DNA from: a virus
Length of the DNA stretch: 64,000 nucleotides
Reading direction: 5' to 3' (one strand)
Virus record (IMG/VR): IMGVR_UViG_3300042898_001439
Coordinates: 1 to 64,000 of that record
This document shows, piece after piece, positions 1 to 64,000 of the stretch. The notes under the pieces were generated by a model that was not told where the DNA came from, made no database searches, and was given only the letters and a program-made list of their open reading frames with translations. Positions within the stretch are counted from its first letter, which is position 1, and each line of letters starts with the position of its first letter. Made by a program: the position numbers and the translations under genes.

Positions 1-1
1 C

Positions 2-103
2 TATGAAAAGATAGAAGCTATGATTACTGAAGCTGAGTCTAATGAGTTTATAGTTGAAACTGAAGACTTAGATGATGAAGATTCAGAAGATGATGAAGGC
101 TAA
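2..103 (+). CDS. 3' end of an upstream gene (acidic C-terminal tail), partial
   Basis: Frame 2 is open from the window edge: YEKIEAMITEAESNEFIVETEDLDDEDSEDDEG, then TAA at 101-103. Confidence 0.6.
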   Translation, partial: YEKIEAMITEAESNEFIVETEDLDDEDSEDDEG

Positions 104-473
104 AAAGAAAATATGCTCTGGTTGTGAGACCGAGCAATACATATGGAAGACAATTGGTAGGGACCGTTATTGTAAAGACTGTGCTGGACGCATCACACCT
201 GCAAAAAAGATTCCTGCCAAATCTTCCAAGAAAGCTGGAGAAGATCAGGTATATTCCAAATTAAGAAAGGACTACCTGACTCTTCATCCGGTTTGTAGAG
301 CAAAAGTTCCCGGTTGTACTAATGTTGCTACAGATGTACATCATAAAGCTGGCCGAGGTAAATACTATTTGATTACAACAACCTGGCTTCCAGTGTGTAG
401 AATCTGCCATAACTGGATTGAAACTCACCCTGTAGAAGCTAAAGAACTAGGTTTTTCAGAAAACAGATTATGA
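90..473 (+). CDS. HNH endonuclease with N-terminal zinc ribbon
   Basis: CSGC...CKDC ribbon, then C-x5-C...DVHHK...VCRICHNWIE HNH motif; start placed at ATG 90/93, overlapping the upstream stop. Confidence 0.8.
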   Translation: MMKAKKKICSGCETEQYIWKTIGRDRYCKDCAGRITPAKKIPAKSSKKAGEDQVYSKLRKDYLTLHPVCRAKVPGCTNVATDVHHKAGRGKYYLITTTWLPVCRICHNWIETHPVEAKELGFSENRL

Positions 474-658
474 GATTACAACTTATCAAACTTGCTAACA
501 ACGATTACTTGACAATCAATGAAATTAAACGTAGTATTATGCAGTGGATTGCACAAGATCCACATGTCTTAAAAAACTACATAACAGCGAATAGAGATAA
601 GTATAAACTCAGCATACATGCTGATCTTGAACTAAAATATAAATTAAAAAATGTCTAG
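470..658 (+). CDS. hypothetical protein (62 aa)
   Basis: ATGA overlap with the upstream gene and overlap with the downstream start. Confidence 0.55.
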   Translation: MRLQLIKLANNDYLTINEIKRSIMQWIAQDPHVLKNYITANRDKYKLSIHADLELKYKLKNV

Positions 659-1742
659 AGACAAAGTCCAATCGGAAGCGATTGTTGAAGCTAACAAACA
701 CTTCCGCTGCGGTCTTGGTATCTCAATGGGTGTCGGTAAGACCTTAATTGGTCTTACGCACATGGCTTCTCATTATAACGCTAATGCAAGATTTCTTGTA
801 GTTGCACCTAAAATATCTATATTTCAGTCTTGGAAAGACGATGCTGCTAAATTCAAAATGCAATATCTATTAGAAAAGATTGACTTTACTACTTACTTAT
901 CATTAGGTAAAAAAGATCCTTTAAAGTATACTGTTGTATATCTTGATGAATGTCACAGTCTTTTGTATTCACATAAAGACTTTCTTGACATTTATAAGAG
1001 TAAGATTCTTGGATTGACCGGTACTCCTCCAGTGAGACAGTTTACCGAAAAAGCTAAGATGGTAAATCAATATTGCCCTATTGTATTCCGTTATCAGGTA
1101 GATGAAGCAGTCAATGCGAACATCTTAAATGATTACAGAATCATAGTACATATGCTTTCTATTTCTGAAGTAAAAGACTTCAAAATCAATATGAAGAACG
1201 GTAAATCGTTTAAAACTTCAGAAAAAGAAAGATACGCTTATGCAAATAGCAAAATAATGAATAGCGTACAGGGTACTCAAGAGTATCAGTTTGCTTTAAT
1301 TAGTAGGATGACTGCCTTAAAACAGTTCAATACTAAAGAAAAATATGCTAAAGTCTTATTAGAAGAGCTTAACGGTAAGACTATTGTCTTCTGTAATACT
1401 CAAGTACAGGCTGATAGAATTTGTAAGCACAGCTACCACAGCAGTAATTACAAGTCTGAAGCTAACCTCACACTGTTTAAAGATGGTGAGATTGATAAGC
1501 TTAGTTGTGTAGATCAATTGAATGAGGGTGTTACTATACCACATCTAGATACCGGTATCATCATGCATGCATATGGTAATGAACGTAAAACTAATCAAAG
1601 AATTGGACGACTATTGCGTCTTAATCCTGATATGGTGTCCAACGTTCATATCCTATGCTATAGAGATACCATTGATACTAAATGGGTACAAGAAGCGCTT
1701 AAATCTACTGATCCAAATAAAATAACTTACTTGGAACGATGA
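651..1742 (+). CDS. superfamily 2 (DExH, ResIII-like) helicase
   Basis: Motifs MGVGKT, LDECH, GLTGTP, LNEGVTIP and QRIGRLLR. Confidence 0.9.
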   Translation: MSRDKVQSEAIVEANKHFRCGLGISMGVGKTLIGLTHMASHYNANARFLVVAPKISIFQSWKDDAAKFKMQYLLEKIDFTTYLSLGKKDPLKYTVVYLDECHSLLYSHKDFLDIYKSKILGLTGTPPVRQFTEKAKMVNQYCPIVFRYQVDEAVNANILNDYRIIVHMLSISEVKDFKINMKNGKSFKTSEKERYAYANSKIMNSVQGTQEYQFALISRMTALKQFNTKEKYAKVLLEELNGKTIVFCNTQVQADRICKHSYHSSNYKSEANLTLFKDGEIDKLSCVDQLNEGVTIPHLDTGIIMHAYGNERKTNQRIGRLLRLNPDMVSNVHILCYRDTIDTKWVQEALKSTDPNKITYLER

Positions 1743-2113
1743 GTTTTACCATTAAAATGAAAAAAGGAGAGACTGGTCTTATTCCAGTTTCTCTTGCTCA
1801 TAAATCTCTATATAGAGAATTTGTTAGCAATCTTGATAAAGATGTAATTATTGAAGTTAGCTTTAGTGCTGTAACCGTAGAGGGTACAAGACAACAAGTG
1901 AATAAACTTCACGCCACCATCAGAGAGATTTCTAACTATACCGGCCAGGATTTCGAAGACGTTAAACTCTATGTTAAACAGAAAGCCGGTTTCATTATCA
2001 TCTCATCTGAAGGTGGTGATGTGAAATCTTTTGGTGATATGAGTAAAGATGAACTGTCCGCTTGTATTCAAGCAGCAATAAATCTTAGTGAACACCTAGG
2101 ATTAAGCCTCTAG
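1739..2113 (+). CDS. NinB/YbcN-like recombination accessory protein (tentative)
   Basis: TRQQVNKLHATIREIS...SFGDMSKDELSACI pattern resembles NinB-like proteins. Confidence 0.5.
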   Translation: MSFTIKMKKGETGLIPVSLAHKSLYREFVSNLDKDVIIEVSFSAVTVEGTRQQVNKLHATIREISNYTGQDFEDVKLYVKQKAGFIIISSEGGDVKSFGDMSKDELSACIQAAINLSEHLGLSL

Positions 2114-2380
2114 AGAGTTTCCAATCTCAGTCTCTTCAATCTTTCCTTGTTGTGTAGCTTCACGCTCAATCTCATTCATTAGGACAACTAATGTTTGAAT
2201 ATGTGCAGCAAGAGGCTCATCAATCTTATCACCATTAATCTTATCAAAGATTTCCTGGATCCGTTGTGGTTCAAGAGACTCAAGCATGTACATAATTAAG
2301 TGTTGAACTCTTGCATAGAAAGATCCGTTTACTTCAATCTTAATAATTGAATCCTCTTTAATTGTTGGAATAGTTGCCAT
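2102..2380 (-). CDS. hypothetical acidic helical protein (92 aa), opposite strand
   Basis: Fills the gap between two + genes exactly; protein-like composition; no competing + ORF in the track. Confidence 0.7.
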   Translation of the reverse strand: MATIPTIKEDSIIKIEVNGSFYARVQHLIMYMLESLEPQRIQEIFDKINGDKIDEPLAAHIQTLVVLMNEIEREATQQGKIEETEIGNSLEA

Positions 2381-3098
2381 GACAAACGTTGAAATTAATA
2401 CTGTAGAAATAGCTCAGAAGCTTTATGAAAAACTAAAAGGTACCGGTTGGGATGAAGCATTACGCACATACTTACTGGGAGATAGTTTTCAAACTCTTCT
2501 AAATGAGCTAGTAAAATTACGTAATGAGGGTAAAAGAATTACACCTTCCCTTAAAAATGTTTTTAGAGCATTCCAAGAGTGCCCTGCAAGCACTGTAAAG
2601 GTCGTAATGATAGGACAGGACCCCTATCCACAATTTAATGTAGCTGATGGTATTGCTTTCTCTTGCGGAAATACTAAATATCCAGAAGCATCTTTAAGGT
2701 ACATGCTGAAGGAAATATCCTTAACTGTACCTGAAAATCAAAAAGACCCCGTACAATCTGCAGATCTTAAACGATGGTCTAATCAAGGTTTACTAATGAT
2801 TAACTGTGCTCTTACAACAAACATTGGAGAAATTGGTAAACATTATGAGCTTTGGTCAGACTTTATTACTCACGTGTTGGACTATCTTGCATGGAACAAC
2901 CAAGGTATCGTTTATGTTATGCTTGGTAAGAAAGCTCAAGAATGGGATGATTGTATCTATGATAGCAATTACAAAATTCACGTGAGCCATCCTGCCAGCG
3001 CTGCTTATAATAAAGAATCTAGATGGAACAGCAACAATTTATTCAATCAAGTGAACGAATATTTGACCTCAGTCAACCAGACATCAATTATCTGGTAA
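2379..3098 (+). CDS. ung: uracil-DNA glycosylase, family 1
   Basis: VKVVMIGQDPYP, ADGIAFS, QGLLMINCALT and SHPAS motifs. Confidence 0.95.
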   Translation: MTNVEINTVEIAQKLYEKLKGTGWDEALRTYLLGDSFQTLLNELVKLRNEGKRITPSLKNVFRAFQECPASTVKVVMIGQDPYPQFNVADGIAFSCGNTKYPEASLRYMLKEISLTVPENQKDPVQSADLKRWSNQGLLMINCALTTNIGEIGKHYELWSDFITHVLDYLAWNNQGIVYVMLGKKAQEWDDCIYDSNYKIHVSHPASAAYNKESRWNSNNLFNQVNEYLTSVNQTSIIW

Positions 3099-3619
3099 CA
3101 AACTATTCTCCTAAAATACTGAAAGTATATTTAGAAAGAGTATTGTATTATATGTATGAAGCTGAAGATGATGGTAGTAGAAAGACCGGATCTATAGTTG
3201 TTAGAGCTGCTATTTCTAATTCTATGAAAAAGTATACAGCTTTTTCGTTAGCGTCCATTGGAAGCGCCCTAGGTAAAAATCATGCTACTGTTATACATCA
3301 AAACAGAAACCATGAGATTTACTATAAAAGCTTTCCTGAATATCGTACATATTATGATCACTGCTGTTTTATAGTAAAAAATATTTCTAAGCTGGTTGTA
3401 AAAGCTGCCAATTCTTATATTGATCTGTCAAAGCAAAACATTGACTATATGGAGCAACTTAAGAGAGAAGAGAAAACCAGACAAAGAAAACTAGACAAAC
3501 TAGGAGGTACTATTCGTTCTATTAAAAGTATTCTTAATAAAACTATAACTAATCAAGAGAAACTATATCTTATTGATGAGGTTATAAAAAAGAAAGGGGA
3601 TCTTATAGACCCCCTTTAA
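3023..3619 (+). CDS. DNA-binding protein with DnaA domain IV-like HTH and C-terminal coiled coil
   Basis: SLASIGSALGKNHATVIHQ matches the DnaA-C signature SL..IG..FG.RDHTTV.H. Confidence 0.6.
   Translation: MEQQQFIQSSERIFDLSQPDINYLVTNYSPKILKVYLERVLYYMYEAEDDGSRKTGSIVVRAAISNSMKKYTAFSLASIGSALGKNHATVIHQNRNHEIYYKSFPEYRTYYDHCCFIVKNISKLVVKAANSYIDLSKQNIDYMEQLKREEKTRQRKLDKLGGTIRSIKSILNKTITNQEKLYLIDEVIKKKGDLIDPL
3586..3617 (-). terminator. intrinsic terminator ending the minus-strand lysis cassette
   Basis: Minus strand AAAGGGGGUCU-AUA-AGAUCCCCUUU followed by CUUUUUU. Confidence 0.7.
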
Positions 3620-3651
3620 GCAATACTACATCGTGCATCAGTACGCTTCAC

Positions 3652-4062
3652 CTACAAGAAAAGAATAGTTAAAGCCCCAATACCAATACCAACAAGAGTA
3701 CCACTAATAAAGGATTTCTTCACTTTCCCCTGAATAATAGTTTTTTCTTCATTACAAATGGAGATAATTTTATCTTTCTCGGTAATGATTAATTCCAAGT
3801 TATTGATCTTAAGATCCTTGGTTTGAATAATTTGGTCTTGAATAGTGACCTGAGACTTTAATTTTGTTAGAATATCGGACAATATCCTGTTTTCTTTACG
3901 AACAAGATCTCCTTCTTCTAAATCAACAACAACGAGTTTAGCCATTTCTACCGGGAGGCAGATGATGGTGTCTTTAGTTGTTGTTATAGCGGTTTGAGAA
4001 ATACTCGGTAAGCTCATTACTAGAAAGCTTACTAATAGAATCAATTCTTTTTTTGTAATCAT
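3652..4062 (-). CDS. spanin-like protein (signal peptide, coiled coil, C-terminal TM)
   Basis: MITKKELILLVSFLVMSLPSIS|Q signal, heptad region, C-terminal FISGTLVGIGIGALTILFL; overlaps the upstream Rz-like gene. Confidence 0.55.
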   Translation of the reverse strand: MITKKELILLVSFLVMSLPSISQTAITTTKDTIICLPVEMAKLVVVDLEEGDLVRKENRILSDILTKLKSQVTIQDQIIQTKDLKINNLELIITEKDKIISICNEEKTIIQGKVKKSFISGTLVGIGIGALTILFL

Positions 4063-4306
4063 TTTTGATTTTTTGTAATTGTTTTTCATCTGCGTTGATC
4101 TCTCTTCCTAGAGAGTCAACCTGTAAAACTAGCACATCTGTAAAGATATCTATAGAATCATTGGCTAGTCTTAGACTATCCACTCTTTGCTCTGAAAGCT
4201 CCTTGAGCTTTTCTAATTCATTCATGGTTTTGCGTCCTTCTCTCAAAAGGTATAGCTGGCCTACAATGATTACAGCAAAAATCAGCAAGATGATTCTTTT
4301 AAGCAT
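3974..4306 (-). CDS. i-spanin (Rz)-like protein
   Basis: N-terminal TM (IILLIFAVIIVGQLYLL) followed by a long coiled coil. Confidence 0.55.
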   Translation of the reverse strand: MLKRIILLIFAVIIVGQLYLLREGRKTMNELEKLKELSEQRVDSLRLANDSIDIFTDVLVLQVDSLGREINADEKQLQKIKNDYKKRIDSISKLSSNELTEYFSNRYNNN

Positions 4307-4595
4307 TTTTTATGGGTTTAACTTTTTTTTGTTCGTCTCTATACAATACAAGATCCGGAAGCACCAAACTAGCTTCTCGTGTTTTTTTGTTATAGAGGTG
4401 ATCCTCAATACGTAAGAATCTTGTCTCAAGATTGTCAATACGGACTTTGTCTTGAGCACTTTGGTTTAGTAGAAGCTTTATATCACTCTTCATCTCTTGC
4501 ATGTCTTGATACAGCATCATAGAGACAAAAGATAGTAAAGCTGGAGTAATCCAACTTTTAACTTCTTTTAAGATGTTAGAACTATTCTGTTCCAT
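4299..4595 (-). CDS. small membrane protein, holin/antiholin-like
   Basis: Single TM (WITPALLSFVSMML) plus coiled coil; first gene of the cassette. Confidence 0.45.
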   Translation of the reverse strand: MEQNSSNILKEVKSWITPALLSFVSMMLYQDMQEMKSDIKLLLNQSAQDKVRIDNLETRFLRIEDHLYNKKTREASLVLPDLVLYRDEQKKVKPIKNA

Positions 4596-4603
4596 AGTTT
4601 TAT

Positions 4604-4783
4604 AAAAAACACAGGACCCCGTCGCTCTTTGAGAAAGTGAAGAAAGCCCCTGCTATTAAGAAGATAATTTACAATACGACCACCACCACGGTACTTTGCC
4701 ACGGTGGTTGCAAGGTGGAGTCCTGGCCGGCTCGCAAGCCTAACATTTCGTATCTTGCAATACCTTGAGAGCATATCCCTCAC
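4604..4783 (-). ncRNA. candidate structured RNA (about 180 nt) upstream of the lysis cassette
   Basis: GC-rich intergenic region with nested stems that pair with G-U wobbles on the minus strand (CAGGACUCC/GGGGUCCUG, CCUUGC/GCAGGG, ACCACCGUGG/CCGUGGUGGU, UGAGGG/CUCUCA); ends in UGUUUUUU. Confidence 0.55.
4746..4760 (+). promoter_or_regulatory. Bacteroidota-type -7 promoter element for the replication operon
   Basis: TTTCGTATCTTGCAA resembles TAnnTTTG, about 55 nt upstream of ATG 4815. Confidence 0.45.
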
Positions 4784-4814
4784 TTATAAAATAACACATA
4801 ATTTTGATATTTCA
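4781..4814 (-). promoter_or_regulatory. putative late-type promoter
   Basis: Minus strand TGAAATATCAAAATTATGTGTTATTTTATAAGTG, similar to motifs at 21354, 28331, 49511, 53630 and 63488. Confidence 0.4.
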
Positions 4815-5420
4815 ATGGAGGGACTATACAAATTGTGCTTAAAGCATGATATTACCCCAAATGAATTGATGGTATTGTATGCAATATCCATTAACCATAT
4901 TGCTCCTGAAAGGATTAAAAGGGATTTAAGCATAAGAGATATGATCTCTAGAGACCTAGTTAGTATTGTTGATAGGAAACCTATTCTCAGTACAAAGGGC
5001 AAAGCTTTACTGGATCAGTCAATTGGCTTATTTCTAAAGAGTCAAACTAAAAGAGATCTTACTAAAGATCCCACTTTCCTTGATAATGTAGATAAATACC
5101 AGAGTCTCTGGCCTAAAGTAAACCGTATTATTAATGGTCGTAAGTATCCTCTAAGAGATCCAATCAAAGAGGTTATTCAAGCTTTTAATAAGTTCTTTAC
5201 TGATTACCCTAATGAAGAATGGAATATAATATTTGAGGTCACACAAAAATATATCAATGGTCACAGAGACAATATGGACTATATGTTAGGGTCTAAGACT
5301 TTTATTTATAAAATGGAGGGAGGTATGAGTAAATCAAGACTTGCTGCTGAGATTGAATCTCGTGATAGCACATCTGATGATGACTTTGTACCAGACTTCT
5401 TTAGACCTAAATCTGTATGA
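4815..5420 (+). CDS. putative replication initiator / helicase loader (wHTH plus helical domain)
   Basis: N-terminal ITPNELMVLYAI...DLVSIV wHTH-like region, DKYQSLWPK motif, directly upstream of the DnaB-like gene; ATG 4815 preferred over the track's start at 4704. Confidence 0.5.
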   Translation: MEGLYKLCLKHDITPNELMVLYAISINHIAPERIKRDLSIRDMISRDLVSIVDRKPILSTKGKALLDQSIGLFLKSQTKRDLTKDPTFLDNVDKYQSLWPKVNRIINGRKYPLRDPIKEVIQAFNKFFTDYPNEEWNIIFEVTQKYINGHRDNMDYMLGSKTFIYKMEGGMSKSRLAAEIESRDSTSDDDFVPDFFRPKSV

Positions 5421-6385
5421 GTGAATTTTTTGAATCATCTGCAATACACCAGTCGGAGTATTACAAGCAGGCAATCAAACATATTAAAGATCGTAAAGCT
5501 GGATTAATTACTTCATTTAAAACACCCTGGGAAAAACTAAACAATGAAACCCTGGATGGCTTTGAATGGAAGACTATGGTTGTTGTTGCTGCACGTTCTA
5601 GTGTTGGTAAGACTGCAATCAAAGATCAGATTATACGATCAGCTCACCACTTAAACCCAAACACTCAGTTTGAAGTTGTTGAGTTTCAGTTTGAATTACC
5701 ACCTGTACGCCATGTAATCCGTCAGCTTGCTGGCTATACAAATATGCCGTACAGTAAAATCCAATCAAAATCAGGGTTATCCGACTCTGACTTTGAAAAG
5801 ATCAAACTAAATGCTCAAAACATCGTAAAGAATCTTCCTTTACCATATGTAATCAGTAGACCCTTAACGGTTGAAGGACTACGTAAAGAAATAGAATACC
5901 ATTGTGGTGTAAAGTTTCCAGGTAAAAAGATTCTGTACACTCTTGATCATGCGGGTCTTGTTCTTAGAAATTCTAAATCTACAGAACGTGATACACTGAT
6001 TGAGTTGGCAGCCATGATAACAGAGATGAAGAATAAGTATGACTTAATCTTTGTATTGTTAGCACAGCTAAACCGTAATATAGAAAGACCAGAGAGAAAC
6101 GTTGACGGTTCTCCTGGTAACTTTATTACATCATCCGACATAATGGGCTCAGATGCTTTAATGCAGCATGCTGACATACTTATTGGAGCTAACAGACCCG
6201 GAATGTTTAACATTAGATACTACGGTCCAATGAGATATCAGATTACCACACGGTATGACACGGTATTTCATATGATTAAGAATCGTGATGGTGAAGCCGG
6301 TCAGTTGCTTTGGTTTAAGTTTGAAGGTTCCACTATGTCATTAGAGGAAATGGATGCTCCTAATTGTAAAGAAAATCTATTTTAA
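5417..6385 (+). CDS. dnaB: DnaB-like replicative helicase (SF4)
   Basis: AARSSVGKT Walker A, YTLDH, LAQLNR, QHADILI and KNRDG motifs. Confidence 0.9.
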   Translation: MSEFFESSAIHQSEYYKQAIKHIKDRKAGLITSFKTPWEKLNNETLDGFEWKTMVVVAARSSVGKTAIKDQIIRSAHHLNPNTQFEVVEFQFELPPVRHVIRQLAGYTNMPYSKIQSKSGLSDSDFEKIKLNAQNIVKNLPLPYVISRPLTVEGLRKEIEYHCGVKFPGKKILYTLDHAGLVLRNSKSTERDTLIELAAMITEMKNKYDLIFVLLAQLNRNIERPERNVDGSPGNFITSSDIMGSDALMQHADILIGANRPGMFNIRYYGPMRYQITTRYDTVFHMIKNRDGEAGQLLWFKFEGSTMSLEEMDAPNCKENLF

Positions 6386-6936
6386 TGACACATATTGAAT
6401 TTAAAAAGGAAGCATTATACTTCCATGCACAAACACTAGCAAATTTTGGAGAAGACGTTGATAATTGCTTCTTCAAGCCCGTACTAGAAGGCAACAAACC
6501 ACAAATTGGTTCTGGTAGATACATCTTCCTGTTTAAGAAAGAACTTGAGCAAATGGCACGTACACATGCTGCTTACTTTGAGTTTGCTCGTAAATATGAT
6601 GATGGCGCTTGGGGACCAAAAAGTGATAAGAGAGAGTTGTATAAGCTCGTTCATAATGGATATCCTGATGAACATGCTATTCCAACCAGTGATGATGGGG
6701 AAGGCTTTGCTATCTCTACAGATGAACTTATCATGGTAATGGACTACACTCCACCAACAGTTAATCTTGATCAACCTGTAAAGATTAGTGTTGCACACAA
6801 TACTAATTATCAAACAAAGGTTTCATCGAATTATCAACCACAGTTAAACTTTCAAAGTTTAAGTAGTATCTTAGACAAACGAGTCACGGATGCAACACTC
6901 GGAGATTTAGTTGAAGCTTTTAAAACATTAAGGTAA
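6385..6936 (+). CDS. hypothetical protein
   Basis: 183 aa ORF with TAATG overlaps at both ends. Confidence 0.75.
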   Translation: MTHIEFKKEALYFHAQTLANFGEDVDNCFFKPVLEGNKPQIGSGRYIFLFKKELEQMARTHAAYFEFARKYDDGAWGPKSDKRELYKLVHNGYPDEHAIPTSDDGEGFAISTDELIMVMDYTPPTVNLDQPVKISVAHNTNYQTKVSSNYQPQLNFQSLSSILDKRVTDATLGDLVEAFKTLR

Positions 6937-7625
6937 TGGCACATTCAGTATTGATTATTGGTGAATCTGGTAGTGGTAAGTCTACAGGTATTCGTAATTT
7001 GAATCCTGCAGAAACGGTAATCTTTAATACGGCAAATAAACCTTTGCCCTTTAAAGGTTGGAAGAGTAAGTACTCTGCTGAAAATAAGAATCTTCTTTCA
7101 CTTACAGATATTGTAGGTGATGACGGCAGAGTAAACTTTTCTAAATTAAGTAAAGTGTTTGGAAGAGTAAATGAGCGCACAGAGATCAAAAATTTTGTAA
7201 TTGATGATTTCCAGTACTTGTTTGCATTTGAATACTTTGCTCGCGCAAATGAGAAAGGTTATGACAAGTTTACTCAATTAGCTAAAGCTATGAGTGATAT
7301 TGCCACAGCCCCCATCACATTGCGTGATGACTTAATGGTTTACTTCCTAACACATGCTGAAGAAGCATATGATACGGAAGGTAACCGCAAAGTGAAAGCT
7401 AAAACAATCGGTAAGATGATTGACAATGTGCTGACACTTGAGGGACTCTTTTCTATAGTGCTATTTGCAAAAGCAAAGAAAACTAAAGAAGGAATTGAAT
7501 ATCTATTTGAGACTGAGACGAACGGTGAGAATACCTGTAAGGCCCCAATGGAGATGTTTAATTCTAAAGAGATCTCTAACGATCTTCAATTTGTAAGAGA
7601 AGCAATTATTAACTACGAAAATTAA
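6936..7625 (+). CDS. AAA_24 / Sak4-like ATPase (ssDNA-annealing family)
   Basis: IIGESGSGKST, VIDDFQYL, FLTH and KTIGKM motifs; upstream of an SSB-like gene. Confidence 0.85.
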   Translation: MAHSVLIIGESGSGKSTGIRNLNPAETVIFNTANKPLPFKGWKSKYSAENKNLLSLTDIVGDDGRVNFSKLSKVFGRVNERTEIKNFVIDDFQYLFAFEYFARANEKGYDKFTQLAKAMSDIATAPITLRDDLMVYFLTHAEEAYDTEGNRKVKAKTIGKMIDNVLTLEGLFSIVLFAKAKKTKEGIEYLFETETNGENTCKAPMEMFNSKEISNDLQFVREAIINYEN

Positions 7626-7627
7626 TT

Positions 7628-8317
7628 ATGTCATTTTCAACTAAAGGTATTGATACCACCCCTAAAAAAGAGATCGGCCCTGATAAGAGCCTTGGTCTTG
7701 GTAACCACACTGTTCGCGTATACGGAATTGAGCTACGTTCAATGCCTTATAACGAAGAGCAAATGGAACTCGTACTTACTCTTGTAGGTAAGTCTAATAA
7801 TCCAAACTTCGAGGGATGGTCAATTGATATGGATAACCCTAATAAGGGAAATTTTCCTGGTCCAATGTCACGTGTTGCAACTAGTCCGTTTAAGTTTGAG
7901 TCTAAAACTCTTACTGATGGTACTCGTATTGACCGTGATGCTCAAATTATGAAAACTATTGCTCACTTATCTGATGAGCTTGGTGTACGTAATGATGTTG
8001 ACGAGGTAGACGCTGCTACTCTTCAAGAGTATGTACAAGCAGTATCTCATATTTTCCGTTCAGCAAAATCTAAATTGAACGTTCTTATTGGAGGTTCTAA
8101 GTACTTGAACAAAGAAGGTAAACTTCGTACTAACTACTCTTTTCCTTATTTGAAGAAAGGACGTGCTTTTCAAAACGCTGAGGCTGAAGAAAACATTGTT
8201 CCAGCATATGAGGAAACGGTTCATCTATATGTTCCAGAGAAAGTCAAGAGTGCTCTTGTTCAAGAATCACAAGTTTCATCAGCTCCTGTTTCACAGGATG
8301 ATGATCTTGATTGGTAA
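7628..8317 (+). CDS. putative single-stranded DNA-binding protein
   Basis: Beta-rich N-terminus, acidic-aromatic tail DDDLDW, position after Sak4. Confidence 0.6.
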   Translation: MSFSTKGIDTTPKKEIGPDKSLGLGNHTVRVYGIELRSMPYNEEQMELVLTLVGKSNNPNFEGWSIDMDNPNKGNFPGPMSRVATSPFKFESKTLTDGTRIDRDAQIMKTIAHLSDELGVRNDVDEVDAATLQEYVQAVSHIFRSAKSKLNVLIGGSKYLNKEGKLRTNYSFPYLKKGRAFQNAEAEENIVPAYEETVHLYVPEKVKSALVQESQVSSAPVSQDDDLDW

Positions 8318-8338
8318 GATTCTTTAAGATAAATTGAT

Positions 8339-8368
8339 AAGGGGTGGTTTTCCACCCCTTTTCTTTTT
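8339..8368 (+). terminator. intrinsic terminator
   Basis: AAGGGGTGG-TTTT-CCACCCCTT followed by TTCTTTTT. Confidence 0.85.
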
Positions 8369-8378
8369 ACTTTTGGGT

Positions 8379-9344
8379 ATGCTCAGTACTAAATATGTTA
8401 TAACAGATATCAAAGATGTTCCTATAGCGTGGATCTTTGAGTATTATTTGAATCTACCTGAAAGACTTCATGGTCAACAAGTAAAACTTTTATCTGTGTT
8501 TAAACATGAACGTACTCCGAGTATGACACTCTGGTATGATCATTCTAAACGTGAATACAGATTCAAAGATTTTTCTAGTGGTGAAGGAGGTAGTGCTTAT
8601 GATCTTGTGTCAAAGCTTTACAATATCAGTTTCAAAGCTGCCATTAGTAGAATAATGGAAGACTATTCTAAAGCAAAAGCTTCTGGAATAGACAGTGCTG
8701 TTGAGATAAACCCACAAAGATCTTATACCATAGAATCATTTGAGACCCGTAACTGGATTGATAATGATGCTAAGTATTGGTCCCAGTATGGAATATCACG
8801 CAGACAGCTTGAAAGATATAATGTCAAGCCTTTGAAGTCATACAGGATGAACAATGGAGATAAAACATTAGATTTTACTCCTAGTATCATTACGTATGGT
8901 TACTTCAGTATGACTGGAACTCTATACAAGATCTATAGTCCAAAAAATCCTAAGAGAAAGTTCTTTAAGGTTGCTGATCATGTTCAGGGTATTGAACAAC
9001 TCAAGTATGAGTCCGACATTTTGGTTATTTGCTCCTCACTAAAGGATGCAATGTGCCTAGATGCTATGGGTTTTAAACTAGAAGTTATTGCCCCAGACAG
9101 TGAGAACACGGTAATCAAACCAATGTATATTGATGTACTTAAAAGAAAGTACAAAAAGATTATTACGTTGTTTGACAATGATGAAGCCGGTATCAAAGCA
9201 ATTGAGAGATACAAAACTGAGTTAGGTATTAACGGATGTTTCTATCCAACAGCAAAAGATGTTTCTGATGCTGTAGCTAGAGACGGACAAGAGAGTGTAA
9301 AGAATACTCTTGAAAGAATTTTAAGTGCAACTATTAACGTATGA
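8379..9344 (+). CDS. DnaG-type primase (crAss-like)
   Basis: ERTPS...FKDFSSGEGG N-terminal domain; TOPRIM ICSSLKD and LFDNDEAG; KDVSD; ATG 8379 follows the terminator. Confidence 0.85.
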   Translation: MLSTKYVITDIKDVPIAWIFEYYLNLPERLHGQQVKLLSVFKHERTPSMTLWYDHSKREYRFKDFSSGEGGSAYDLVSKLYNISFKAAISRIMEDYSKAKASGIDSAVEINPQRSYTIESFETRNWIDNDAKYWSQYGISRRQLERYNVKPLKSYRMNNGDKTLDFTPSIITYGYFSMTGTLYKIYSPKNPKRKFFKVADHVQGIEQLKYESDILVICSSLKDAMCLDAMGFKLEVIAPDSENTVIKPMYIDVLKRKYKKIITLFDNDEAGIKAIERYKTELGINGCFYPTAKDVSDAVARDGQESVKNTLERILSATINV

Positions 9345-9709
9345 GTGATATCTTCATCCCTGGCAGTGTTCCAAGCTCTAAAAATTCTAGAGTTTGGACA
9401 GGTAGATTCTTTATTGCTAGTAAAGCAGTGCAGAAGTGGCGTAAAGAAACAGAACCATTCTGGATTAAGCACAAAGCTGAATTTCTACAAAAGCTAGACG
9501 GATTGGAGAAGCCATACAAATTATCTATGCGGTTCGTTCGTGGTAGCAAACATGAGTTTGATTACCTTAACCCCGCTCAAACAATTCAAGATGAGATGGT
9601 AAAGCATGGGTGGTTAGAAGATGATAATGCTTCTATAGTGATACCAGTGTTTGAACCATACTCATACGATAAAAAAAATCCTGGAGTATATGTTAATATT
9701 ATTAGATGA
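9341..9709 (+). CDS. RusA-like Holliday junction resolvase
   Basis: VPSSKNS, FDYLNPAQTIQD and LEDDN motifs. Confidence 0.75.
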   Translation: MSDIFIPGSVPSSKNSRVWTGRFFIASKAVQKWRKETEPFWIKHKAEFLQKLDGLEKPYKLSMRFVRGSKHEFDYLNPAQTIQDEMVKHGWLEDDNASIVIPVFEPYSYDKKNPGVYVNIIR

Positions 9710-10046
9710 ACTCAAAGTTTACTTTGCTTCAAAGAGCTTAGACGATATACGTTATATCAGAATCACTTATGATGGTGCCGGTGACAGTGGTGATATTGGT
9801 GATATAGAATTATTTTTTGATAATCATCGTTACCATGATAATGTTCATGGTGACGAATATGAAATGCTTTGTGAAGTATTTAATAAATACTTTGACGATA
9901 AAATTGGAGACTGGTATAATGATGATGGTGGTTTTGGATATGTAGAGATTGATGTTAAAGAAGCTACATATTATATTCAAGCTAACTACAGAACCGTTCA
10001 ATCATCAAATTTAGAAGGAAGTATTTTAGATTTAAAAGAAGATTAA
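9690..10046 (+). CDS. DUF6878-like acidic protein
   Basis: YDGAGDSGDI and DWYNDDGGFG motifs. Confidence 0.6.
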   Translation: MLILLDELKVYFASKSLDDIRYIRITYDGAGDSGDIGDIELFFDNHRYHDNVHGDEYEMLCEVFNKYFDDKIGDWYNDDGGFGYVEIDVKEATYYIQANYRTVQSSNLEGSILDLKED

Positions 10047-10047
10047 T

Positions 10048-10389
10048 ATGGCACATCCCTGTGAGCATTCTAAAAGCTCAGTAAAAAAATGGGGAGGTCA
10101 GCCAGAAGATTACTTACATATTCACAATTGGTTTGATGAAACCAAAGGGTGGTTGGGTCATAGTGCCCATAGATTATTCCGTCATCACAGTGAAGGAATA
10201 TTTGAGTGTGAAAAGATATTCGGTGTATCATTTGTTAATTCAGATGGTAAAACCGTATACACTCGTTATGTAGGTGAACAGCATGTCAAAGAAGACTGCT
10301 ATGGTAAGATCCCCTCAGCAAAAGAATGGATTGATAATTTTAACACTCCTAAAGAATGGATGAGGAAAACTCTGAAGATAGAAGACTAA
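10048..10389 (+). CDS. DUF6915-like His-rich protein
   Basis: MAHP..HS.SSVKKWGG.PEDY..IH.WFD, HRLFRHH and EQHVKED motifs. Confidence 0.7.
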   Translation: MAHPCEHSKSSVKKWGGQPEDYLHIHNWFDETKGWLGHSAHRLFRHHSEGIFECEKIFGVSFVNSDGKTVYTRYVGEQHVKEDCYGKIPSAKEWIDNFNTPKEWMRKTLKIED

Positions 10390-10769
10390 AGATTGACGAA
10401 CCTTATTATTACAATCTCTTAGAGATTATTAGTTCTAATGATATTGAAAACCAAAAGATTGCTTTTCAAATCATTGAGAATATGGATTATGAAGACAATT
10501 TTGTCTATATCCTGTTTTTATACCGTAGTTGTGATACAAAGAAGCGTTCCGTTTGGAATGATTTTGCTCCTAAAAGCTGTTCATTTTGTGAGGAATTGAA
10601 AAACAAATACTCATTAAACGTTACTGGTCTTTATAAGAGTATGAAGGGTAAGGTTACTGAAGAGCAACAAGATTTTGTTTCTCGTCAGTTTTCTAGTTCT
10701 TTACTTAAAACTCTTTCTAACTATGGTTATGACTTTGTTGAAGAAATCCAATTTAAAATCAAATGGTAG
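10356..10769 (+). CDS. hypothetical helical protein (similar to part of 13115..14242)
   Basis: IDE..Y.NLLEIISSNDIENQKIA..II.N.DYE motif. Confidence 0.7.
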   Translation: MDEENSEDRRLKIDEPYYYNLLEIISSNDIENQKIAFQIIENMDYEDNFVYILFLYRSCDTKKRSVWNDFAPKSCSFCEELKNKYSLNVTGLYKSMKGKVTEEQQDFVSRQFSSSLLKTLSNYGYDFVEEIQFKIKW

Positions 10770-11911
10770 ATAAAAATGAAAGTCTAGCTAAAATTTCTAA
10801 AACATTGATACTTGAGCAGCCCTTTTACGGGCTGTTTTTGATTTCATTGAATAAGGTTTGGCGTAATGACTTACCGACAGCGGGTGTCTCTATCAGTGGT
10901 ATTAACCAGCAGCTTGCAATCAATCCAGAATTTTGGGCTAGCCTTAATGACGATGTCAAGAAAGGTGTTCTGATTCACGAGTTGATGCACATTGCTTTTA
11001 ATCACCTTGTAACTAGAGACAACTATCAAGATAAAAAGCTCTTCAATATTGCAGCTGATCTTGAGATCAACCAATATATTGATAGAGATTGGCTTCCTGA
11101 AAACGGTATCTTCTTGGATACATTTCCAGAGCTTAATCTTCCAGACAGAGCAGGTACTGATAAGTACTACAAACTTCTTCAACAAGCACATGAGGATGGT
11201 ACATCACCACAGCTTGATGAAATGCTAAGTGAAGATGACTTTCACTTTACTTGGGGAGAAGGTATTGATAATCTTACTGATGCAGAAAAGAAACTTATCC
11301 AAAAACAAGTTGAGCATCAGCTTAAAGATGTTGTAGAGGGTATAAAAGATCGTGGTAATATCCCCGGTCATTTTAGAGAACTCATAAACAATATCTTTCA
11401 TCAAGAGCCTGCCAAGTTTGACTGGAAAGGTTATCTACGCAGATTTGCTGGTAACAGTAATAAGATCTATACTAAGAAGACTAGACGTAAACCTAACAAG
11501 CGATATGATGGTAACCCAGCATTGAAAATCAAAATGCGGAATCACGTATTACTTGCTGTAGATACTTCTGCTTCTGTAAGTAGCAGTGAGCTTCAGGAAT
11601 TCTTATCTGAGATGAATCACATTCATAAGACAGGTACAGATATTACTGTAGTACAGTGTGATACTCACATGCATGATCCAGAAGCATTTAATCCAAAGAA
11701 AGAATTCAAGGTTAAAGGTCGTGGTGGTACTGATTTTCAGCCAGTTATAGATCACTATAACAAAAATTCTAAGAAGTATACTTCTATTATTTACTTCACC
11801 GATGGTGAATGTAGTTCTCCGAACAATGTTCGTTGTAAAATTTTATGGGTTCATTCTTCAAAATGTACAATCAATCAGGATCTACCTGGTTTCAAAATCC
11901 AACTTAATTAA
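10763..11911 (+). CDS. metallopeptidase-like plus vWA domain protein (DUF2201-type)
   Basis: HELMH zincin motif, FNIAADLEIN, MIDAS VDTSAS, GRGGTDF and FTDG. Confidence 0.9.
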   Translation: MVDKNESLAKISKTLILEQPFYGLFLISLNKVWRNDLPTAGVSISGINQQLAINPEFWASLNDDVKKGVLIHELMHIAFNHLVTRDNYQDKKLFNIAADLEINQYIDRDWLPENGIFLDTFPELNLPDRAGTDKYYKLLQQAHEDGTSPQLDEMLSEDDFHFTWGEGIDNLTDAEKKLIQKQVEHQLKDVVEGIKDRGNIPGHFRELINNIFHQEPAKFDWKGYLRRFAGNSNKIYTKKTRRKPNKRYDGNPALKIKMRNHVLLAVDTSASVSSSELQEFLSEMNHIHKTGTDITVVQCDTHMHDPEAFNPKKEFKVKGRGGTDFQPVIDHYNKNSKKYTSIIYFTDGECSSPNNVRCKILWVHSSKCTINQDLPGFKIQLN

Positions 11912-11912
11912 A

Positions 11913-13115
11913 ATGGCACACGTAAATCTTAATACTAACGAAGTAAAAGACTTTCTTCGTCATATTATATCTAACAACCAAGTAATTCAATCTCAGGGCA
12001 AGAATCCTGTTGCTGTTGAGGTTGTTGGTGACTCAGGTATAGGTAAGACTTCTACTATCATCCAGCTTGCAGAAGAGCTCAAATTAAACTTTGTAAAACT
12101 AAACCTTGCTCAGATTGAAGAATTAGGTGACCTTGTAGGTTTCCCAATTGTACAATATCAAATTCAAGAAAAGATGACCACATCTAATCCTAATGAAGTG
12201 CGTACTCCACGTACCGCATGGGTTAATGAAGTATCTTTTCAAGAGTATCTTAAAGCTGGTTTTAAAGACACGGGTAAAACTCGTATGTCTTATGCTGCAC
12301 CTGAATGGATTGCAGGTAAAGAAGATGGTGGTATCCTTCTTCTTGATGACTGGAACCGTGCTGATACTCGTTTCATTCAAGCTGTAATGGAACTTGTTGA
12401 TCGTCAGACTTATATCTCTTGGAGTCTTCCAAAGAACTGGCATATTATCCTGACTAGTAATCCGGATAATGGTGACTACATGGTTAATAGTATTGACAGT
12501 GCACAACGCACTCGTTTTATTACTGCTAACCTTAAGTTTGATGTTGATGTATGGGCTAAGTGGGCAGAAGAAAATGGTGTTGACGGTCGTTGCATCAATT
12601 TCTTGCTAATGCACCCTGAACTTGTTACTCAAGAAACTAATGCTCGTAGTATTACTACCTTCTTCAATTCTATCTCTAGTATTGAGAACTTTGAAGATCA
12701 GTTACCTCTTATCCAAATGATTGGTGAGGGTTCTGTTGGAGCTGAGTTTGCAACAATGTTTACCATGTTTATCAATAACCGTCTTGACAAGATCATTACT
12801 CCTGAGAAGGTAATGTCTATGGATGATTGGTCTTCTGTAAAAGGACAGTTGACTAGTGTTATTGGTAAAGAAGACAACTACCGTGCAGACATTGCATCGG
12901 TAATCACACGTCGTTTGATTAACTACAATCTTATCAATGCAGAGAAATCTGCTATTAACCAAAAGGTTTTCGATAGACTGTCTTATTTGATGACTGAAGA
13001 CCTATTTACAAATGACCTTAAGTACACTCTTGTACGAGAAATTGTAAACGGTAACCGCACGAAGTTCCAAAAACTTCTAATGAATCCAGAAATTGTTAAA
13101 ATGACTATTAGCTAA
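11913..13115 (+). CDS. MoxR-type AAA+ ATPase
   Basis: GDSGIGKT, LGDLVGFP, LLLDDWNRA, TSNP and DSAQRTRF; ATG at 11913. Confidence 0.9.
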   Translation: MAHVNLNTNEVKDFLRHIISNNQVIQSQGKNPVAVEVVGDSGIGKTSTIIQLAEELKLNFVKLNLAQIEELGDLVGFPIVQYQIQEKMTTSNPNEVRTPRTAWVNEVSFQEYLKAGFKDTGKTRMSYAAPEWIAGKEDGGILLLDDWNRADTRFIQAVMELVDRQTYISWSLPKNWHIILTSNPDNGDYMVNSIDSAQRTRFITANLKFDVDVWAKWAEENGVDGRCINFLLMHPELVTQETNARSITTFFNSISSIENFEDQLPLIQMIGEGSVGAEFATMFTMFINNRLDKIITPEKVMSMDDWSSVKGQLTSVIGKEDNYRADIASVITRRLINYNLINAEKSAINQKVFDRLSYLMTEDLFTNDLKYTLVREIVNGNRTKFQKLLMNPEIVKMTIS

Positions 13116-14242
13116 TGATTACATTTAACCAGTTTGGTGAGGTTGATCCCAGTGTCAGAGCGGCACTGGGCAACCACATCTCCGAAGTATATTTTGTAAA
13201 GAAAAACACAGCCGATTATTATACTCCTCTTTTTCATAAAGTTTATAAACTCAGTATTGCAGTTGGGGAAAAACTTTTGAATAAAGTGACTTCTTCTAAT
13301 GATGACATTGTATCTGGTGATAAAGTTTTCTTTGTTCCTGGTAACAAAATGTCAGCTATGAAGCTGAAGGACTCCATTGAAAAACAAGGAGCTAAGATTA
13401 GTAAGACTTATGACACTGCTAATGTTATAGTATTTCCACAGGATATCTATTTTACACATCTAGATAATTATAGACCTGAGACTGTTATACCTTGTCTTCA
13501 TCAAAAAGATAGTTTTAGTGGTAGCACTTTAGTTTCTCATAGTGATCACTACTATTACGTTAAAGATGCTTCAAATTATTCAGAAAATAAACTACCGGAT
13601 AAAACTGAAGGTACTGTTTACATATCTCCATTAGGAACATACCGATTAAATCGTGGTACTAATGGTGAATTGCTGGAGAAAGTATCAGAGGAAACTCTAG
13701 CGTTCTCTGGTTATCTTTTGAACATGCTGTACTATGCAGCAAAGAATAAGATAAAGATCATTTCTGCTGAAAACTTTGAAGACAAGTATTGTGAGTCTAT
13801 GACTATTCTTGATAAAGAGTCTATGCAAACAATTATTCAAATGTTTTCTGGAAGCGATCAAGATACAACACTAGCATCAATTCTTTTAGCTAACTCTGAC
13901 CATGAAGAAAAGTCTTTTTATCTATGGTATATCATGGATAAAATTTCTTTGCATAGATTAGAACAAAATAAAAGAGTTAAGGACGTTAAGTACTTTATAG
14001 AAAACTCCGAAGCTTCGAATTATGCTGGACTTACGGCTAATGAATTCTATGAGCATGTGCTTAAAGAACTAAAAAAGCCTGAAGTATTTGTAGAAGATGA
14101 TTATGCTTTTAAGACTATTTCTAACAAGATGCTCTCAGAATATGTTAAATCTTTACCTAACGCTGTTCAAAGACTTATTAAAAGTGATGCTATTGAAGCA
14201 AGCTTTGTTGTTAAATTGCCAGTTCAACAGGGGGTAGAGTAA
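13115..14242 (+). CDS. hypothetical protein with BRCT-like segment and C-terminal helical domain
   Basis: SGDKVFFVPG...KLKDSIEKQGAKISKTYDTANVIV resembles BRCT. Confidence 0.6.
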   Translation: MITFNQFGEVDPSVRAALGNHISEVYFVKKNTADYYTPLFHKVYKLSIAVGEKLLNKVTSSNDDIVSGDKVFFVPGNKMSAMKLKDSIEKQGAKISKTYDTANVIVFPQDIYFTHLDNYRPETVIPCLHQKDSFSGSTLVSHSDHYYYVKDASNYSENKLPDKTEGTVYISPLGTYRLNRGTNGELLEKVSEETLAFSGYLLNMLYYAAKNKIKIISAENFEDKYCESMTILDKESMQTIIQMFSGSDQDTTLASILLANSDHEEKSFYLWYIMDKISLHRLEQNKRVKDVKYFIENSEASNYAGLTANEFYEHVLKELKKPEVFVEDDYAFKTISNKMLSEYVKSLPNAVQRLIKSDAIEASFVVKLPVQQGVE

Positions 14243-14254
14243 TCTACCCCTTTT
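14230..14254 (+). terminator. intrinsic terminator
   Basis: GGGGTAGA-GTAA-TCTACCCC followed by TTTT. Confidence 0.8.
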
Positions 14255-14266
14255 AACTTTTTATTT

Positions 14267-15226
14267 ATGAATGTAACTCTCAGTTATTCAGGGCTTAACA
14301 AAATGTTGTTTTCCCCTAAACTTTATTATAAACACTATATTCTTGGTCAAAGAGAAGAATCTGTTGATTCTTGGGCAGTAGATGGTAGTATCGTAGATGC
14401 TTATCTAACTGATCAGAAGATTGAAGACAAGTTTGCTATTGTACCAGGTGTAATCCCTACAGAAAGCACTAAGAAACTTGTTTATAAAATTTATAAGCAG
14501 CGTGATGAAGAGCATGTCTCTACTGATTTATCTGCTTATAGTGAGGATATCCTTGATATTCTTATAGAAATCAATCTTCACCAGTCATTGAAGACTGATG
14601 CTCAACGTCTAGAAAAGATCTTAACGGATGATGCTAAAAACTACTTTAAGTTTTTATGTGAGTCTGAAGGTAAGATTGTAATTGACATGGAAACTCTTGA
14701 AAGAAACAAAGCACGAGCAGACATGGTCAAAGCTGATGCTGTTGCATCTGATAGACTGAAGCTCACTGGTTCTGACTTTAACTATGAAGTCATTACACAA
14801 AAGATGCTACAAGTTGCGCTTAAAAAGTATCCAGGTGTTACTCTGCGCGGTATTCCGGATAGAATTGTTATTGATAACAAGAATAAGGTTATCCGAATTA
14901 TTGATATCAAGACAACCAGTAAGTCTCTTAATGACTTCTATCCTGACACATATAACTTTTACAGCTATGGATTGCAAAGTGCTATCTATGTTGTTCTAGT
15001 AATGGGTGATTCGTCAATGCAAGAGTACAAAGGTTACAAACTTGAGTTTGAATTCTTTGTAATAGATAAGTATGATGATTTTTGTTTCTTCCCAATTAGC
15101 AGTGCTCTTATGTCTCACAATCATGATGAGCTAGAGAACGCTATTCAAATTGCAACATATCACATTCAAAACGAAGACTACAATAGACCATACAAATTTA
15201 GAACTGGTATATTTGTATTGTCATGA
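14267..15226 (+). CDS. PD-(D/E)XK exonuclease (RecB / exonuclease VIII-like)
   Basis: LSYSGL, LRGIPDRIVID, IIDIKTT and YGLQSAIY motifs. Confidence 0.85.
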   Translation: MNVTLSYSGLNKMLFSPKLYYKHYILGQREESVDSWAVDGSIVDAYLTDQKIEDKFAIVPGVIPTESTKKLVYKIYKQRDEEHVSTDLSAYSEDILDILIEINLHQSLKTDAQRLEKILTDDAKNYFKFLCESEGKIVIDMETLERNKARADMVKADAVASDRLKLTGSDFNYEVITQKMLQVALKKYPGVTLRGIPDRIVIDNKNKVIRIIDIKTTSKSLNDFYPDTYNFYSYGLQSAIYVVLVMGDSSMQEYKGYKLEFEFFVIDKYDDFCFFPISSALMSHNHDELENAIQIATYHIQNEDYNRPYKFRTGIFVLS

Positions 15227-15780
15227 TTGAGAAACTGAGGAAAGAGTACTTTCAGAAATCGAAGGTATTCTTGTACCCTCTCTTAAAAATTCCAAAAGGA
15301 CACAAATATGTTCCAATAGGTACTTATGTTGCTTGGGTTGAAGAAATTGATTCTGCAGATAAAAAATTCTTGTGTGTATACACTCTTCAGGCAACTGATG
15401 AGTTTTATAAATTTGAGAACAAGTATCTTCTTGGTAATGAAATGTTTAGCAACTTTCATTTACTTGAGGACAATACGGGTTTGTTTGTATTTAATTACAA
15501 CAGGTTTAACGAGGACTATATCAAGTTTCTTGCTGGTAGATATTCAACTATGTCTGAAGACTTCAAGCGGGTTATTGTGCAGTTCTTTAAATCTAAGGAT
15601 ATAAAGAACATTGGGTTTCATCATGTAAATAGCTATCTGTACCCGGACTTCTACTTTGGTAGATATGCACAACTACTAGGTGTAGATAAAGATGTTCTTG
15701 TTGATGTTGGTGAGCTCTGTCCACCAGTTGATATACAAAAGGAAACACTTAAAGTCAAAAAACTAATACTTAATATATGA
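15223..15780 (+). CDS. hypothetical protein
   Basis: 185 aa ORF with ATGA overlaps at both ends. Confidence 0.8.
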   Translation: MIEKLRKEYFQKSKVFLYPLLKIPKGHKYVPIGTYVAWVEEIDSADKKFLCVYTLQATDEFYKFENKYLLGNEMFSNFHLLEDNTGLFVFNYNRFNEDYIKFLAGRYSTMSEDFKRVIVQFFKSKDIKNIGFHHVNSYLYPDFYFGRYAQLLGVDKDVLVDVGELCPPVDIQKETLKVKKLILNI

Positions 15781-17774
15781 AAAAGAAGTTTTGGGTTTAT
15801 GACATTGAAGTATTTGAAAACTTTTTTTGTATTGTTCTTGAGGGAGTTGAAGATGAAGATACGTTGACGTATATGATTCACCCTAGTTATCGTAATGAAT
15901 ACGATGACATGGTAAAATTCCTTAAACAAGAAGGTAAAGCTGGTAGTATATTCTTCGGTTATAACAATCTATCTTACGATTCTCAAGTAATTGAGTTTTT
16001 AATTCAAAATGAAGCTGACTTCACAACAAAGAAGCCAATAGAGATATGTCGTGAAGCTTGGATGTTTTCAAATGCTCTTATACACGGTCAGGATAATCCG
16101 GGATTTAGAACCCCGTATCCTGAGTTTAAGCAGACTTTGAAACAGATTGATGTATTTAAATTGAATCATTGGGACAATCCTGCAAAGAGTTCTTCTCTTA
16201 AATGGATTCAGTATACAATGGACTGGTACAACATCAAAGAGTCAAGCATATCCTTTAATGCTCTAATAGATACAGCAGATCAGATCAGGGAGACCTTGAA
16301 GTATTGTGTAAACGATGTCAAGTCAACTAAAAAGATTGTTCTGTTGAGTAAAGATCTAATCAAGCTTCGCATGAACTTGAGTAGAACTTACAAAATAAAT
16401 CTATTAAGTGCTTCAGAACCAAAGATCAGTAAGGAATTGTTTGCATACTTCTTGGGTCAAAAGCTTAAGATGCATCCTAAAGATGTAAAAGCTCTTCCGA
16501 CTCAGAAGAGAACCTTAATTAGAGTTAATGATATCATCTTATCCTATGTACAGTTTCAAACACCAATATTCAAAGCGGTGCTTGAGAAGTTCAAAACGGT
16601 AATTATTGATCCAGAAAACACTAAGAATGGTTTCAAGCATAGTGTTTTGAATAACGGCGTCAAAACTGACTACGGTCTTGGCGGTATTCATGGCTGTCGT
16701 GCAAGTGGTGTATATGAATCTACCAGTGATTTGATCATCATGACTTCTGACGTAACGTCTTTCTATCCTAATCTAGCTATTCGTAACAAATGGTCTCCTG
16801 GTCACTTAGATCAAGAAGCTTTTAGTGAACAATATGAATGGTTCTTTGAAGAAAGAAATAAAATACCTAAGAAAGATCCGCTAAACTATGTCTATAAGCT
16901 TATTTTAAACTCTACCTATGGTTTGAGTAATGATAAGCACAGTTTTCTGTATGATCCGGAACTTACAATGAAGATTACCATCAACGGTCAGCTTAGTTTA
17001 ACTATGCTGTACGAGATGATATCCGTTGCAATTCCAGAATCTATACCTCTGATGCAAAACACAGATGGTCTTGAGACAATCATACCTAGAAATAAAGTAG
17101 ATATATACCTGCAGATATGTGCAGAATGGGAGAAGATTACTAATCTTCAGCTTGAGCACGATAAATATCAAAGATTAATCTTAGCGGATGTAAACAACTA
17201 CATAGCAGTACACGATTGGAAGTTTATAGATCATGATTCCTGGAAAAAGATGAAAGAATCTAATCCAGATTATGTCTATAAGGTTCTTCCTGAAGGGTTT
17301 GCATATGCAGCTACTAAGTGCAAGGGTAGATTTGAATTTTCTAATCTAGCTCTTCACAAGAACAAATCGCATCTTGTGATATCAAAAGCTGTTTACAATT
17401 ACTTTGTGCACGATATACTTCCCGAAGATTACATAATGACTAACAAGAACATTTATGATTTCTGCGGTGGGGTAAAAGCAAACAGTGCGTACGCCGTACA
17501 AATTGTTTGTGTAGAAAATGGTAAGGAGACTCTGCAAAACATGCATAAGATCACTCGTTACTATTTATCCAATAAAGGTTGCAAAATGCATAAAATGCAT
17601 AGAGAGACGGGTAAAATCATCAGTATTGATGCCGGATCTTGGGTCGTTACTGTATTTAATCAGTACGAAGAAAAACCTTTTGAGGAATATGACATTAACT
17701 ATAAATATTACTTACAGAGAATTACGAGAGAAATAGAAAGTGCTCGTGGTTCTCAACTCTCACTTTTATTTTAA
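15777..17774 (+). CDS. DNA polymerase family B with 3'-5' exonuclease
   Basis: YDIE, GYNNLSYD, YCVNDV exonuclease motifs; DVTSFYP, KLILNSTYG and QNTDG polymerase motifs. Confidence 0.95.
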   Translation: MKKKFWVYDIEVFENFFCIVLEGVEDEDTLTYMIHPSYRNEYDDMVKFLKQEGKAGSIFFGYNNLSYDSQVIEFLIQNEADFTTKKPIEICREAWMFSNALIHGQDNPGFRTPYPEFKQTLKQIDVFKLNHWDNPAKSSSLKWIQYTMDWYNIKESSISFNALIDTADQIRETLKYCVNDVKSTKKIVLLSKDLIKLRMNLSRTYKINLLSASEPKISKELFAYFLGQKLKMHPKDVKALPTQKRTLIRVNDIILSYVQFQTPIFKAVLEKFKTVIIDPENTKNGFKHSVLNNGVKTDYGLGGIHGCRASGVYESTSDLIIMTSDVTSFYPNLAIRNKWSPGHLDQEAFSEQYEWFFEERNKIPKKDPLNYVYKLILNSTYGLSNDKHSFLYDPELTMKITINGQLSLTMLYEMISVAIPESIPLMQNTDGLETIIPRNKVDIYLQICAEWEKITNLQLEHDKYQRLILADVNNYIAVHDWKFIDHDSWKKMKESNPDYVYKVLPEGFAYAATKCKGRFEFSNLALHKNKSHLVISKAVYNYFVHDILPEDYIMTNKNIYDFCGGVKANSAYAVQIVCVENGKETLQNMHKITRYYLSNKGCKMHKMHRETGKIISIDAGSWVVTVFNQYEEKPFEEYDINYKYYLQRITREIESARGSQLSLLF

Positions 17775-17775
17775 A

Positions 17776-18723
17776 ATGAAAAAAATCCCTAGTGTTACGG
17801 AGCAAGAACTTGCTACCGTTACAATCCCCAATCACGGCAAGCGGTATGCACCAATTACTTACACTCAAATTATCAGTGAAGTAAAACGTCAGGCTGCTGC
17901 TCACGGAATTGACATTGTTAATTCTGTTTACAGAACTACTCTAGGTGGTAACATTGCCACCGGTCAGTATTTTTTGAACTATGGTAACGATCCAGACATC
18001 AAGTTGATGTTTGCTTGGACTAACAGCTACAATAAAATGCGCAGATTCTCTTGTGGAATGGGCACTTATGTTAGTGTTTGTCTAAACGGTATGCTAACTG
18101 CGGATTACAGTAAGTATTCTCGCAAGCATATTGGTAGTACCAAAAAGGGTAACACAGCTTATGTAGAGATGGTAGATCAGATTGAAGAACAATTCAAGCT
18201 GGCTTCTAATGTCTTTGCTAAGATGGTCCAAGATAAGAACAGTATGATCGATCGTAGTCTTAGCAATGCTGAGATTAATGAATTACTCGGTCGTCTTTTC
18301 ATGGATGATGTTGTTGGTAGTGTACAAATGAATATTGTAAAACAGCAGCTTAAAGCTCCTAGTTATATGTATTCAGGTGAGAAAAACTCATTGTGGCACT
18401 TCTATAACCACGTTACCCATGCTCTTAAAGAGGAGCACCCAATTAGTTTTGATGAAGCTCATTATAAGCTTCATGAAATGATTACTAATAATTATCTAAC
18501 TTCTACAGTTGCTGCACCTATGAACATTAAAGCAGTAGTTTTATCGGAGGATGATGATGATCAGTTGATGGAAGAGTTTCAACCACTAGATCAAGAAGTA
18601 GATGCTATTCTTGAACAAGAGGAAACTAGCACTGAATTAGTTTTTGTTGAAGATTTAACGGAAAACGTTAAAGAAGAAAATAAAACTGAGGAGGATAATG
18701 ATTTAGACTGGTTAAATTTCTAA
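17776..18723 (+). CDS. DUF932/DUF945-like protein with acidic tail
   Basis: YAPITY, NSYNK...VSVCLNGM and SLWHFYNHVT motifs. Confidence 0.65.
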   Translation: MKKIPSVTEQELATVTIPNHGKRYAPITYTQIISEVKRQAAAHGIDIVNSVYRTTLGGNIATGQYFLNYGNDPDIKLMFAWTNSYNKMRRFSCGMGTYVSVCLNGMLTADYSKYSRKHIGSTKKGNTAYVEMVDQIEEQFKLASNVFAKMVQDKNSMIDRSLSNAEINELLGRLFMDDVVGSVQMNIVKQQLKAPSYMYSGEKNSLWHFYNHVTHALKEEHPISFDEAHYKLHEMITNNYLTSTVAAPMNIKAVVLSEDDDDQLMEEFQPLDQEVDAILEQEETSTELVFVEDLTENVKEENKTEEDNDLDWLNF

Positions 18724-18738
18724 CTTTGGGTTGCTTGT

Positions 18739-18769
18739 GTGACCGTCCCTGGTATCTGGGGACGGTTAC
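18739..18769 (+). promoter_or_regulatory. 14-bp intergenic hairpin without a U-tract
   Basis: GTGACCGTCCCTGG-TAT-CTGGGGACGGTTAC. Confidence 0.55.
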
Positions 18770-18789
18770 CCAACTCAAAACTTTAAATC

Positions 18790-19125
18790 ATGAACAGAAA
18801 AGACTTTTTTAATTACGTTGACTTCGTTAAAGAACGAACCTCTAATGTGCTACAAGCAAAAGGTGATGAGTATTCTTACAACTTAGGAGCCTTTGAAAAC
18901 TTTGAAGAAGGTGTTTCTATTGGTTTAGCTAATACCAGAGAGGCTATTGCTTGGGGTTACGTTACCAAACACATTCAATCGGTACGTGCTCTTATTAGAG
19001 AGGTTGATAGCGGCAAAGAAGATCATCTTACAGACAAACTGATTGATGAAAAGTTTGGTGATGTCATCAACTACATGATTCTTATTGAAGCAATGTTGAA
19101 AGAAAGAATTCAAATAAATAATTAA
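18790..19125 (+). CDS. all-alpha NTP pyrophosphohydrolase-like / nucleotide-modification-associated domain (DUF1599-like)
   Basis: KGDEYS, FENFE, WGYVTKH and EKFGDVINYMIL motifs. Confidence 0.65.
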   Translation: MNRKDFFNYVDFVKERTSNVLQAKGDEYSYNLGAFENFEEGVSIGLANTREAIAWGYVTKHIQSVRALIREVDSGKEDHLTDKLIDEKFGDVINYMILIEAMLKERIQINN

Positions 19126-19127
19126 TT

Positions 19128-19295
19128 ATGGAAATTGCATTAGCCGTTGTTGGCTTTATTACCGCTGTCGTATATTTGGGTATCTTACTCAACGTAAAGA
19201 AAGACATCAAAACTTTGAAAGAAGAATTTGAAGATTTAAAACAAAAGCAAAAGCGTCAGTTTTATTACAATAAGAATAAGAAAAGTAACATCTAA
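19128..19295 (+). CDS. small membrane protein (55 aa; not in the ORF track)
   Basis: MEIALAVVGFITAVVYLGILLNVKKDIKTLKEEFEDLKQKQKRQFYYNKNKKSNI: TM plus coiled coil, starting 2 nt after the upstream stop. Confidence 0.7.
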   Translation: MEIALAVVGFITAVVYLGILLNVKKDIKTLKEEFEDLKQKQKRQFYYNKNKKSNI

Positions 19296-19296
19296 A

Positions 19297-19395
19297 GGTA
19301 GACCTTAAAAAGGGCCCTTCCGTATCTGCGTGAACGGCTTAGCTGGGCCCGGGTCTACCCCCTTAATTGCATGCCGTGCATACTCCGTATGGAGG
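19297..19395 (+). ncRNA. candidate structured RNA element (strand uncertain)
   Basis: GC-rich nested stems GGTAGACCT/GGGTCTACC, GGGCCC/GGGCCC and CCGT/ACGG, plus two 3' hairpins. Confidence 0.45.
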
Positions 19396-19436
19396 AAAAA
19401 AGAAGAGAGGGTTAATAGCCCTCTCTTTTTATTTTT
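19396..19436. terminator. bidirectional terminator at the convergence of the two modules
   Basis: A-tract, AAGAGAGGGTT-AAT-AGCCCTCTCTT, T-tract. Confidence 0.85.
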
Positions 19437-20120
19437 CTAATCTCTAAATGTTTGATATACTTCTAGAATAGATTCTACAATTGGGTGACGGTGATTCTTC
19501 TTAAGTACAACTACTCGCACACCTTTCACTTGTTCTTCTAACTTAGAAAGAAAAGAAAATCCAGTTTCTTTTTTATTCTTAAGATCTACCTGAGCAAGGT
19601 CTCCACATATAGACATCCAGCTACCTTTACCAAGTCTACCCAATACCATTTCCATTTGTGTATGAGTAACGTTCTGTGCTTCGTCTACAATAACAAAAGC
19701 ATTAACAAAAGTTCTACCACGCATAAATGCAAACGGTAAGATTTCAATTGTACCTTCTTCTACTTCTTTATCAATCTTTTCTTTTGAATAGAGGAGGTAG
19801 AGATTGTGGTAGATTGGTGCAAGCCAGGGGTCCATTTTTTCTTTGATGTCTCCTGGGAGAAAGCCAATGTCTTCTTTAGCCACCGTTGGTCTTGTGATGA
19901 TAATCTTTTCGACTTGTTTAGTGAATAGAAGGTCCAACGCAGTTTGAACAGCAACCAAAGTTTTACCACTTCCGGCCATACCCTTAAGTACAGTAACCGG
20001 ATTTGCAAGTATAATCTCTTTAGCAAGCTTTTGTTCTTCATTCAGTGAGATATTAAACTTAATAGGATTTTTAGGGCGTCTCTTTACTTGAAACACCTCA
20101 TCGTTATGATCTCTTTGCAT
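19437..20120 (-). CDS. phoH: PhoH-like ATPase
   Basis: GMAGSGKT, ITRP, GFLPGD, FMRGRT, VDEAQN, GDLAQVD and HRHP motifs. Confidence 0.95.
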   Translation of the reverse strand: MQRDHNDEVFQVKRRPKNPIKFNISLNEEQKLAKEIILANPVTVLKGMAGSGKTLVAVQTALDLLFTKQVEKIIITRPTVAKEDIGFLPGDIKEKMDPWLAPIYHNLYLLYSKEKIDKEVEEGTIEILPFAFMRGRTFVNAFVIVDEAQNVTHTQMEMVLGRLGKGSWMSICGDLAQVDLKNKKETGFSFLSKLEEQVKGVRVVVLKKNHRHPIVESILEVYQTFRD

Positions 20121-20122
20121 TA

Positions 20123-20236
20123 TTATTGGTTCTTAAGTCTGTTTAAGACTTCTAAGTTAGATTGAATTCTTCTATTTCTTTCTAGAACCGTCTTTCTATT
20201 TGTAGATTTCGGTATTCTTTTAGTTGACTTTGCCAT
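20123..20236 (-). CDS. small basic protein (37 aa; not in the track)
   Basis: MAKSTKRIPKSTNRKTVLERNRRIQSNLEVLNRLKNQ; coupled to both neighbours. Confidence 0.55.
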   Translation of the reverse strand: MAKSTKRIPKSTNRKTVLERNRRIQSNLEVLNRLKNQ

Positions 20237-20379
20237 TATCTACCTTGACCTTTATAAGATTTCTTATAATTTTTAGAACTCTTTAATACTGAAGTTTGAG
20301 TCTTAGAGTGAATACCAGGTCGGCTTTTGGGAGCTTTTGGTTTAAAACTAGCAGCCGATTGAGCTTTAATCTTTGCCAT
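20236..20379 (-). CDS. small basic protein (47 aa) ending YKGQGR (not in the track)
   Basis: MAKIKAQSAASFKPKAPKSRPGIHSKTQTSVLKSSKNYKKSYKGQGR; the K..Y(R/K)GQGR ending recurs in small phage proteins. Confidence 0.7.
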   Translation of the reverse strand: MAKIKAQSAASFKPKAPKSRPGIHSKTQTSVLKSSKNYKKSYKGQGR

Positions 20380-20404
20380 AAGTTGGTTTAATTAAAAGGT
20401 TAAT

Positions 20405-20445
20405 GAAAAGAGAGGAACTCCAACGTAGCACGTAGGAGTCCCCTC
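20405..20445 (-). terminator. terminator-like hairpin after the endolysin
   Basis: Minus strand GAGGGGACUCCUACGU-GCU-ACGUUGGAGUUCCUC followed by UCUUUUC. Confidence 0.65.
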
Positions 20446-20455
20446 AAAATATACT

Positions 20456-21070
20456 TTACTTTACCCATCCGTAGTACTTCAGGGTTTTTTCTTTACGATC
20501 TTCTAGACCATGAGTACCTCCATTGATTCTCTTTGTAAGAGCAAGAATAGTGTCGTTATTTACACCTTTATCACAGATATCCCACAACTTATTACGATCA
20601 AAGAAGAAGATAGCAGATTCAAATGCATACTCAGTAGCAACCAGATCAGGATTAGTCATGATTTCTGGCTTCTTCAAGTATTCAGCAAATGCTTGGTAGT
20701 TAGATTTACCAGTCAATTGCAGAGCACCACGTCCACGAAACTTATATCCATCACCAGATGCTTCATCACCATTACCCATACGAGATGCATACACACGGTT
20801 TGCAATCTTTTCTGGCTTACGCTCATACTGAGCAGCTAGAGCTTCTGTAGGGAAGTACTTTTTAAAAATACCAAGCAATCCTTTAGCACTATAGTTCAAG
20901 TTCTCAGAGAAAGCTTTAAACCCTCCGGTCTCGTGAGCTGTTTGTGCAAAGAAATGTGCAGCACGTTCAGGTGTAAACTTGTAGTAAGTCATTCCTGCTT
21001 TTAGAGTGCCCGGACCAAATGCTCCATCCGCCGTAACACCCGCTTTGGTTTGTAAACTCTTTAGACTCAT
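20456..21070 (-). CDS. endolysin, glycoside hydrolase family 19, with a short PG-binding N-terminus
   Basis: FFAQTAHETGGF, ENLNYS, FRGRGALQLTGKSNY and TKRINGG; N-terminal LQ..AGVTADGAFGPGT. Confidence 0.92.
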   Translation of the reverse strand: MSLKSLQTKAGVTADGAFGPGTLKAGMTYYKFTPERAAHFFAQTAHETGGFKAFSENLNYSAKGLLGIFKKYFPTEALAAQYERKPEKIANRVYASRMGNGDEASGDGYKFRGRGALQLTGKSNYQAFAEYLKKPEIMTNPDLVATEYAFESAIFFFDRNKLWDICDKGVNNDTILALTKRINGGTHGLEDRKEKTLKYYGWVK

Positions 21071-21330
21071 TCTTCTTCTTTTTTAGCACCGAAAATCTTT
21101 CCAGCTTCAGCAATACCGAAAGCTCCCAGTGTGATTATTACAAACGAATTAAAAATTGTATCAGAAATAATGAGCTCATTGCCCATAATACCTGTTACCA
21201 CATCGGCAATAGCTGTAATACTCATTACAGTGAATGACAAGAAACCAACAATAGTCTTCTCGTTCCACTCATTATTGTCCTTAAAAATATCCCAAAAAGC
21301 CATAAACTTATTTTTTAATTGATTAAACAT
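21067..21330 (-). CDS. holin-like two-TM protein (start may be 21303)
   Basis: Two TM helices, charged tail, overlaps the endolysin start. Confidence 0.65.
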   Translation of the reverse strand: MFNQLKNKFMAFWDIFKDNNEWNEKTIVGFLSFTVMSITAIADVVTGIMGNELIISDTIFNSFVIITLGAFGIAEAGKIFGAKKEEE

Positions 21331-21353
21331 GACTGTTGGTTTTCATTGTTGGT

Positions 21354-21374
21354 TCTATATAAAATATACGAAAT
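21354..21374 (-). promoter_or_regulatory. putative late promoter motif
   Basis: Minus strand ATTTCGTATATTTTATATAGA upstream of holin/endolysin. Confidence 0.55.
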
Positions 21375-21797
21375 TTAGTCCAGAGCATCAACTATTGCCT
21401 TCTTAACAGCAACAGAAAATTCTGTTCTTTCAAACTCAAGATTCTCATCCTGAAGCTGCATAAGGGTTGCAGCAACATTTGTATTAGCTTTTCCTACTCC
21501 GTGATAAACCTTAGAGCCGATTGCAATGTCTACTTCTACAATGGTTTTCTTTTGCTTGAATTCAAACGGACCTAGACGTATACCTTGAGTTGGAGCTTTG
21601 ATGTCGGTGATTGTCACATATACCGGACTTGCACCCTCTGAAGACTGATCACACAAGGGATTTCCTTGTTGTAGAAGAATGTCTTCAGTCATTTGCTTGA
21701 GACCAAAAGTGAACTTCTGGTTATCGATACCAGCTAGATTTGCATTAGATGTCACAGTAGCAACATAAAAGCACATTGTAATAATTGAATTGATCAT
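21375..21797 (-). CDS. small alpha/beta protein, possibly CsgG/LptE-like fold
   Basis: FTFGLKQMTEDILL helix, beta strands and terminal helix FSVAVKKAIVDAL mirror the layout of the CsgG-like gene. Confidence 0.45.
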   Translation of the reverse strand: MINSIITMCFYVATVTSNANLAGIDNQKFTFGLKQMTEDILLQQGNPLCDQSSEGASPVYVTITDIKAPTQGIRLGPFEFKQKKTIVEVDIAIGSKVYHGVGKANTNVAATLMQLQDENLEFERTEFSVAVKKAIVDALD

Positions 21798-22975
21798 TGG
21801 AGTTTACCTGAGTTAATTGATTGAGTTGCATTATGTATTCCTGTACCCATTATGTAGAATTGATTTTGATTTTCAATCGTACGTGTTTGGGCGGGAGAAT
21901 ATGTATTATAATAATTAGCGTTAGGATTAGCTTCAATAGTAATTTTTTCTGCCTGAGTGAAGATGTACTTGTTATGTAGTGCATTTGTTTTTAAAAGCGT
22001 ATAACAAAAGTTTATATCCTCCCAATCAAAAGTTGAGGAGTTATTACAGTCACAAGTGTAAAAGTCCCAGTCCTGTAACGGACCTAAATTACCTTTTATA
22101 AACATCATGTAAATAAGACTGAAGTCAGTAATAGGGTGAAACTTCTGAGAGGTGTTGATTGTAACCTTGTACTGCTTATTGGTAGGATTAGAAACTACTA
22201 CCTGACCAGTTGCGTTTGTGTTCTGAGTTGATATTGTAGACCAGCTTCCTTGATTTGAAGAGGATGTAAATCTAAAAGCAGTACCGGCTGCATAACTTGT
22301 AGTCGTGATATAATTCACACCCAGCCATGCAGCACCGCTTGAAATGCCCATCTGCTCTTGATTAGAACCATCAGCAGTAAATGCGCGCATCACTACGTAA
22401 AAGACTGTAGGTTGAGTTTTTACAAAGTATAGATCCCATATCACATTTACTCCTGATTGACTGTACTGGCAGTTCCCCTCATACCTAACCCTGAACACGT
22501 CCCCCCAAGTTCCATCAGTATAGGTTTCAGTTGAAACCTTAGACATATTGTTGTCTGAGGATCCGTTATCAACCGAGGTTATGTGAATAGTAGGAACGTT
22601 TGGGTTGGTTGCATTACCCTGGTAGCCTGAACTGCTTGTAGTTCCAAATCCAAACCAAGAGTTAGAATTAACGTGACCTTGTGTATACGTTGTTGTACCT
22701 ATAGTAGGAGTGAAGCCGGATGGAAATGTTATAGCAGCAGAAGCTTCATCCGCATTAGCACTACTAAAAATTATAGTACTCCCGGCTCCCCTATTAGCTG
22801 GTATATAAGCTGTCTGAGATTGAACGGTGCCACTTAAACCTCCTGCAGTGTAATGCTCAACCGTAATAGGTATACCACTAACGTCCTGAGTTCCAATTGG
22901 AGTCAGGGTGATTGTCTGCCCTATCAGAGATAGAGGTAGAATTAACAGGAGTATTATGTTTAATTTAGAAATCAT
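21794..22975 (-). CDS. exported beta-rich protein with a dockerin-like Ca-binding loop
   Basis: Signal ...PLSLIG|Q; Ser/Thr-rich beta domain; CDCNNSSTFDWED loop. Confidence 0.6.
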   Translation of the reverse strand: MISKLNIILLLILPLSLIGQTITLTPIGTQDVSGIPITVEHYTAGGLSGTVQSQTAYIPANRGAGSTIIFSSANADEASAAITFPSGFTPTIGTTTYTQGHVNSNSWFGFGTTSSSGYQGNATNPNVPTIHITSVDNGSSDNNMSKVSTETYTDGTWGDVFRVRYEGNCQYSQSGVNVIWDLYFVKTQPTVFYVVMRAFTADGSNQEQMGISSGAAWLGVNYITTTSYAAGTAFRFTSSSNQGSWSTISTQNTNATGQVVVSNPTNKQYKVTINTSQKFHPITDFSLIYMMFIKGNLGPLQDWDFYTCDCNNSSTFDWEDINFCYTLLKTNALHNKYIFTQAEKITIEANPNANYYNTYSPAQTRTIENQNQFYIMGTGIHNATQSINSGKLQ

Positions 22976-23789
22976 AGTTACATCCTATTGAAAGTATATA
23001 GGGAGTTGCCTTACGAAACCCAATAGTTTTGTCTGAAGGAGAGTATGTGTAGCAGCTTCTAAGTTTACTACCAAACATAAATTTCTCAGTTAATTTATAT
23101 TTTAATGAAGCTCCGTAGTATGCATTAAGATTAAAATCATCCCAGTACCAGATGTCTAGTGCACCCTCAAAGTCGTCTAAATTAAAATAGTGAGTTCTTA
23201 CAGACGATAGTAAGAATAATTCGGGTCCTAATACAAATCTCTTATATTCAAATTCTTTCATTGCTATGAGCATCCCACTGTATTTTGTATAGGATGCCGC
23301 AGGATAAAATTGCTCAAATAAATAAAAATCATCGTGAGTGTTATCTCTAATAAATAAGGTATATCCAAGTTTGGTATTATTCTTAAACTCGTAAATTTGA
23401 TTAAAATAAGGGCTTACCACTACAGCCGAATGGTCAGCAAACGCTGATACTGTTACTCCGTATGTGGTTGTTCTATCTATATTCTTAAGAGTCTTAGCTC
23501 TAGTATGACTGTATCCTACTTTTGTGTACTTAAAAAAAGGAGTATTGGATGCAAATATTCCATTTGTTACATTCTCTTTACCCCATTCATAGGTTAGGTT
23601 GTAACTCAATATCCTCATATCACCTAGGTACCCAACTGATACGTTAGAGCTACTCATAACATCATTATCAAAATCAATATACTGTATTGAAGTAACATCA
23701 GATATAGTCTGAGTATTCCCAGAAGTTTGAGAATACGCCTGTATTGATACCGACAGTATAAAAATCAAGCTTAAAATAAACTTTCTCAT
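22965..23789 (-). CDS. predicted outer-membrane beta-barrel protein
   Basis: Signal ...QAYS|Q; alternating amphipathic strands; C-terminal YILSIGCNYDF beta-signal. Confidence 0.7.
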   Translation of the reverse strand: MRKFILSLIFILSVSIQAYSQTSGNTQTISDVTSIQYIDFDNDVMSSSNVSVGYLGDMRILSYNLTYEWGKENVTNGIFASNTPFFKYTKVGYSHTRAKTLKNIDRTTTYGVTVSAFADHSAVVVSPYFNQIYEFKNNTKLGYTLFIRDNTHDDFYLFEQFYPAASYTKYSGMLIAMKEFEYKRFVLGPELFLLSSVRTHYFNLDDFEGALDIWYWDDFNLNAYYGASLKYKLTEKFMFGSKLRSCYTYSPSDKTIGFRKATPYILSIGCNYDF

Positions 23790-25240
23790 AGTAACATCTT
23801 TGTTCCGGTTGATAACTGAAAGTTAAGAATATCTGCGTTGTATTGGTATGCTCCTGAGAATGAGATACTCCACTTAAACTTATCGGTAAGTTTAAAGTCA
23901 ACGCTTGCTAGGGGTACAATAAGAAACCCGGATTTGTACCATTGTCCTTCGTAGTAAAAGATATAAGGTGAGTATACACCTAGAGCCATTATGTTAGCAG
24001 ATAAAGTCTTACCCCCTTTAAAACTAGTGAATGTTCCTCCTACTACAGATAAGTTTTGAAACTCAGATTTACCTATCTGACCTAGAGTAAAATTAGCTCC
24101 GCCCATAAAAGTAAACTTCCAAAGTTTTTGTGCACTTAGCAGAGTTACTGTGTTAAACCAGTCAGATTTAAAATCAGTCATAAAAGAATTGGAACCCACC
24201 GCCATGAAATCTTTTTTCTTATAGGACCCATACAAAGTGAGATTGCTTATATTTTCTCCTGTAGTATAGTTTAGGTTGACACCTTTAATAAAGTTTTGCT
24301 TGGTGTTGACGTGAGTAACTGACGTATTGAAACGGAAGTTATCATTACGCTTACTGATGTCGTTACCATTACGGATAACAACCATGTCCCCTGAACCAAT
24401 CAGAGAACCCCTACCAATCTTTTCTTGCTTTTGTTTTGGTTTATTACCTCCACCACCTCCACCACCGGAGTCTCCAGAACTTTCTGATTCTCCACCCGAT
24501 GCTGTAGTAGTATTTTCACCGGTACCAGACCCACCGGATTCAGATGTAGAGCCACCTTGTGCAGTACCACCACTTCCGGTGCTACCGCCACCTTCTACTC
24601 CTCCTTGTGGTTGTCCTCCACCGGAACCACCAGACCCTGAGTTTCCTCCAGAACTGCCACCAGAAGAAGAACCACCAGATCCAGAGCCACCAGAGCCTGA
24701 AGAACCTGAAGAACCGCCTGTTGGAGGTTTGGTTCCAGATCCGCTTGAACTGCCAGTATTGCCACCACCGCTAGTAGCACCATTTTCACCAGTATTATCA
24801 CCTGAGTTTTCACCACCTGAACCGCCTGTATTACCTGTTGATATTGAACCTGAACTTACGCTACCCCCTCCGAGACTGCCCGCGATGGAAGTGCTAATAG
24901 AGACAATACCGCTAACACTATTTGCTGTGTTTGTACCGATGTTTGCGTTACTATTATTAGCGTTAGAAGAACCATTACCTGCACAAGGGTTGCTACCTGG
25001 AGGAAACTGAGTATTAATTTGAGCAATCCAATTTTCATAAGCTCCTGATTGAAGTTGAGCTGCTGTAAAAGTTTGGTATTGCCCAGCATAAAACATCACC
25101 ACTGTCCCAGATGTCTGAGACAGGATGACTGACTGTAGCACTCCCGTACAAGGATCCGTATAATTGTAAGTAAATGTTTGTGCTTGCAACCCTATACATC
25201 CCAGCAGAAATAATAATAATATTTTGAATTTACCATTCAT
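23786..25240 (-). CDS. predicted outer-membrane beta-barrel with N-terminal domain and long Gly/Ser linker
   Basis: Signal ...GLQA|Q; N-terminal domain with two Cys; about 150 aa G/S/T-rich linker; amphipathic strands to the C-terminus. Confidence 0.7.
   Translation of the reverse strand: MNGKFKILLLFLLGCIGLQAQTFTYNYTDPCTGVLQSVILSQTSGTVVMFYAGQYQTFTAAQLQSGAYENWIAQINTQFPPGSNPCAGNGSSNANNSNANIGTNTANSVSGIVSISTSIAGSLGGGSVSSGSISTGNTGGSGGENSGDNTGENGATSGGGNTGSSSGSGTKPPTGGSSGSSGSGGSGSGGSSSGGSSGGNSGSGGSGGGQPQGGVEGGGSTGSGGTAQGGSTSESGGSGTGENTTTASGGESESSGDSGGGGGGGNKPKQKQEKIGRGSLIGSGDMVVIRNGNDISKRNDNFRFNTSVTHVNTKQNFIKGVNLNYTTGENISNLTLYGSYKKKDFMAVGSNSFMTDFKSDWFNTVTLLSAQKLWKFTFMGGANFTLGQIGKSEFQNLSVVGGTFTSFKGGKTLSANIMALGVYSPYIFYYEGQWYKSGFLIVPLASVDFKLTDKFKWSISFSGAYQYNADILNFQLSTGTKMLL
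24445..24880 (-). repeat. Gly/Ser/Thr low-complexity coding region
   Basis: GGSSGSSGSGGSGSGGSSSGG... encoded by ccacc/agaacc-rich DNA. Confidence 0.8.
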
Positions 25241-25976
25241 ATTGGTCCATGCGTTTCATAAGGTTTACCGTGGCAACCTCTAACGCACGTTGTGTAGACA
25301 CACCCACCGTTGACTGATCAAAGCCCATAGTGGGATTCTTAAAGAAGCCCTCACCAACCTGAGTAGAAGTTCCTTGACCAGATGCAACAATATATTGAGA
25401 GTTATCTACATTAACCATCTTAATTTGAATACCGATGATGGTAGTATTAGTTTTCTGAAGTTTTCCTTTATCATAAGTTTCTCCATAAGACGTAGAAAAT
25501 TCATAGATCTCAGCGTAGACAATGTACTTAGGTAGAACTACCGAGCCTACGTTAAGCTTGGTTCTACCATCACCCATGTCATTGAGATCTTTCTCCCATA
25601 CATCAAGCATTTGATTAACGATAGCTTCTTTTTCTTCCGCATAGAGAAATCTCTGAGTTACCTCAAAGTTCTCTATAATACGGTTAGATACACCCATACC
25701 AACTCTTTTGTCTCTAAGCTCCGGAAACATCTCCCAGAGTTCTTTATTAACGTTAAGAGTGGCTATTTGAATTACTTTTTTCTCACCAGTGAATACAGGA
25801 AATGTATTTAGAGGTTGAGCTTTTTCAAATTCAGCTTGGTATTGTGTAGTAGCAATAGAAGAAGAGCAAGATGTAGCTAAACCTCCTATAGTGAGAAGGC
25901 CAACCGTGATAATCACAATTCCAAGAATACTTGCAGCTATTGCAATGTATTCTTCTTTTTTAGTTTGATGTTCCAT
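25230..25976 (-). CDS. CsgG/HfaB/FlgT-like lipoprotein
   Basis: Hydrophobic signal ending LATS|C; GMGVSNRIIENF..TQRF, KYIVYAEIYEFS and IGIQIKMVNVDNSQY fit the CsgG-family layout. Confidence 0.7.
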   Translation of the reverse strand: MEHQTKKEEYIAIAASILGIVIITVGLLTIGGLATSCSSSIATTQYQAEFEKAQPLNTFPVFTGEKKVIQIATLNVNKELWEMFPELRDKRVGMGVSNRIIENFEVTQRFLYAEEKEAIVNQMLDVWEKDLNDMGDGRTKLNVGSVVLPKYIVYAEIYEFSTSYGETYDKGKLQKTNTTIIGIQIKMVNVDNSQYIVASGQGTSTQVGEGFFKNPTMGFDQSTVGVSTQRALEVATVNLMKRMDQYEW

Positions 25977-26352
25977 CTTTAGCTGCTTTATCTTTTTTAA
26001 GTCTTGCAATACGCTCAGCAGTAGTTTCTTTCTTTTCTTCTACTGGTGCAGCAGGTTGTGCAGCAGGTACTTCACGTACAGTTTCTTTAATTACTGTAGT
26101 ATGTGACGATGCAGCTTGTTGTTGCTCAGGAACATTGATAGTAATAGCAGGACCAGATACGTTAACGCTCTGATTGTTGGACTGCTCTACAGGAGCTACT
26201 TGTTCAGTAGCGGCTCCTCCCTCTTCTTCTATACCTAGAATGGTATTGATCTGAGTAGTAGCCCAGATACCTACTCCGGTAACGGCTGTTCCTAGTACTC
26301 CTAGAATTGTTTTCTTTAAACCGGACATTCCTCCTTCTTGATCTTCGCTCAT
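25960..26352 (-). CDS. membrane-anchored low-complexity protein
   Basis: N-terminal TM (ILGVLGTAVTGVGIWA) and Gln/Pro/Glu-rich tail. Confidence 0.65.
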   Translation of the reverse strand: MSEDQEGGMSGLKKTILGVLGTAVTGVGIWATTQINTILGIEEEGGAATEQVAPVEQSNNQSVNVSGPAITINVPEQQQAASSHTTVIKETVREVPAAQPAAPVEEKKETTAERIARLKKDKAAKDGTSN

Positions 26353-26358
26353 GGTTTC

Positions 26359-28287
26359 TTAGTATTTAATAATTTTGTAAAACTTCTCTCTATCGTTAGT
26401 TGTCAGCTTTATGATGTAAATACCATTAGGAAGATCACCGAACCAAATACCTTGAGTTTGGAAACCTCTTTCAGTAATTTTACTAGAAACTGACTTAACA
26501 ATCTGACCTTGAGAGTTAAGAACCAGACCGCTAAAGTTTGTAAAGTCTTCAATGTAAAAGTCTACAACTAACCAGTGGTTGGTAAGATCAGTTACAGGAT
26601 TAGGATAAGTAATAAATCCAGTAAGAAGAGCAAGAGTCCGCTCATCCATTTCTGCTCTACCGTTAATTACAGAGCCGTCATTAGGGGAAGGACGGATAGA
26701 CATATCGTAAGCATTCTCATCACCTGCAGCTTTATTAAAGATTGCAAGAGGAGAAGTTCTCCATCCAAGAATAGACTTAACTGCAAATCTGAAAGTAAAT
26801 ACTTGAGATGGCCCTTGAAGAAGAGCAGGATTCATCTTATCTTCGTGACCAGCCCAGAATACACCACCATCTTTAAACGTCATAAATGATGTCCACTTTG
26901 AAGCAGAATCTCCCATATTCAGAGACACAAACTCAAACACCGCAGTATCATACTGGATCCCCATCTGCAGAGCTCCAACCTTATTACCAAACGTGTACAC
27001 TGTCACAGGTACATCAATGTAGTTATCAGTTGTTACAATAAGTTTAGGAATTCTAAACTCAATTGAGTCTGGCTTATTAGAGAGGTATACTGCCGGATCA
27101 AGAATGTAATCTGTACCAGATCCAGGGTTTACCATCTTAGCAAGAATAGTTGCAGGGTTGTTGTATCCTGAAGTTGTGGCATCACCTACTACATAGATGT
27201 ACGGTCTAAGACTATCCATACTATTAACAATAGTATCAATTGAATATACTCTAGGTACGTTTGTCCAGTTAGGAGCAGCTACGGCGGCATTTGCAGTTGC
27301 CCACTCAGAAGGCCAAAGAACTGAAACGTTGTTTACTCCCGTAAAGAGTTGATCCCAACCTGTCTGACCTAGAGCAAGTCTGTTAAATACAGCAAATGCA
27401 TCAGACACTGTTACAGACTGGCTCTCGTTAATATCACCCTCGTAGTACTCAATACCACCTAAAGTATCTTGAGAAGATACATGGTTAGCCAATTTGTAAG
27501 CATCTACAATAGTTAGAGCCCCGCCATCAGACATAGAGTCTGTTTGTGCAGAGATCTTCATATGCCAGTAGTTTGTATCAAGCGGATGAGTAAACTCTAC
27601 TAAACCTGTAGCATTAGTTGAGTCAGTAGTAATTGATTGCCAAGTAGCAAGAGGTGTTGATTTAAGTCTTTTCTTAGCAGAAAACCAAACACCTTGAGCA
27701 GGTGAACTATCAGCGTTTCTAACCTTTACAGGAAACGTCATCGGAGTCATTTGGAAAGCACCACCGTAGCTGTAGAGCTCAAGGTTTACATCAGTACCGT
27801 TACCAATTGTTGCCAGATTAGTGTAATTACTAGATCCTGAAATTGCCATAGAGGTAGCTACACCATTATATGCACCAGAATGAAAAAGACGAAGCTTAAA
27901 CATAGCTCCGTCTGCCCAGTCAAAGTTTGGCGTAGAACCAGTATATGACGCTACTACGTTAATGTATCCAGCATTTGTAAAATAAGAACCGTACTTATCG
28001 GCGATGGGTTGTGCTGTTGGTCCCCAAAACATGACAGCGTTTGAAAACTTAGCATTGTCATAGAAGAGTCGGAACTGTACAGCCTTTACAGAAGTAGCGG
28101 TAGGGTTGGCAAAGTGAACGTATACATCTGTGTACGTTGCCGGATAGTTGTCCAGTGTAAATAGAGTATCTACAAGGATATAAGGGTTGTTACTTGCGGG
28201 TGCTACAAGTATTTCATTAGCACCGTTTTGAGCAAGAAGACTTAAAGAAATAAGAGAAGTTGAAAGACTCCACCAGAACTTTTTCAT
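26359..28287 (-). CDS. secreted cohesin-dockerin-cohesin-like protein with T9SS C-terminal sorting domain
   Basis: Signal ...SLLA|Q; cohesin-like VKAVQFRLFYD and VGALQMGIQYD; dockerin-like GDINESQSVTVSDA; CTD YPNP...NSQGQIV...LPNGIYIIKL...KIIK. Confidence 0.75.
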   Translation of the reverse strand: MKKFWWSLSTSLISLSLLAQNGANEILVAPASNNPYILVDTLFTLDNYPATYTDVYVHFANPTATSVKAVQFRLFYDNAKFSNAVMFWGPTAQPIADKYGSYFTNAGYINVVASYTGSTPNFDWADGAMFKLRLFHSGAYNGVATSMAISGSSNYTNLATIGNGTDVNLELYSYGGAFQMTPMTFPVKVRNADSSPAQGVWFSAKKRLKSTPLATWQSITTDSTNATGLVEFTHPLDTNYWHMKISAQTDSMSDGGALTIVDAYKLANHVSSQDTLGGIEYYEGDINESQSVTVSDAFAVFNRLALGQTGWDQLFTGVNNVSVLWPSEWATANAAVAAPNWTNVPRVYSIDTIVNSMDSLRPYIYVVGDATTSGYNNPATILAKMVNPGSGTDYILDPAVYLSNKPDSIEFRIPKLIVTTDNYIDVPVTVYTFGNKVGALQMGIQYDTAVFEFVSLNMGDSASKWTSFMTFKDGGVFWAGHEDKMNPALLQGPSQVFTFRFAVKSILGWRTSPLAIFNKAAGDENAYDMSIRPSPNDGSVINGRAEMDERTLALLTGFITYPNPVTDLTNHWLVVDFYIEDFTNFSGLVLNSQGQIVKSVSSKITERGFQTQGIWFGDLPNGIYIIKLTTNDREKFYKIIKY

Positions 28288-28330
28288 GTGCAAATAGCAT
28301 TATAAGTTTCATAAAAGTTGTTGGTTTATC

Positions 28331-28350
28331 TCACATATAAGATACAAAAT
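28331..28350 (-). promoter_or_regulatory. putative late promoter for the exported-protein cluster
   Basis: Minus strand ATTTTGTATCTTATATGTGA. Confidence 0.55.
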
Positions 28351-28391
28351 GTTAGTCAAAGTCCTTATCTTTAACCACAAATTTTTCCATT

Positions 28392-28559
28392 ATGACACAG
28401 TTAAGTTTTCTTTTTTTACCTAAAAACCAATTATTGGTAGGCATCAACCACAGTGTTGAAGAAGGAGAAACAAGCGTAAACACATCGTTTCGTGTTCACA
28501 CTTTACAACTAGGGCTCTTTTTCTTTATTCTACAGCTAGTTAGAATTAAAGAGTCCTAA
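28392..28559 (+). CDS. small protein (55 aa) on the opposite strand (not in the track)
   Basis: MTQLSFLFLPKNQLLVGINHSVEEGETSVNTSFRVHTLQLGLFFFILQLVRIKES; preceded by CCTTATCTTTAA; stop abuts the stop at 28560. Confidence 0.6.
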   Translation: MTQLSFLFLPKNQLLVGINHSVEEGETSVNTSFRVHTLQLGLFFFILQLVRIKES

Positions 28560-31500
28560 TTATTTATTTCTAGCTTCAATGCTTATGAAGGTTTTTATAC
28601 CTTCACTAGGATCTACAGTTGTTCCTTTTATACCAACAAGTTTTGCAGTGTGATTCAAAACCTTGGCATCACCCTTTTGTTGGAATTCAAATGGTCCCAT
28701 ATCTCTACCATAGAAAGCTCTATCATCCTCACCAGCTAACTGCATTACGTCATTAATAATGCTTCCGTAAGCACCAAAGGTTGGAGCAATTACAATAGAA
28801 CTAGCATCTAATAGATTAGCATAATCAGTTAATCCAAAACTATACTGAGTTCCTTTATAGGCAACCGTAGGTAAAGGAATAAACTGTCTATTCTCAGCTT
28901 GAACAAGCATAGTTTGGTAAAGAGCATGGTTCATTAACCAGCCACCAAGATCAAATTCATATTCTGATTCTGCTACACCGGGTAGTTGGAGCGGTCCACT
29001 TCTTTTTCTAAGCTTTTCATATTTGTCCTCATCATCAAGGTCAAATCCAAAGGCAAACGTAGAGATAAGAGTAAGAGCCATCAATTGACCAATTTCAGCA
29101 ACAGTTTTAAGAGCTCCTCTTTTTTCTGATTCGGTAAAGTAAAAACCACCTTGACCAAGTCCACGCATTAGAGATACAAAGAAGTTTCCGAATTCTTTGT
29201 AGTAACCAGCGCTAACCTCAGCACCAGCTGCATTGAATCTTCTGTTACCAAATCTATGCATAAACATAGAAGTAAAATATCTTCTAAGGAATGATACAAA
29301 TCTAAATGCTAGATATCTCTGTGCTTCTGGTTGATCAAACTGGGCATAAGTACCTTGAAGCTTATTCATAAGATCGTGAGTCTTATTTACAAACAGCTTA
29401 AAGTTTTTACCACCTTTATCCCAGCTTTTATCTACTCCTTCTTTAAGAGTTAATTGTCCATCAACAATGTCCCAAGCGTCTACATAGTCAATCATTCTTG
29501 TTTCACCGTTCTGGGTAAATTCAATCTTTTGACCGTGCATCATAGAGAAGAAGAATTCCATTGAACCTTCAAGTTCCAAAACCTTTCTTGGAGAGAATAG
29601 TACTGAGCCTTCAGATAAATCTCTAAGCAAAGTTCTAGAACCAAGGTCTGCCATCTTCTGCTCAAATCTTCCTTGTACTGGATCAAACACTTCAACAAGT
29701 TGCACATTCAAACTCTTAGGGCCCTTTTTATAAATCTGAGAAGATATCTCACTAGTTACTTGCCAACCTTTAAGCTTTCCCTTAGTATAGTCTTTAGAAC
29801 TAAAATTACTACCACCAATTGCTTCAATGTTATTTTGAATGATTGCACCAAAGCGGTTCTTTAAAGCTGAAGGAATGTTACCTGCAAAGAATCTAAATGA
29901 AGCCAGACCAAATAAAGTACTAGATACTTTTTGTATAGTAGTGCTTTCTGAACCAAGACCGGTAAACTTAATACCTTCAAATTCTCTTTCAATAAGATTA
30001 TCAATAGCCTTAGCTCTTACAGATTCACCTTTCTTAGTAATTGGAGATATAATTCCCCTGTAGATATAAGCAGATCTGTTTACTTTACCCATGTCTTTAA
30101 CTCCATTTCTAGGATCTTTAAGAACCTTTTGAAGCGCTTTAACATGGGGGTTAATCTCAATCAATTTCTTTTGTCGCTCTACACTTGCCATGTACTTGAC
30201 CATAGAACCAACAACATCAAGAGATACTTGGTCTATATCAAGACGGTATTTACCTGCAACAGGGATACCGCTGATTTCATTGTCAAACATGTCTGCAGAT
30301 ACAAGATCAAAGTTTTCCTGGGTAAAGTTGTATCCATCTTCAGCATCGTCAGCAGCTCCTACAAACTGGGATTTGAGAGCTTTAGCTATAGAGGTAATGG
30401 CGCCTACTTTTTCTTTACCCTTCTCTGCAAGATTTGTAGTTCTGATAAACTCAAGGTTATGCTTTCTAAATCTTGGGATCTCTAAATACAGCTTAGCAGA
30501 CTTATTAGCACCCAACTGATTCTCTAAATGAACTTTACTAAGTGATTCTAAAGCTGCAAACTTTTCCGGACTGTTCTTTCTAAGAGCTTCGTAATCTTGA
30601 TTAATATACTTATCATCAATAGCTCCCTGCTGAACAGTCTTAGGTAGCCAGTAACCTCTGTTATCTACAGTCTCACCAACTACTTTCTTAGTTCTATACT
30701 GATCTTTAACTCTTGCATAGAAGAATTCTCTTTTGGGTATTCCCTGAACAACTTCTCCAGTGCTAAGCTCAGTAGTCTTAACAAATTCTTTTGCCGGAAC
30801 GTTTCTATTCCAAGCAAAGAGTCTTTGATATTTAGTTACTTCTTCTCCTGTACTGTAATCAAAGCGCTTAACTTGAACATGATTAGCTTCATACCAAGCT
30901 TTAAACTCTGGTGAAGCTTTTAGCAACGGATTAACAATAGTTGGTTGAAGGAGTAGATCAGCTGTTCTGTTGTTTACAGACTTAAACAGTACAGAGTTCA
31001 TCTCAGGATTGTTGAATCTAACCTGCTGGATCTTTTCATTTGCCAGTTCTACATAGTAATCTGTAGCAACTTTTGATTGCAGTTTACTAAGTTCAGAGTA
31101 AAGAGCGGACAATCTTCCTTTGTCACGCATTGTCATACGAGACATTTCCTTAGCTTGAAGAAGTACAGACATCTCGTCAATCTCTTCATCAGTAAGTTCT
31201 CTTTGTTCTTTCTGCTCAAGAAGTTCTTGAAGTCTATCAAACTCTGATACGGTAAGTCCGCTAACTTGAGCAAGCTTATCTCTAAGAAGAATGGCTTTTT
31301 CCTGAAGAGTTTTGATCTCCTCAATTCTAGCATCAGACATATCAGTCCCTACAATCTGACCATCCTCATCTTTAAAACCAGAGACAAGATCTACAATATC
31401 ATTATAGGTATCAGACACCTCTTTTGAGAGTTGACCTGACCCAGGATACTTGCTTAGAATCTGAGAAATCTCAGAGCTTGCTCTTTGCTTTCTTTCGTAA

Positions 31501-33929
31501 TACTCAGAATCAACAGCATATCTAGTGTTGTCTTCAATCCACTCTTTTCTCTTTTGCTCAAGTTCCGGACTACCGGGTTGCAAACCATTAGCAATCAATC
31601 CATCAAGATAGTCATTCAATCTTCCCTCAAAGACATCAATCATAGGAATCTGCTCATAGAACTTAGACGACTCCTCTCTGTATTGTCTGTGGAGATTTGC
31701 TTTCTCTAAGTCATTACCAGTCTTCTTGGTTCCATCAGGATATCTCAGTGAGAAAAGATTTGAGTACTGTGACCAAAGTTCTTTAACTCTGTCTTGGTGA
31801 TCTTGATCAACAGAAGTTTTAGATTGATCCAAAGCATCCATTTCATTCTGAACACTCTCTAGAATCTTCTCTCTTTCATATCTAGCTTCTGCACCTAGTT
31901 CACCAGCATCATCATAGATTTTATTCTTTTCGTAAAACTCATTGACATACTCTCTGTGCATGTAATTAGTTTCCCACTGCTGAAGTTCTTTCTTTTTATT
32001 ACGAGCTTCTTTGTTTTTACCTTCTTTGATAAGTTGCTCATACTCAAAGTTTAAGCGAATTCTATCTGCCTCATAGTTCTTAAACTGGTTTAGAAGTTTA
32101 ACAACTTGATACTCTTCAAGCTCTCCTTTGTCATTAACTCTTGTCTTATTGTCTATGAAAGTTAAAACCTTCATAAGCTCAGCAGGATTGCTAGCATCAT
32201 AACCAGCTTTGTCTAACTTAGACATAAGTTCGGTTGACATCTGATTTACCCTGCTTTGAACTTTTACTTGTACATCAATAAGATTATCCTTAAGATATTT
32301 AGCAAAGCCACCAACTATAATATCCGGGTTATTAATGTAGCTTTCAAGGAATGCAGAAAACGCATTAGTATCTCCAAGACTTCCTCTTAGAGTAGCTTTA
32401 ATCTTAGCTCTATCAAAACTAAACTTTTCCAAATCGGCTCTAAGCTTTTTAATCTTTCCAGCTGGAGCATTTGCTTTAATAGCTTTTTCTAGTTCAGCTT
32501 TTATGTTAGACTGAATGTTCTCTGATACAGTCTGAAGAGTATCCCAAAGCAAATCAGCACTTGCCTCAGTGTAAACGTTTACAATGTTTTTTTGAGATCT
32601 CTCAACAATACCCTTAATATTATCAATTAGATTAGCAATCTGTCCTGTGCTACTTAAACCACCTTCACTTAATACATCATTAGCGTGTTCAAGAAGCTTG
32701 TTCCAGTTACTGGTAAGATTATCTAAATAGTAAATCTTTTGAAAAGCTTCTTGAGTATCAAGTTGAGTAAGTTCGTTAATCTCAGTATCAATGAGTTTCA
32801 TCATCGCTTCAATCTTTCTCAAAGCAATAACAAACTGAGTAGCCCTTCTAGAAATAATCTCTGCATCAGCTGCAGCATCATCAATTACAGACTCTAAGCC
32901 AGATACTGTCTTCAGGGTATCTCTAACACCCTGAAGTAATCCTCTACCACTATCTTCGGCAAGTAGTTCTTTGATGAACTTCTGCTTTCCGCTTCTCTGT
33001 ATAGATCTAATCTGAGACGTTACTAGCTGAAAAGTATCCTCAACCGTTTGTACAAGTGCATCATTCTGCACTTTCTCAAGCTCTGCTTTAAGCTTTAGAT
33101 CATTAGCACGGAGATATGCAACATACTCTTCCTCACTAATAGAATCAGTATTGATCTCAAAGTTTTCACTCTTTAGCATCTCTGCCAAATCAGCAATCTT
33201 AGTATCAAGTGTGAGTCTCTCAACTTTTACCTTTCTACCAAACATGTTTCTAAACAGTTGCTTGATAGCATAGAGAACTTTCTGAATAAATCCGTTAGCC
33301 TGGAAGTCTTGTGCAGATACGTTCTTTTGTACAGCACGTACAATTGCCTCCTCAAACTTTAGATCTTGCTCTTCTTCACCATAGAGCTCTTCAACAATAG
33401 CATTAATCTGTGTATCAGCAATAGCTTCAGCTGCCAACCGGTCAAACAATGCTCTGTTTTCATTCTTAATAGCTCTAACTAATGGGTGAATAAACTCGTG
33501 GATTGCATCATCTGCACCAAATGCTCCGTCAAGCAAGTATACTTTACCACCAACAAAGAATGCTTTTTCACCTGACCAAGGATTCTTACTGTTCTTAGTC
33601 AGCTCAATTGCATCATCACCGCTAATAATCTGGTAATCAACTCCAAGCTTTTCTTGAAGGACATCCAAAATTCTAGCAGTAGTACCAGCAACAATAGCTT
33701 TACCACTAGTACCAATATTTAAATCAGGTATAGCTTGAACCGTTTCAAATTTTACAGTACCATCTGAAGACAAAAACTTTATAGTATCTCCTGGAACATA
33801 TGCACGACCTAATTCTTCTGTAGTAAGCAGGTCTCCTTTTTTAGCATAAGCACGGTAAGCTTCAAACTCACCAAGCTTATCTACCATATTAACCCACTCT
33901 TTGGAACTCTTGTTTGGACAAGCAATCAT
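28560..33929 (-). CDS. giant virion/ejected protein with N-terminal zincin-like domain
   Basis: 1789 aa; HEFIH...EEAIV; helical; hydrophobic C-terminal segments; adjacent to the virion RNAP as in crAss-like phages. Confidence 0.75.
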   Translation of the reverse strand: MIACPNKSSKEWVNMVDKLGEFEAYRAYAKKGDLLTTEELGRAYVPGDTIKFLSSDGTVKFETVQAIPDLNIGTSGKAIVAGTTARILDVLQEKLGVDYQIISGDDAIELTKNSKNPWSGEKAFFVGGKVYLLDGAFGADDAIHEFIHPLVRAIKNENRALFDRLAAEAIADTQINAIVEELYGEEEQDLKFEEAIVRAVQKNVSAQDFQANGFIQKVLYAIKQLFRNMFGRKVKVERLTLDTKIADLAEMLKSENFEINTDSISEEEYVAYLRANDLKLKAELEKVQNDALVQTVEDTFQLVTSQIRSIQRSGKQKFIKELLAEDSGRGLLQGVRDTLKTVSGLESVIDDAAADAEIISRRATQFVIALRKIEAMMKLIDTEINELTQLDTQEAFQKIYYLDNLTSNWNKLLEHANDVLSEGGLSSTGQIANLIDNIKGIVERSQKNIVNVYTEASADLLWDTLQTVSENIQSNIKAELEKAIKANAPAGKIKKLRADLEKFSFDRAKIKATLRGSLGDTNAFSAFLESYINNPDIIVGGFAKYLKDNLIDVQVKVQSRVNQMSTELMSKLDKAGYDASNPAELMKVLTFIDNKTRVNDKGELEEYQVVKLLNQFKNYEADRIRLNFEYEQLIKEGKNKEARNKKKELQQWETNYMHREYVNEFYEKNKIYDDAGELGAEARYEREKILESVQNEMDALDQSKTSVDQDHQDRVKELWSQYSNLFSLRYPDGTKKTGNDLEKANLHRQYREESSKFYEQIPMIDVFEGRLNDYLDGLIANGLQPGSPELEQKRKEWIEDNTRYAVDSEYYERKQRASSEISQILSKYPGSGQLSKEVSDTYNDIVDLVSGFKDEDGQIVGTDMSDARIEEIKTLQEKAILLRDKLAQVSGLTVSEFDRLQELLEQKEQRELTDEEIDEMSVLLQAKEMSRMTMRDKGRLSALYSELSKLQSKVATDYYVELANEKIQQVRFNNPEMNSVLFKSVNNRTADLLLQPTIVNPLLKASPEFKAWYEANHVQVKRFDYSTGEEVTKYQRLFAWNRNVPAKEFVKTTELSTGEVVQGIPKREFFYARVKDQYRTKKVVGETVDNRGYWLPKTVQQGAIDDKYINQDYEALRKNSPEKFAALESLSKVHLENQLGANKSAKLYLEIPRFRKHNLEFIRTTNLAEKGKEKVGAITSIAKALKSQFVGAADDAEDGYNFTQENFDLVSADMFDNEISGIPVAGKYRLDIDQVSLDVVGSMVKYMASVERQKKLIEINPHVKALQKVLKDPRNGVKDMGKVNRSAYIYRGIISPITKKGESVRAKAIDNLIEREFEGIKFTGLGSESTTIQKVSSTLFGLASFRFFAGNIPSALKNRFGAIIQNNIEAIGGSNFSSKDYTKGKLKGWQVTSEISSQIYKKGPKSLNVQLVEVFDPVQGRFEQKMADLGSRTLLRDLSEGSVLFSPRKVLELEGSMEFFFSMMHGQKIEFTQNGETRMIDYVDAWDIVDGQLTLKEGVDKSWDKGGKNFKLFVNKTHDLMNKLQGTYAQFDQPEAQRYLAFRFVSFLRRYFTSMFMHRFGNRRFNAAGAEVSAGYYKEFGNFFVSLMRGLGQGGFYFTESEKRGALKTVAEIGQLMALTLISTFAFGFDLDDEDKYEKLRKRSGPLQLPGVAESEYEFDLGGWLMNHALYQTMLVQAENRQFIPLPTVAYKGTQYSFGLTDYANLLDASSIVIAPTFGAYGSIINDVMQLAGEDDRAFYGRDMGPFEFQQKGDAKVLNHTAKLVGIKGTTVDPSEGIKTFISIEARNK

Positions 33930-36900
33930 GATTTACAATTCTTAATTAGGTCAAGTACGTCTTGATCAGTTACATCTTGTGTTGTTTGAACAGCCTCTCT
34001 ATATGTAGCACTAGGTGCATTGTTTGTTGGGAGTACACCAAAAGTATTAGTAAACTCCTCAATAAACACAGTGTAGTATTCGGGTTTACCCTCAAATACA
34101 TCTGAGTATAAAGAAGAGTCCATAACAGGTGTCAAACCCTCACTATTAAGATACTGCAATTTCTGGAAAGCTTCTCTAACACTTTCACGGAATTCCTCAA
34201 GGGATACCGCAGATGGTAATTTAAATGAAGCAGCATTTTTAACGTTTCTACCAGCAGCTTCTAAAGTCTTAGCTAGAGGAATAGCATATGCAAACTTGGG
34301 ATTCTTAACTGCAGTTTCTAATGGATTCTTAGCAGTATAGTTAGTAGCGCTGAGAAGTATGTTTGTGCCTTCAATGTAGTTTTGTTGAATAGCACTGTAC
34401 TCCGACAAATAGTTATTTACAGAACTTCTATAGACATATTCTTGAGCACCACTTTCATCAAACTTTACAAACTTTGTGGTTAATCCTTTTAAGTACTCAG
34501 ATATAGATTCACCTTTACTAGCAACAAATTGCTGCATTAAAGATGAGTAATTATTATCTGGTGCAATCTTACCAAGATTGTATTCACCAGAGGTAAATCC
34601 ATTCTGAAGGAATGCTATAGTTGTGAACTGAGAGAAGAAGTCAGATATTTTCTTATTTTCTTTAGCATCAGATACCTTTTGTATAGATGGATCAGCAAGA
34701 GCCACGAGATTATCATGATAAGAATCCAGAACTTCGGCCTCAGTAATTCTAGTAGATAGCTTGAGTCTGTCAATACCATTTGTTCTATTAAACACCAAAT
34801 CATCTAGTACTGGGTACTGACTGGTTAATTCAGGATGCTTTTCTACAATACTAGTAAAAGTGCTAGCATAGCTTCTTGCTTCATCTGAAGAAGAGAACAT
34901 GTACCAAAGATTGTTTGAGTTTCTTAGTGCAGCATCTCTAAGCTTAGCCTCATACTGCTCTTGAGTCTCGGTCTCCAACTTTGTTGTAATAGATCTTAAG
35001 TACTCTCTTTCAAGAGTAAAGTTGTAATACTGATCAAAGCTATTCTTACCATTAATGGTTTTGAAGTTAAAAGCAGAAGGATTAACTCTTGCTCTATCAA
35101 ACTTAGTAAGACTAGTATTTATATTCTGAAGATCTCTTCTAAGTTGTGCAGGGTCTACATAAAGAATACCATTCTTTATAGTAGCACCAGCCTCTAGAGA
35201 TACTTTCTGAATTGGTAATCCCTTATATTCTTTAGTAGAAAGGTCTGCTCCCAGTAGTGCTTCTTGGTAAACAGCGGTAAATATTTGAGACAAAGCATTT
35301 GAAATACCTGACTCTTTGTTTTCTGCAAAAGCAAATGTCTTAGTAATAAAATCTACTACTGCAGGGTTGTTTCTTATTGCAAAGAAATCCCAAGCTTCTT
35401 TTTGAGAATACGACGCTTTTGCAAAACTCTTTAAGATCTTATTACCGTAGTATTTAGAAGCAGTTTCTTCCGGAACAATATTATATCTACCACCAGCAAG
35501 TGCTTTCTGAACATTACCCTCTCTAAGATTTAGAGCAAAAGAATTGTTAAATGTGCTTGTATCAAAGTTTGAAGAAAGCTTTAGACCTGTAATATCATCA
35601 CTAACAGCCTCAAGTTGTAAGAAGTGAGCAAATGCTTCTAATTGTAATTGATCTGAAGCAGCACCAGTAGACAGTTCTGTAAGTTCACTTTCTGAAAATG
35701 ATTTATTATTTCTTTCTTTTTTCAAAAAGTTAAGAGCGCTATTCAAATAATCAAGCTTTCCGGAGCTAGCTTTTGCAGCCGCAGTAGCCCTTCTTCTTGT
35801 TTTAGTAGTTGCTGCTGTAAGATTAAAGGGAGAAGTTTGTAGTTTAAACTCTTCTACATATGACTTTACAAGAGGATTAGAAACAAAGTTTATAGCTTGT
35901 CTTAAAGGAACTCCAGCTCCAAGCATAAACAATAAAACCGGACCCGCAATATTATTACCCTGAACTTCAAAAATCCAAGCATCTTTTTCTACGTCTACCC
36001 AACCATTCATAAGCTGAGCAATGATATCACCAATACTTTCTTTTTGCATAGTTCTAAGTCTATCCATTACAATAGCACCATCTTCAGAATTATGCGGAAG
36101 TAAAATATTATTATCAAATTCAAACTTTTTCGCACCTAGCGAATATTGTATTTTTAAAGAAAGTTTAAATCCTGTTCTATTCATTACAGTATTATTGGTA
36201 TTATCTACTGCAGCAATACCTAATACCATTTTGCCCACCCCGTTACTTTCGTGTTTATTAAGATTGTAACCAACCTCAATAATTTTAAGAGGAGAATTGC
36301 TCCAGTTAAACTTCTTGTTGTAACCCTTTGCAGCAAACTCATCAGCAATAGGTTTAACCATGTCTGTTGCGTTAGGTCTGATAAGGTTTACAAAGTTTTC
36401 TGGAGATTCAAGAATCTCAACTACACTCTGAATAATATTATTCTCTACCCCCTCGATAGTTTCCTCTGACAGATCTAGTATTAGCTCTCCGTTCTTAACC
36501 TTGATATTAGGCATCATAACGGTAAGCTTGTCAATATCAAAGTCACCACCAGATTTAGTTGTAATCTCGTAGGGTAGTACAATACTGATACCACTCTCTT
36601 CGGGTAAGAACTCTGCAACCTGCATAAACTCCATAGAATTGTGACCCTGTACTGGAATACGTACAGCAATCATCTGAAGCATCTCTTTATAAAGAACGTT
36701 GAATGAGGTCTTTTTAATCATCTCATTCAATCTTTCAAGAGTACCGATCTCTTTACCGTCATTGTGGTTAAGCTTCAACAGCTCCTTAAATCTACCCTGC
36801 AAAGCAATCTTAACCTCCATAGGTTCTGTAATGTCACCAGCTTTACGGTAGAACTTAAGTTTAGACTCACCCTCAGTACCAATCTTTTCAAAACCAACAC

Positions 36901-39900
36901 CAGATACTTGTACGAGTGATTCACCGTTTACCTTAGTGCGGATAACCTCGTTAGCCACAATAGAATAAAGAGCTTTTTCAATCTCGTTTGCAGCTAGAGA
37001 AAAGTCAAGAGCTGATTTTAAATTACCGTTTCCAGCTTGCTCTACATAATCTACAACATGCTGAGGAAGCTGACGCTGCTCCAGCTTTTGCTTTAAATAA
37101 GTAAGAAGCTTGCTTGTATCTGTAACAGTGTAGCTACCATTTTCTTTTGCAATACCAATCTCAGTGTAGAGTTTCTCAAGCTTAAGCGTAACCTGCTTTT
37201 CAACAAGTGCTTCATATTGATCTACAAGTCTTTCTGCATTCTTAGATACCGGCTTACCACCATCATACATATACTGAAGAATAAGCTTTCTCAACTGAGT
37301 AGAGAATCTAACTTCTTCTTTAAATGAATCAGAAATATTTACCTGATCTTTCAAGAACGGTAGGTGAACCTGATATGTATTGAGCGGACCCTCTACAAAC
37401 TTGCCATCAGCATCTACAAACTTTGTTGCAGGCTTACCATCGGCAAGCTTACTACCAGACTTAAATGTCACATAGTGCACATTCTGTCTAACCATCTGAT
37501 TATGCAATTGCTCAAGGTTAGTACCTTTTACAACGGAGGGAACCAGTGGGAATAGTGAGAACTTATGAAAAGCGTATACAGCAAGATTAGAAGTTTGGAT
37601 AGGTCCAAAGTACTGATACTTTAAAGGAGGGAATGTTTTAAGAATCTTATTAGGATCTACAGCCTCACCGTTAGCAATCTTTTTATAAAGATCTTCTTGT
37701 TGTGGTGACCACTTACCAAGAAGTTGTCTTGAAGCTTTATAAAAATCAAAGCTAATGTAACCCTGACCATCAGCAGCGTTGGTTTCTTTATACCCGTCAA
37801 GATATTTAGTATCAAGACCTGCAGCTTCAAATGCTTTTGTATATTCAGCAAATAGCTTAGGATTTGATTCTTCCATATTCTGAATCAAATCTTCAAGTAC
37901 GGCAACGTTTAACACACCATCAAAGGGGTTAATAGTAAAGCCTTCTTGTGCTGCTAGTCCTTTTGCATATTGGAATCCTGTTCTTGTTACATGATCAAAT
38001 GCTTTCTTGTTCATTGTATGAACATCACCGGTAGAAGCTACACCAGCATTACGCTTGTGGAAGTCATCTTTTGCATGATTGTACAGTGCAGCATCACCAT
38101 AAAGAATAGGTAATACTTCAAGATTATGAATAAGAGCATTAGCAGTATAAGCAGCTACTGCTACATCATTACTAACACCGGCAAGATTTCTAAGACTCTC
38201 TGATTTAAATGGAAGACGAGCAAAGATTTCTTTATTATTATTTATCTGACCAACAACATACTTTGCCAAAGCTTGATTAATCTTTTCAGATAGCTCCGTA
38301 TTAGCGTTAATCTGAGAAAGAATATCTCTATTATAGTCAAGAGCCATAAGCTCGTCCTTAGAGTCTTTAAGAATATCACCAAACAAAGTAAGATCTTTTG
38401 CTTTATCTGTGTAACCTGGAATATCTACATCCTGATTAATAACTGTAAGAGCTCGTGTTACTTCATTAGCAACATGCTGTTTCATTAAGTCAACAGTAGC
38501 CTTGATACCACGATCATCAGCAAATCTATTTATATCTACGTAAAGATGTGGGTTGTTTGTATTGTACTTAGTACTCAATCTAGCACCTTTAACTGCATAA
38601 GCACTGGATTTAGAAGCATGACGCATAAGCTCCATATCACCGGAGCTAAGCATTGCATTCATATCATAGATAAACTTGCTGTAAGGATCAAGAGCTGTTG
38701 TAGATATACCTGTAGATCTATCACTATCAATAAGCTTTACACCATTGAAGTTAGAAAGCTCAAGCTTTCCTCCAGGTATTCTCTCACCAAACTTAACTCT
38801 TACTGTTTCACCAGTAGCGGGATTTCTGTACGACGTAAACTCCTTGGTGATATCAAGATTAAATACAGATCCTAAGATGTGGTTACCCTTAAGCATAGGA
38901 TTCTTTGTAATATCCCAGCTTGCCATATGTGGCATCTTAACGATATCTTGGTAAGTCAACTCAGGATTGTTAATCATAGAAACAATCTGAGTAATAGTAT
39001 TATTCAGAGAGTATTCATTCTGAGGATTGTTCTCAGCGTTAAGAACTTGACCCATCAAAGCTTTATCAGAAGAAAGTCTTCTGTAATCTAATAGGTCATT
39101 AATAAGCTTAGCATTACTCTCAAGCTCAAGATCTTTTCTAGTCTGCTTTAGAGTTGATACAGAATTAGCAATACCAGTAAACTCCGGTGACTTAGAATCT
39201 TTAGCGTAGATCTTATTGAGTGCAGGACGCAAGTAAGTATTTACTCTATTAGTAAACTTCTTTAGATCTTCTCTAACAATAGCAGTGTCATCAAAGTAAA
39301 TACCAATTGCCTGAAGGTAATCGTATACGTTTGCATGTGTTACAGCTTTAAAGTCTTGATTGAGTTTTGTTACATTCAAGACAGTACCTGCACTAGTCTT
39401 AGTTACATAAGGATTTACTTCTCCACTAATCGTTTGACCAAGAGTAAACAGTCTATGCCACTCTCTTTCTACCTTTTTATTATCACCAATAGCACGACCA
39501 AAAGTCTCAAGAGTTTTACCCTCAGCTTTAGTAACAGTCATTTCCTTAATAGGAATCTCGTACTTATTAAATGTCTGGTAGAACTTTGTCCACATAGATA
39601 GACCAGCATCGCTAACAATAACTAAAGGATCTCCAAGCTTATCCGCAACTTGGTTTAGCATAGAGTTTTTAGAAGACTTGAGAATCTCATACATCTTCTG
39701 CTCATTGTAACCCTTACCTGATACAGCTTTGGCTACTTTCTTAAATACTTCTTCTCCGCTATAGAGTTTAGGTAGACCAAAGTAATTCGTCGTATCAGCT
39801 TTAATACTGCGAAGAGTGTACATAATTACCGGATCCGCATAATCAACCAGTGTACCTTCAGTTCCAGATCTATCTTGAAGCTGAGTGTAGTCCATTGTGT

Positions 39901-41248
39901 CATTCTCATCAATATCAAGAATATCAGCAACAGACTTTGCAGTAATCTTAAAATCAAGATACTTACTACGCTTCTTATGGTATGCAATCGTACCGGTAGC
40001 ACCACGCTTGGATGCAGAAACTACATCACCATAGTTATTAATAGCAAAGTCAAGAGCATTTAGTTTTTCAATTAGTTGCTCTCTTTCAATTGGATCAATT
40101 GTAGCTTCTACTCCTGCAGCTACTGCACTGCGTACAGCTTTTAAACCTGACAGAGCTACATCATACACAGACTTAAGAGTTTCTTCTGTAGAGAAGAGTA
40201 CGCTTACAGGTAGATTGTTTTTATCAAGAGCTTCAGAGATGAAGTAATCAATTGCCTCAACCACAGCCAAAGACTGAGTAGAAGTCAAAGATGTTTGCTT
40301 GTCTTCAATTCCGGTTAAACCTTTATTAAGAAGACCAAACTGTACATTATCAAGAGACGGTTTAAGATTTAAGGTATGACCCTTATAAAGGTTATCATAC
40401 ATCTCTTGTATACTAACAAGAGCAGTCTGCTTGCTGAGAGCTTCTCTTGCAGATACTCCGCCAAAGAGTTGCTTCAAGAATCTAAGAAGCTTTCTAAAAA
40501 TTGTATTTCTTTCTGGACGCTTACCAAGTACAAGCTTACCATCAGACAAAAGATATTTTCTAAAATCTTCTGCAAGTGTTTCTTCTACCTGAAAATCGGT
40601 AAGCTTAGAACCAAGAACCTTTCTTGCTTCATTGTATAGAGCTTGCTTCTGACCTTTTGTAAGATATAACTGGCTGAATCCGTGAAAAGCTTCGTGGTAG
40701 ATATCAGTGTAGTTAGCACCATGAAATAGTGTGATACCATACTGAGTCCACTGTGCAAACGCATTACTGTTTACCACATTGAATGCTTCTTGCAAACCAA
40801 TGTTCTTACTCAGAGGGCTTTTATCCCACCATTCTTTAGCAGCTTTTACCTGATCTACAGTAGCTTGGTTATCATTACCCTTAAGCTTAAAGAGATACCA
40901 ATCGTCATAAGTAATACCGGAACGCTCTGCATCTTGACGTTGAACATTTCTAGCATCTTCACGCTCTTCATACTTTCTAAAGACACGATCTACAAATGCC
41001 GGATCGGGTGTAATGTCAATGTACTTCTGACCATTATCCTCAAATGCAATCTTTGCAGCTTTACCACCAAACAAGTCATTGATTTGGTTTACAGCTTTAG
41101 CTATAGCATTACTTTTTTGTCCTGCCTGATTAATACCAATATAAGTAATAGAATTAGTAGACTCTAGATATTCTCTAGCGCTTTCCTTGATTCTTTTTAC
41201 AAATTCAATCCGGATACTCTCCTCAATATCAAGCGAACATAGTCTCAT
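33926..41248 (-). CDS. virion RNA polymerase (single-chain, crAss-like / phi14:2 gp66 type) with N-terminal zincin-like domain
   Basis: Catalytic GGDFDIDKL (about 36525-36550), RIPVQG and ADGQGY motifs; N-terminal YHEAFH...EETLAEDF. Confidence 0.92.
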   Translation of the reverse strand: MRLCSLDIEESIRIEFVKRIKESAREYLESTNSITYIGINQAGQKSNAIAKAVNQINDLFGGKAAKIAFEDNGQKYIDITPDPAFVDRVFRKYEEREDARNVQRQDAERSGITYDDWYLFKLKGNDNQATVDQVKAAKEWWDKSPLSKNIGLQEAFNVVNSNAFAQWTQYGITLFHGANYTDIYHEAFHGFSQLYLTKGQKQALYNEARKVLGSKLTDFQVEETLAEDFRKYLLSDGKLVLGKRPERNTIFRKLLRFLKQLFGGVSAREALSKQTALVSIQEMYDNLYKGHTLNLKPSLDNVQFGLLNKGLTGIEDKQTSLTSTQSLAVVEAIDYFISEALDKNNLPVSVLFSTEETLKSVYDVALSGLKAVRSAVAAGVEATIDPIEREQLIEKLNALDFAINNYGDVVSASKRGATGTIAYHKKRSKYLDFKITAKSVADILDIDENDTMDYTQLQDRSGTEGTLVDYADPVIMYTLRSIKADTTNYFGLPKLYSGEEVFKKVAKAVSGKGYNEQKMYEILKSSKNSMLNQVADKLGDPLVIVSDAGLSMWTKFYQTFNKYEIPIKEMTVTKAEGKTLETFGRAIGDNKKVEREWHRLFTLGQTISGEVNPYVTKTSAGTVLNVTKLNQDFKAVTHANVYDYLQAIGIYFDDTAIVREDLKKFTNRVNTYLRPALNKIYAKDSKSPEFTGIANSVSTLKQTRKDLELESNAKLINDLLDYRRLSSDKALMGQVLNAENNPQNEYSLNNTITQIVSMINNPELTYQDIVKMPHMASWDITKNPMLKGNHILGSVFNLDITKEFTSYRNPATGETVRVKFGERIPGGKLELSNFNGVKLIDSDRSTGISTTALDPYSKFIYDMNAMLSSGDMELMRHASKSSAYAVKGARLSTKYNTNNPHLYVDINRFADDRGIKATVDLMKQHVANEVTRALTVINQDVDIPGYTDKAKDLTLFGDILKDSKDELMALDYNRDILSQINANTELSEKINQALAKYVVGQINNNKEIFARLPFKSESLRNLAGVSNDVAVAAYTANALIHNLEVLPILYGDAALYNHAKDDFHKRNAGVASTGDVHTMNKKAFDHVTRTGFQYAKGLAAQEGFTINPFDGVLNVAVLEDLIQNMEESNPKLFAEYTKAFEAAGLDTKYLDGYKETNAADGQGYISFDFYKASRQLLGKWSPQQEDLYKKIANGEAVDPNKILKTFPPLKYQYFGPIQTSNLAVYAFHKFSLFPLVPSVVKGTNLEQLHNQMVRQNVHYVTFKSGSKLADGKPATKFVDADGKFVEGPLNTYQVHLPFLKDQVNISDSFKEEVRFSTQLRKLILQYMYDGGKPVSKNAERLVDQYEALVEKQVTLKLEKLYTEIGIAKENGSYTVTDTSKLLTYLKQKLEQRQLPQHVVDYVEQAGNGNLKSALDFSLAANEIEKALYSIVANEVIRTKVNGESLVQVSGVGFEKIGTEGESKLKFYRKAGDITEPMEVKIALQGRFKELLKLNHNDGKEIGTLERLNEMIKKTSFNVLYKEMLQMIAVRIPVQGHNSMEFMQVAEFLPEESGISIVLPYEITTKSGGDFDIDKLTVMMPNIKVKNGELILDLSEETIEGVENNIIQSVVEILESPENFVNLIRPNATDMVKPIADEFAAKGYNKKFNWSNSPLKIIEVGYNLNKHESNGVGKMVLGIAAVDNTNNTVMNRTGFKLSLKIQYSLGAKKFEFDNNILLPHNSEDGAIVMDRLRTMQKESIGDIIAQLMNGWVDVEKDAWIFEVQGNNIAGPVLLFMLGAGVPLRQAINFVSNPLVKSYVEEFKLQTSPFNLTAATTKTRRRATAAAKASSGKLDYLNSALNFLKKERNNKSFSESELTELSTGAASDQLQLEAFAHFLQLEAVSDDITGLKLSSNFDTSTFNNSFALNLREGNVQKALAGGRYNIVPEETASKYYGNKILKSFAKASYSQKEAWDFFAIRNNPAVVDFITKTFAFAENKESGISNALSQIFTAVYQEALLGADLSTKEYKGLPIQKVSLEAGATIKNGILYVDPAQLRRDLQNINTSLTKFDRARVNPSAFNFKTINGKNSFDQYYNFTLEREYLRSITTKLETETQEQYEAKLRDAALRNSNNLWYMFSSSDEARSYASTFTSIVEKHPELTSQYPVLDDLVFNRTNGIDRLKLSTRITEAEVLDSYHDNLVALADPSIQKVSDAKENKKISDFFSQFTTIAFLQNGFTSGEYNLGKIAPDNNYSSLMQQFVASKGESISEYLKGLTTKFVKFDESGAQEYVYRSSVNNYLSEYSAIQQNYIEGTNILLSATNYTAKNPLETAVKNPKFAYAIPLAKTLEAAGRNVKNAASFKLPSAVSLEEFRESVREAFQKLQYLNSEGLTPVMDSSLYSDVFEGKPEYYTVFIEEFTNTFGVLPTNNAPSATYREAVQTTQDVTDQDVLDLIKNCKS

Positions 41249-43056
41249 TACTTACAAGAGTTTTGTTTTCCTTTATTAATGTTTTCGGTAATCTTGGAAT
41301 CAACAGACTCCTGTATATTAAAGGTAGCACCTAATCCTTGATTAACAATGCTTTCTTTAAGTTGATTAGCAACAGCTTCACCTATAGAGACTAAGTCTAA
41401 TTGAAAAGACGGAGCTTTAACAACATCTGATTTTTGTTTTATTTTAACTTTTGAAACTGGTTCAGTTTTTACCTCTACTGCTTTTTGAGTTTCTAACTGT
41501 AAAGCAGGATCAAATGAAAGATTAAAGTAAGGTTTAGTAGTCTCCTCCAATCTTGCTGTAGTATTAAAATACTTAAGCATGTAATCAGTAGCAGATAGCG
41601 TATTATACTTCAAAGAATTTTGATCGTAATAAGGAATATCTACAGAGCCATTTGAACTAATGGGTGCATTGGCTCTATAAGTTGATGTTACAACACCTGA
41701 TGCAGATTCAGTAACAGACTTCAAAATTTGAGTGAGTGCTTCTTCTGTAACAGGTTGTCCTTTATAGAGAATAGCCGTCTCTCTTACTCTAATGTCTTTT
41801 GTAAATAACAAAGACTCAAAAATTTCTTTTTTTGTTTGATAGGGAACAGAAGTATCAAAAAGATATTTTGCTAAGATCTCAGCAGGTATTACATCTGTAA
41901 TTCCAGGTCTATCAATTCTAATTAATTTATTAGAAAAAGAAACATTAAAATATGCTCTTCCTGTCGCAGGATCTACTTCATAAATAAACTCTTCTCCAAA
42001 AGACTTAAAATCAATCTCAGAAAGTTTTATTGGATTACCGGAATCAAAGGTTACAGAAGCTCCAGCACTAGTATTAATATCTAGATAAATCTTTTGATCA
42101 GGATTAACCTGCAAAGCTTCTCTAATATTATATAAAGTACGATATTCTTTTTGTCTTGCCTCTTGAGCTATGTCAATATCTACTCCAGCCGCAGATGCAA
42201 CTTCTGATATAGGTGCTTCTCCTTTTACGGTAAATACACCATTAACCAAGGAAGGCTTATTTATAACATATTGTGGAGTTGTACCCTCTTCAGCAATATT
42301 ACCGGCAGCATCTACTTTAACAGGATTACCCTCAGCATTAACAATAATAGCTTTTACTCCGGCATATTCAGGATTAGCTTCAAGAAAATCTTTTTCTCTT
42401 GTAGGTATTTCACCCTCAAAAGATCTTGAATCAATTATCTGAATACGTAAACTACTATAAACAGAATCATTTGTTTTTTTACCCTGATGATACTTAGCAA
42501 TAAACTGTTGAGAAGCCTGTATGATTGGATCAATATTTCCTTCCGGTATAACATTAAATGCTGTTAAAGCACTTTTACCAACAGCTTTAAAAGGAACAGA
42601 AATAGCAGACTTATTTGTAGGCACTGCTGTACCTAATACAACTTCTGAAGATGCTCCTAATGTTTCGTCTTCTTGTAGATCTAAGCTAGCTTCATTATTT
42701 GCAAGAACCTCTTCTTTCTTTTGTTCTGCTGCTTCATTACCAATACCCAAATAAGTACCTACAGCATCAAAATTTTCAAACGTATCTCTAAGCATATCAA
42801 ACTCTGCAAAAGCAGGTCTAAGATGCTTTACTGCTTCTTTGTTTACAGAATAGATTGCTACTAAATTATTCGGAATAAACGATGCAAATGTCTGAGCCTT
42901 TGCTCGGTCACCGGTCTTTTCAAAGATTTGTTTGTACGTATCCTTGATGTAATTCTCTAAAGAAAAGGATTGACCTGAACGTGCAGACGCTAGTACGTCT
43001 CCCACCATCTTGGCAAGAAACTTTTCTTTCAGCTTATCAGAAACAGCACAAATCAT
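41248..43056 (-). CDS. virion/ejected protein (602 aa)
   Basis: Translationally coupled within the giant-gene block; Cys only at the termini. Confidence 0.7.
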   Translation of the reverse strand: MICAVSDKLKEKFLAKMVGDVLASARSGQSFSLENYIKDTYKQIFEKTGDRAKAQTFASFIPNNLVAIYSVNKEAVKHLRPAFAEFDMLRDTFENFDAVGTYLGIGNEAAEQKKEEVLANNEASLDLQEDETLGASSEVVLGTAVPTNKSAISVPFKAVGKSALTAFNVIPEGNIDPIIQASQQFIAKYHQGKKTNDSVYSSLRIQIIDSRSFEGEIPTREKDFLEANPEYAGVKAIIVNAEGNPVKVDAAGNIAEEGTTPQYVINKPSLVNGVFTVKGEAPISEVASAAGVDIDIAQEARQKEYRTLYNIREALQVNPDQKIYLDINTSAGASVTFDSGNPIKLSEIDFKSFGEEFIYEVDPATGRAYFNVSFSNKLIRIDRPGITDVIPAEILAKYLFDTSVPYQTKKEIFESLLFTKDIRVRETAILYKGQPVTEEALTQILKSVTESASGVVTSTYRANAPISSNGSVDIPYYDQNSLKYNTLSATDYMLKYFNTTARLEETTKPYFNLSFDPALQLETQKAVEVKTEPVSKVKIKQKSDVVKAPSFQLDLVSIGEAVANQLKESIVNQGLGATFNIQESVDSKITENINKGKQNSCK

Positions 43057-43057
43057 T

Positions 43058-46000
43058 TTAACACTCGTTTATATTATCAAAGAAGTCTTCATCAAGATCT
43101 TCTTTAGGTTTAGAAGCAGCATCATCAATAATTCTATTCTGCTTATTCATCATATCCTCACTAGTAGGAATAGATTCTTCGGCAAGAGTCTTCTCCTCTT
43201 CTGTAACAGCAGGAATAACTTCTCCGGCATCTGACCCAAGTTCAGCTTTTCTTTCAGCAATTCTAGTCATAATAACGTTTGCGGTTGCATCATCAAGATC
43301 TCCATCAAGGGATACCTCTGATTCAATTCTTTTAAGATCGGCAATAGATGTAGCTGACTCTACTCTAGCAGAATATTTATTTGTAGTTGGTGTCTCAGCA
43401 AAAGCTTCTTCTGCAGTTGCCGGAACAATTCCTGTTTCTTCTACTTGAGGATTAGCAGCAAAATATTCTCTAATTCTAGCTTGTGGAGTTGGGAATGTAG
43501 CGTACTGAACCACACTTCTAATAAGGTTCTCATCATTGGCTCTACGCTTAGCATTCTCACGCTCAAACATATTATCAATAATGTCCTTAAGTTCTTGCGG
43601 TAGATCAGAATACTGGTATTTCTGAGTTGGCCCTGCAGGTTCTTCAGTAGTAACTCTTACGGGCTCTGCAAATTCAGTTGCAACAGTAGGTGCTTCTTCA
43701 GTCGGAGTAACTGGTGTTTCTAAAACACCCTCTTCAGTCTGTACTTCTTCTTGTGGTTTAGCTCCAAACTCAGGTGCAAACAGACCAAGAAGATTTCTTA
43801 CAGATGCAGCCTCTTCAGAGTTAATGTCTACTTCTTTTCTACCTCTAACAGTATAAAGTTTAGTAGGCATCTTGCCCTCATCAAAGTATGCTTTTAATTC
43901 ATCATAACCAATAAAGTATCCACTCTTGTAGATTTGATTAATGATCTCATTCTTTTGAGCATTCTTTTTAAAGAGATCTAAAGACTTGCCAAGATATACT
44001 CTCTTATTTACAATAACATCTTCAATGGCAGCAGCATTTCTTCTTGCATATTCAGTTAGTCTTTCTGGACTGTTCAATGCATTAATAGCATCAATCAAAC
44101 CAAACTGATCTCTACCCAGAGCAATTGAATCTACAATAGACGTAATATCACTATCAATGTTTTGTGCATTTACTCTAGCACCTTTAGCTGTCAGACCTGC
44201 ATAAGCAGCATAAGCTTCTCTAAGACCTTCTATTGCTTTTGCTCTTTTCTCTTGAGCTGCTTCAGATATATCAGATGCATTTTTGCCAGTAATAAGTTTT
44301 TCATATCTCTGACGGGCAATCCTGTATTTATCAAGAGCCTTTCTTTTAGCTTTCTTTTCTGCAAGTAGTTGCTTTTGTTCAGGAGTAGTTGCTTCAGCAA
44401 GAACTTCCTTACTTAAAAGATCTAGTTCATTAGTTAATGCGGGAAGACTAGTAACCACATCAACATCAGAGGATGTAGTATTACCAGAAGTATTACGTTT
44501 AGAAATATCAGTCTTTAATGATTCAAATCTTTCTTTAGTCTTTTCTTGAGTTTCCTGTAAGAATATCAAATCTCTTTTAGCTTGCTCATATGAAAAGTGA
44601 TTAAGTCTTACTCTATTGTAAGCATCACTACCAGCAGCATATTGAGAAGCATCAAAAGGATTACCGTATTGCTTTTCTACTTCTTTAAATTTTTTCTGAA
44701 GATTGTCAGCATATACTACGGTCTCAGTAATTCTTTGTCTAGCTTCAGCAGCATCATCTAAACCAGTTGCCTCCATAACACCTTGATCATCAAGCTGTTG
44801 TAAAGAAGCAAGCTTCTGTTTAAAGTTATCCATTTGGCCTGTCTGAAGAACAGTCATCAAGTGACCAAAACGAAGTTCTTCAAGAACGTCTTTTGCTTTC
44901 TTCTCATCACCTTGTTGCTTAGCCTGCTGCCACTCAGCAAGAGCTTTACTCTGATCAATGTAGTTCTTGATTCTAGGATTGAAAAGAGAATAAACATCTT
45001 TAGATCCGTTATTAAGAATATCAACAAGCTCCTGAGTTCTTTCAGCTTGTTGTTGATTAAGTGTTCTGATTTCTTCTCTACCGGTAGAAGTTGCAGACTT
45101 CATAAGTCTAGATAACTTATTACCACCAACTCCAGTTATTCCACCAATAAACGCACCTGACATAAAGGTTTCCAAACCTTGTGCTGAAAACTGATCAGCA
45201 AGTGCTTCACTACTATATCTTCTAAGGGCAGGATCTGCTGCAAGATTTAGTACTTCACCAACACCATCAAATGTTCCTCTCATATCTTGAAAAGGAATAT
45301 TCAACGGATCTGATAGTATGCTACTATAGTAATCTTTATAAGACTGTGATACAATCTCCTGGAAGTTTTCTTGAAGACCTTCTGATACTGCAGGTAAAAA
45401 TACGTTTCTACCAAATCTAGAAATAGATCCAGCAGTAAATGCATTTCTTAATCCATTCTTAAAGCCTTTACCAACTGTCTCATATACACCATTTGCAGTC
45501 TGACGAATGCCATACTTAGAAAGATCAGATGTCATATCACCAGCCTTACCAAATACTCTTGAAGCAGTCTTACCCATTCCAAGAAGTGGCTTCATTACAA
45601 TAGCATCGGTAAGATAAATAACTGGAAGGTTAGCCATTACAGCTCTGTCACCAGCTTCTTTAGAAGCTTTAGAAATATTCTCAAGCTCTTCAGTTGACGG
45701 CATTACACCAAACTGATCATAATAATTATTAAGAGCTTCTCTATATAGTTCATTCTGAACAAAGCCACCTTCTAATTGAGCTTCAGTAGCCGCCGCTTTT
45801 ACAAGCTGTACTTCTTTAAATAGGGCCCCGGCACCACGAACAGCAGAGGGTAAATCTTCTCCAATAGCAGCAGCTTTAAAAGCATCACTAACATACTCAC
45901 TCATATTAGGCATTACTACTTTACCAATACCACCAGCTCCAGATTTAATCCAGTTTGGTGTGCTAGCTGAAATTGCATTTAATGCTGAAGCAGCTTTAGA

Positions 46001-46705
46001 AGGAGTAGTAATATCATCTAATGCGCTAACAACTCTTCCTGCTTTGATAGCATCATCAACTTTTGATATACCTCTAACACCTTGGAATATTTTTGAACCT
46101 AGCACACCAACACCGGCTTCAGGTCCAAGTAGCGCAGATGCAATAACACCCTCACCAAGACCTTCTACAACCATACCAGCCATAAAACCAAGATTAATAG
46201 CATTGTTTGCAAGAAATCCCTGTACTCCACCCTCTGTAGAACCATAAAGTCTATTTATCTCTTCAAATCTAGCAGCAGCTGCAGGATCTGATTCAAACAT
46301 AGTGTCCCAGTTTCCAGTAATAAGATCATAAGTACCTTCTGCCATATCAGCAGCAGTGGTTGCTGTATTAAGCAACATGCCCTGAAGACCTCTACCAATC
46401 TCTCCCCAAGCACTTGAGTGAGCATTATAAAGAGATTCATTATCAGCATACGGAGTAAATCCTAGCTCATCAAAGTTTGATCTACGAGCATAACGATAGT
46501 AGTTTGTCTCATGCAAACCAAAAGGTTCCGGAGCTTTTAACTCTACTAAAGGTTTAACATCTGCTTGAATTGAAGGTGTCCAATTAGGATTTGTAGAAGA
46601 ATTTTCTTTAATAAGTCTTTGTAATACAGGATCACCATATCCTTGAAGCTTACGAGGATCTGGCAAATTATCACCGCTTATACTTTGTAGTGAATTTAAA
46701 TCCAT
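43058..46705 (-). CDS. large virion/ejected protein with Gly/Ala-rich hydrophobic helices
   Basis: 1215 aa; potential membrane helices (LGFMAGMVVEGLGEGVIASALLG, FMSGAFIGGITGVGG), EGLQENFQ, long coiled coils. Confidence 0.7.
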   Translation of the reverse strand: MDLNSLQSISGDNLPDPRKLQGYGDPVLQRLIKENSSTNPNWTPSIQADVKPLVELKAPEPFGLHETNYYRYARRSNFDELGFTPYADNESLYNAHSSAWGEIGRGLQGMLLNTATTAADMAEGTYDLITGNWDTMFESDPAAAARFEEINRLYGSTEGGVQGFLANNAINLGFMAGMVVEGLGEGVIASALLGPEAGVGVLGSKIFQGVRGISKVDDAIKAGRVVSALDDITTPSKAASALNAISASTPNWIKSGAGGIGKVVMPNMSEYVSDAFKAAAIGEDLPSAVRGAGALFKEVQLVKAAATEAQLEGGFVQNELYREALNNYYDQFGVMPSTEELENISKASKEAGDRAVMANLPVIYLTDAIVMKPLLGMGKTASRVFGKAGDMTSDLSKYGIRQTANGVYETVGKGFKNGLRNAFTAGSISRFGRNVFLPAVSEGLQENFQEIVSQSYKDYYSSILSDPLNIPFQDMRGTFDGVGEVLNLAADPALRRYSSEALADQFSAQGLETFMSGAFIGGITGVGGNKLSRLMKSATSTGREEIRTLNQQQAERTQELVDILNNGSKDVYSLFNPRIKNYIDQSKALAEWQQAKQQGDEKKAKDVLEELRFGHLMTVLQTGQMDNFKQKLASLQQLDDQGVMEATGLDDAAEARQRITETVVYADNLQKKFKEVEKQYGNPFDASQYAAGSDAYNRVRLNHFSYEQAKRDLIFLQETQEKTKERFESLKTDISKRNTSGNTTSSDVDVVTSLPALTNELDLLSKEVLAEATTPEQKQLLAEKKAKRKALDKYRIARQRYEKLITGKNASDISEAAQEKRAKAIEGLREAYAAYAGLTAKGARVNAQNIDSDITSIVDSIALGRDQFGLIDAINALNSPERLTEYARRNAAAIEDVIVNKRVYLGKSLDLFKKNAQKNEIINQIYKSGYFIGYDELKAYFDEGKMPTKLYTVRGRKEVDINSEEAASVRNLLGLFAPEFGAKPQEEVQTEEGVLETPVTPTEEAPTVATEFAEPVRVTTEEPAGPTQKYQYSDLPQELKDIIDNMFERENAKRRANDENLIRSVVQYATFPTPQARIREYFAANPQVEETGIVPATAEEAFAETPTTNKYSARVESATSIADLKRIESEVSLDGDLDDATANVIMTRIAERKAELGSDAGEVIPAVTEEEKTLAEESIPTSEDMMNKQNRIIDDAASKPKEDLDEDFFDNINEC

Positions 46706-46708
46706 AGC

Positions 46709-49498
46709 TTAGAAGCCTTGGTAGATATTTTCTGCTTGTAATACAATTTCAGCAAGAGGATCAATAGCTTCTCCACGATTTCTCCTTGCTTCTAATTTTT
46801 TAAATTCCTCATTAAGAGTGTATTCTAAATATTCACCGATAGGAACAGTCTTACCATTATCAACTCTAAAACCAATTACTTCTAGCTGATTAACACCAGG
46901 ATTATATGTTATAGTCATTTGACCACCGTCTCCTGTTGCATTTCCACCAAAGCTTATCTTATTATTCAATAGGAATCTTTGCTGTGCTGATGTAAGCTTT
47001 TTAGTACCAATAATATTAGCAGGAAGTGATCCAGCGGGAAACTTTAAAGTAATACCACTACTCATCATATCATTAATGATGGTAGCATCTGTCATACTTG
47101 TCTTACCCTTATCAGAAGTCTCAGTAATAAGCTTTGCAGTATTCTCATCAGGAATAATGTGAACATACTGTGGTTTATCAGGACCTTCCTGATATACGTT
47201 AACACTAACACCTCTAAGTGTTCCGGTATTTTCTTTCTGCTTTTGAAGGACAACATCAGTCATTATACGTACAGCATTTGCCAACCCACCTTCAACCTTC
47301 TTATAATCTTTCTGATCTGCTTTGATATTGGTAGTAAATTCACCAGTAACATATTCAGCATTACCTGCACTAAGTGCATTTGCAGCTGTAGACAAAACAA
47401 CATCAGCACTAGTATTTGCAATATTGGTTGCACGTCCAAGACTCCTTGCATAAGGAACAATACCACCAACACCAATCTTAGAACCTAAACTATTTGTTTG
47501 TTTACCGAGTTCAACAAATTTATCGGCAACTGTAGACCTGCCCACTAATTTATTAAATGAAAAAGCAGAACCCATTAGTTGATCAAACTCTTCCCTAGCA
47601 TCTTCTTCATAACTATCTAATAAGCCAAATCTAGTACCTGCTAAAGAAAGAGTTGAAAGTGTATTACCCATCATCATTCCTGACATATCGCGGCCTTCTA
47701 ATTGAACAGCTCTATCTTTTGCGTAAGCAGCTTTTAACTCTTCAAGAGAATCTGCTCCAGTAGTATCAATAAGATTCAATAAAGTTCTTCTAGCTGCTTC
47801 ATCTCGTACTCCTGAAACAATAGCGGCTCTAAGATTACCTCTATATTCAGTTGATAGAGAACCGTAAACTGAAGTATAATTATCAAGCTGTGAAAGTTTT
47901 CCTGCTAGACGTTTATGAGCTTCAGCAGGTAATGAAGCCGCTTCTTTAAGAGCTGTAGCTTTTTTAACGATAAGACTTCTTTCTCGATCATTAAGCTCAT
48001 TGATAGCTTTACCCTTTAAATCTTGAGGATATCTATTAGCGTAAAACTTAATAATATCATTTTCAGCAACTTTTACATTAGAAGCAGAAGCAGTTAACTC
48101 TGTTTCTTTTATATTATAAATAGTTTCAGGATTATCCTCGCTAAATTGAGTTTGAGCAGTCAACGGAATATCTACTTCTTGTGATGTAGCAGTAGCAGTA
48201 GCAGTGGTTGCTGCAGCCATAGCATCAAGTTGAGCTTTATAAAGTAATTCTTCTTTCTTATTTCTCAGTTCTAAATTCTTTTTAAACTGCTCCAATGCAT
48301 ATGGATTCTGCTCCATTGTTTGAGAGAATCTAGACATTGCAAGTCTATTAGCAATAGTGCCCACTCTATTTTGAAATGCTAGAGAATCAAGCTGTTCTGG
48401 AGTGTAAGTCTTACCGTTAATTCTTAAAGTGTAAGGAGCTGTAGCTTTAGACTTTGTAGTTGTTGTGGCAATAACACTATTTGTTTCTTGCTTAATACCT
48501 TGCTGAAGCTTTTTCAACTGCTCTGCAGTTTTTTGCAAACGGTCTCTTACGCTTAGAGCATCATCTGTAAGGGGTACATTATCGGTGTTTTCACCCTTTG
48601 CCAATTCTCTTGTAACAGTTTCGGCAACCTCCACCTCTTCATTAATCTGATCAATTACCTTTTTACTCTCAGCTTCAAGGAAATTAATTTCTCCAGAATA
48701 CTTCTGCTGGTAAAATGCAGCTTCTGTAGCAATTTTATCACCGTTATAGTTCATTAGATTAGCCTCAACAAAATCTCTCTTCTGCATCTGATTTTCAAGA
48801 GCAATGTTTTGTCTAACTAAAGGATCACCATAAAATTCAGAAAGCAGACCAGCTCTAAGATTTCCCTCTACAAGCTTACCACCTTTCGTTTTTACAATCC
48901 ATTGACCAGTATTCTGTTCAATTTCTACGTCATAGTCTTGACGATTAAAAAAGTCAAGAGCCATCTTCTCAATATTAATACCTGGAAGATAGCTAGGTGC
49001 TTGCATGTTCACTGCTTCACTAGGACTAGCAGCTCTAAAATCTTGCAAAAAGTAATTCAATTGCTTTAAAGAATCTTCATTATATAGATCTCTTTCTGCA
49101 GGATTCAAAGACGTTGCTTGCTGTTGTGCTTTTATCTGAGCATCTCTTACAGCACGAGTATTCAAGATGTCACGGATGTACATCTTATTATCTGCTAAAG
49201 GGTTAAACACAGCTTCAGCAGCTTTTACATTTCTAGGATCTGTTAAATCGGCACCCGCAACCTGCTTAACAAACTCATCAGCATTCTTTTTGTACTGATC
49301 TCTAAGGGCAACATTGTCCTCTCTGGTTAAATCACCATCAATAATAGAATTGTAACGCTGAGCAAAATCTGCAAAGTTTTTTTTCTGAGTAGCGGATAGT
49401 TGTGCTTGCCCCTGAGCCAGAAAGTTCCAGTCAGGAGTAAATGCTTGCACATCTTGTATGCGAGCATTCTGAAAAATATTATCAATATATGATGCCAT
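46709..49498 (-). CDS. virion/ejected protein (929 aa, Cys-free)
   Basis: N-terminal FTPDWNF motif and coiled coils; position in the cargo block. Confidence 0.65.
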   Translation of the reverse strand: MASYIDNIFQNARIQDVQAFTPDWNFLAQGQAQLSATQKKNFADFAQRYNSIIDGDLTREDNVALRDQYKKNADEFVKQVAGADLTDPRNVKAAEAVFNPLADNKMYIRDILNTRAVRDAQIKAQQQATSLNPAERDLYNEDSLKQLNYFLQDFRAASPSEAVNMQAPSYLPGINIEKMALDFFNRQDYDVEIEQNTGQWIVKTKGGKLVEGNLRAGLLSEFYGDPLVRQNIALENQMQKRDFVEANLMNYNGDKIATEAAFYQQKYSGEINFLEAESKKVIDQINEEVEVAETVTRELAKGENTDNVPLTDDALSVRDRLQKTAEQLKKLQQGIKQETNSVIATTTTKSKATAPYTLRINGKTYTPEQLDSLAFQNRVGTIANRLAMSRFSQTMEQNPYALEQFKKNLELRNKKEELLYKAQLDAMAAATTATATATSQEVDIPLTAQTQFSEDNPETIYNIKETELTASASNVKVAENDIIKFYANRYPQDLKGKAINELNDRERSLIVKKATALKEAASLPAEAHKRLAGKLSQLDNYTSVYGSLSTEYRGNLRAAIVSGVRDEAARRTLLNLIDTTGADSLEELKAAYAKDRAVQLEGRDMSGMMMGNTLSTLSLAGTRFGLLDSYEEDAREEFDQLMGSAFSFNKLVGRSTVADKFVELGKQTNSLGSKIGVGGIVPYARSLGRATNIANTSADVVLSTAANALSAGNAEYVTGEFTTNIKADQKDYKKVEGGLANAVRIMTDVVLQKQKENTGTLRGVSVNVYQEGPDKPQYVHIIPDENTAKLITETSDKGKTSMTDATIINDMMSSGITLKFPAGSLPANIIGTKKLTSAQQRFLLNNKISFGGNATGDGGQMTITYNPGVNQLEVIGFRVDNGKTVPIGEYLEYTLNEEFKKLEARRNRGEAIDPLAEIVLQAENIYQGF

Positions 49499-49510
49499 GT
49501 ATCTGTAGAT

Positions 49511-49533
49511 CTACATTAAAAGATACGAAAAAA
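49511..49533 (-). promoter_or_regulatory. putative late promoter
   Basis: Minus strand TTTTTTCGTATCTTTTAATGTAG. Confidence 0.55.
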
Positions 49534-49567
49534 TCTTGTAAGTTTTTAAACCTGAAAGGTTTATTAC

Positions 49568-51487
49568 TTATTCGGGAGACATAAATCCAAAACTAGGCAT
49601 ATAAGCATTAGATAGATATTGTCTAAGAGGATCAACCGATTGTTGTGCATTTTGAAAATTCTTTGACATCTGCTCATTTATATAAGCAGCTCTAAAAGCC
49701 GCATTCTCATCTTTTCCATCAGATCCAACTTTTACAGGGTGGAATGTAAATGCTTCTTGAGTAATTCTATTAATAGCGCTTTGTCTTTGATCTGATTGTT
49801 GTTGCTTAAATTTCTCAGGATCCTGCATTGCTCTGAGAACTTCAGGATTAGCTGTAATATCACCATACATACCAGGCATAGTATTAATCTGGAAGTCAGG
49901 GTAAAGCTGATTAAGCAACCCTGCTTTAGATCTATTAGTCTCAAGAGTGTTTCTGAGTTTGTTACCCATTGTGCGGTAACCTCTCATCTTCTCGTCATAA
50001 ACCTCATCTACCTTAACTGTATCATCATAAAGATTTTTAGCAAGCTGAGCATTCATCATTCTAGATTGATTACCAATCTGTGAATTATATTGATTAGCCC
50101 AGTTAGCAATACCTACATTCTGATTACCAATTGTAGCAGCAACATTAGCAGCTTGATCAGCAGCTTCTCCGGAAATCTTAGAAGCCATTGAAGCTTGTCT
50201 TCCTGGACCAGCAAATGCACCAAGAGCTTCTACTGTACCTCTAGCACGTCCAGCAATTTGTTGCTGCTGACGAGTATCATCCAAGTAAGTAGGATCAAAT
50301 GGTGTAAGCGGAACTCTTGGAGCGTATGGGTATCTTCTTGTTTCACTAAATCTATTCCTAAGATTAGTGTACATGTTATTTACATCCTGCTGGAAAGGAT
50401 AAGTTTTATTTTTAGGGTTAGGTGTAAATGTAGGTGTAGGTGTTGGTGTTAGTTCTGGTTCTGGTTCTGGTGTTAGTTTTGGTTCTGGTTCTGGTGTTGG
50501 TGTAGCTAAAGGATCAAGCTGTCTTGCACCAAAGTAGCTATCAGCATAAGCAGAACGAAGATTCTTTAGATCTTCATCAGAAAGAGACTTAGGATCAATC
50601 TGACCTTTTTCATACTTAGACTTAAGTGAAGGATCCTTCAAACCTTTAGCAGTCAAACCGTAAGTTCCCCACATATTTTTTACAACATCTGGCTCATTCT
50701 CTAACATATAGTCGTAGATTTTTTCTTGAGCTTGTTTGTTAGAAAGCTTAGTCACTCCCGGAATAGCAGATTCCCACTGAGACAAATAATCAATATCTCT
50801 ATCAAATATATTCTGCTTACCTGTAGGAGTTACAGTTCCAGCTTTTGTTTTACCACCAGGATAAAGAGTAATACCCTTTTGAGCTTTAGGAATATAACCA
50901 CCATAAGCAGCCATAGGTGCACCCATAATACCTTCTGCATAATCAGCAGCTACTGCAGGAATACCCTGCGGAAATCCTTTCATTGCTTCCTGGTAGAATG
51001 CAATCTCACCAGCCTTATCCTTGTACTTATCAATCATAGCTTGTGCAGTTCTTTTTTGAATGGGATCTGCATTTTGATCATAAAGAGTATTAGTAAAATC
51101 ATTAACTCCTAAAAAAGGCTTAACAAGTTTTGCAGGAGTAGTGGGCTTTGTTTTACCGTACTTAGCAAGAAACCCTGAATCCTTAATCTTCATCTTTCTT
51201 GTATCAGAATAAATAAAAGATCCTGGATCTAAATTAAGCGGTGTACCACCATTAGAATGTCTCTGACCACCAATGTTGTAAAGACCCATCATTCCGGTAT
51301 TGCCAAGATCAGTCATAGCAACTTCACCCCTTTCTGCTTCAAGATTTGCCATACCTCTAGGAATAGGTGAAAGACTTTTATTAACCGATCCACCTTCTGC
51401 CATGTGTGCACTGTCTTCCATAACAGTACCGTCAGGCATCATATGATACCCTTGGGGCAAACTCTTAATTCTTACTTTTCTTTTCAT
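49568..51487 (-). CDS. crAss-like cargo protein (EAERGE / HSNGG domain, Pro-Thr linker)
   Basis: NLEAERGE, GGQRHSNGGTPL, FIYSD; MAEGG and AAYGG motifs; Gln/Asn-rich helical C-terminus. Confidence 0.65.
   Translation of the reverse strand: MKRKVRIKSLPQGYHMMPDGTVMEDSAHMAEGGSVNKSLSPIPRGMANLEAERGEVAMTDLGNTGMMGLYNIGGQRHSNGGTPLNLDPGSFIYSDTRKMKIKDSGFLAKYGKTKPTTPAKLVKPFLGVNDFTNTLYDQNADPIQKRTAQAMIDKYKDKAGEIAFYQEAMKGFPQGIPAVAADYAEGIMGAPMAAYGGYIPKAQKGITLYPGGKTKAGTVTPTGKQNIFDRDIDYLSQWESAIPGVTKLSNKQAQEKIYDYMLENEPDVVKNMWGTYGLTAKGLKDPSLKSKYEKGQIDPKSLSDEDLKNLRSAYADSYFGARQLDPLATPTPEPEPKLTPEPEPELTPTPTPTFTPNPKNKTYPFQQDVNNMYTNLRNRFSETRRYPYAPRVPLTPFDPTYLDDTRQQQQIAGRARGTVEALGAFAGPGRQASMASKISGEAADQAANVAATIGNQNVGIANWANQYNSQIGNQSRMMNAQLAKNLYDDTVKVDEVYDEKMRGYRTMGNKLRNTLETNRSKAGLLNQLYPDFQINTMPGMYGDITANPEVLRAMQDPEKFKQQQSDQRQSAINRITQEAFTFHPVKVGSDGKDENAAFRAAYINEQMSKNFQNAQQSVDPLRQYLSNAYMPSFGFMSPE
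50412..50505 (-). repeat. Pro/Thr/Glu linker repeat (TPEPEPKL TPEPEPEL TPTPTPT)
   Basis: 24-nt near-tandem ttagtt(c/t)tggttctggttctggtg units. Confidence 0.8.
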
Positions 51488-53610
51488 CAGTCAAGGATTT
51501 CAATTTCAGCTCCAAGAGCTACAAGTTGTCTAATTTGGTCTTCGGTCATTTCAATTTCACCACCCATTTGAGCATAGGCTTCACCCATATAAGTTCTTGA
51601 AGCAAGAGTTTCATCAGGTCTAAAATTACCCATAATATCATAATCACCTCTTTGTCCAGTAACACCCATAGGTGCAGCTTCATAAAGGTTATCTGTAAAC
51701 GTTCTACGTTGAATCTCTCTTGCAGCCTGACTCTCTTTTTTATTTCTACCAAACCACGAACCAAGACTTACAAGATCACCCACAGTATTTGTAGCACTTT
51801 TAAAACCTTTTCCAAATGTAGAATAATCAGCATATCTATCTTTTAGATAGTCTTTACCCTTATCAACAAGGGCCCTCCCAATCTCTGGTGCAGCCTTTTT
51901 TAGACGATACATATCTTCATCCATAGGTTGACCACGTTTATTCTGAGTCATGTAGGCAATATCTTTCTTATCAAAAGGATTATTAGTTTCCCAAAACTTA
52001 GAAAAATCAGATGAAAGCTGTTGATCTGGAAGCATTGGTCCCATTTGTGTATTCTTAGGTTTAGAAGGCCACAAGGTACCATATTTGTCTAATTGACCTT
52101 TCGCGACTTCATAAGCAGCGTTATCTGCTACATTATCTACATCGTAGTTTCCATCAGCTCTGGCAGCTATCTCAGCATTCGCCAAGATTTCATCCATAGC
52201 CATCTGACCCATTCCAGATCTACCACTTGGAAAGCAGTTTGTTTTATCTTGACCCATACCTGATCCACCACTTGGAAAGCAGTTTGTTATGACTTGACCC
52301 ATACCTGATCCAGCACCTCTTCTAGCCGGTGCAGGGATATCTGAAACAAATCCAGCAGGAGCTGCTTGCTCATCAAGAGAGTATTCTCTCATTCCAGCAA
52401 TATCTGGACTAAGTGGTGCATCAGATAATCCAGCCGTTCTAGAATCAAAATCCATTTCATCTAAATACATATTACCCATTCCAGAGCCACCCTTTTGGTA
52501 TTCCATCATACCACCGTAAGCTTTAGCAAAGTTTTTAGCAAAGTTTGCTTTACGTCTCATCTCAGGTGAATACTTGCCCTCTGGTGCATCTAAAATCTTT
52601 TTGGCAGCTTCCTGTACACTAAGACCCATACGTGTAGCCTGTGCTTTAAAAGTGCCCTTCTTAGCAGGATCTAGTTCAATACCACCATCCTTAAAGTAAG
52701 CCATTGCAGTAAAAGGTATTCCACCTTTCTTATACTCCATTTGACCTCCACACTCATAGCAAGGCATACCACCTTGAGCATACATATCACCACCGTACAT
52801 CATGTTAGCCATAATCTTAGCTTGTACTTCTTGTGGTAATGCTTGAAATCCTTCATTTTGGGGTTCACCACCTTCTGCCCAAGTACGGAATCTTTTATGC
52901 CAGTAAAGGGGGCTAAACGGATCAGTAGCTTTAGCTGAGTTACGTCCACCCATTCTATCCCAAAAACGGTCTCTACGATTTTCATTACGGTGTTGGGTAA
53001 AGTCTTTCATACCCTTATAACCACCATGTACTACTTTGTACTTATCACCTTTTTTAGCAAGTACCATCCATTTCTTACCAGGACGTGTAGATTGTTTCTT
53101 TGTACCAACTTTAGTAAAACCTTGATTCTTATAACGCTGAGGTATACCACCATTACGCATTTCTTCCATTTCACCCTGTTCTTGAGCTTCAGGATTGTAC
53201 ATCATGTAATCATAGATAGCACCAGCACTATCATCCATTACGGCAAGCTTAGATGCTACCCACGGTTCAACTTCTGAGTTTGAATTAAGAAACTGTTGAA
53301 GCTTAGACATTTTATCAGTAACAGCAGCAATCTGACCTAGTGCCATTTCACCACCTTCATCCATCATTGGAAACTTATAGTCACCGTACATAATACCACC
53401 ATTAGCCATCATGCTCAAGTCTGCCATCATTTGGTTAACTGAGCCTTGTACTTCCATACCATCTTCCGCTTTACGGTAACCACCACCTCTTTTTTTATAA
53501 GTCTCAACTAACCATGACGAAGCATAAGCAGAAGGCCAAACATCAAACTTAGATTTTGCTTCTGATTTAACTCGTGCGTAGAGTTCGGGATTTGTAGGTT
53601 TGTTAGCCAT
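51487..53610 (-). CDS. modular internal virion protein with about 12 hydrophobic-x-x-GG motifs
   Basis: Short basic/helical modules separated by MANGG, MDEGG, MRNGG, WAEGG, YAQGG, YKKGG, FKDGG, YQKGG, AQMGG and others. Confidence 0.65.
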   Translation of the reverse strand: MANKPTNPELYARVKSEAKSKFDVWPSAYASSWLVETYKKRGGGYRKAEDGMEVQGSVNQMMADLSMMANGGIMYGDYKFPMMDEGGEMALGQIAAVTDKMSKLQQFLNSNSEVEPWVASKLAVMDDSAGAIYDYMMYNPEAQEQGEMEEMRNGGIPQRYKNQGFTKVGTKKQSTRPGKKWMVLAKKGDKYKVVHGGYKGMKDFTQHRNENRRDRFWDRMGGRNSAKATDPFSPLYWHKRFRTWAEGGEPQNEGFQALPQEVQAKIMANMMYGGDMYAQGGMPCYECGGQMEYKKGGIPFTAMAYFKDGGIELDPAKKGTFKAQATRMGLSVQEAAKKILDAPEGKYSPEMRRKANFAKNFAKAYGGMMEYQKGGSGMGNMYLDEMDFDSRTAGLSDAPLSPDIAGMREYSLDEQAAPAGFVSDIPAPARRGAGSGMGQVITNCFPSGGSGMGQDKTNCFPSGRSGMGQMAMDEILANAEIAARADGNYDVDNVADNAAYEVAKGQLDKYGTLWPSKPKNTQMGPMLPDQQLSSDFSKFWETNNPFDKKDIAYMTQNKRGQPMDEDMYRLKKAAPEIGRALVDKGKDYLKDRYADYSTFGKGFKSATNTVGDLVSLGSWFGRNKKESQAAREIQRRTFTDNLYEAAPMGVTGQRGDYDIMGNFRPDETLASRTYMGEAYAQMGGEIEMTEDQIRQLVALGAEIEILD
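52205..52311 (-). repeat. 45-bp tandem repeat (about 2.4 copies) encoding SGMGQxxTNCFPSG
   Basis: tgacccat.cc.gatc.accacttggaaagcagtttgtt at 52205 and 52250, partial copy at 52295. Confidence 0.9.
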
Positions 53611-53629
53611 AATTTAAAAACAATAAGTC

Positions 53630-53668
53630 CTCTATATAATTTCGTCTTTTTTTACTAGATTTCCAAAC
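53630..53668 (-). promoter_or_regulatory. putative late promoter
   Basis: Minus strand GTTTGGAAATCTAGTAAAAAAAAGACGAAATTATATAGAG. Confidence 0.45.
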
Positions 53669-53669
53669 A

Positions 53670-56636
53670 TTAATCGTTACTAATAGCTTTTTGGTAAGCC
53701 TTTTGGAAATCTTTAAACGCTTCTTCTTTTGATTTGTACTTCAAAACTCCATTACCATTGTAGTTTTTTAACCAATAGTCAAATAATTCACGTGAGTTAC
53801 TTGGATCTGGTAGTGCTTTTGGTGACAAGGCATATCTATATCTAGCTGCAGCCATTGCAGCAACTGGATTATCTTCTCTAAGAAGCTTATTAAAGTCTTT
53901 CTTATCCGTTGGAAGATTCAGCTTTTTAAAGTTTTCAAACTGTCTTTGCTGTGCAGTATTATAAGCACCCTCATTACCTCTGCCAGTAAACATATCAGTT
54001 AATGCAATAGGGTCAATAGACATAAATGAAGATGTATAGTTTCTACCGTAAGCACTTGGATTCGTACCATATGTGTTTTCCATATATGCAGTAGCCTGTA
54101 GTAAATTCTCAACAGCTTTTCTATTCTTAGGATCTTCTAAGGCAACAATCTGATTGATACCGTAATCAATTTGTTCAGGTCTAGAAAGTTTTTTCCAATC
54201 TGTAGGTTTGGTTTTGGTCGCTGGTTCATCGGAAGAAGCCATAAAAGATTTAAAAGCATTTACTGCTGCATCCTTCATACCAGTAAAAAATGCTGGTTTA
54301 ATTCCTTCCGGCATCATAAAACCACCAAGTTGATATCCCTTTGGTGAATATGTAGTTGGTGAAGGTCTTTTATTTCTAGTATTCTTATACATAGGTGGAG
54401 AGTAAGTTGCTTTAACTGCACCATATGGTTCAGGTCTAAACTCACCAACACTACCATATCTGTTACCAACACCTACTCCAAGATCACCCTCAATACTAAA
54501 TCTACCACGATTAGCAAGCTCACGGTTATACTCAGCGTTAGCACCTGCGGTTAATCTAGGTCTAAGATTATTATAATCTAACTCATTACCCGTACCGGTA
54601 AATTCCGTGTAATCATTAGTCTGAAAGTTTACACCACCATAGGGTCCCCAAGAAAGATCTTCTTTTCTGTTATCAATAGGGTTGAATCTTTTACCTGCTT
54701 GTGCTCTAATACTGGCACCGCGTAAAGGATCTGCACCAAGTCTAACCATACCTTGTGTACCATACTTCTGATTATCATAATCTAAACCAGCTGCAATACC
54801 GGGACCTTGTTTAGTACCATATACTTCTCCGTAATACTTAGATTCATCTTTAGGATTCATCATATATCTAAAAGAAGCAATAGGAGAATTATACATAGAG
54901 TCATAACCAGCAGATGCTGACATTTGTCCACCTTGTTGGTATCGTACAGGCTTATATCCTTTCAACCAATCTTTTTGTAATATTCTACCTTCATCAATTG
55001 ATATCTGTTTATCAGCAATTTGACTCCACGGCTTATTTTTATATCTATTTCTCCAATTAGCGGAGCCTATTGGAACTTCAGCTATAAAGTTATCACCATA
55101 ATCTGCAGCAGTCTTAAACTTTGGTGTAAAGTATGGATTAGTTCCAAAACTTTTACTTGCTCTGAAAGTTTTTCCAGGAAAATATTCAACAGGAACATCT
55201 TGTTTAGCTCTAAATACTCTTGATTGCAAAGCATCTTCCATACCCTCTTGACCTATTCCTCTCCACATTGTATTTTCTGGAAGATTATATTGATATGCTT
55301 TTGGATTTAATCTCCACGCATTTCTTAAAGGTGTTTGTGTTGCAGCATAACTTGCTGCATCACCCATAATTTTCATTAATGGTTTTGCTACAGCTTTAAC
55401 CATTGGTGCAGCAACAACAGGTAGCACAGCATCAATCAAACCTTCACCCTCTATTCTACCAGTTGCAGGTGTAGCATAAGCACGTGCAGCAGCAATTCTA
55501 TCTTGCTGTAAACGTTGTTCTGCAGCTTGAATTTGCTGAGGACTAAAGAAATCCGGACGTATATATGGTTGTGGTATTTCAAGTCCAGCTTGAGCTCTTT
55601 TATGATTATAGTTAATTCTTTGACTGGAAGTCTTTTCTCTTTTAAATCTTGCCTTTTCAGAAGATGACATTTCTGATGTAGTCTTAGGAGTAGTAGAGTT
55701 TACTCTTTTACTTGGTCTGCATGCAGGATAAGGTCTACCGTCTTTGTCTTTACCAGAACGTCCGCAGTCTTTACCTGTCTTTACATCAACCCACTTCTCA
55801 GCAAACCATTGTTTTAGTCCACCAGAACCAAACTCTTCAAGATCTCCACCGTATTCTTTTTTAAAATATAAATCTTTAGAATGATTAGGATGTATTTGTG
55901 CATAACCATCTGGAAGATAATTTTCATAAGACATCTTTACAATAAAATCTTCTTTTTCTTTTTCATTCATAAATGGATTAAGAGAAAGTGCTGATCCAAC
56001 AAAGTTGTTAATCATGTCTTCAGCGCTCATTCTTGCAGTAGCAGGAATATTTCTATAGTTACCTTCCAAACTGGGCACAAATGCTTTTACTTCATGTGCA
56101 AGTCCTGCAAGATTTGAACCTATAAAACCTAATGCTTTTGCTGGAATTGTCGTAGGACCCATTGGATACGGTGCTAACTTATTAGCAATAGCATCAGCAG
56201 TATACATACCAGCAACAGTATGTCTAATATTATCTACCGGACCTTCACCTTCAGGTGCAACTTTTTGTGAAAGATCAGCAGCTCTACCTTTTGGGTCACC
56301 CAACATTTCATTAATTCTACCTTCAGCAGTTAAAGGTGTTTTACCCTGAGCAACATCAATTCTTGCTTGACGTATTTGTCTTGGTGTAAAAAAGTTAGGA
56401 CGAATAAAAGGTTGCGGTACTTGAGCACCAACTTGAGCCATTGGTATTTCAAACACCTGCTTACCAGGAAATTGATATTCACCACCCGGATACATCATCT
56501 GAGCATTACCCGTATCATCTATACCGTATACAGGAAAGTCTACATCCTTCATAGTAATTCTACCAGAAGGAATAATATTATACGGCTTCTTTACATCCGG
56601 AGAATATCTCTTGTATCCAAGTTTTGATTTCTTCAT
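53670..56636 (-). CDS. modular virion protein with DUF6973-like, DUF5872-like, beta-rich and C-terminal lysozyme-like modules
   Basis: DNIRH..HE..DMINN; GLKQWFAEKWVD..CGR..YPACRP; ATAYME..MSIDP..AARYRY..LP..YWLKNYN. Confidence 0.6.
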   Translation of the reverse strand: MKKSKLGYKRYSPDVKKPYNIIPSGRITMKDVDFPVYGIDDTGNAQMMYPGGEYQFPGKQVFEIPMAQVGAQVPQPFIRPNFFTPRQIRQARIDVAQGKTPLTAEGRINEMLGDPKGRAADLSQKVAPEGEGPVDNIRHTVAGMYTADAIANKLAPYPMGPTTIPAKALGFIGSNLAGLAHEVKAFVPSLEGNYRNIPATARMSAEDMINNFVGSALSLNPFMNEKEKEDFIVKMSYENYLPDGYAQIHPNHSKDLYFKKEYGGDLEEFGSGGLKQWFAEKWVDVKTGKDCGRSGKDKDGRPYPACRPSKRVNSTTPKTTSEMSSSEKARFKREKTSSQRINYNHKRAQAGLEIPQPYIRPDFFSPQQIQAAEQRLQQDRIAAARAYATPATGRIEGEGLIDAVLPVVAAPMVKAVAKPLMKIMGDAASYAATQTPLRNAWRLNPKAYQYNLPENTMWRGIGQEGMEDALQSRVFRAKQDVPVEYFPGKTFRASKSFGTNPYFTPKFKTAADYGDNFIAEVPIGSANWRNRYKNKPWSQIADKQISIDEGRILQKDWLKGYKPVRYQQGGQMSASAGYDSMYNSPIASFRYMMNPKDESKYYGEVYGTKQGPGIAAGLDYDNQKYGTQGMVRLGADPLRGASIRAQAGKRFNPIDNRKEDLSWGPYGGVNFQTNDYTEFTGTGNELDYNNLRPRLTAGANAEYNRELANRGRFSIEGDLGVGVGNRYGSVGEFRPEPYGAVKATYSPPMYKNTRNKRPSPTTYSPKGYQLGGFMMPEGIKPAFFTGMKDAAVNAFKSFMASSDEPATKTKPTDWKKLSRPEQIDYGINQIVALEDPKNRKAVENLLQATAYMENTYGTNPSAYGRNYTSSFMSIDPIALTDMFTGRGNEGAYNTAQQRQFENFKKLNLPTDKKDFNKLLREDNPVAAMAAARYRYALSPKALPDPSNSRELFDYWLKNYNGNGVLKYKSKEEAFKDFQKAYQKAISND

Positions 56637-59600
56637 CGAGGTGAATATTGTACTTTAACAGTAGCCAGATTCAAAAGAATGTGATTATTTCCACTAAAGT
56701 TCTTTCTAAACATAATGTGATTATGATAGTGTCTGAACTTCTTACGCTGATGCGGATCCTTAGTATAGTCTAGGTTTACAGTATTAAGATTTCTGATATA
56801 CCCATTAGGTTCAGTATTCCAAATAGTTCTACGTACAGTACTAAACTCACCACGGTCACTGGTAATATCCCAGAACTGATTAAATCTGTACTTATTCTCT
56901 TCCTTACTGTAAAGAATATCAATATCAGCAACGTTTACTCTCGGATAGGTGAGAATTGCAGCAGAGTTATTCTTAGGAGTAAGATTAAGTTTTAGCATAC
57001 CAGAAACCTGTTCAGAGTTATGTACAACAGCTCTGTCAAAATTGAAGTCTAGAACATGGTGCGCATCAGAACAGTTCTCTCTGTATTGATAAGCTTCTAT
57101 TTGGTATTCTACACTACGAAGTGTAGTTATAGTCACCCCTGTATTAGACAGAATCTCTACTTCAAAAGGGTAATCTGTTCCATAGAAGTTATTAAAGCTT
57201 TGGCAAGTGTCATTATGCAACCACAGCTTGTTATCCTTAATTGAGAAAAAGTGTGACTGCGAAGGAATCAAAAGATTTGGATGCCAGTCATGCAAAGAAA
57301 CCCAAGAGTTGCTTTTCAAGTCATAACTCAAAGTCCAAGAAGCTTCAGCAAAATAATTCGGATCCTGTAGGGTAACCGTTACAAGACGATTATTAGCAAG
57401 AGCAAACTGATTATCTCTAACATGCACAAGTTGTCCTTTAAACTCTGGACGAAGCATGTAGTCTTTCTTACTGAAGTATACAAGCTCCTCAGTACTATCA
57501 AAGATTACCGATGTTCCAACACCGTTTACAGAGTTATCAGTAAGCGGAAAATCCGGAAAGTCTTCAAGAATCATAAACGGCATGTAACGTGATAACCACC
57601 ATTTCATACCAGTTCTTGAAATCTCTTTTAACCCTTCAGAATACTGGAAAATCTTACCTTGTTTAGATGACATCCAGAATACACCGTATGGTGTAGATGT
57701 TGACCCAAACGTGCTTTGACAAGTACCATATTCATATCCTGAATCAGCAGCAAGCAAAGCTTGTGGTGCTCTGTCAAATACCTCAGCGTCACCCACAGAT
57801 ATCTTAGTACCCAAATCCAACTGAAGAGTATCCTGAGCTAAGAATCTCAAAGGCGGATGATTCTCCTGAAGAATTAAGAACGTTCCGTCAACATTGATCT
57901 TAATATTAGCAACACGGCTATCAAAATCATAAACATTATTAGTTAAGAAAACTTTCCAAGGATCTTTAATCTGCGTACTACTTGTAGACGGTAAAGAATA
58001 AATAGCTTTTGTAGGGTAGTAAATCTCACAATCTTCTGCTGTTACCGGATTGTAGTAGCGAGCTTGAAGAATAGAGTGAGTATACTTTTGAGTTGGGAAG
58101 TTAGAGATATTAAGAGTAAGGTCATACTTGTAGTAGTTACCAGTAGTAATAATCTTAATATCAAACAGATCTTCTAGTCTTGTGTATTCTTTATGATCAT
58201 AGTGACGAGTTTCAGGTCTATCATCATGATCTCTATGTGCAGTATTAAACTCAGACTCTACAAAGAAGTCTTTAATACCAGAGCTAAACAAGTAGATGTA
58301 ACCGTATCTAATTCCAAAACCTATACTATTAACTAGACTTCTATTCATGTCTAAGTTATGAAGATTCGAGGGAAGAGTTGCTGCATCAGGAATAGTTTCT
58401 CTATTCTGTTGTGCAATGCTACTACTAAACAATCCTGAAACCCAGTTAGATATATTGTCACCGATTCCAGTAAAGAACTCTTCAAGCTCCCATCTTTCTG
58501 TGTTCATCCAATATGTTGGGAACGGAACGTTAATATACTTTGTATAGTCATATACGGTTCCGTCTGGCTGATCTGTCATCCAGTTATTAAAAAAGAACAT
58601 TGTATTCTTCTCTGTATAACGGTTGATGTAAATGTCACCACCAAATACTAATGGAGAAGTAAACTTCTGTCCATTTTGTACAAATCCAGGAATTACAAAT
58701 CTGCAACCAGTTGGAAGAATAATAGTACTATCAATCTGACCATATTGATTCTCGTAATCAATCTTCATTGCACCATAGTGCGAAGAAATATTACGAACCT
58801 TTTCATCAAATGGATTCTTCCAAGAACGTGATTCTCCAACAGTGTAACGAGAATCATCTACAATAGTAGGATGCTGTAGATCACTACCAGTTTTAAATAC
58901 TACAGTTCTAGTTCTGTAAAGGTTATTCACAGAAATCCTATTTTCAAACTGTTGAAGCTGAGGATATACATAAGCAGATTCTGAAATCAACCTACGGGTA
59001 TTACCTACCGGTGCCTTCTTAAACTGATTATAAAACCCATAAGCAACATGTTGTAAAGCATGCTGTCTGTACTGAAGAAAATCATAAAACTTATCAAGGT
59101 AATCATTTGTACCCTCAGTTAGTCCTTGAATAATGGCAGGAATAGCTGCTGCAAATCTCAAAGGTTGAGGTAAATCATTAAGATCGGAACTTTCAATATT
59201 TTGTGTTAAAAAACCAAGTGATGCCCATTGAGCAGCACCTGAAGGATCAAGCAAAGTGCCAAGTGTAGTAGCCCATCTATCAAGAGTTCCTGCAGAGGGA
59301 GGAAGAAGTCCACCTCTTATTATACTTGGAATATTTGGTAATGTAAATGTTCTTTGACCTCTTAAGTGTTTATCCAACTTGCCAAGACCTAAAAGCAAAG
59401 AAACCAAAGCTGTAAGGTTTCTAATAATTACATGCTTGGGGTGCTCACTTGGTTCAATGAACTTACCTTTTGCTTTACCGTATGCTTCACCATAAACCTT
59501 AAGTTCTGTAGCGGACAAGAACGTTTTGTTAAAACCAAACTCAGGTGAGTGAAAAGAAAAGTATCTCTTGTTATTCTTATAGGTATCTAGCTCTTCAACC

Positions 59601-61336
59601 TGGTGGTTGTTAAGTGCGGTTCCACCCTTTACAAAGTTTGTAGAAAGGAACGGATCTTTTCTTAGATCATTAAATGGATAGTTTGTAAAAAGAATAGTTT
59701 GATCATCTTCTTCTCTCTCACCAGGCAACTGGTAAGTACCCATGTTATTAATGAGACCCTTGGCAAGAATAGTTTTATTACCAAGTCTTGATCCTCTAAG
59801 AATCTCATACCCTACAATAGAAGTAATACGATTACCATCATTATCTACAGGAACGGTAATATTGGTAAAGTCAATACCAAGAACTACAATCTTAGTTCCA
59901 TCAGTATTATGTCTAGGAATCAACCCATCATCTGGAAACTTGTGATGTCTAATAGGTTTACCACACAATTCAGCCCAACGTTCTGGTTTGTTATCAGGAT
60001 ATCTTTCTGTAGATTCCCAGTAACCCATCTCACCTCTTCCAATAATCTTACCTCCATCAGAGAGTAATTCTGTCTGTGCAGAAGTAATTGTAGCAGTATT
60101 GTAGTTCTGCCAACGCTTACTCTTATTAGAATAAATTACGTCATTACCAACAACATTCTCTAAATCAGATGGTAATGCAGCTCTTCCAGGAATATGGTAT
60201 GCAAGTGATCTTTCACCTGTATTGTAAACCCAGCGAATAAAGAAGGCATATTGCTCATCACGCATGTAACCACGGTTACTACCATTCTGATAGTAATCTG
60301 CTGGATACTCTACAGCAACCCATCTGCTCTTAATTTTATTTGCTTGAGACTGATAGTTGAAGTTAAAACGCTCATATACCCCTGTTCTAATAAGATAGTT
60401 TCCGGTTGGAAACATTGTATCAGACTTCTCATATACAGCATTAAGAATAGGAATTCTAGACAGCTCAACAGTTACAAGAGAAATTGCAACATTATCAACA
60501 CTAATGATATTCTGATTTGTACTATAGTAACCTAAGATCTTAGCATCAGCTTGTAAAGTCTTAGTATTACTAATAATTACAAGTTCGTATTCTTCAAAAG
60601 CTTCTGTCTCTAAACCTGTAATCTTAATCTCAAAAGAACCGTTTGCATTATCATGATCAAACAATGATAAAACATTAGACAAAGCAATATAGTCTGTTAC
60701 TCGTTGTCCGTTGATTGAGTAGGCGATGGCCGCTTGATATGAGCCATTATATAAAGTGCCAGCATTGTCTCCTCTTCCCATTGAAATACATGGTACTTTA
60801 AAGAGAGGAGCCAAACGTAAGGCTTCACAATTGAGTTCATCTGTTGGGGTATTTACCACACAGTCATTAACTACAGTTCTTGTAGTTATGTACGGAGGGT
60901 TATTAATATTCAGTGTGCGTGATGGATTCTTTCCATCATCCCAATAGATCTGCCTACTGCAGTCAAAGTTCTCCCTAGAGGCTCCTGTAATAAGATGATT
61001 CTTATCAAATGCTAAGCATGAGGCGTTAACAATTTTAGTATAAGTGCAAGTAGCTTCTTTAAAATAACCAATCTCACTATTGTTGTTATCCGTAGAAAAT
61101 ATTACCCACTCATCATCTGTGATATGGATTGTACCTATAACTGTGTATGGAGCTTGTGCACAGAACTTATTAGAAGGTTCATTAGATAATACACCTACAT
61201 CACCCTGAAATGAAGAGTTCACAGCATTACGTGCGTGTGACCAAGAACCATCAGGGTGAAACAGATCGGCATTATCTTTCACCATCCCCTTGTTAAAGGC
61301 AATGGGTGATGTTCCTTCTTGATTCTGTTTAGCCAT
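56633..61336 (-). CDS. tail stabilisation / muzzle protein (P22 gp10-like, crAss-type)
   Basis: 1567 aa beta-rich; N-terminal FNKGMVKD..ARNA; C-terminal WTLSYD..WVSLHDWHP..LWLHN..FYG. Confidence 0.75.
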   Translation of the reverse strand: MAKQNQEGTSPIAFNKGMVKDNADLFHPDGSWSHARNAVNSSFQGDVGVLSNEPSNKFCAQAPYTVIGTIHITDDEWVIFSTDNNNSEIGYFKEATCTYTKIVNASCLAFDKNHLITGASRENFDCSRQIYWDDGKNPSRTLNINNPPYITTRTVVNDCVVNTPTDELNCEALRLAPLFKVPCISMGRGDNAGTLYNGSYQAAIAYSINGQRVTDYIALSNVLSLFDHDNANGSFEIKITGLETEAFEEYELVIISNTKTLQADAKILGYYSTNQNIISVDNVAISLVTVELSRIPILNAVYEKSDTMFPTGNYLIRTGVYERFNFNYQSQANKIKSRWVAVEYPADYYQNGSNRGYMRDEQYAFFIRWVYNTGERSLAYHIPGRAALPSDLENVVGNDVIYSNKSKRWQNYNTATITSAQTELLSDGGKIIGRGEMGYWESTERYPDNKPERWAELCGKPIRHHKFPDDGLIPRHNTDGTKIVVLGIDFTNITVPVDNDGNRITSIVGYEILRGSRLGNKTILAKGLINNMGTYQLPGEREEDDQTILFTNYPFNDLRKDPFLSTNFVKGGTALNNHQVEELDTYKNNKRYFSFHSPEFGFNKTFLSATELKVYGEAYGKAKGKFIEPSEHPKHVIIRNLTALVSLLLGLGKLDKHLRGQRTFTLPNIPSIIRGGLLPPSAGTLDRWATTLGTLLDPSGAAQWASLGFLTQNIESSDLNDLPQPLRFAAAIPAIIQGLTEGTNDYLDKFYDFLQYRQHALQHVAYGFYNQFKKAPVGNTRRLISESAYVYPQLQQFENRISVNNLYRTRTVVFKTGSDLQHPTIVDDSRYTVGESRSWKNPFDEKVRNISSHYGAMKIDYENQYGQIDSTIILPTGCRFVIPGFVQNGQKFTSPLVFGGDIYINRYTEKNTMFFFNNWMTDQPDGTVYDYTKYINVPFPTYWMNTERWELEEFFTGIGDNISNWVSGLFSSSIAQQNRETIPDAATLPSNLHNLDMNRSLVNSIGFGIRYGYIYLFSSGIKDFFVESEFNTAHRDHDDRPETRHYDHKEYTRLEDLFDIKIITTGNYYKYDLTLNISNFPTQKYTHSILQARYYNPVTAEDCEIYYPTKAIYSLPSTSSTQIKDPWKVFLTNNVYDFDSRVANIKINVDGTFLILQENHPPLRFLAQDTLQLDLGTKISVGDAEVFDRAPQALLAADSGYEYGTCQSTFGSTSTPYGVFWMSSKQGKIFQYSEGLKEISRTGMKWWLSRYMPFMILEDFPDFPLTDNSVNGVGTSVIFDSTEELVYFSKKDYMLRPEFKGQLVHVRDNQFALANNRLVTVTLQDPNYFAEASWTLSYDLKSNSWVSLHDWHPNLLIPSQSHFFSIKDNKLWLHNDTCQSFNNFYGTDYPFEVEILSNTGVTITTLRSVEYQIEAYQYRENCSDAHHVLDFNFDRAVVHNSEQVSGMLKLNLTPKNNSAAILTYPRVNVADIDILYSKEENKYRFNQFWDITSDRGEFSTVRRTIWNTEPNGYIRNLNTVNLDYTKDPHQRKKFRHYHNHIMFRKNFSGNNHILLNLATVKVQYSPR

Positions 61337-61353
61337 TTTTTATTTCTTTAGTA

Positions 61354-62217
61354 CTATACAGTCGGATAAGACTTAAACATATCTACGTACTTATGGTATT
61401 GTGCTTTACGGTTAACCTCCCAAAGCTTTTTCATCTCTGCAAAATCGGGGGTATTAACAATAGACAAAGCATTGTTTCTAGAACCTCTAAGACGTTGTTC
61501 TACAAGTGTAAGCTTCTGAACTACATCTTCACCGTTAATGTACATGTTCTCAAGAATGCGCTGCTTAATTGCATATTCATAGTATTCATTGATCATAGGA
61601 TGATCCATAACCTGAAGCTCACCGTTCTCATCTTCAAGAGCTCCTTGGTAGTTTATATAAAGCTTACCCGTCTGAAAGCTGGTATAAATAAACCCGCCAC
61701 GGATGTCTGCTTGATATTGTGCACTCCAACGTGTATTAGGACAATCTCCACTTACTGAACTAGAAGGTTTAATTCTTAGTGTCTGTAAACATTCATAAGT
61801 AACGGTCTTTGTTTTAAACTTTTGAATGAGCTGGTAGTAGTTACCACAATCAGATTGACAAACAGAGGTATTTACCGGACAATCATTAGCATCAAGCTCA
61901 ACTAAATTTGCATCAAGAATAACATCTTCAATATGAGTACCGGATAATACAGGCTCTAACCAAGTAGCTTTACTTGCAAGAAGAGCAAAGTTTAAAGTAT
62001 AAAAGTCTGACGGTAGTTTTGCTTTACCATGCTCAACATCAATAACAACTTCTTTCTGCTGATGAATTCTAAGACCAAGATCATAGTTTACTCTCAAAGC
62101 AACTTTAATAAGCTGCTGAGGCTCAATCATACCTTCAAGAGCATATGAGCTAAAGTCAACTGTTACATCCTCAAGCAGTTGATCAAATGAACGGTATTTA
62201 ACTGTGTACTGTGCCAT
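61354..62217 (-). CDS. tail ring / tubular protein (P22 gp4-like)
   Basis: IYTSFQTGKLYINYQG..DENGEL..DHP..EYYEYAIK pattern; directly upstream of the muzzle gene. Confidence 0.65.
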   Translation of the reverse strand: MAQYTVKYRSFDQLLEDVTVDFSSYALEGMIEPQQLIKVALRVNYDLGLRIHQQKEVVIDVEHGKAKLPSDFYTLNFALLASKATWLEPVLSGTHIEDVILDANLVELDANDCPVNTSVCQSDCGNYYQLIQKFKTKTVTYECLQTLRIKPSSSVSGDCPNTRWSAQYQADIRGGFIYTSFQTGKLYINYQGALEDENGELQVMDHPMINEYYEYAIKQRILENMYINGEDVVQKLTLVEQRLRGSRNNALSIVNTPDFAEMKKLWEVNRKAQYHKYVDMFKSYPTV

Positions 62218-62888
62218 TATCTAAGAACGTTTAATTTATCATCACTCATATCAGCAGGTACGCTAGCTTGAGCAGCCAAGTCTTTCAAGACCATTGCTTC
62301 AATCTCAGCAAACAGAAAATCCGGAACATTAAAAGGTTGATGATGTCTTGGATCACAATCATCTTTAGGATCACAATTCCACTTAGTGATATCTCCTTCA
62401 AATACACCCTCAATCAAAATAGCATCCCAATCAATATTAGGCATGTATAGATAACCGTTAAGAAACCAATAGTACTTAGTTGTATTGTACTTAAAAGAAC
62501 TTGTTTTAGTCATAGACGTAAAAGTTCCCGGCATAGTAGGTTGCAACTCAATAGAGCCATCAATAGAACTTACAGTTCTAATAACAGGCCCCCAGTAACC
62601 CTGCATAAAACTAGGAAGCTTTTCCTTAGTACGTTTAATTGTAATACCACTCTTTACACCAGAGCAGTGAGCTTCTACCTTGTCTACTTCAATAAGTTCT
62701 ACAAATGGTAAAGTTTGAAACACACTGTTGAACTTCATCAGTTTATTTGTAGAGTCCTGACGACGCATGTATACAGCAGCGTATTTCAAAATAAGACTGT
62801 AGATATATCTATCAGTCAGAAAAGGATCCTGTTTGGATCCTTTCATCAGGTTTCTAACTCTAGAAACAACTTCTTTAATTGTAGTCAT
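62217..62888 (-). CDS. tail ring protein
   Basis: TIKEVVSRVR, IKRTKEKLP, YYWFLNGYLY and IEGVFE; position among the tail genes. Confidence 0.6.
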   Translation of the reverse strand: MTTIKEVVSRVRNLMKGSKQDPFLTDRYIYSLILKYAAVYMRRQDSTNKLMKFNSVFQTLPFVELIEVDKVEAHCSGVKSGITIKRTKEKLPSFMQGYWGPVIRTVSSIDGSIELQPTMPGTFTSMTKTSSFKYNTTKYYWFLNGYLYMPNIDWDAILIEGVFEGDITKWNCDPKDDCDPRHHQPFNVPDFLFAEIEAMVLKDLAAQASVPADMSDDKLNVLR

Positions 62889-62898
62889 AAGACTTGGT

Positions 62899-63480
62899 TT
62901 AATCTATCTGAAACTCATCGTACATCTCTAATAGTTCGGGTAATTTTTTTTCATCATAAAACTTATGATTCATTTTCCTATACAAATGTGATATCTTAGA
63001 AAGGTTATCAATGACGATATATCTTTCCCAGTTATCTACATATGCTTTAGAAACTGAACGTTTAAACTGCCTTACAGCACCAAAAGTCCATACCTCTCTA
63101 TTAGCAAACCTATACTTGGAAGGATAGTTAGTGTAGAAGATCTTGCAAATTCTGTTATTGGTGGCCCAGTTCATGTGAGTAATTGATACTCCCATTTCTG
63201 CTGATTTGGCCGGATCAGGGTTTTCACTTTTTGAAGTGGCTGTTCCAATGAACAAAAACCCTAAACCTTCAGGAAGTTCAACACCTTCCCTCTCATCAAT
63301 AACCATTTGCCAAAGAACACCGTTGTAAGTCTCAATAATACTCTTAAGTTTCTTATTGTCTATTTCAGAATACCGTGGGTATTTTGTTTTAAAGTCTTCT
63401 AAGAAGCTAATGTTTAAAATATTATGTGTTGTCTTTCTATAACGTGGTCCTTTTAAATCTGGTTTTCTATACTTCCTCAT
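62899..63480 (-). CDS. IHF/HU-like DNA-binding protein
   Basis: IIETYNGVLWQMVIDEREGVELPEGLGFLFI resembles the HU/IHF core; IHF-like genes beside tail genes are typical of crAss-like phages. Confidence 0.6.
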   Translation of the reverse strand: MRKYRKPDLKGPRYRKTTHNILNISFLEDFKTKYPRYSEIDNKKLKSIIETYNGVLWQMVIDEREGVELPEGLGFLFIGTATSKSENPDPAKSAEMGVSITHMNWATNNRICKIFYTNYPSKYRFANREVWTFGAVRQFKRSVSKAYVDNWERYIVIDNLSKISHLYRKMNHKFYDEKKLPELLEMYDEFQID

Positions 63481-63487
63481 ATAGGTA

Positions 63488-63510
63488 CACTATAATTTAC
63501 ATAAAAAAGC
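63488..63510 (-). promoter_or_regulatory. putative late promoter
   Basis: Minus strand GCTTTTTTATGTAAATTATAGTG, with TTGG further upstream. Confidence 0.45.
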
Positions 63511-63525
63511 TGGAAGAACCAACCA

Positions 63526-63999
63526 TTAATCTTTACTAATGTGGCAGATTTCTCCAGCTTTACCATCATATTTTTCATGAATGTCCATGATTGCTGATCT
63601 CTTGCTACCAACAAACTTATTATGATAGTGCCAATAATCAGTTCTAGAAAGACTCGGCATGATCTTTATAGCAAATCCATGAATCTCATTCTCTGAAACA
63701 AAGGAGGTTGTTTTCTTCATGTGATAGTGACCTGTGTACAATGTTCTATACTTTGTAACTCCCCAATCTTGTGGAAACTCAAACGCATAAACCATAGGGG
63801 CATTCTTAGTATTTACATCCCCATGCTCAAAAGCAAAGAAGTTGTCACCCCAGATAATTACTTTTCTTTCAGAATACTCAACATTAAAAGTGATGGTAGG
63901 CAAATCAATAGCTTTAGAAAGAGCATGCGCTAAATGGTAAGAGCTTAGTCTATCATGATTACCCGGAACATATACAACTTCAAGATCACTAGTAATAGT
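63526..63999 (-). CDS. calcineurin-like metallophosphoesterase, 3' part (runs off the window)
   Basis: In-frame extension upstream of the track ORF gives VYVPGNHD; FEHGD and TGHYH motifs follow. Confidence 0.8.
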   Translation of the reverse strand, partial: TITSDLEVVYVPGNHDRLSSYHLAHALSKAIDLPTITFNVEYSERKVIIWGDNFFAFEHGDVNTKNAPMVYAFEFPQDWGVTKYRTLYTGHYHMKKTTSFVSENEIHGFAIKIMPSLSRTDYWHYHNKFVGSKRSAIMDIHEKYDGKAGEICHISKD

Positions 64000-64000
64000 T

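What the first reader, a model, noticed from the sequence alone, without database searches (positions are those of the whole stretch)
21375..28350. Phage-encoded seven-gene cell-envelope / surface-assembly system
Seen: one promoter-led operon of tightly packed genes: a T9SS-CTD protein with cohesin- and dockerin-like modules, a membrane-anchored spacer, a CsgG-like lipoprotein, two predicted OM beta-barrels, an exported protein with a dockerin-like loop and a small CsgG-like-fold protein. Four have Sec signals with Gln at +1 (A|Q, A|Q, S|Q, G|Q). Established: Gln+1 is the Bacteroidota Q-rule, T9SS CTDs route cargo to the surface, and CsgG forms OM secretion rings. Such signals are not expected on proteins assembled into virions in the cytoplasm. 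Inference: the phage builds a surface structure on the infected cell for receptor masking or superinfection exclusion, aggregation with new hosts, grazer protection or vesicle/release functions. No curlin subunit is present, so it is not simply curli.
Basis: partly seen in the sequence, partly recalled or inferred. Interest (0 to 1): 0.85.

Follow-up and report, generated by a model that had tools for sequence, protein, structure and literature searches.

The report
Phage envelope module beside lysis genes
A lake phage of Flavobacterium-type bacteria carries a block of exported proteins, shared by many related phages and kept next to their cell-bursting genes, that probably mounts swappable binding proteins on the infected cell's outer envelope; nobody has tested what it does.

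Summary
The seven genes are real and tightly packed on the minus strand (21375-28293) of a crAss-like lake phage contig.

What the tools confirm:
- g1 has a Cohesin domain and a type-A T9SS sorting domain, both above Pfam/NCBIfam cut-offs.
- g3 has a CsgG-like fold (Z 13.4) and links to Pfam CsgG through intermediate sequences.
- g4 is a small domain, a disordered Gly/Ser stalk and an outer-membrane barrel.
- g7 is a probable mini-paralogue of g3.
- The Gln at +1 is invariant in relatives.

What is new:
- The order g1-g2-g3-g4-(variable)-g7 is kept in all 65 related viral contigs examined and in cultured Flavobacterium phage immuto. It is essentially absent from bacterial genomes.
- g5 is an occasional extra.
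- g6 belongs to a class with a conserved beta-sandwich plus dockerin-like C-terminal frame. In relatives its heads are C-type lectin, ConA-like or PA14.
- Holin-like and endolysin genes lie beside or inside the block in at least 42 of 65 loci, in several arrangements.

Best reading (about 0.5): a lysis-co-regulated, cohesin-dockerin envelope display module. Its purpose is untested.

This scan found the same module before on other phage genomes. I found no published description.

The parts
28320..28344 (-). Two-box motif (TATCTTATATG ... AACCAAC) in the 266-nt gap upstream of g1; possible late promoter or regulatory site
   Evidence: The only other copy in the window lies upstream of the holin-like gene. 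The close relative L005 has the same motif upstream of its g1. The pattern was derived post hoc.
26359..28293 (-). g1: exported scaffold. Signal peptide (A|Q), N-terminal beta-sandwich region, transthyretin-like plus dockerin-like middle, Cohesin domain (residues 422-508), type-A T9SS C-terminal sorting domain (563-642). The likely true start is the ATG at 28287.
   Evidence: It is split into two signal-peptide proteins (gp014 and gp015) in phage immuto.
25960..26352 (-). g2: small bitopic membrane protein. Acidic N-terminus, Gly/Thr-rich TM helix, low-complexity Pro/Ala/Gln tail with short conserved motifs.
   Evidence: There is a weak sub-threshold DUF2570 hit.
25230..26009 (-). g3: CsgG-superfamily protein with a lipoprotein signal (LATSC). 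The likely start is the ATG at 25976. It overlaps the end of g2.
   Evidence: AF2 model. Foldseek CsgG E 1e-7. VIA Z 13.4 to CsgG, then CT253, LPHT ring, PelC and LptE. Profile hits to bacterial proteins that pass Pfam CsgG. Family of at least 5892 clusters.
23786..25240 (-). g4: signal peptide (A|Q), 65-residue N-domain with two invariant Cys, about 190 residues of disordered Gly/Ser stalk, and a C-terminal outer-membrane beta-barrel of 12-14 strands.
   Evidence: Alignment. AF2 model. Foldseek and VIA.
22965..23789 (-). g5: accessory exported protein (S|Q), probably an outer-membrane barrel. Present in only a few lineages.
21794..22975 (-). g6: exported protein (G|Q) with an unassigned N-terminal head and a conserved C-terminal beta-sandwich plus degenerate dockerin-like loop. 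It is the window's member of the exchangeable-head class.
   Evidence: Relatives carry Lectin_C (19 of 38), Laminin_G_3 (8), PA14 (5) and sub-threshold Dockerin_1 (11).
21375..21797 (-). g7: small conserved protein, a probable paralogue of the C-terminal half of g3. It has no canonical signal peptide in this clade.
21348..21366 (-). Second copy of the two-box motif, in the 44-nt gap between g7 and the holin-like gene.
21067..21330 (-). Holin-like protein with two TM helices. Its end overlaps the endolysin start.
   Evidence: Homologues sit between g2 and g3, or flank the block, in many loci. The immuto homologue lies next to an endolysin and an annotated holin.
20456..21070 (-). GH19-type endolysin.
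   Evidence: Pfam Glyco_hydro_19 and phrog_181 E 1e-63.

Best explanation
This is a phage-specific envelope module made in the infected Bacteroidota cell and co-regulated with the lysis genes.

Shown:
- Six conserved components carry export or membrane signals.
- g1 has a cohesin domain and a type-A T9SS sorting signal.
- g3 is a member of the CsgG superfamily.
- g4 is an outer-membrane barrel on a long disordered stalk.
- The g6 class has a conserved beta-sandwich plus dockerin-like frame under exchangeable heads, which in relatives are mostly sugar-binding.

Inferred:
- g1 is taken to the cell surface by the host type IX secretion system and serves as a scaffold.
- g6-class proteins dock on it through cohesin-dockerin contacts.
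- g2 (inner membrane), g3/g7 (periplasmic face of the outer membrane) and g4 (outer membrane) anchor the assembly or help it across.

Most likely purpose, with low certainty: the heads bind host-type surface glycans around the time of burst. That would either mask receptors on the dying cell and its debris, so that progeny and rival phages are not lost there, or hold neighbouring host cells close.
For: - Strict synteny of g1-g2-g3-g4-(variable)-g7 in 65 of 65 IMG/VR loci, with g3 identity down to 36%, on contigs of about 4 to 373 kb. The same order occurs in the cultured myovirus immuto.
- Phage-restricted. Only 7 hits in one genome per 185,579 species, all on MAG contigs; the four most complete of them carry other cassette or lysis-gene homologues. 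No PHROG family.
- Domain and fold evidence.
- The g6 class shares its C-terminal frame across different heads: Lectin_C, Laminin_G_3, PA14, GEVED, Ig_7. The middle of g1 carries the same sandwich-plus-dockerin-like unit.
- Gln +1 is invariant, which fits export in Bacteroidota.
- Co-regulation with lysis. The block is packed against the holin-like and endolysin genes, the upstream motif is shared, and at least 42 of 65 loci have lysis-gene homologues beside or inside it.
- RNA-library contigs from two studies cover parts of most of the genes.
Against: - No binding, localisation or timing data exist.
- Dockerin hits are all below Pfam cut-offs, and the g6 loop in this window is degenerate.
- g6-class proteins have only a Sec signal. 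No type-B T9SS domain was found, so their route across the outer membrane is unknown.
- g3 loses its lipobox in 5 of 17 relatives, and the tip of its long hairpin is polar, so a CsgG-type pore is not evident.
- g7 lacks a clear signal peptide here.
- Both AF2 models are of modest confidence (pLDDT 67.5 and 55.8).
- Lysis genes placed inside the block could mean a direct role in lysis rather than display.
- No similarity links g6 to any other gene of this contig, so nothing ties its head to the phage's own receptor-binding proteins.
Confidence: 0.5

Rival explanations
1. The module is part of the lysis machinery. It could breach or permeabilise the outer membrane, with g3, g4 and g2 as a Bacteroidota-specific analogue of spanins or an 'outer-membrane holin'. 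Or it could set lysis timing, with g2 as an antiholin-like partner of the two-TM protein.
For: - Holin-like genes sit between g2 and g3 in many loci. Where that family is missing, another two-TM family fills the same slot.
- An endolysin and a second lysin-like gene (phrog_33083) are adjacent.
- g2 and g3 overlap, as i- and o-spanin genes do, and g3 is the only credible lipoprotein in the 78.7-kb contig.
- g2 gives a weak hit to DUF2570.
- A lysis-control role has been proposed in print for phage CsgG pores (PMC9004378).
Against: - A separate trio with spanin-like architecture exists at 3652-4595.
- g3 is a 248-residue folded domain and lacks the lipobox in 5 of 17 relatives.
- The g2 tail is low-complexity, not coiled coil.
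- A T9SS-sorted cohesin protein and exchangeable lectin heads have no obvious use in membrane rupture.
- In immuto the block lies about 27 kb from the lysis genes.
Confidence: 0.17
2. The module is a private export route. The CsgG-like g3, helped by g7 and the g4 barrel, lets Sec-exported phage proteins (lectin-type proteins, and in relatives a non-specific nuclease) leave the periplasm before or at lysis as soluble factors. No stable surface structure is formed.
For: - CsgG is the best structural match.
- The cargo-like proteins have only Sec signals.
- An exported Endonuclease_NS gene sits in the block in 16 loci and next to it in immuto.
Against: - No pore evidence exists. The hairpin tip is polar, and the lipobox is not conserved.
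- Bacterial relatives of the g3 domain are fused to kinases and caspases, which points to a general periplasmic module.
- This reading does not explain the conserved cohesin scaffold with a T9SS signal.
Confidence: 0.12
3. The module is a superinfection-exclusion device that acts in the envelope rather than by glycan display. It could block incoming DNA, jam or occupy the host T9SS and gliding machinery that flavobacterial phages use as receptors, or act like the TraT, Imm or Sp proteins.
For: - All parts are envelope-located.
- g1 uses the T9SS.
- The g3 fold also resembles the surface-exclusion lipoprotein TraT, but weakly (Z 8.2).
- In immuto the block lies among replication-region genes.
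Against: - Here and in most loci the block lies in the late, lysis region, which suits exclusion poorly.
- The exchangeable sugar-binding heads are not explained.
- The TraT match is in the range where unrelated folds also score.
Confidence: 0.1
4. The block is a captured bacterial operon, an assembly chimera, or a set of virion proteins with chance signal-like N-termini.
For: JGI names some g3 relatives 'CsgG'. The contig comes from a metagenome.
Against: - The same block lies in the same phage context in 65 viral contigs and a cultured phage.
- The stretch is found in at least 18 lake metagenome runs from 2016 to 2024.
- There are almost no bacterial copies.
- The signal peptides and Gln +1 are conserved.
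Confidence: 0.03

Closest known systems
Cohesin-dockerin assemblies (cellulosome scaffoldins and non-cellulosomal cohesin/dockerin modules)
   Same: A scaffold with a cohesin domain above the Pfam cut-off. Partner proteins carry a small Ca-loop-type dockerin-like unit under different functional heads. The scaffold is anchored to the cell surface.
   Different: It is encoded by phages. It would be anchored by a type-A T9SS signal, not sortase or SLH. The heads are lectin-type binders, not enzymes. Dockerin matches are sub-threshold, and binding is untested. It always comes with CsgG-like, barrel and small membrane proteins.
CsgG/CsgF clusters of pelagimyophages and OM43 phage Melnitz (PMC7029224, PMC9004378)
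   Same: A phage-encoded CsgG-superfamily protein without curlin subunits, widespread in aquatic phages and of unknown function. The published proposals are 'sibling capture', uptake of molecules, or control of lysis.
   Different: Those are true CsgG plus CsgF, close to proteobacterial genes. Here g3 gives no direct Pfam CsgG hit and there is no CsgF. The partners are different (T9SS cohesin scaffold, stalked barrel, exchangeable-head proteins), the hosts are Bacteroidota, and the block is physically tied to the holin-like and endolysin genes.
Curli secretion channel CsgG (type VIII secretion)
   Same: The fold of g3 (VIA Z 13.4, rmsd 3.5, 168 residues aligned). A lipoprotein signal is present in this window.
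   Different: There are no CsgA, B, E or F partners. The lipobox is not conserved in the family. Amphipathic membrane hairpins are not evident. Oligomer state is unknown.
Phage envelope proteins that act at or after infection (T5 Llp receptor-blocking lipoprotein, lambda Bor and Lom, spanins Rz/Rz1)
   Same: Exported phage proteins placed in the host envelope. Some are encoded beside lysis genes. Receptor masking and outer-membrane action are established roles for such proteins (my own knowledge, not tested here).
   Different: Those are one- or two-protein devices with no sequence or fold relation to this block. This one is a conserved set of six or more components with modular heads.
PelB-PelC outer-membrane polysaccharide export gate
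   Same: A lipoprotein with a CsgG-related fold (g3 to PelC, Z 10.6-10.8) is paired with a beta-barrel (g4 to the PelB barrel, Z 13.6).
   Different: The barrel match is generic. No polysaccharide synthesis genes are nearby. CsgG matches g3 better than PelC does.

Membership tests
CsgG family (curli channel, Pfam PF03783) | Sequence match to the CsgG profile | tested here: inconclusive
   No direct Pfam hit for g3 at E<0.1. The g3 profile hits bacterial proteins at E 1e-17 to 1e-19, and those pass PF03783 over the same region (32-46 bits, cut-off 20.8). This supports superfamily kinship, not family membership.
CsgG family (curli channel, Pfam PF03783) | CsgG fold | tested here: met
   Foldseek E 1e-7, TM about 0.5. 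VIA Z 13.4, rmsd 3.5, 168 of 206 residues aligned, top of 48,161 chains. The model has pLDDT 67.5.
CsgG family (curli channel, Pfam PF03783) | Outer-membrane lipoprotein signal | tested here: inconclusive
   Lipobox LATSC in the window. 12 of 17 aligned relatives keep a lipobox Cys; 5 have a plain A|Q signal peptide.
CsgG family (curli channel, Pfam PF03783) | Nonameric ring with a 36-strand membrane barrel | not testable with these tools
   No multimer prediction was available. By eye, the tip of the long hairpin (residues about 170-190) is polar rather than alternately hydrophobic.
CsgG family (curli channel, Pfam PF03783) | Curli partners CsgA/B/E/F in the locus | tested here: not met
   No such Pfam or NCBIfam hits in g1-g7.
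Cohesin-dockerin system | Cohesin domain | tested here: met
   PF00963 at 36.4 bits (cut-off 24.1) in g1 and in 25 of 27 relatives. The profile also hits solved cohesins weakly.
Cohesin-dockerin system | Dockerin with a Ca-binding loop-helix repeat on partner proteins | tested here: inconclusive
   Dockerin_1 is found only below the cut-off: 13 of 27 g1 relatives (best E 2e-4) and 11 of 38 g6-class proteins (best 1.3e-3). The DxNxDGxIxxxD-type loop is clear in relatives and degenerate in the window's g6.
Cohesin-dockerin system | Physical cohesin-dockerin binding | not testable with these tools
   This needs multimer modelling or pull-downs.
Type-A T9SS cargo | Sec signal peptide plus C-terminal sorting domain | tested here: met
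   TIGR04183 at 30.5 bits (cut-off 23) and PF18962 at 28.5 (27), found in 27 of 27 relatives. The signal peptide has an invariant Gln at +1.
Type-A T9SS cargo | Host possesses a T9SS and secretes the protein | not testable with these tools
   The host of this contig is unknown. The cultured relative infects Flavobacterium sp. LMO8, a genus known to have a T9SS (my own knowledge).
Two-component spanin (Rz/Rz1 type) | i-spanin: type-II membrane protein with a periplasmic coiled coil | tested here: not met
   g2 has the N-terminal TM helix, but its periplasmic part is a Pro/Ala/Gln-rich low-complexity tail.
Two-component spanin (Rz/Rz1 type) | o-spanin: small outer-membrane lipoprotein | tested here: not met
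   g3 is a folded CsgG-like domain of about 248 residues. The lipobox is absent in 5 of 17 relatives.
Two-component spanin (Rz/Rz1 type) | Overlapping gene pair within a lysis cassette | tested here: met
   g2 and g3 overlap by 17-50 nt and lie beside the holin-like and endolysin genes. A better spanin-like pair exists at 3652-4306.
Type Va autotransporter (for g4) | C-terminal 12-strand barrel preceded directly by a pore-spanning helix; Autotransporter profile | tested here: inconclusive
   The barrel matches NalP (Z 14.6), but that is tied with the 14-strand porins CymA and OmpG (15.6, 15.1). There is no Pfam hit. About 150 disordered residues separate the conserved helix-like segment from the barrel.
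PorP/SprF anchor with type-B T9SS cargo (for g4, g5 and the g6 class) | PorP/SprF profile on the barrel; type-B sorting domain on the neighbour | tested here: inconclusive
   No NCBIfam or Pfam hits of these families at E<0.05-0.1. Distant versions cannot be excluded.

The most novel reading that the evidence does not exclude
Phages of Flavobacterium-type bacteria build their own modular organelle on the infected cell. It would be a T9SS-delivered cohesin scaffold, held by a CsgG-like ring and a stalked barrel, that presents exchangeable lectins. Timed with lysis, it would control where progeny go, either by capturing neighbouring hosts or by blinding receptors on debris. This would be a previously unknown class of phage-encoded, multi-protein cell-surface machinery, common in lakes.
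Probability: 0.3. Interest if true: 0.88.

Novelty: new variant of a known kind. Interest (0 to 1): 0.72.

Why it matters
**Scale.** The block is one of the most conserved unexplained gene sets in freshwater Bacteroidota phages. Its CsgG-like protein alone forms at least 5,892 protein clusters at 90% identity. It occurs in crAss-like phages, in a cultured myovirus and on contigs up to about 370 kb. This phage is seen in at least 18 lake metagenome runs from 2016 to 2024.

**If the display reading is right.** Phages would be using the host's type IX secretion system and cohesin-dockerin docking to remodel the surface of the cell they are about to burst. The interchangeable sugar-binding heads would then record host glycan diversity. 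That would bear on how phages avoid losing progeny to debris, find new hosts in dilute water, or compete with other phages.

**If the lysis rival is right.** It would reveal how outer membranes of Bacteroidota are handled at lysis, which is poorly known.

**Testability.** Both readings can be tested with a cultured pair: Flavobacterium phage immuto on Flavobacterium sp. LMO8.

Tried and rejected
**Searches that gave nothing**
- PHROGs gave no family for g1-g7 or the holin-like protein.
- NCBIfam gave only the CTD of g1.
- PADLOC was not run.
- A megablast of the block against 50,697 phage records found nothing.
- Protein-level hits were limited to the four immuto records.
- The g3 profile found no solved structure by sequence. 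The g7 profile found only noise.
- The ESM Atlas held no models for g5 or g7. Its feature hits are leads only.
- Literature searches for phage cohesin, T9SS or lysis links found no description of this block.

**Ideas tested without support**
- I considered the barrels as PorP/SprF anchors for type-B T9SS cargo. No profile hits supported this.
- I tested whether the g6 head resembles any other gene of the same contig, such as a receptor-binding protein. There was no similarity at E<1. The contig is only 66% complete.
- Bacteroidota (TTTG..TAnnTTTG) and sigma-70 promoter scans were at or below chance.
- I scanned the whole contig for canonical o-spanin or u-spanin lipoproteins. Apart from g3, only spurious antisense ORFs came up.

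**RNA**
- RNA-library contigs show that pieces of the block are present in two metatranscriptome studies. They cannot give timing, strand or operon structure, and DNA carry-over is possible.

**Observations without follow-up**
- The Gly/Thr-rich TM helix of g2 looks like a signal-anchor-release (SAR) domain. This is only an impression.
- AF2 may have placed the conserved g4 helix inside the barrel, as in an autotransporter. That segment has pLDDT below 50, so I do not rely on it.
Full report
**Setting.** The window is the first 64 kb of a 78.7-kb IMG/VR viral contig, 66% complete by CheckV. Another follow-up in this scan called it crAss-like. Plus-strand early genes run to about 19.3 kb. From 64 kb down to 19.4 kb the genes are on the minus strand: very large proteins, then the block in question, then a holin-like gene, an endolysin and a PhoH-like gene.

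**Observation.** Seven minus-strand ORFs fill 21375-28293, with gaps or overlaps of -50 to +6 nt. I call them g1 to g7.
- g1, 644 residues: Pfam Cohesin (residues 422-508, 36.4 bits, cut-off 24.1) and Por_Secre_tail (563-642, 28.5 bits, cut-off 27). NCBIfam calls a type-A T9SS sorting domain (30.5 bits, cut-off 23).
- g2, 130 residues: an acidic N-terminus, one Gly/Thr-rich TM helix and a low-complexity tail.
- g3: a lipobox (LATSC).
- g4, g5 and g6: signal peptides ending A|Q, S|Q and G|Q.
- The Gln after the signal peptide is invariant in the family alignments of g1 (27 sequences), g4 (25) and the g6 class (38). That fits the known preference of Bacteroidota for Gln at +1.
- g7 differs. Distant homologues have a signal peptide followed by an invariant Cys, but in this clade the protein starts only 5-8 residues before that Cys. 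Its export here is uncertain.
- Likely true starts are the ATG at 28287 for g1 and the ATG at 25976 for g3, judged from the alignments.

**Folds.**
- g3 was folded with 17 homologues (pLDDT 67.5). The best match is CsgG: Foldseek E 1e-7, TM about 0.5; VIA Z 13.4, rmsd 3.5, 168 residues aligned. Next come other outer-membrane-associated proteins of related fold: CT253, the LPHT ring, PelC, LptE, PqiC and, weakly, TraT.
- g3 gives no direct Pfam CsgG hit. A profile search of 1.84 billion representatives found only 348 relatives. Among them are bacterial proteins in which this domain is fused to Ser/Thr kinases or caspases, or is duplicated. Several pass Pfam CsgG over the same region. So g3 belongs to the CsgG superfamily. 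Those fusions also show the domain is a general periplasmic module and not necessarily a pore.
- g4 (pLDDT 55.8) has three parts: a confident 65-residue N-domain with two invariant Cys, about 190 disordered Gly/Ser-rich residues that vary in length between phages, and a C-terminal outer-membrane barrel. The barrel scores VIA Z about 15 to CymA and OmpG, 14.6 to NalP and 13.6 to the PelB barrel and PorV, so the match is generic.
- g7 aligns with the C-terminal half of g3 by profile-profile comparison (probability 80%, E 1e-5).
- For g5 I have only language-model leads to porin families, plus its signal peptide and C-terminal YDF.

**Conservation.**
- g3 homologues were found in 65 IMG/VR contigs of about 4 to 373 kb. 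Every locus that extends far enough keeps g1-g2-g3-g4-(variable)-g7 in that order, down to 26-36% identity.
- Flavobacterium phage immuto, a 160-kb myovirus, is the only cultured phage with hits. It has the same order, with g1 split into two signal-peptide proteins.
- The g3 family holds at least 5,892 clusters at 90% identity in metagenomes. JGI names some of them CsgG.
- In one genome for each of 185,579 species, only seven hits appeared. All are on MAG contigs, and the four most complete carry homologues of other cassette genes or of the lysis genes.
- The block is therefore phage-specific. It is neither a chimera nor a captured bacterial operon.
- This phage stretch is present in at least 18 lake metagenome runs from 2016 to 2024.

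**What varies.**
- g5 occurs in only a few lineages.
- The slot between g4 and g7 nearly always holds one or more exported proteins that share a C-terminal unit of about 160 residues. The unit is a beta-sandwich followed by a loop-helix of the DxNxDGxIxxxD type.
- Their N-terminal heads differ: Lectin_C in 19 of 38, Laminin_G_3 in 8, PA14 in 5, then GEVED and Ig_7. Dockerin_1 is detected below threshold in 11.
- The window's g6 is a member of this class, with an unassigned head and a degenerate loop.
- The middle of g1 carries a similar sandwich plus dockerin-like unit.
- Sixteen loci also hold an exported Endonuclease_NS nuclease in the slot. Immuto has a nuclease and a lectin gene just upstream of its g1 homologue.

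- In the window the block is followed, after 44 nt, by a two-TM holin-like gene whose end overlaps a GH19 endolysin.
- Homologues of these two genes lie within the fetched flanks in 42 of 65 loci, in several arrangements:
  - after g7;
  - before g1;
  - endolysin divergent upstream, with the holin-like gene between g2 and g3.
- Where that holin-like family is missing, the same g2-g3 slot holds another two-TM family.
- In immuto the holin-like homologue sits beside an endolysin and an annotated holin, about 27 kb from the block. So it is a lysis gene and not a dedicated part of the module.
- A two-box motif (TTATAT..AACCAAC) occurs exactly twice in 64 kb, upstream of g1 and upstream of the holin-like gene. 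I derived the pattern from these two sites, so the statistic is circular. Even so, it suggests shared regulation.
- Generic promoter scans were uninformative.
- Short contigs from RNA libraries of two studies cover parts of most genes. This is weak evidence of transcription and gives no timing.

**Interpretation.**
- The best-supported model is an envelope module with cohesin-dockerin logic. g1 would be taken to the surface by the host T9SS and serve as a scaffold. g6-class proteins would dock on it and present exchangeable, mostly sugar-binding heads. g2, g3/g7 and g4 would be the conserved inner-membrane, periplasmic and outer-membrane partners.
- Only the domains, folds, signals, synteny and lysis linkage are shown. 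Docking, localisation and purpose are inferred.
- How Sec-only head proteins would cross the outer membrane is open. Candidates are passage through g3/g4, co-transport with g1, or release at lysis.
- My preferred purpose is glycan binding around the time of burst, either to mask receptors on the dying cell and its debris or to hold neighbouring hosts. I hold this with low confidence.

**The main rival** is a direct role in lysis.
- For it: the position inside lysis cassettes, the overlapping g2-g3 pair, and the published speculation that phage CsgG pores regulate lysis (PMC9004378).
- Against it:
  - a separate trio with spanin-like architecture at 3652-4595;
  - the non-conserved lipobox of g3;
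  - the non-coiled tail of g2;
  - the lack of any obvious use for a T9SS cohesin scaffold and lectin heads in membrane rupture.
- Gene position next to lysis genes can also reflect regulation alone. Shiga-toxin genes in Stx phages are an example (my own knowledge).

**Comparison with the known.**
- The closest described cases are the CsgG/CsgF clusters of pelagimyophages and phage Melnitz, whose function is also unknown (PMC7029224, PMC9004378), and bacterial cohesin-dockerin display systems.
- This block differs from both in its partners, its hosts, its T9SS signal, its modular heads and its tie to lysis genes.
- I found no paper describing it.
- Earlier follow-ups in this scan reached a similar reading on other phage genomes. 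That is not independent evidence.

**Verdict.** I rate it a new variant of known kinds, with interest 0.72.

Noticed in passing
window 3652-4595, minus strand: Three small genes sit here. One is 98 aa with one TM helix and a coiled coil. One is 110 aa with an N-terminal TM helix and a coiled coil (i-spanin-like). One is 145 aa with a signal peptide, a coiled coil and a C-terminal TM helix (u-spanin-like). The last two overlap by 116 nt in different frames, like Rz/Rz1. No PHROG family matches. They are candidate spanins, about 16 kb from the holin-like and endolysin genes.
   Followed up: partly
window 21348-21366 and 28320-28344, minus strand: The shared two-box motif (GTATnTTTATATr ... AACCAAC) is found only at these two intergenic sites in 64 kb. 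Relatives have (G/C)ATATTTAT(T/A)A upstream of g1, often after a hairpin. It may be a late promoter.
   Followed up: partly
L040:7261-7902, L061:7323-7673 and 7685-7918, L024:5318-5668: A second family of two-TM proteins (116-214 aa, motif NRFYxMLQQMQxNRWRIT) and a 77-aa two-TM protein occupy the g2-g3 slot, or precede g1, where the holin-like family is absent. Some carry an acidic Cys-rich C-terminal extension.
   Followed up: partly
L027:9677-10261 and 15 other loci; immuto gp012 (L001:3936-4514): A DNA/RNA non-specific endonuclease (Endonuclease_NS) with a signal peptide is encoded inside or beside the module. It may be kept in the periplasm, away from phage DNA, until lysis.
   Followed up: partly
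P0194, P0195, P0213, P0226, P0236, P0220: Bacterial relatives of the g3 domain are fused to caspase-like Peptidase_C14 domains (as lipoproteins) or to Ser/Thr kinases through a TM helix and a Pro-rich linker, or are duplicated in tandem. These are CsgG-type domains used as periplasmic modules.
   Followed up: partly
L027:2424-3005, L031:4745-5326, L054:4680-5261: A GIY-YIG-type homing-endonuclease-like gene is inserted just upstream of g1 in some lineages. A 199-aa phrog_3000 / phrog_33083 (endolysin-like) gene lies between the endolysin and the module.
   Followed up: no
L027:10707-11153 and homologues directly after g7: In the distant clade, a conserved exported protein of about 150 aa (N-terminus ...IADVGDGWK...) follows g7. 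It has no Pfam, NCBIfam or PHROG hit and is absent from the window's clade.
   Followed up: no
window 21375-21797 (g7): In the crAss-like clade g7 begins 5-8 residues before the invariant Cys. In other clades that Cys follows a normal signal peptide. It is unclear how, or whether, g7 is exported here.
   Followed up: partly
window 19400-19430: A strong bidirectional terminator-like hairpin (14 pairs) lies at the junction of the plus-strand and minus-strand gene blocks, just beyond the PhoH-like gene.
   Followed up: no

Follow-up and report, generated by a model that had tools for sequence, protein, structure and literature searches.

Cysteines confined to the facing termini of a crassvirus virion RNA polymerase gene block suggest cargo proteins linked end to end

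No phages are more abundant in the human gut than the crassviruses. How do they pack roughly 700 kDa of protein, their RNA polymerase included, and deliver it? The question is raised here by a four-gene block in the window, by which we mean the whole 64,000-nucleotide stretch that was analyzed (positions 1 to 64,000 of IMG/VR record IMGVR_UViG_3300042898_001439). The ejection proteins are unresolved in structural papers up to 2026 (PMC10172136, PMC13434306). The block follows a sequence rule that predicts which termini touch and the order in which the cargo proteins are linked, and this rule bears on both packing and delivery.

All four genes lie on the minus strand. Protein A1 (43058..46705; 1215 aa, 133 kDa), the first link of the proposed chain, is followed by protein A2 (41248..43056; 602 aa, 66 kDa), by protein B (33926..41248; 2440 aa, 274 kDa), a crAss-type virion RNA polymerase, and by protein C (28560..33929; 1789 aa, 203 kDa), the proposed final link; their summed mass is 676 kDa. 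Coupling between the genes is tight: they are spaced by +1, -1, and -4 nt at the A1/A2, A2/B, and B/C junctions, respectively. Translation of the window's open reading frames (ORFs) places only six cysteines in the 6,046 residues of these proteins, one at each facing terminus. Cys1215 is the sole cysteine and the final residue of A1 (codon 43061-43063), A2 carries only Cys3 (43048-43050) and Cys601 (41254-41256), B carries only Cys4 (41237-41239) and Cys2438 (33935-33937), and Cys4 is the sole cysteine of C (33918-33920), with every codon on the minus strand. At the three junctions, the terminal peptides ...NINEC, ...NSCK, and ...NCKS, each directly before its stop, face MIC..., MRLC..., and MIAC..., while the outer ends of the chain, the N-terminus of A1 and the C-terminus of C, have no cysteine. 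The first-pass annotation, made by reading the translations, had described exactly this arrangement of six cysteines paired over the junctions, with no internal cysteine and with bare outer ends, and its total of ~670 kDa was close to the computed mass.

For six cysteines scattered at random over 6,046 residues, the probability that every one of the six facing termini would receive a cysteine within 4 residues is ~6 × 10−17, and we rejected chance on this basis. The remaining window ORFs of at least 150 aa mostly contain 0.4-2.3% cysteine. Two proteins encoded upstream (46709..51487, minus strand; 929 aa at 46709-49498 and 639 aa at 49568-51487) have no cysteine in 1,568 residues, as the first-pass annotation had noted for the larger one, and are likewise cysteine-free in relatives; a family search with both gave nothing above threshold. 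Judged by position alone, they may be further ejected cargo lying outside the cysteine chain. The 644-aa protein downstream of C also has no cysteine.

On the evidence of homology, protein B is the Crassvirales virion RNA polymerase, of the two-barrel, phi14:2 gp66 type. Residues 1081-1603 match PDB 6VR4 chain A (E = 6.6 × 10−30), so the earlier identification of the polymerase by reading was right, and tblastn of B returned 114 records, almost all of which carry labels of crAss-like or uncultured faecal phages. The catalytic motif DFDID occupies residues 1569-1573 (36530-36544, minus strand), and the DFDxD motif is defining for crAss-type virion RNA polymerases (preprint 10.1101/2020.03.07.982082). 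Presence in the virion and ejection have been shown for such polymerases in phi14:2 and crAss001 only (PMC10172136; Drobysheva et al. preprint); by homology to these, B would also be carried in the virion and ejected into the host. The N-terminal part of B contains an HExxH region (HEAFH, 40682-40696, minus strand), and crAss001 gp47 matches residues 163-235 of B with its C-terminal part.

Protein C is homologous to DAC15 gp077, crAss001 gp49, and phi14:2 gp076, and a cysteine stands at position 3 or 4 in 24/24 homologues. Its N-terminal domain carries HEFIH (33486-33500, minus strand), with H144, E145, and H148 nearly invariant in the homologue alignment. A structural model of this domain (mean pLDDT 69) gave zincin-type peptidases as top fold matches at Z scores of 5.5-6.2 only, and Foldseek of the model against PDB returned no match at E ≤ 0.001; the domain may be similar in fold to zincin proteases. 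Neither PHROG nor Pfam gave a family match for A1, A2, B, or C. In clade relatives (L006-L011), A1 likewise ends in ...NINEC and has an N-terminus without cysteine. Exactly the two cysteines of A2 are found in 14 of its 17 homologues (down to 53% identity), and the other 3 deviate solely at an uncertain or cut end. The 602-aa A2 had no match by tblastn against the phage collection, nor did IMG/VR scans with A2 or its alignment yield any.

The head-to-tail linkage that the first-pass annotation proposed implies that terminal cysteines are co-conserved in pairs, and this is what we found when we surveyed 79 IMG/VR loci comprising 68 non-duplicate junctions and 335,897 residues. Both the C-terminal and the N-terminal cysteine were present at 64/68 junctions, and one cysteine alone was present at 0/68; of the other four, three join unrelated genes and the fourth resembles a frameshift. 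The residues surveyed included 135 terminal and 37 internal cysteines, an internal frequency of 0.011% compared with a background of 1.26% in opposite-strand ORFs, which have an N-terminal cysteine in 3.5% and a C-terminal cysteine in 5.2% of cases. Junction peptides of clade relatives are unchanged down to ~60% identity. Aligning 44 sequences at the B/C junction (11-36% identity to the window protein), we found that the terminal cysteine alone is invariant over the C-terminal 220 aa of B, and the same is true of the N-terminal 320 aa of C. The pattern also recurs in phi14:2 (Cys 1797/1797 in gp078; 3 and 2179/2180 in gp077; 3 in gp076), in crAss001 (2339/2341 in gp47; 5 and 2404/2412 in gp50; 5 in gp49), and in DAC15. 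The terminal-cysteine rule holds across the order Crassvirales.

All six cysteine codons in the window are TGT (coordinates checked), and none is more than 12 nt from a stop/start overlap, as would be expected if they were a nucleotide-level junction signal acting in coupling or RNA structure, or reflected start-codon choice. We consider such explanations, together with chance, exceedingly improbable. In relatives, TGT and TGC are both used at junction cysteines, the genes are spaced by anything between -4 and +154 nt, and giant fused proteins retain the outer cysteines only. Moreover, crAss001 gp47 and DAC15 gp078 keep the C-terminal cysteine though encoded on the strand opposite to the partner gene. 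Because the pattern is kept when the first cargo gene is on the other strand, it belongs to the protein and not to a DNA junction signal, which we rejected on the opposite-strand genes, the mixed codons, and the variable spacing.

A link between separate polypeptides should appear where a gene is split and disappear where it is fused. In 25 related clusters, A2 and B form a single collinear protein of 3,069-4,441 aa; these fusions were recovered by full profile search, while a word-indexed search for longer forms of A2 gave none. All 25 confine their cysteines to positions 3-5 and to sites no more than 8 residues from the end; a cysteine pair at the fused A2/B junction is seen in none of them. 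As fused relatives lack the junction cysteines, the extra pair in the window coincides with its extra A2/B gene break, and the fission and fusion comparison suggested by the first-pass annotation comes out in favor of pairing with the split state. Additional gene splits in three loci (L087, L092, and L093) carry additional cysteine pairs. The phi14:2 gp078-gp077-gp076 block (GenBank numbering; the polymerase is PDB 6VR4) and the crAss001 gp47-gp50-gp49 block, whose B and C are homologous to those of the window, have three proteins rather than four, and in crAss001 the A/B break falls after the HExxH region, as in phi14:2, whereas that of the window falls before it; each break has its own cysteine pair. 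The proteins of these cultured-phage blocks have been found in virions (PMC10172136). Interruptions that leave the polypeptide whole have no cysteine pair, namely the group I intron in the cr108_1 polymerase gene (RF00028, 80 bits) and frameshifts in two loci (L071 and L043). These comparisons establish the cysteine pattern and show that it is conserved, that its cysteines are strictly paired, and that the pair comes and goes with the split or fused state.

A and B are fused in cr118_1 and cr6_1. HMMs of the A1 and A2 families against the A proteins of phi14:2, crAss001, DAC15, p-crAssphage, and crAss002 gave a best E value of 0.015, and hhalign of the A2 family against phi14:2 gp078 gave a probability of 0.2%; as neither is significant, the equation of A with A1 plus A2 plus the HExxH region rests on length and gene order.

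The split and fused forms also bear on whether the terminal cysteines act singly, each as a cysteine switch on the zinc of an HExxH motif or as an anchor to another virion component. The HExxH motifs of B and C lie 140-180 residues past the N-terminal cysteine, the nine residues at the N-terminus of C are modelled fairly confidently (mean pLDDT 81 over residues 1-10), and in p-crAssphage and crAss002 (Intestiviridae) the fused B+C protein retains a single cysteine near the expected junction (2241 and 2140, respectively). An HMM of the N-terminal domain of protein C found no match in these two fusions; if their cysteine is homologous to the N-terminal cysteine of protein C, there may be a further role for it. 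However, separate action does not explain why 64 junctions have both cysteines and none has one, or why the outer ends of the chain are cysteine-free. A1 and A2 bear terminal cysteines without any HExxH motif, and the A2+B fusions lack both junction cysteines despite retaining the HExxH region. We therefore regard separate action as quite improbable. A cysteine-switch zymogen of the matrix metalloproteinase type was considered as a candidate and rejected, as the motif in protein C is M-x-x-C-P-N and not PRCGxPD.

Is there a precedent for linkage through such cysteines? In the cryo-EM structure of cyanophage A4, a disulfide joins Cys1715 of gp27 to Cys5 of gp26 inside the capsid (PMC12002296), and in the genome of Anabaena phage A-4L these are the sole cysteines of the 1717-aa gp27 and the 1114-aa gp26. 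As in the window, where the bond is a prediction, these ejection proteins are encoded by consecutive genes and have near-terminal cysteines on their facing ends. Unlike the window, A4 has one link instead of three, no RNA polymerase, and a five-fold pre-ejectosome ring, and the disulfide was not presented as a general rule (PMC12002296). We rejected homology of the window proteins to A4 gp26 and gp27 (best BLASTP E value 0.09); the likeness is one of way of working and not of shared family.

Facing cysteines could also be joined through a shared metal ion, which would still yield an end-to-end chain. The first-pass annotation allowed for this, metal hooks built from two chains are generally known, and the pairing and the split and fusion data suit any cysteine-mediated link equally well. 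Each side nevertheless offers one invariant residue with no conserved His, Cys, Asp, or Glu partner nearby, two thiolates alone make a poor zinc or iron site unless a second copy of the junction joins in, and the sole solved case of the signature, in phage A4, is a disulfide. We consider a metal bridge improbable.

The reading that we favor, and hold to be probable from the sequences, is that A1, A2, B, and C are packaged and ejected cargo joined end to end by terminal disulfides. Within the particle, each cargo protein would have its C-terminal end placed against the N-terminus of its successor, and the one cysteine on each side would form an inter-protein disulfide. The product would be a linear thread, A1-A2-B-C, of ~676 kDa with the RNA polymerase third in line, a covalent counterpart of the single giant polyproteins of related phages. 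Because the cysteines lie 0-5 residues from the ends, each joint would be hardly thicker than one chain and could pass unfolded through portal and tail. We infer that each protein would pull its successor through the portal and tail, that the link would set the ejection order, and that reduction in the cytoplasm would afterwards part the proteins and free the polymerase.

The head-to-tail link of the first-pass annotation agrees with all of its predictions that can be tested at the level of sequence, comprising conservation, pairing, fusion, introns and frameshifts, and non-adjacent genes; its chemistry stays a proposal. A complex prediction that paired the C-terminal 220 aa of B with the N-terminal 320 aa of C (44-row alignments each) scored 0.26 against a mark of 0.32, a result that we weigh on neither side of the question of binding. 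Assembly of particles in a reducing cytoplasm and the anoxic life of gut crassviruses count against a disulfide. Other structural proteins of crAss001 virions contain disulfides (PMC10172136). In full-text literature searches, and in the papers on the crAss001 atlas, phi14:2 (preprint version), DEV, and N4, there was no mention of terminal cysteines in crassvirus cargo; the earlier supposition that such a link had not been described holds to this extent for crassviruses, but not beyond them, given the precedent in cyanophage A4 (PMC12002296).

In other crAss-like phages, giant fused polymerase polyproteins keep both the domains and their order, with a peptide bond as the link, and cleavage of these has been suggested (Drobysheva et al. 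preprint). In the window, separate genes encode the parts of the chain, and we propose that the cysteine pairs would rejoin them. The ejection operon of Schitoviridae (N4, DEV), with its giant virion RNA polymerase, is similar to the window block in that its products are packaged, ejected, and strongly cysteine-depleted, a depletion ascribed in DEV and N4 to passage through the envelope (PMC11445570). N4-type ejection proteins, however, have essentially no cysteine, termini included, and the fold family of their polymerase is an unrelated one (PMC13434306). With one conserved cysteine per facing terminus, the window proteins fall outside the cysteine-free type of N4 gp50 and DEV gp71-73.

More broadly, ejected cargo throughout Crassvirales, and by separate origin in one cyanophage or more, could be a reversible covalent polyprotein joined by terminal disulfides, whose members split and fuse freely while continuity is kept, with redox release, and perhaps activation, of the RNA polymerase; on this wider reading we are evenly divided. 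The rule would account for the free splitting and fusing of these genes. It is also of use in annotation, as it points to the true start codon and tells breaks of the protein itself apart from introns and frameshifts. The annotated polymerase starts of p-crAssphage and crAss002 appear to be too far upstream.

Four consecutive putative cargo proteins encoded on the minus strand, A1 (43058-46705, 1215 aa), A2 (41248-43056, 602 aa), B (33926-41248, 2440 aa) and C (28560-33929, 1789 aa), contain six Cys in 6,046 residues, and verified codon coordinates place each of these at a terminus facing a neighbour: the last residue of A1 (Cys 1215), residues 3 and 601 of A2, residues 4 and 2438 of B, and residue 4 of C. 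The outer ends (the N-terminus of A1 and the C-terminus of C) lack Cys, as do upstream proteins of 929 and 639 aa, while most other ORFs of the window contain 0.4-2.3% Cys. If the Cys were placed at random, all six facing termini would be occupied with a probability of ~6 × 10−17. The genes are spaced by +1, -1 and -4 nt (A1/A2, A2/B and B/C), and the summed mass of their products is 676 kDa. B is similar in sequence to the virion RNA polymerase (RNAP) of crAss-like phage phi14:2, whose structure is solved (6VR4, E = 6.6 × 10−30), and has a DFDID catalytic motif at residues 1569-1573. The first-pass annotation, which had described Cys only at facing termini, a Cys-free 929-aa protein and outer ends, and an RNAP among the four proteins, was thus borne out by the Cys counts and positions, the codon coordinates and the match of B.

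The source IMG/VR virus record is 78.7 kb and an estimated 66% complete. Using tblastn, B matched 114 phage records at 22-26% identity, almost all of them carrying the label of a crAss-like phage or of an uncultured phage from faeces. The homologue of C in DAC15, crAss001 and phi14:2 is the product of the gene following that of the polymerase; A1 and A2 had no family match in PHROG and Pfam scans. C has a conserved HExxH at residues 144-148 (33486-33500), and the structure modelled for residues 1-320 (mean pLDDT 69) resembled mainly zincin-type peptidases, with modest Z scores of 5.5-6.2. B contains HEAFH at residue 185 (40682-40696); crAss001 gp47 matches residues 163-235 around this motif through its C-terminal part (E = 2.6 × 10−6), and A+B fusion proteins match overlapping stretches (residues 127-318) internally. 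Both HExxH regions lie just after a joint of the proposed chain. They appear related, because in the A+B protein of cr108_1 the HExxH region is matched by an HMM built on the N-terminal domain of C (E = 8.7 × 10−8), raising the question of whether these regions cut the fused forms.

We assessed conservation of the terminal Cys at several distances. At six metagenome loci with 60-92% identity, the junctions ...NINEC/MIC..., ...NSC[KN]/MRLC... and ...NCKS/MIAC... (stop codon at each slash) were kept, with no internal Cys. Among 17 A2 homologues, down to 53% identity, 14 had two Cys and no others, at residue 3 and the next-to-last residue, and the remaining three deviated solely at an end that is truncated or uncertain. 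C homologues down to ~20% identity had Cys at position 3 or 4 in 24 of 24 cases, with six internal Cys in total. The pattern extends to phi14:2, in which the first protein gp078 has Cys 1797 of 1797, the polymerase gp077 Cys 3 and 2179 of 2180, and the next protein gp076 Cys 3; and to crAss001, with Cys 2339 of 2341 in the first protein gp47, Cys 5, 1334 and 2404 of 2412 in the polymerase gp50, and Cys 5 in the next protein gp49. DAC15, cr118_1, cr6_1 and cr108_1 also obey the terminal-Cys rule. We then collected 79 IMG/VR loci by alignment of C, yielding 68 non-duplicate junctions between adjacent long ORFs. Both Cys (within 10 residues of the upstream C-terminus and 8 of the downstream N-terminus) were present at 64 of these and only one at none; of the four Cys-free junctions, three lie between unrelated downstream genes of one locus and one is frameshift-like. 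The 140 proteins analysed (335,897 residues) contained 135 terminal and 37 internal Cys (0.011%), compared with 1.26% Cys in opposite-strand ORFs of the same contigs, where N-terminal and C-terminal Cys occurred in 3.5% and 5.2%. In 44-sequence alignments of the C-terminal 220 residues of B and of the N-terminal 320 residues of C, the terminal Cys was in each case the sole invariant column.

To compare split and fused proteins, we ran an A2-family profile on 1.84 billion representative proteins. It matched the N-termini of 25 giant proteins (3,069-4,441 aa), all collinear A2+B fusions with HExxH motifs, 24 of them with DFDxD. Each of the 25 carries Cys at positions 3-5 and again no more than 8 residues from its end; together they hold seven internal Cys in ~87,000 residues, and none has a Cys pair at the fused A2/B junction; the A2/B break in the window therefore coincides with an additional pair. 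Additional splits in other lineages (L087, L092 and L093) each carry their own pair, and so do the breaks before the HExxH region of B in the window phage and after this region in crAss001. Co-conservation of Cys in pairs and their relation to gene fission and fusion, both singled out for checking by the first-pass annotation, were hence upheld. Intestiviridae B+C fusions retain one Cys near the junction, for which no alignment to the N-terminal Cys of C was obtained, and profile comparison found no significant homology between A1 or A2 and the phi14:2 A protein.

A signal in the DNA junction was ruled out: the C-terminal Cys of the first protein is present in crAss001 and DAC15 even though the gene for this protein lies on the other strand from those of its partners, both Cys codons are used, and gene spacing varies from -4 to +154 nt. 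The signal therefore lies in the proteins. No Cys pair accompanies gene interruptions that leave the polypeptide uncut. In cr108_1, a group I intron (L014 19775-20093, MT774385.1; RF00028, 80 bits, E = 1.1 × 10−20) divides the polymerase gene just downstream of the catalytic motif; the gene is annotated in that record as two separate CDS, and no Cys pair was found at this break. Frame changes inside C on two IMG/VR contigs (L071 8808-9200 and L043 4797-4825), probably sequencing errors or possibly programmed frameshifts, also lack a pair.

The best reading of each facing pair is an inter-protein link, most likely a disulfide. A metal bridge between the facing Cys is less likely because just one residue is conserved per side, and separate roles for each terminal Cys would leave both the strict pairing and the Cys-free outer ends unexplained. 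Links of this kind would join A1, A2, B and C, in that order, into a single thread, the equivalent of the polyproteins found in relatives. The near-terminal sites may keep each joint thin enough for tail passage; the thread would fix the order and completeness of delivery, and cytoplasmic reduction would free the polymerase. A single such link is already known: in the pre-ejectosome of cyanophage A4, cryo-EM documented that gp27 Cys1715 is disulfide-bonded to gp26 Cys5 (PMC12002296). Each is the sole Cys of its protein (1717 and 1114 aa, encoded by consecutive genes of the A-4L genome), the same signature as at the window's junctions, and BLASTP found no similarity to the window's proteins. 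The window would extend this kind of link to a four-link chain, with an extra link tied to gene fission relative to the 25 fused relatives. Disulfides have been reported in tail and portal-vertex proteins of crAss001 virions (PMC10172136), and Cys is suppressed in ejected proteins of N4-like phages (PMC11445570). Full-text literature searches, together with the phi14:2 preprint, the crAss001 atlas and papers on DEV and N4, gave no description of terminal Cys in crassvirus cargo proteins.

Genes annotated as thioredoxin lie near replication genes in CrAssphage ZA (L005 31385-32664) and cr108_1 (L014 31052-31321); these could be relevant to post-ejection reduction of the proposed links; alternatively, their role may be limited to serving ribonucleotide reductase. 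The annotated RNAP fusion starts of CrAssphage ZA (L005 16938-17010) and crAss002 (L012 15241-15345) seem too far upstream; internal Met-Ser-Cys at residues 22-24 and 33-35, respectively, is probably the true start and resembles the N-termini of other crassvirus polymerases, which read M-x-C. Smaller upstream cargo-like proteins in CrAssphage ZA (L005 6044-8431, 795 aa) and crAss002 (gp30, L012 4546-6219) have a single Cys, at 794 of 795 and 550 of 557. The next protein offers no obvious N-terminal Cys partner in these Intestiviridae, and the smaller protein may provide an additional link, with its partner encoded elsewhere. Finally, directly downstream of the cargo block, a Cys-free 644-aa protein (26359-28293, minus strand) has a signal-peptide-like N-terminus, a Cohesin domain (Pfam E = 7.3 × 10−9) and a type IX secretion C-terminal sorting domain (TIGR04183, E = 2.6 × 10−7). 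A putative T9SS substrate encoded by a phage suggests that the host belongs to Bacteroidota, and the protein is possibly displayed on the host surface.
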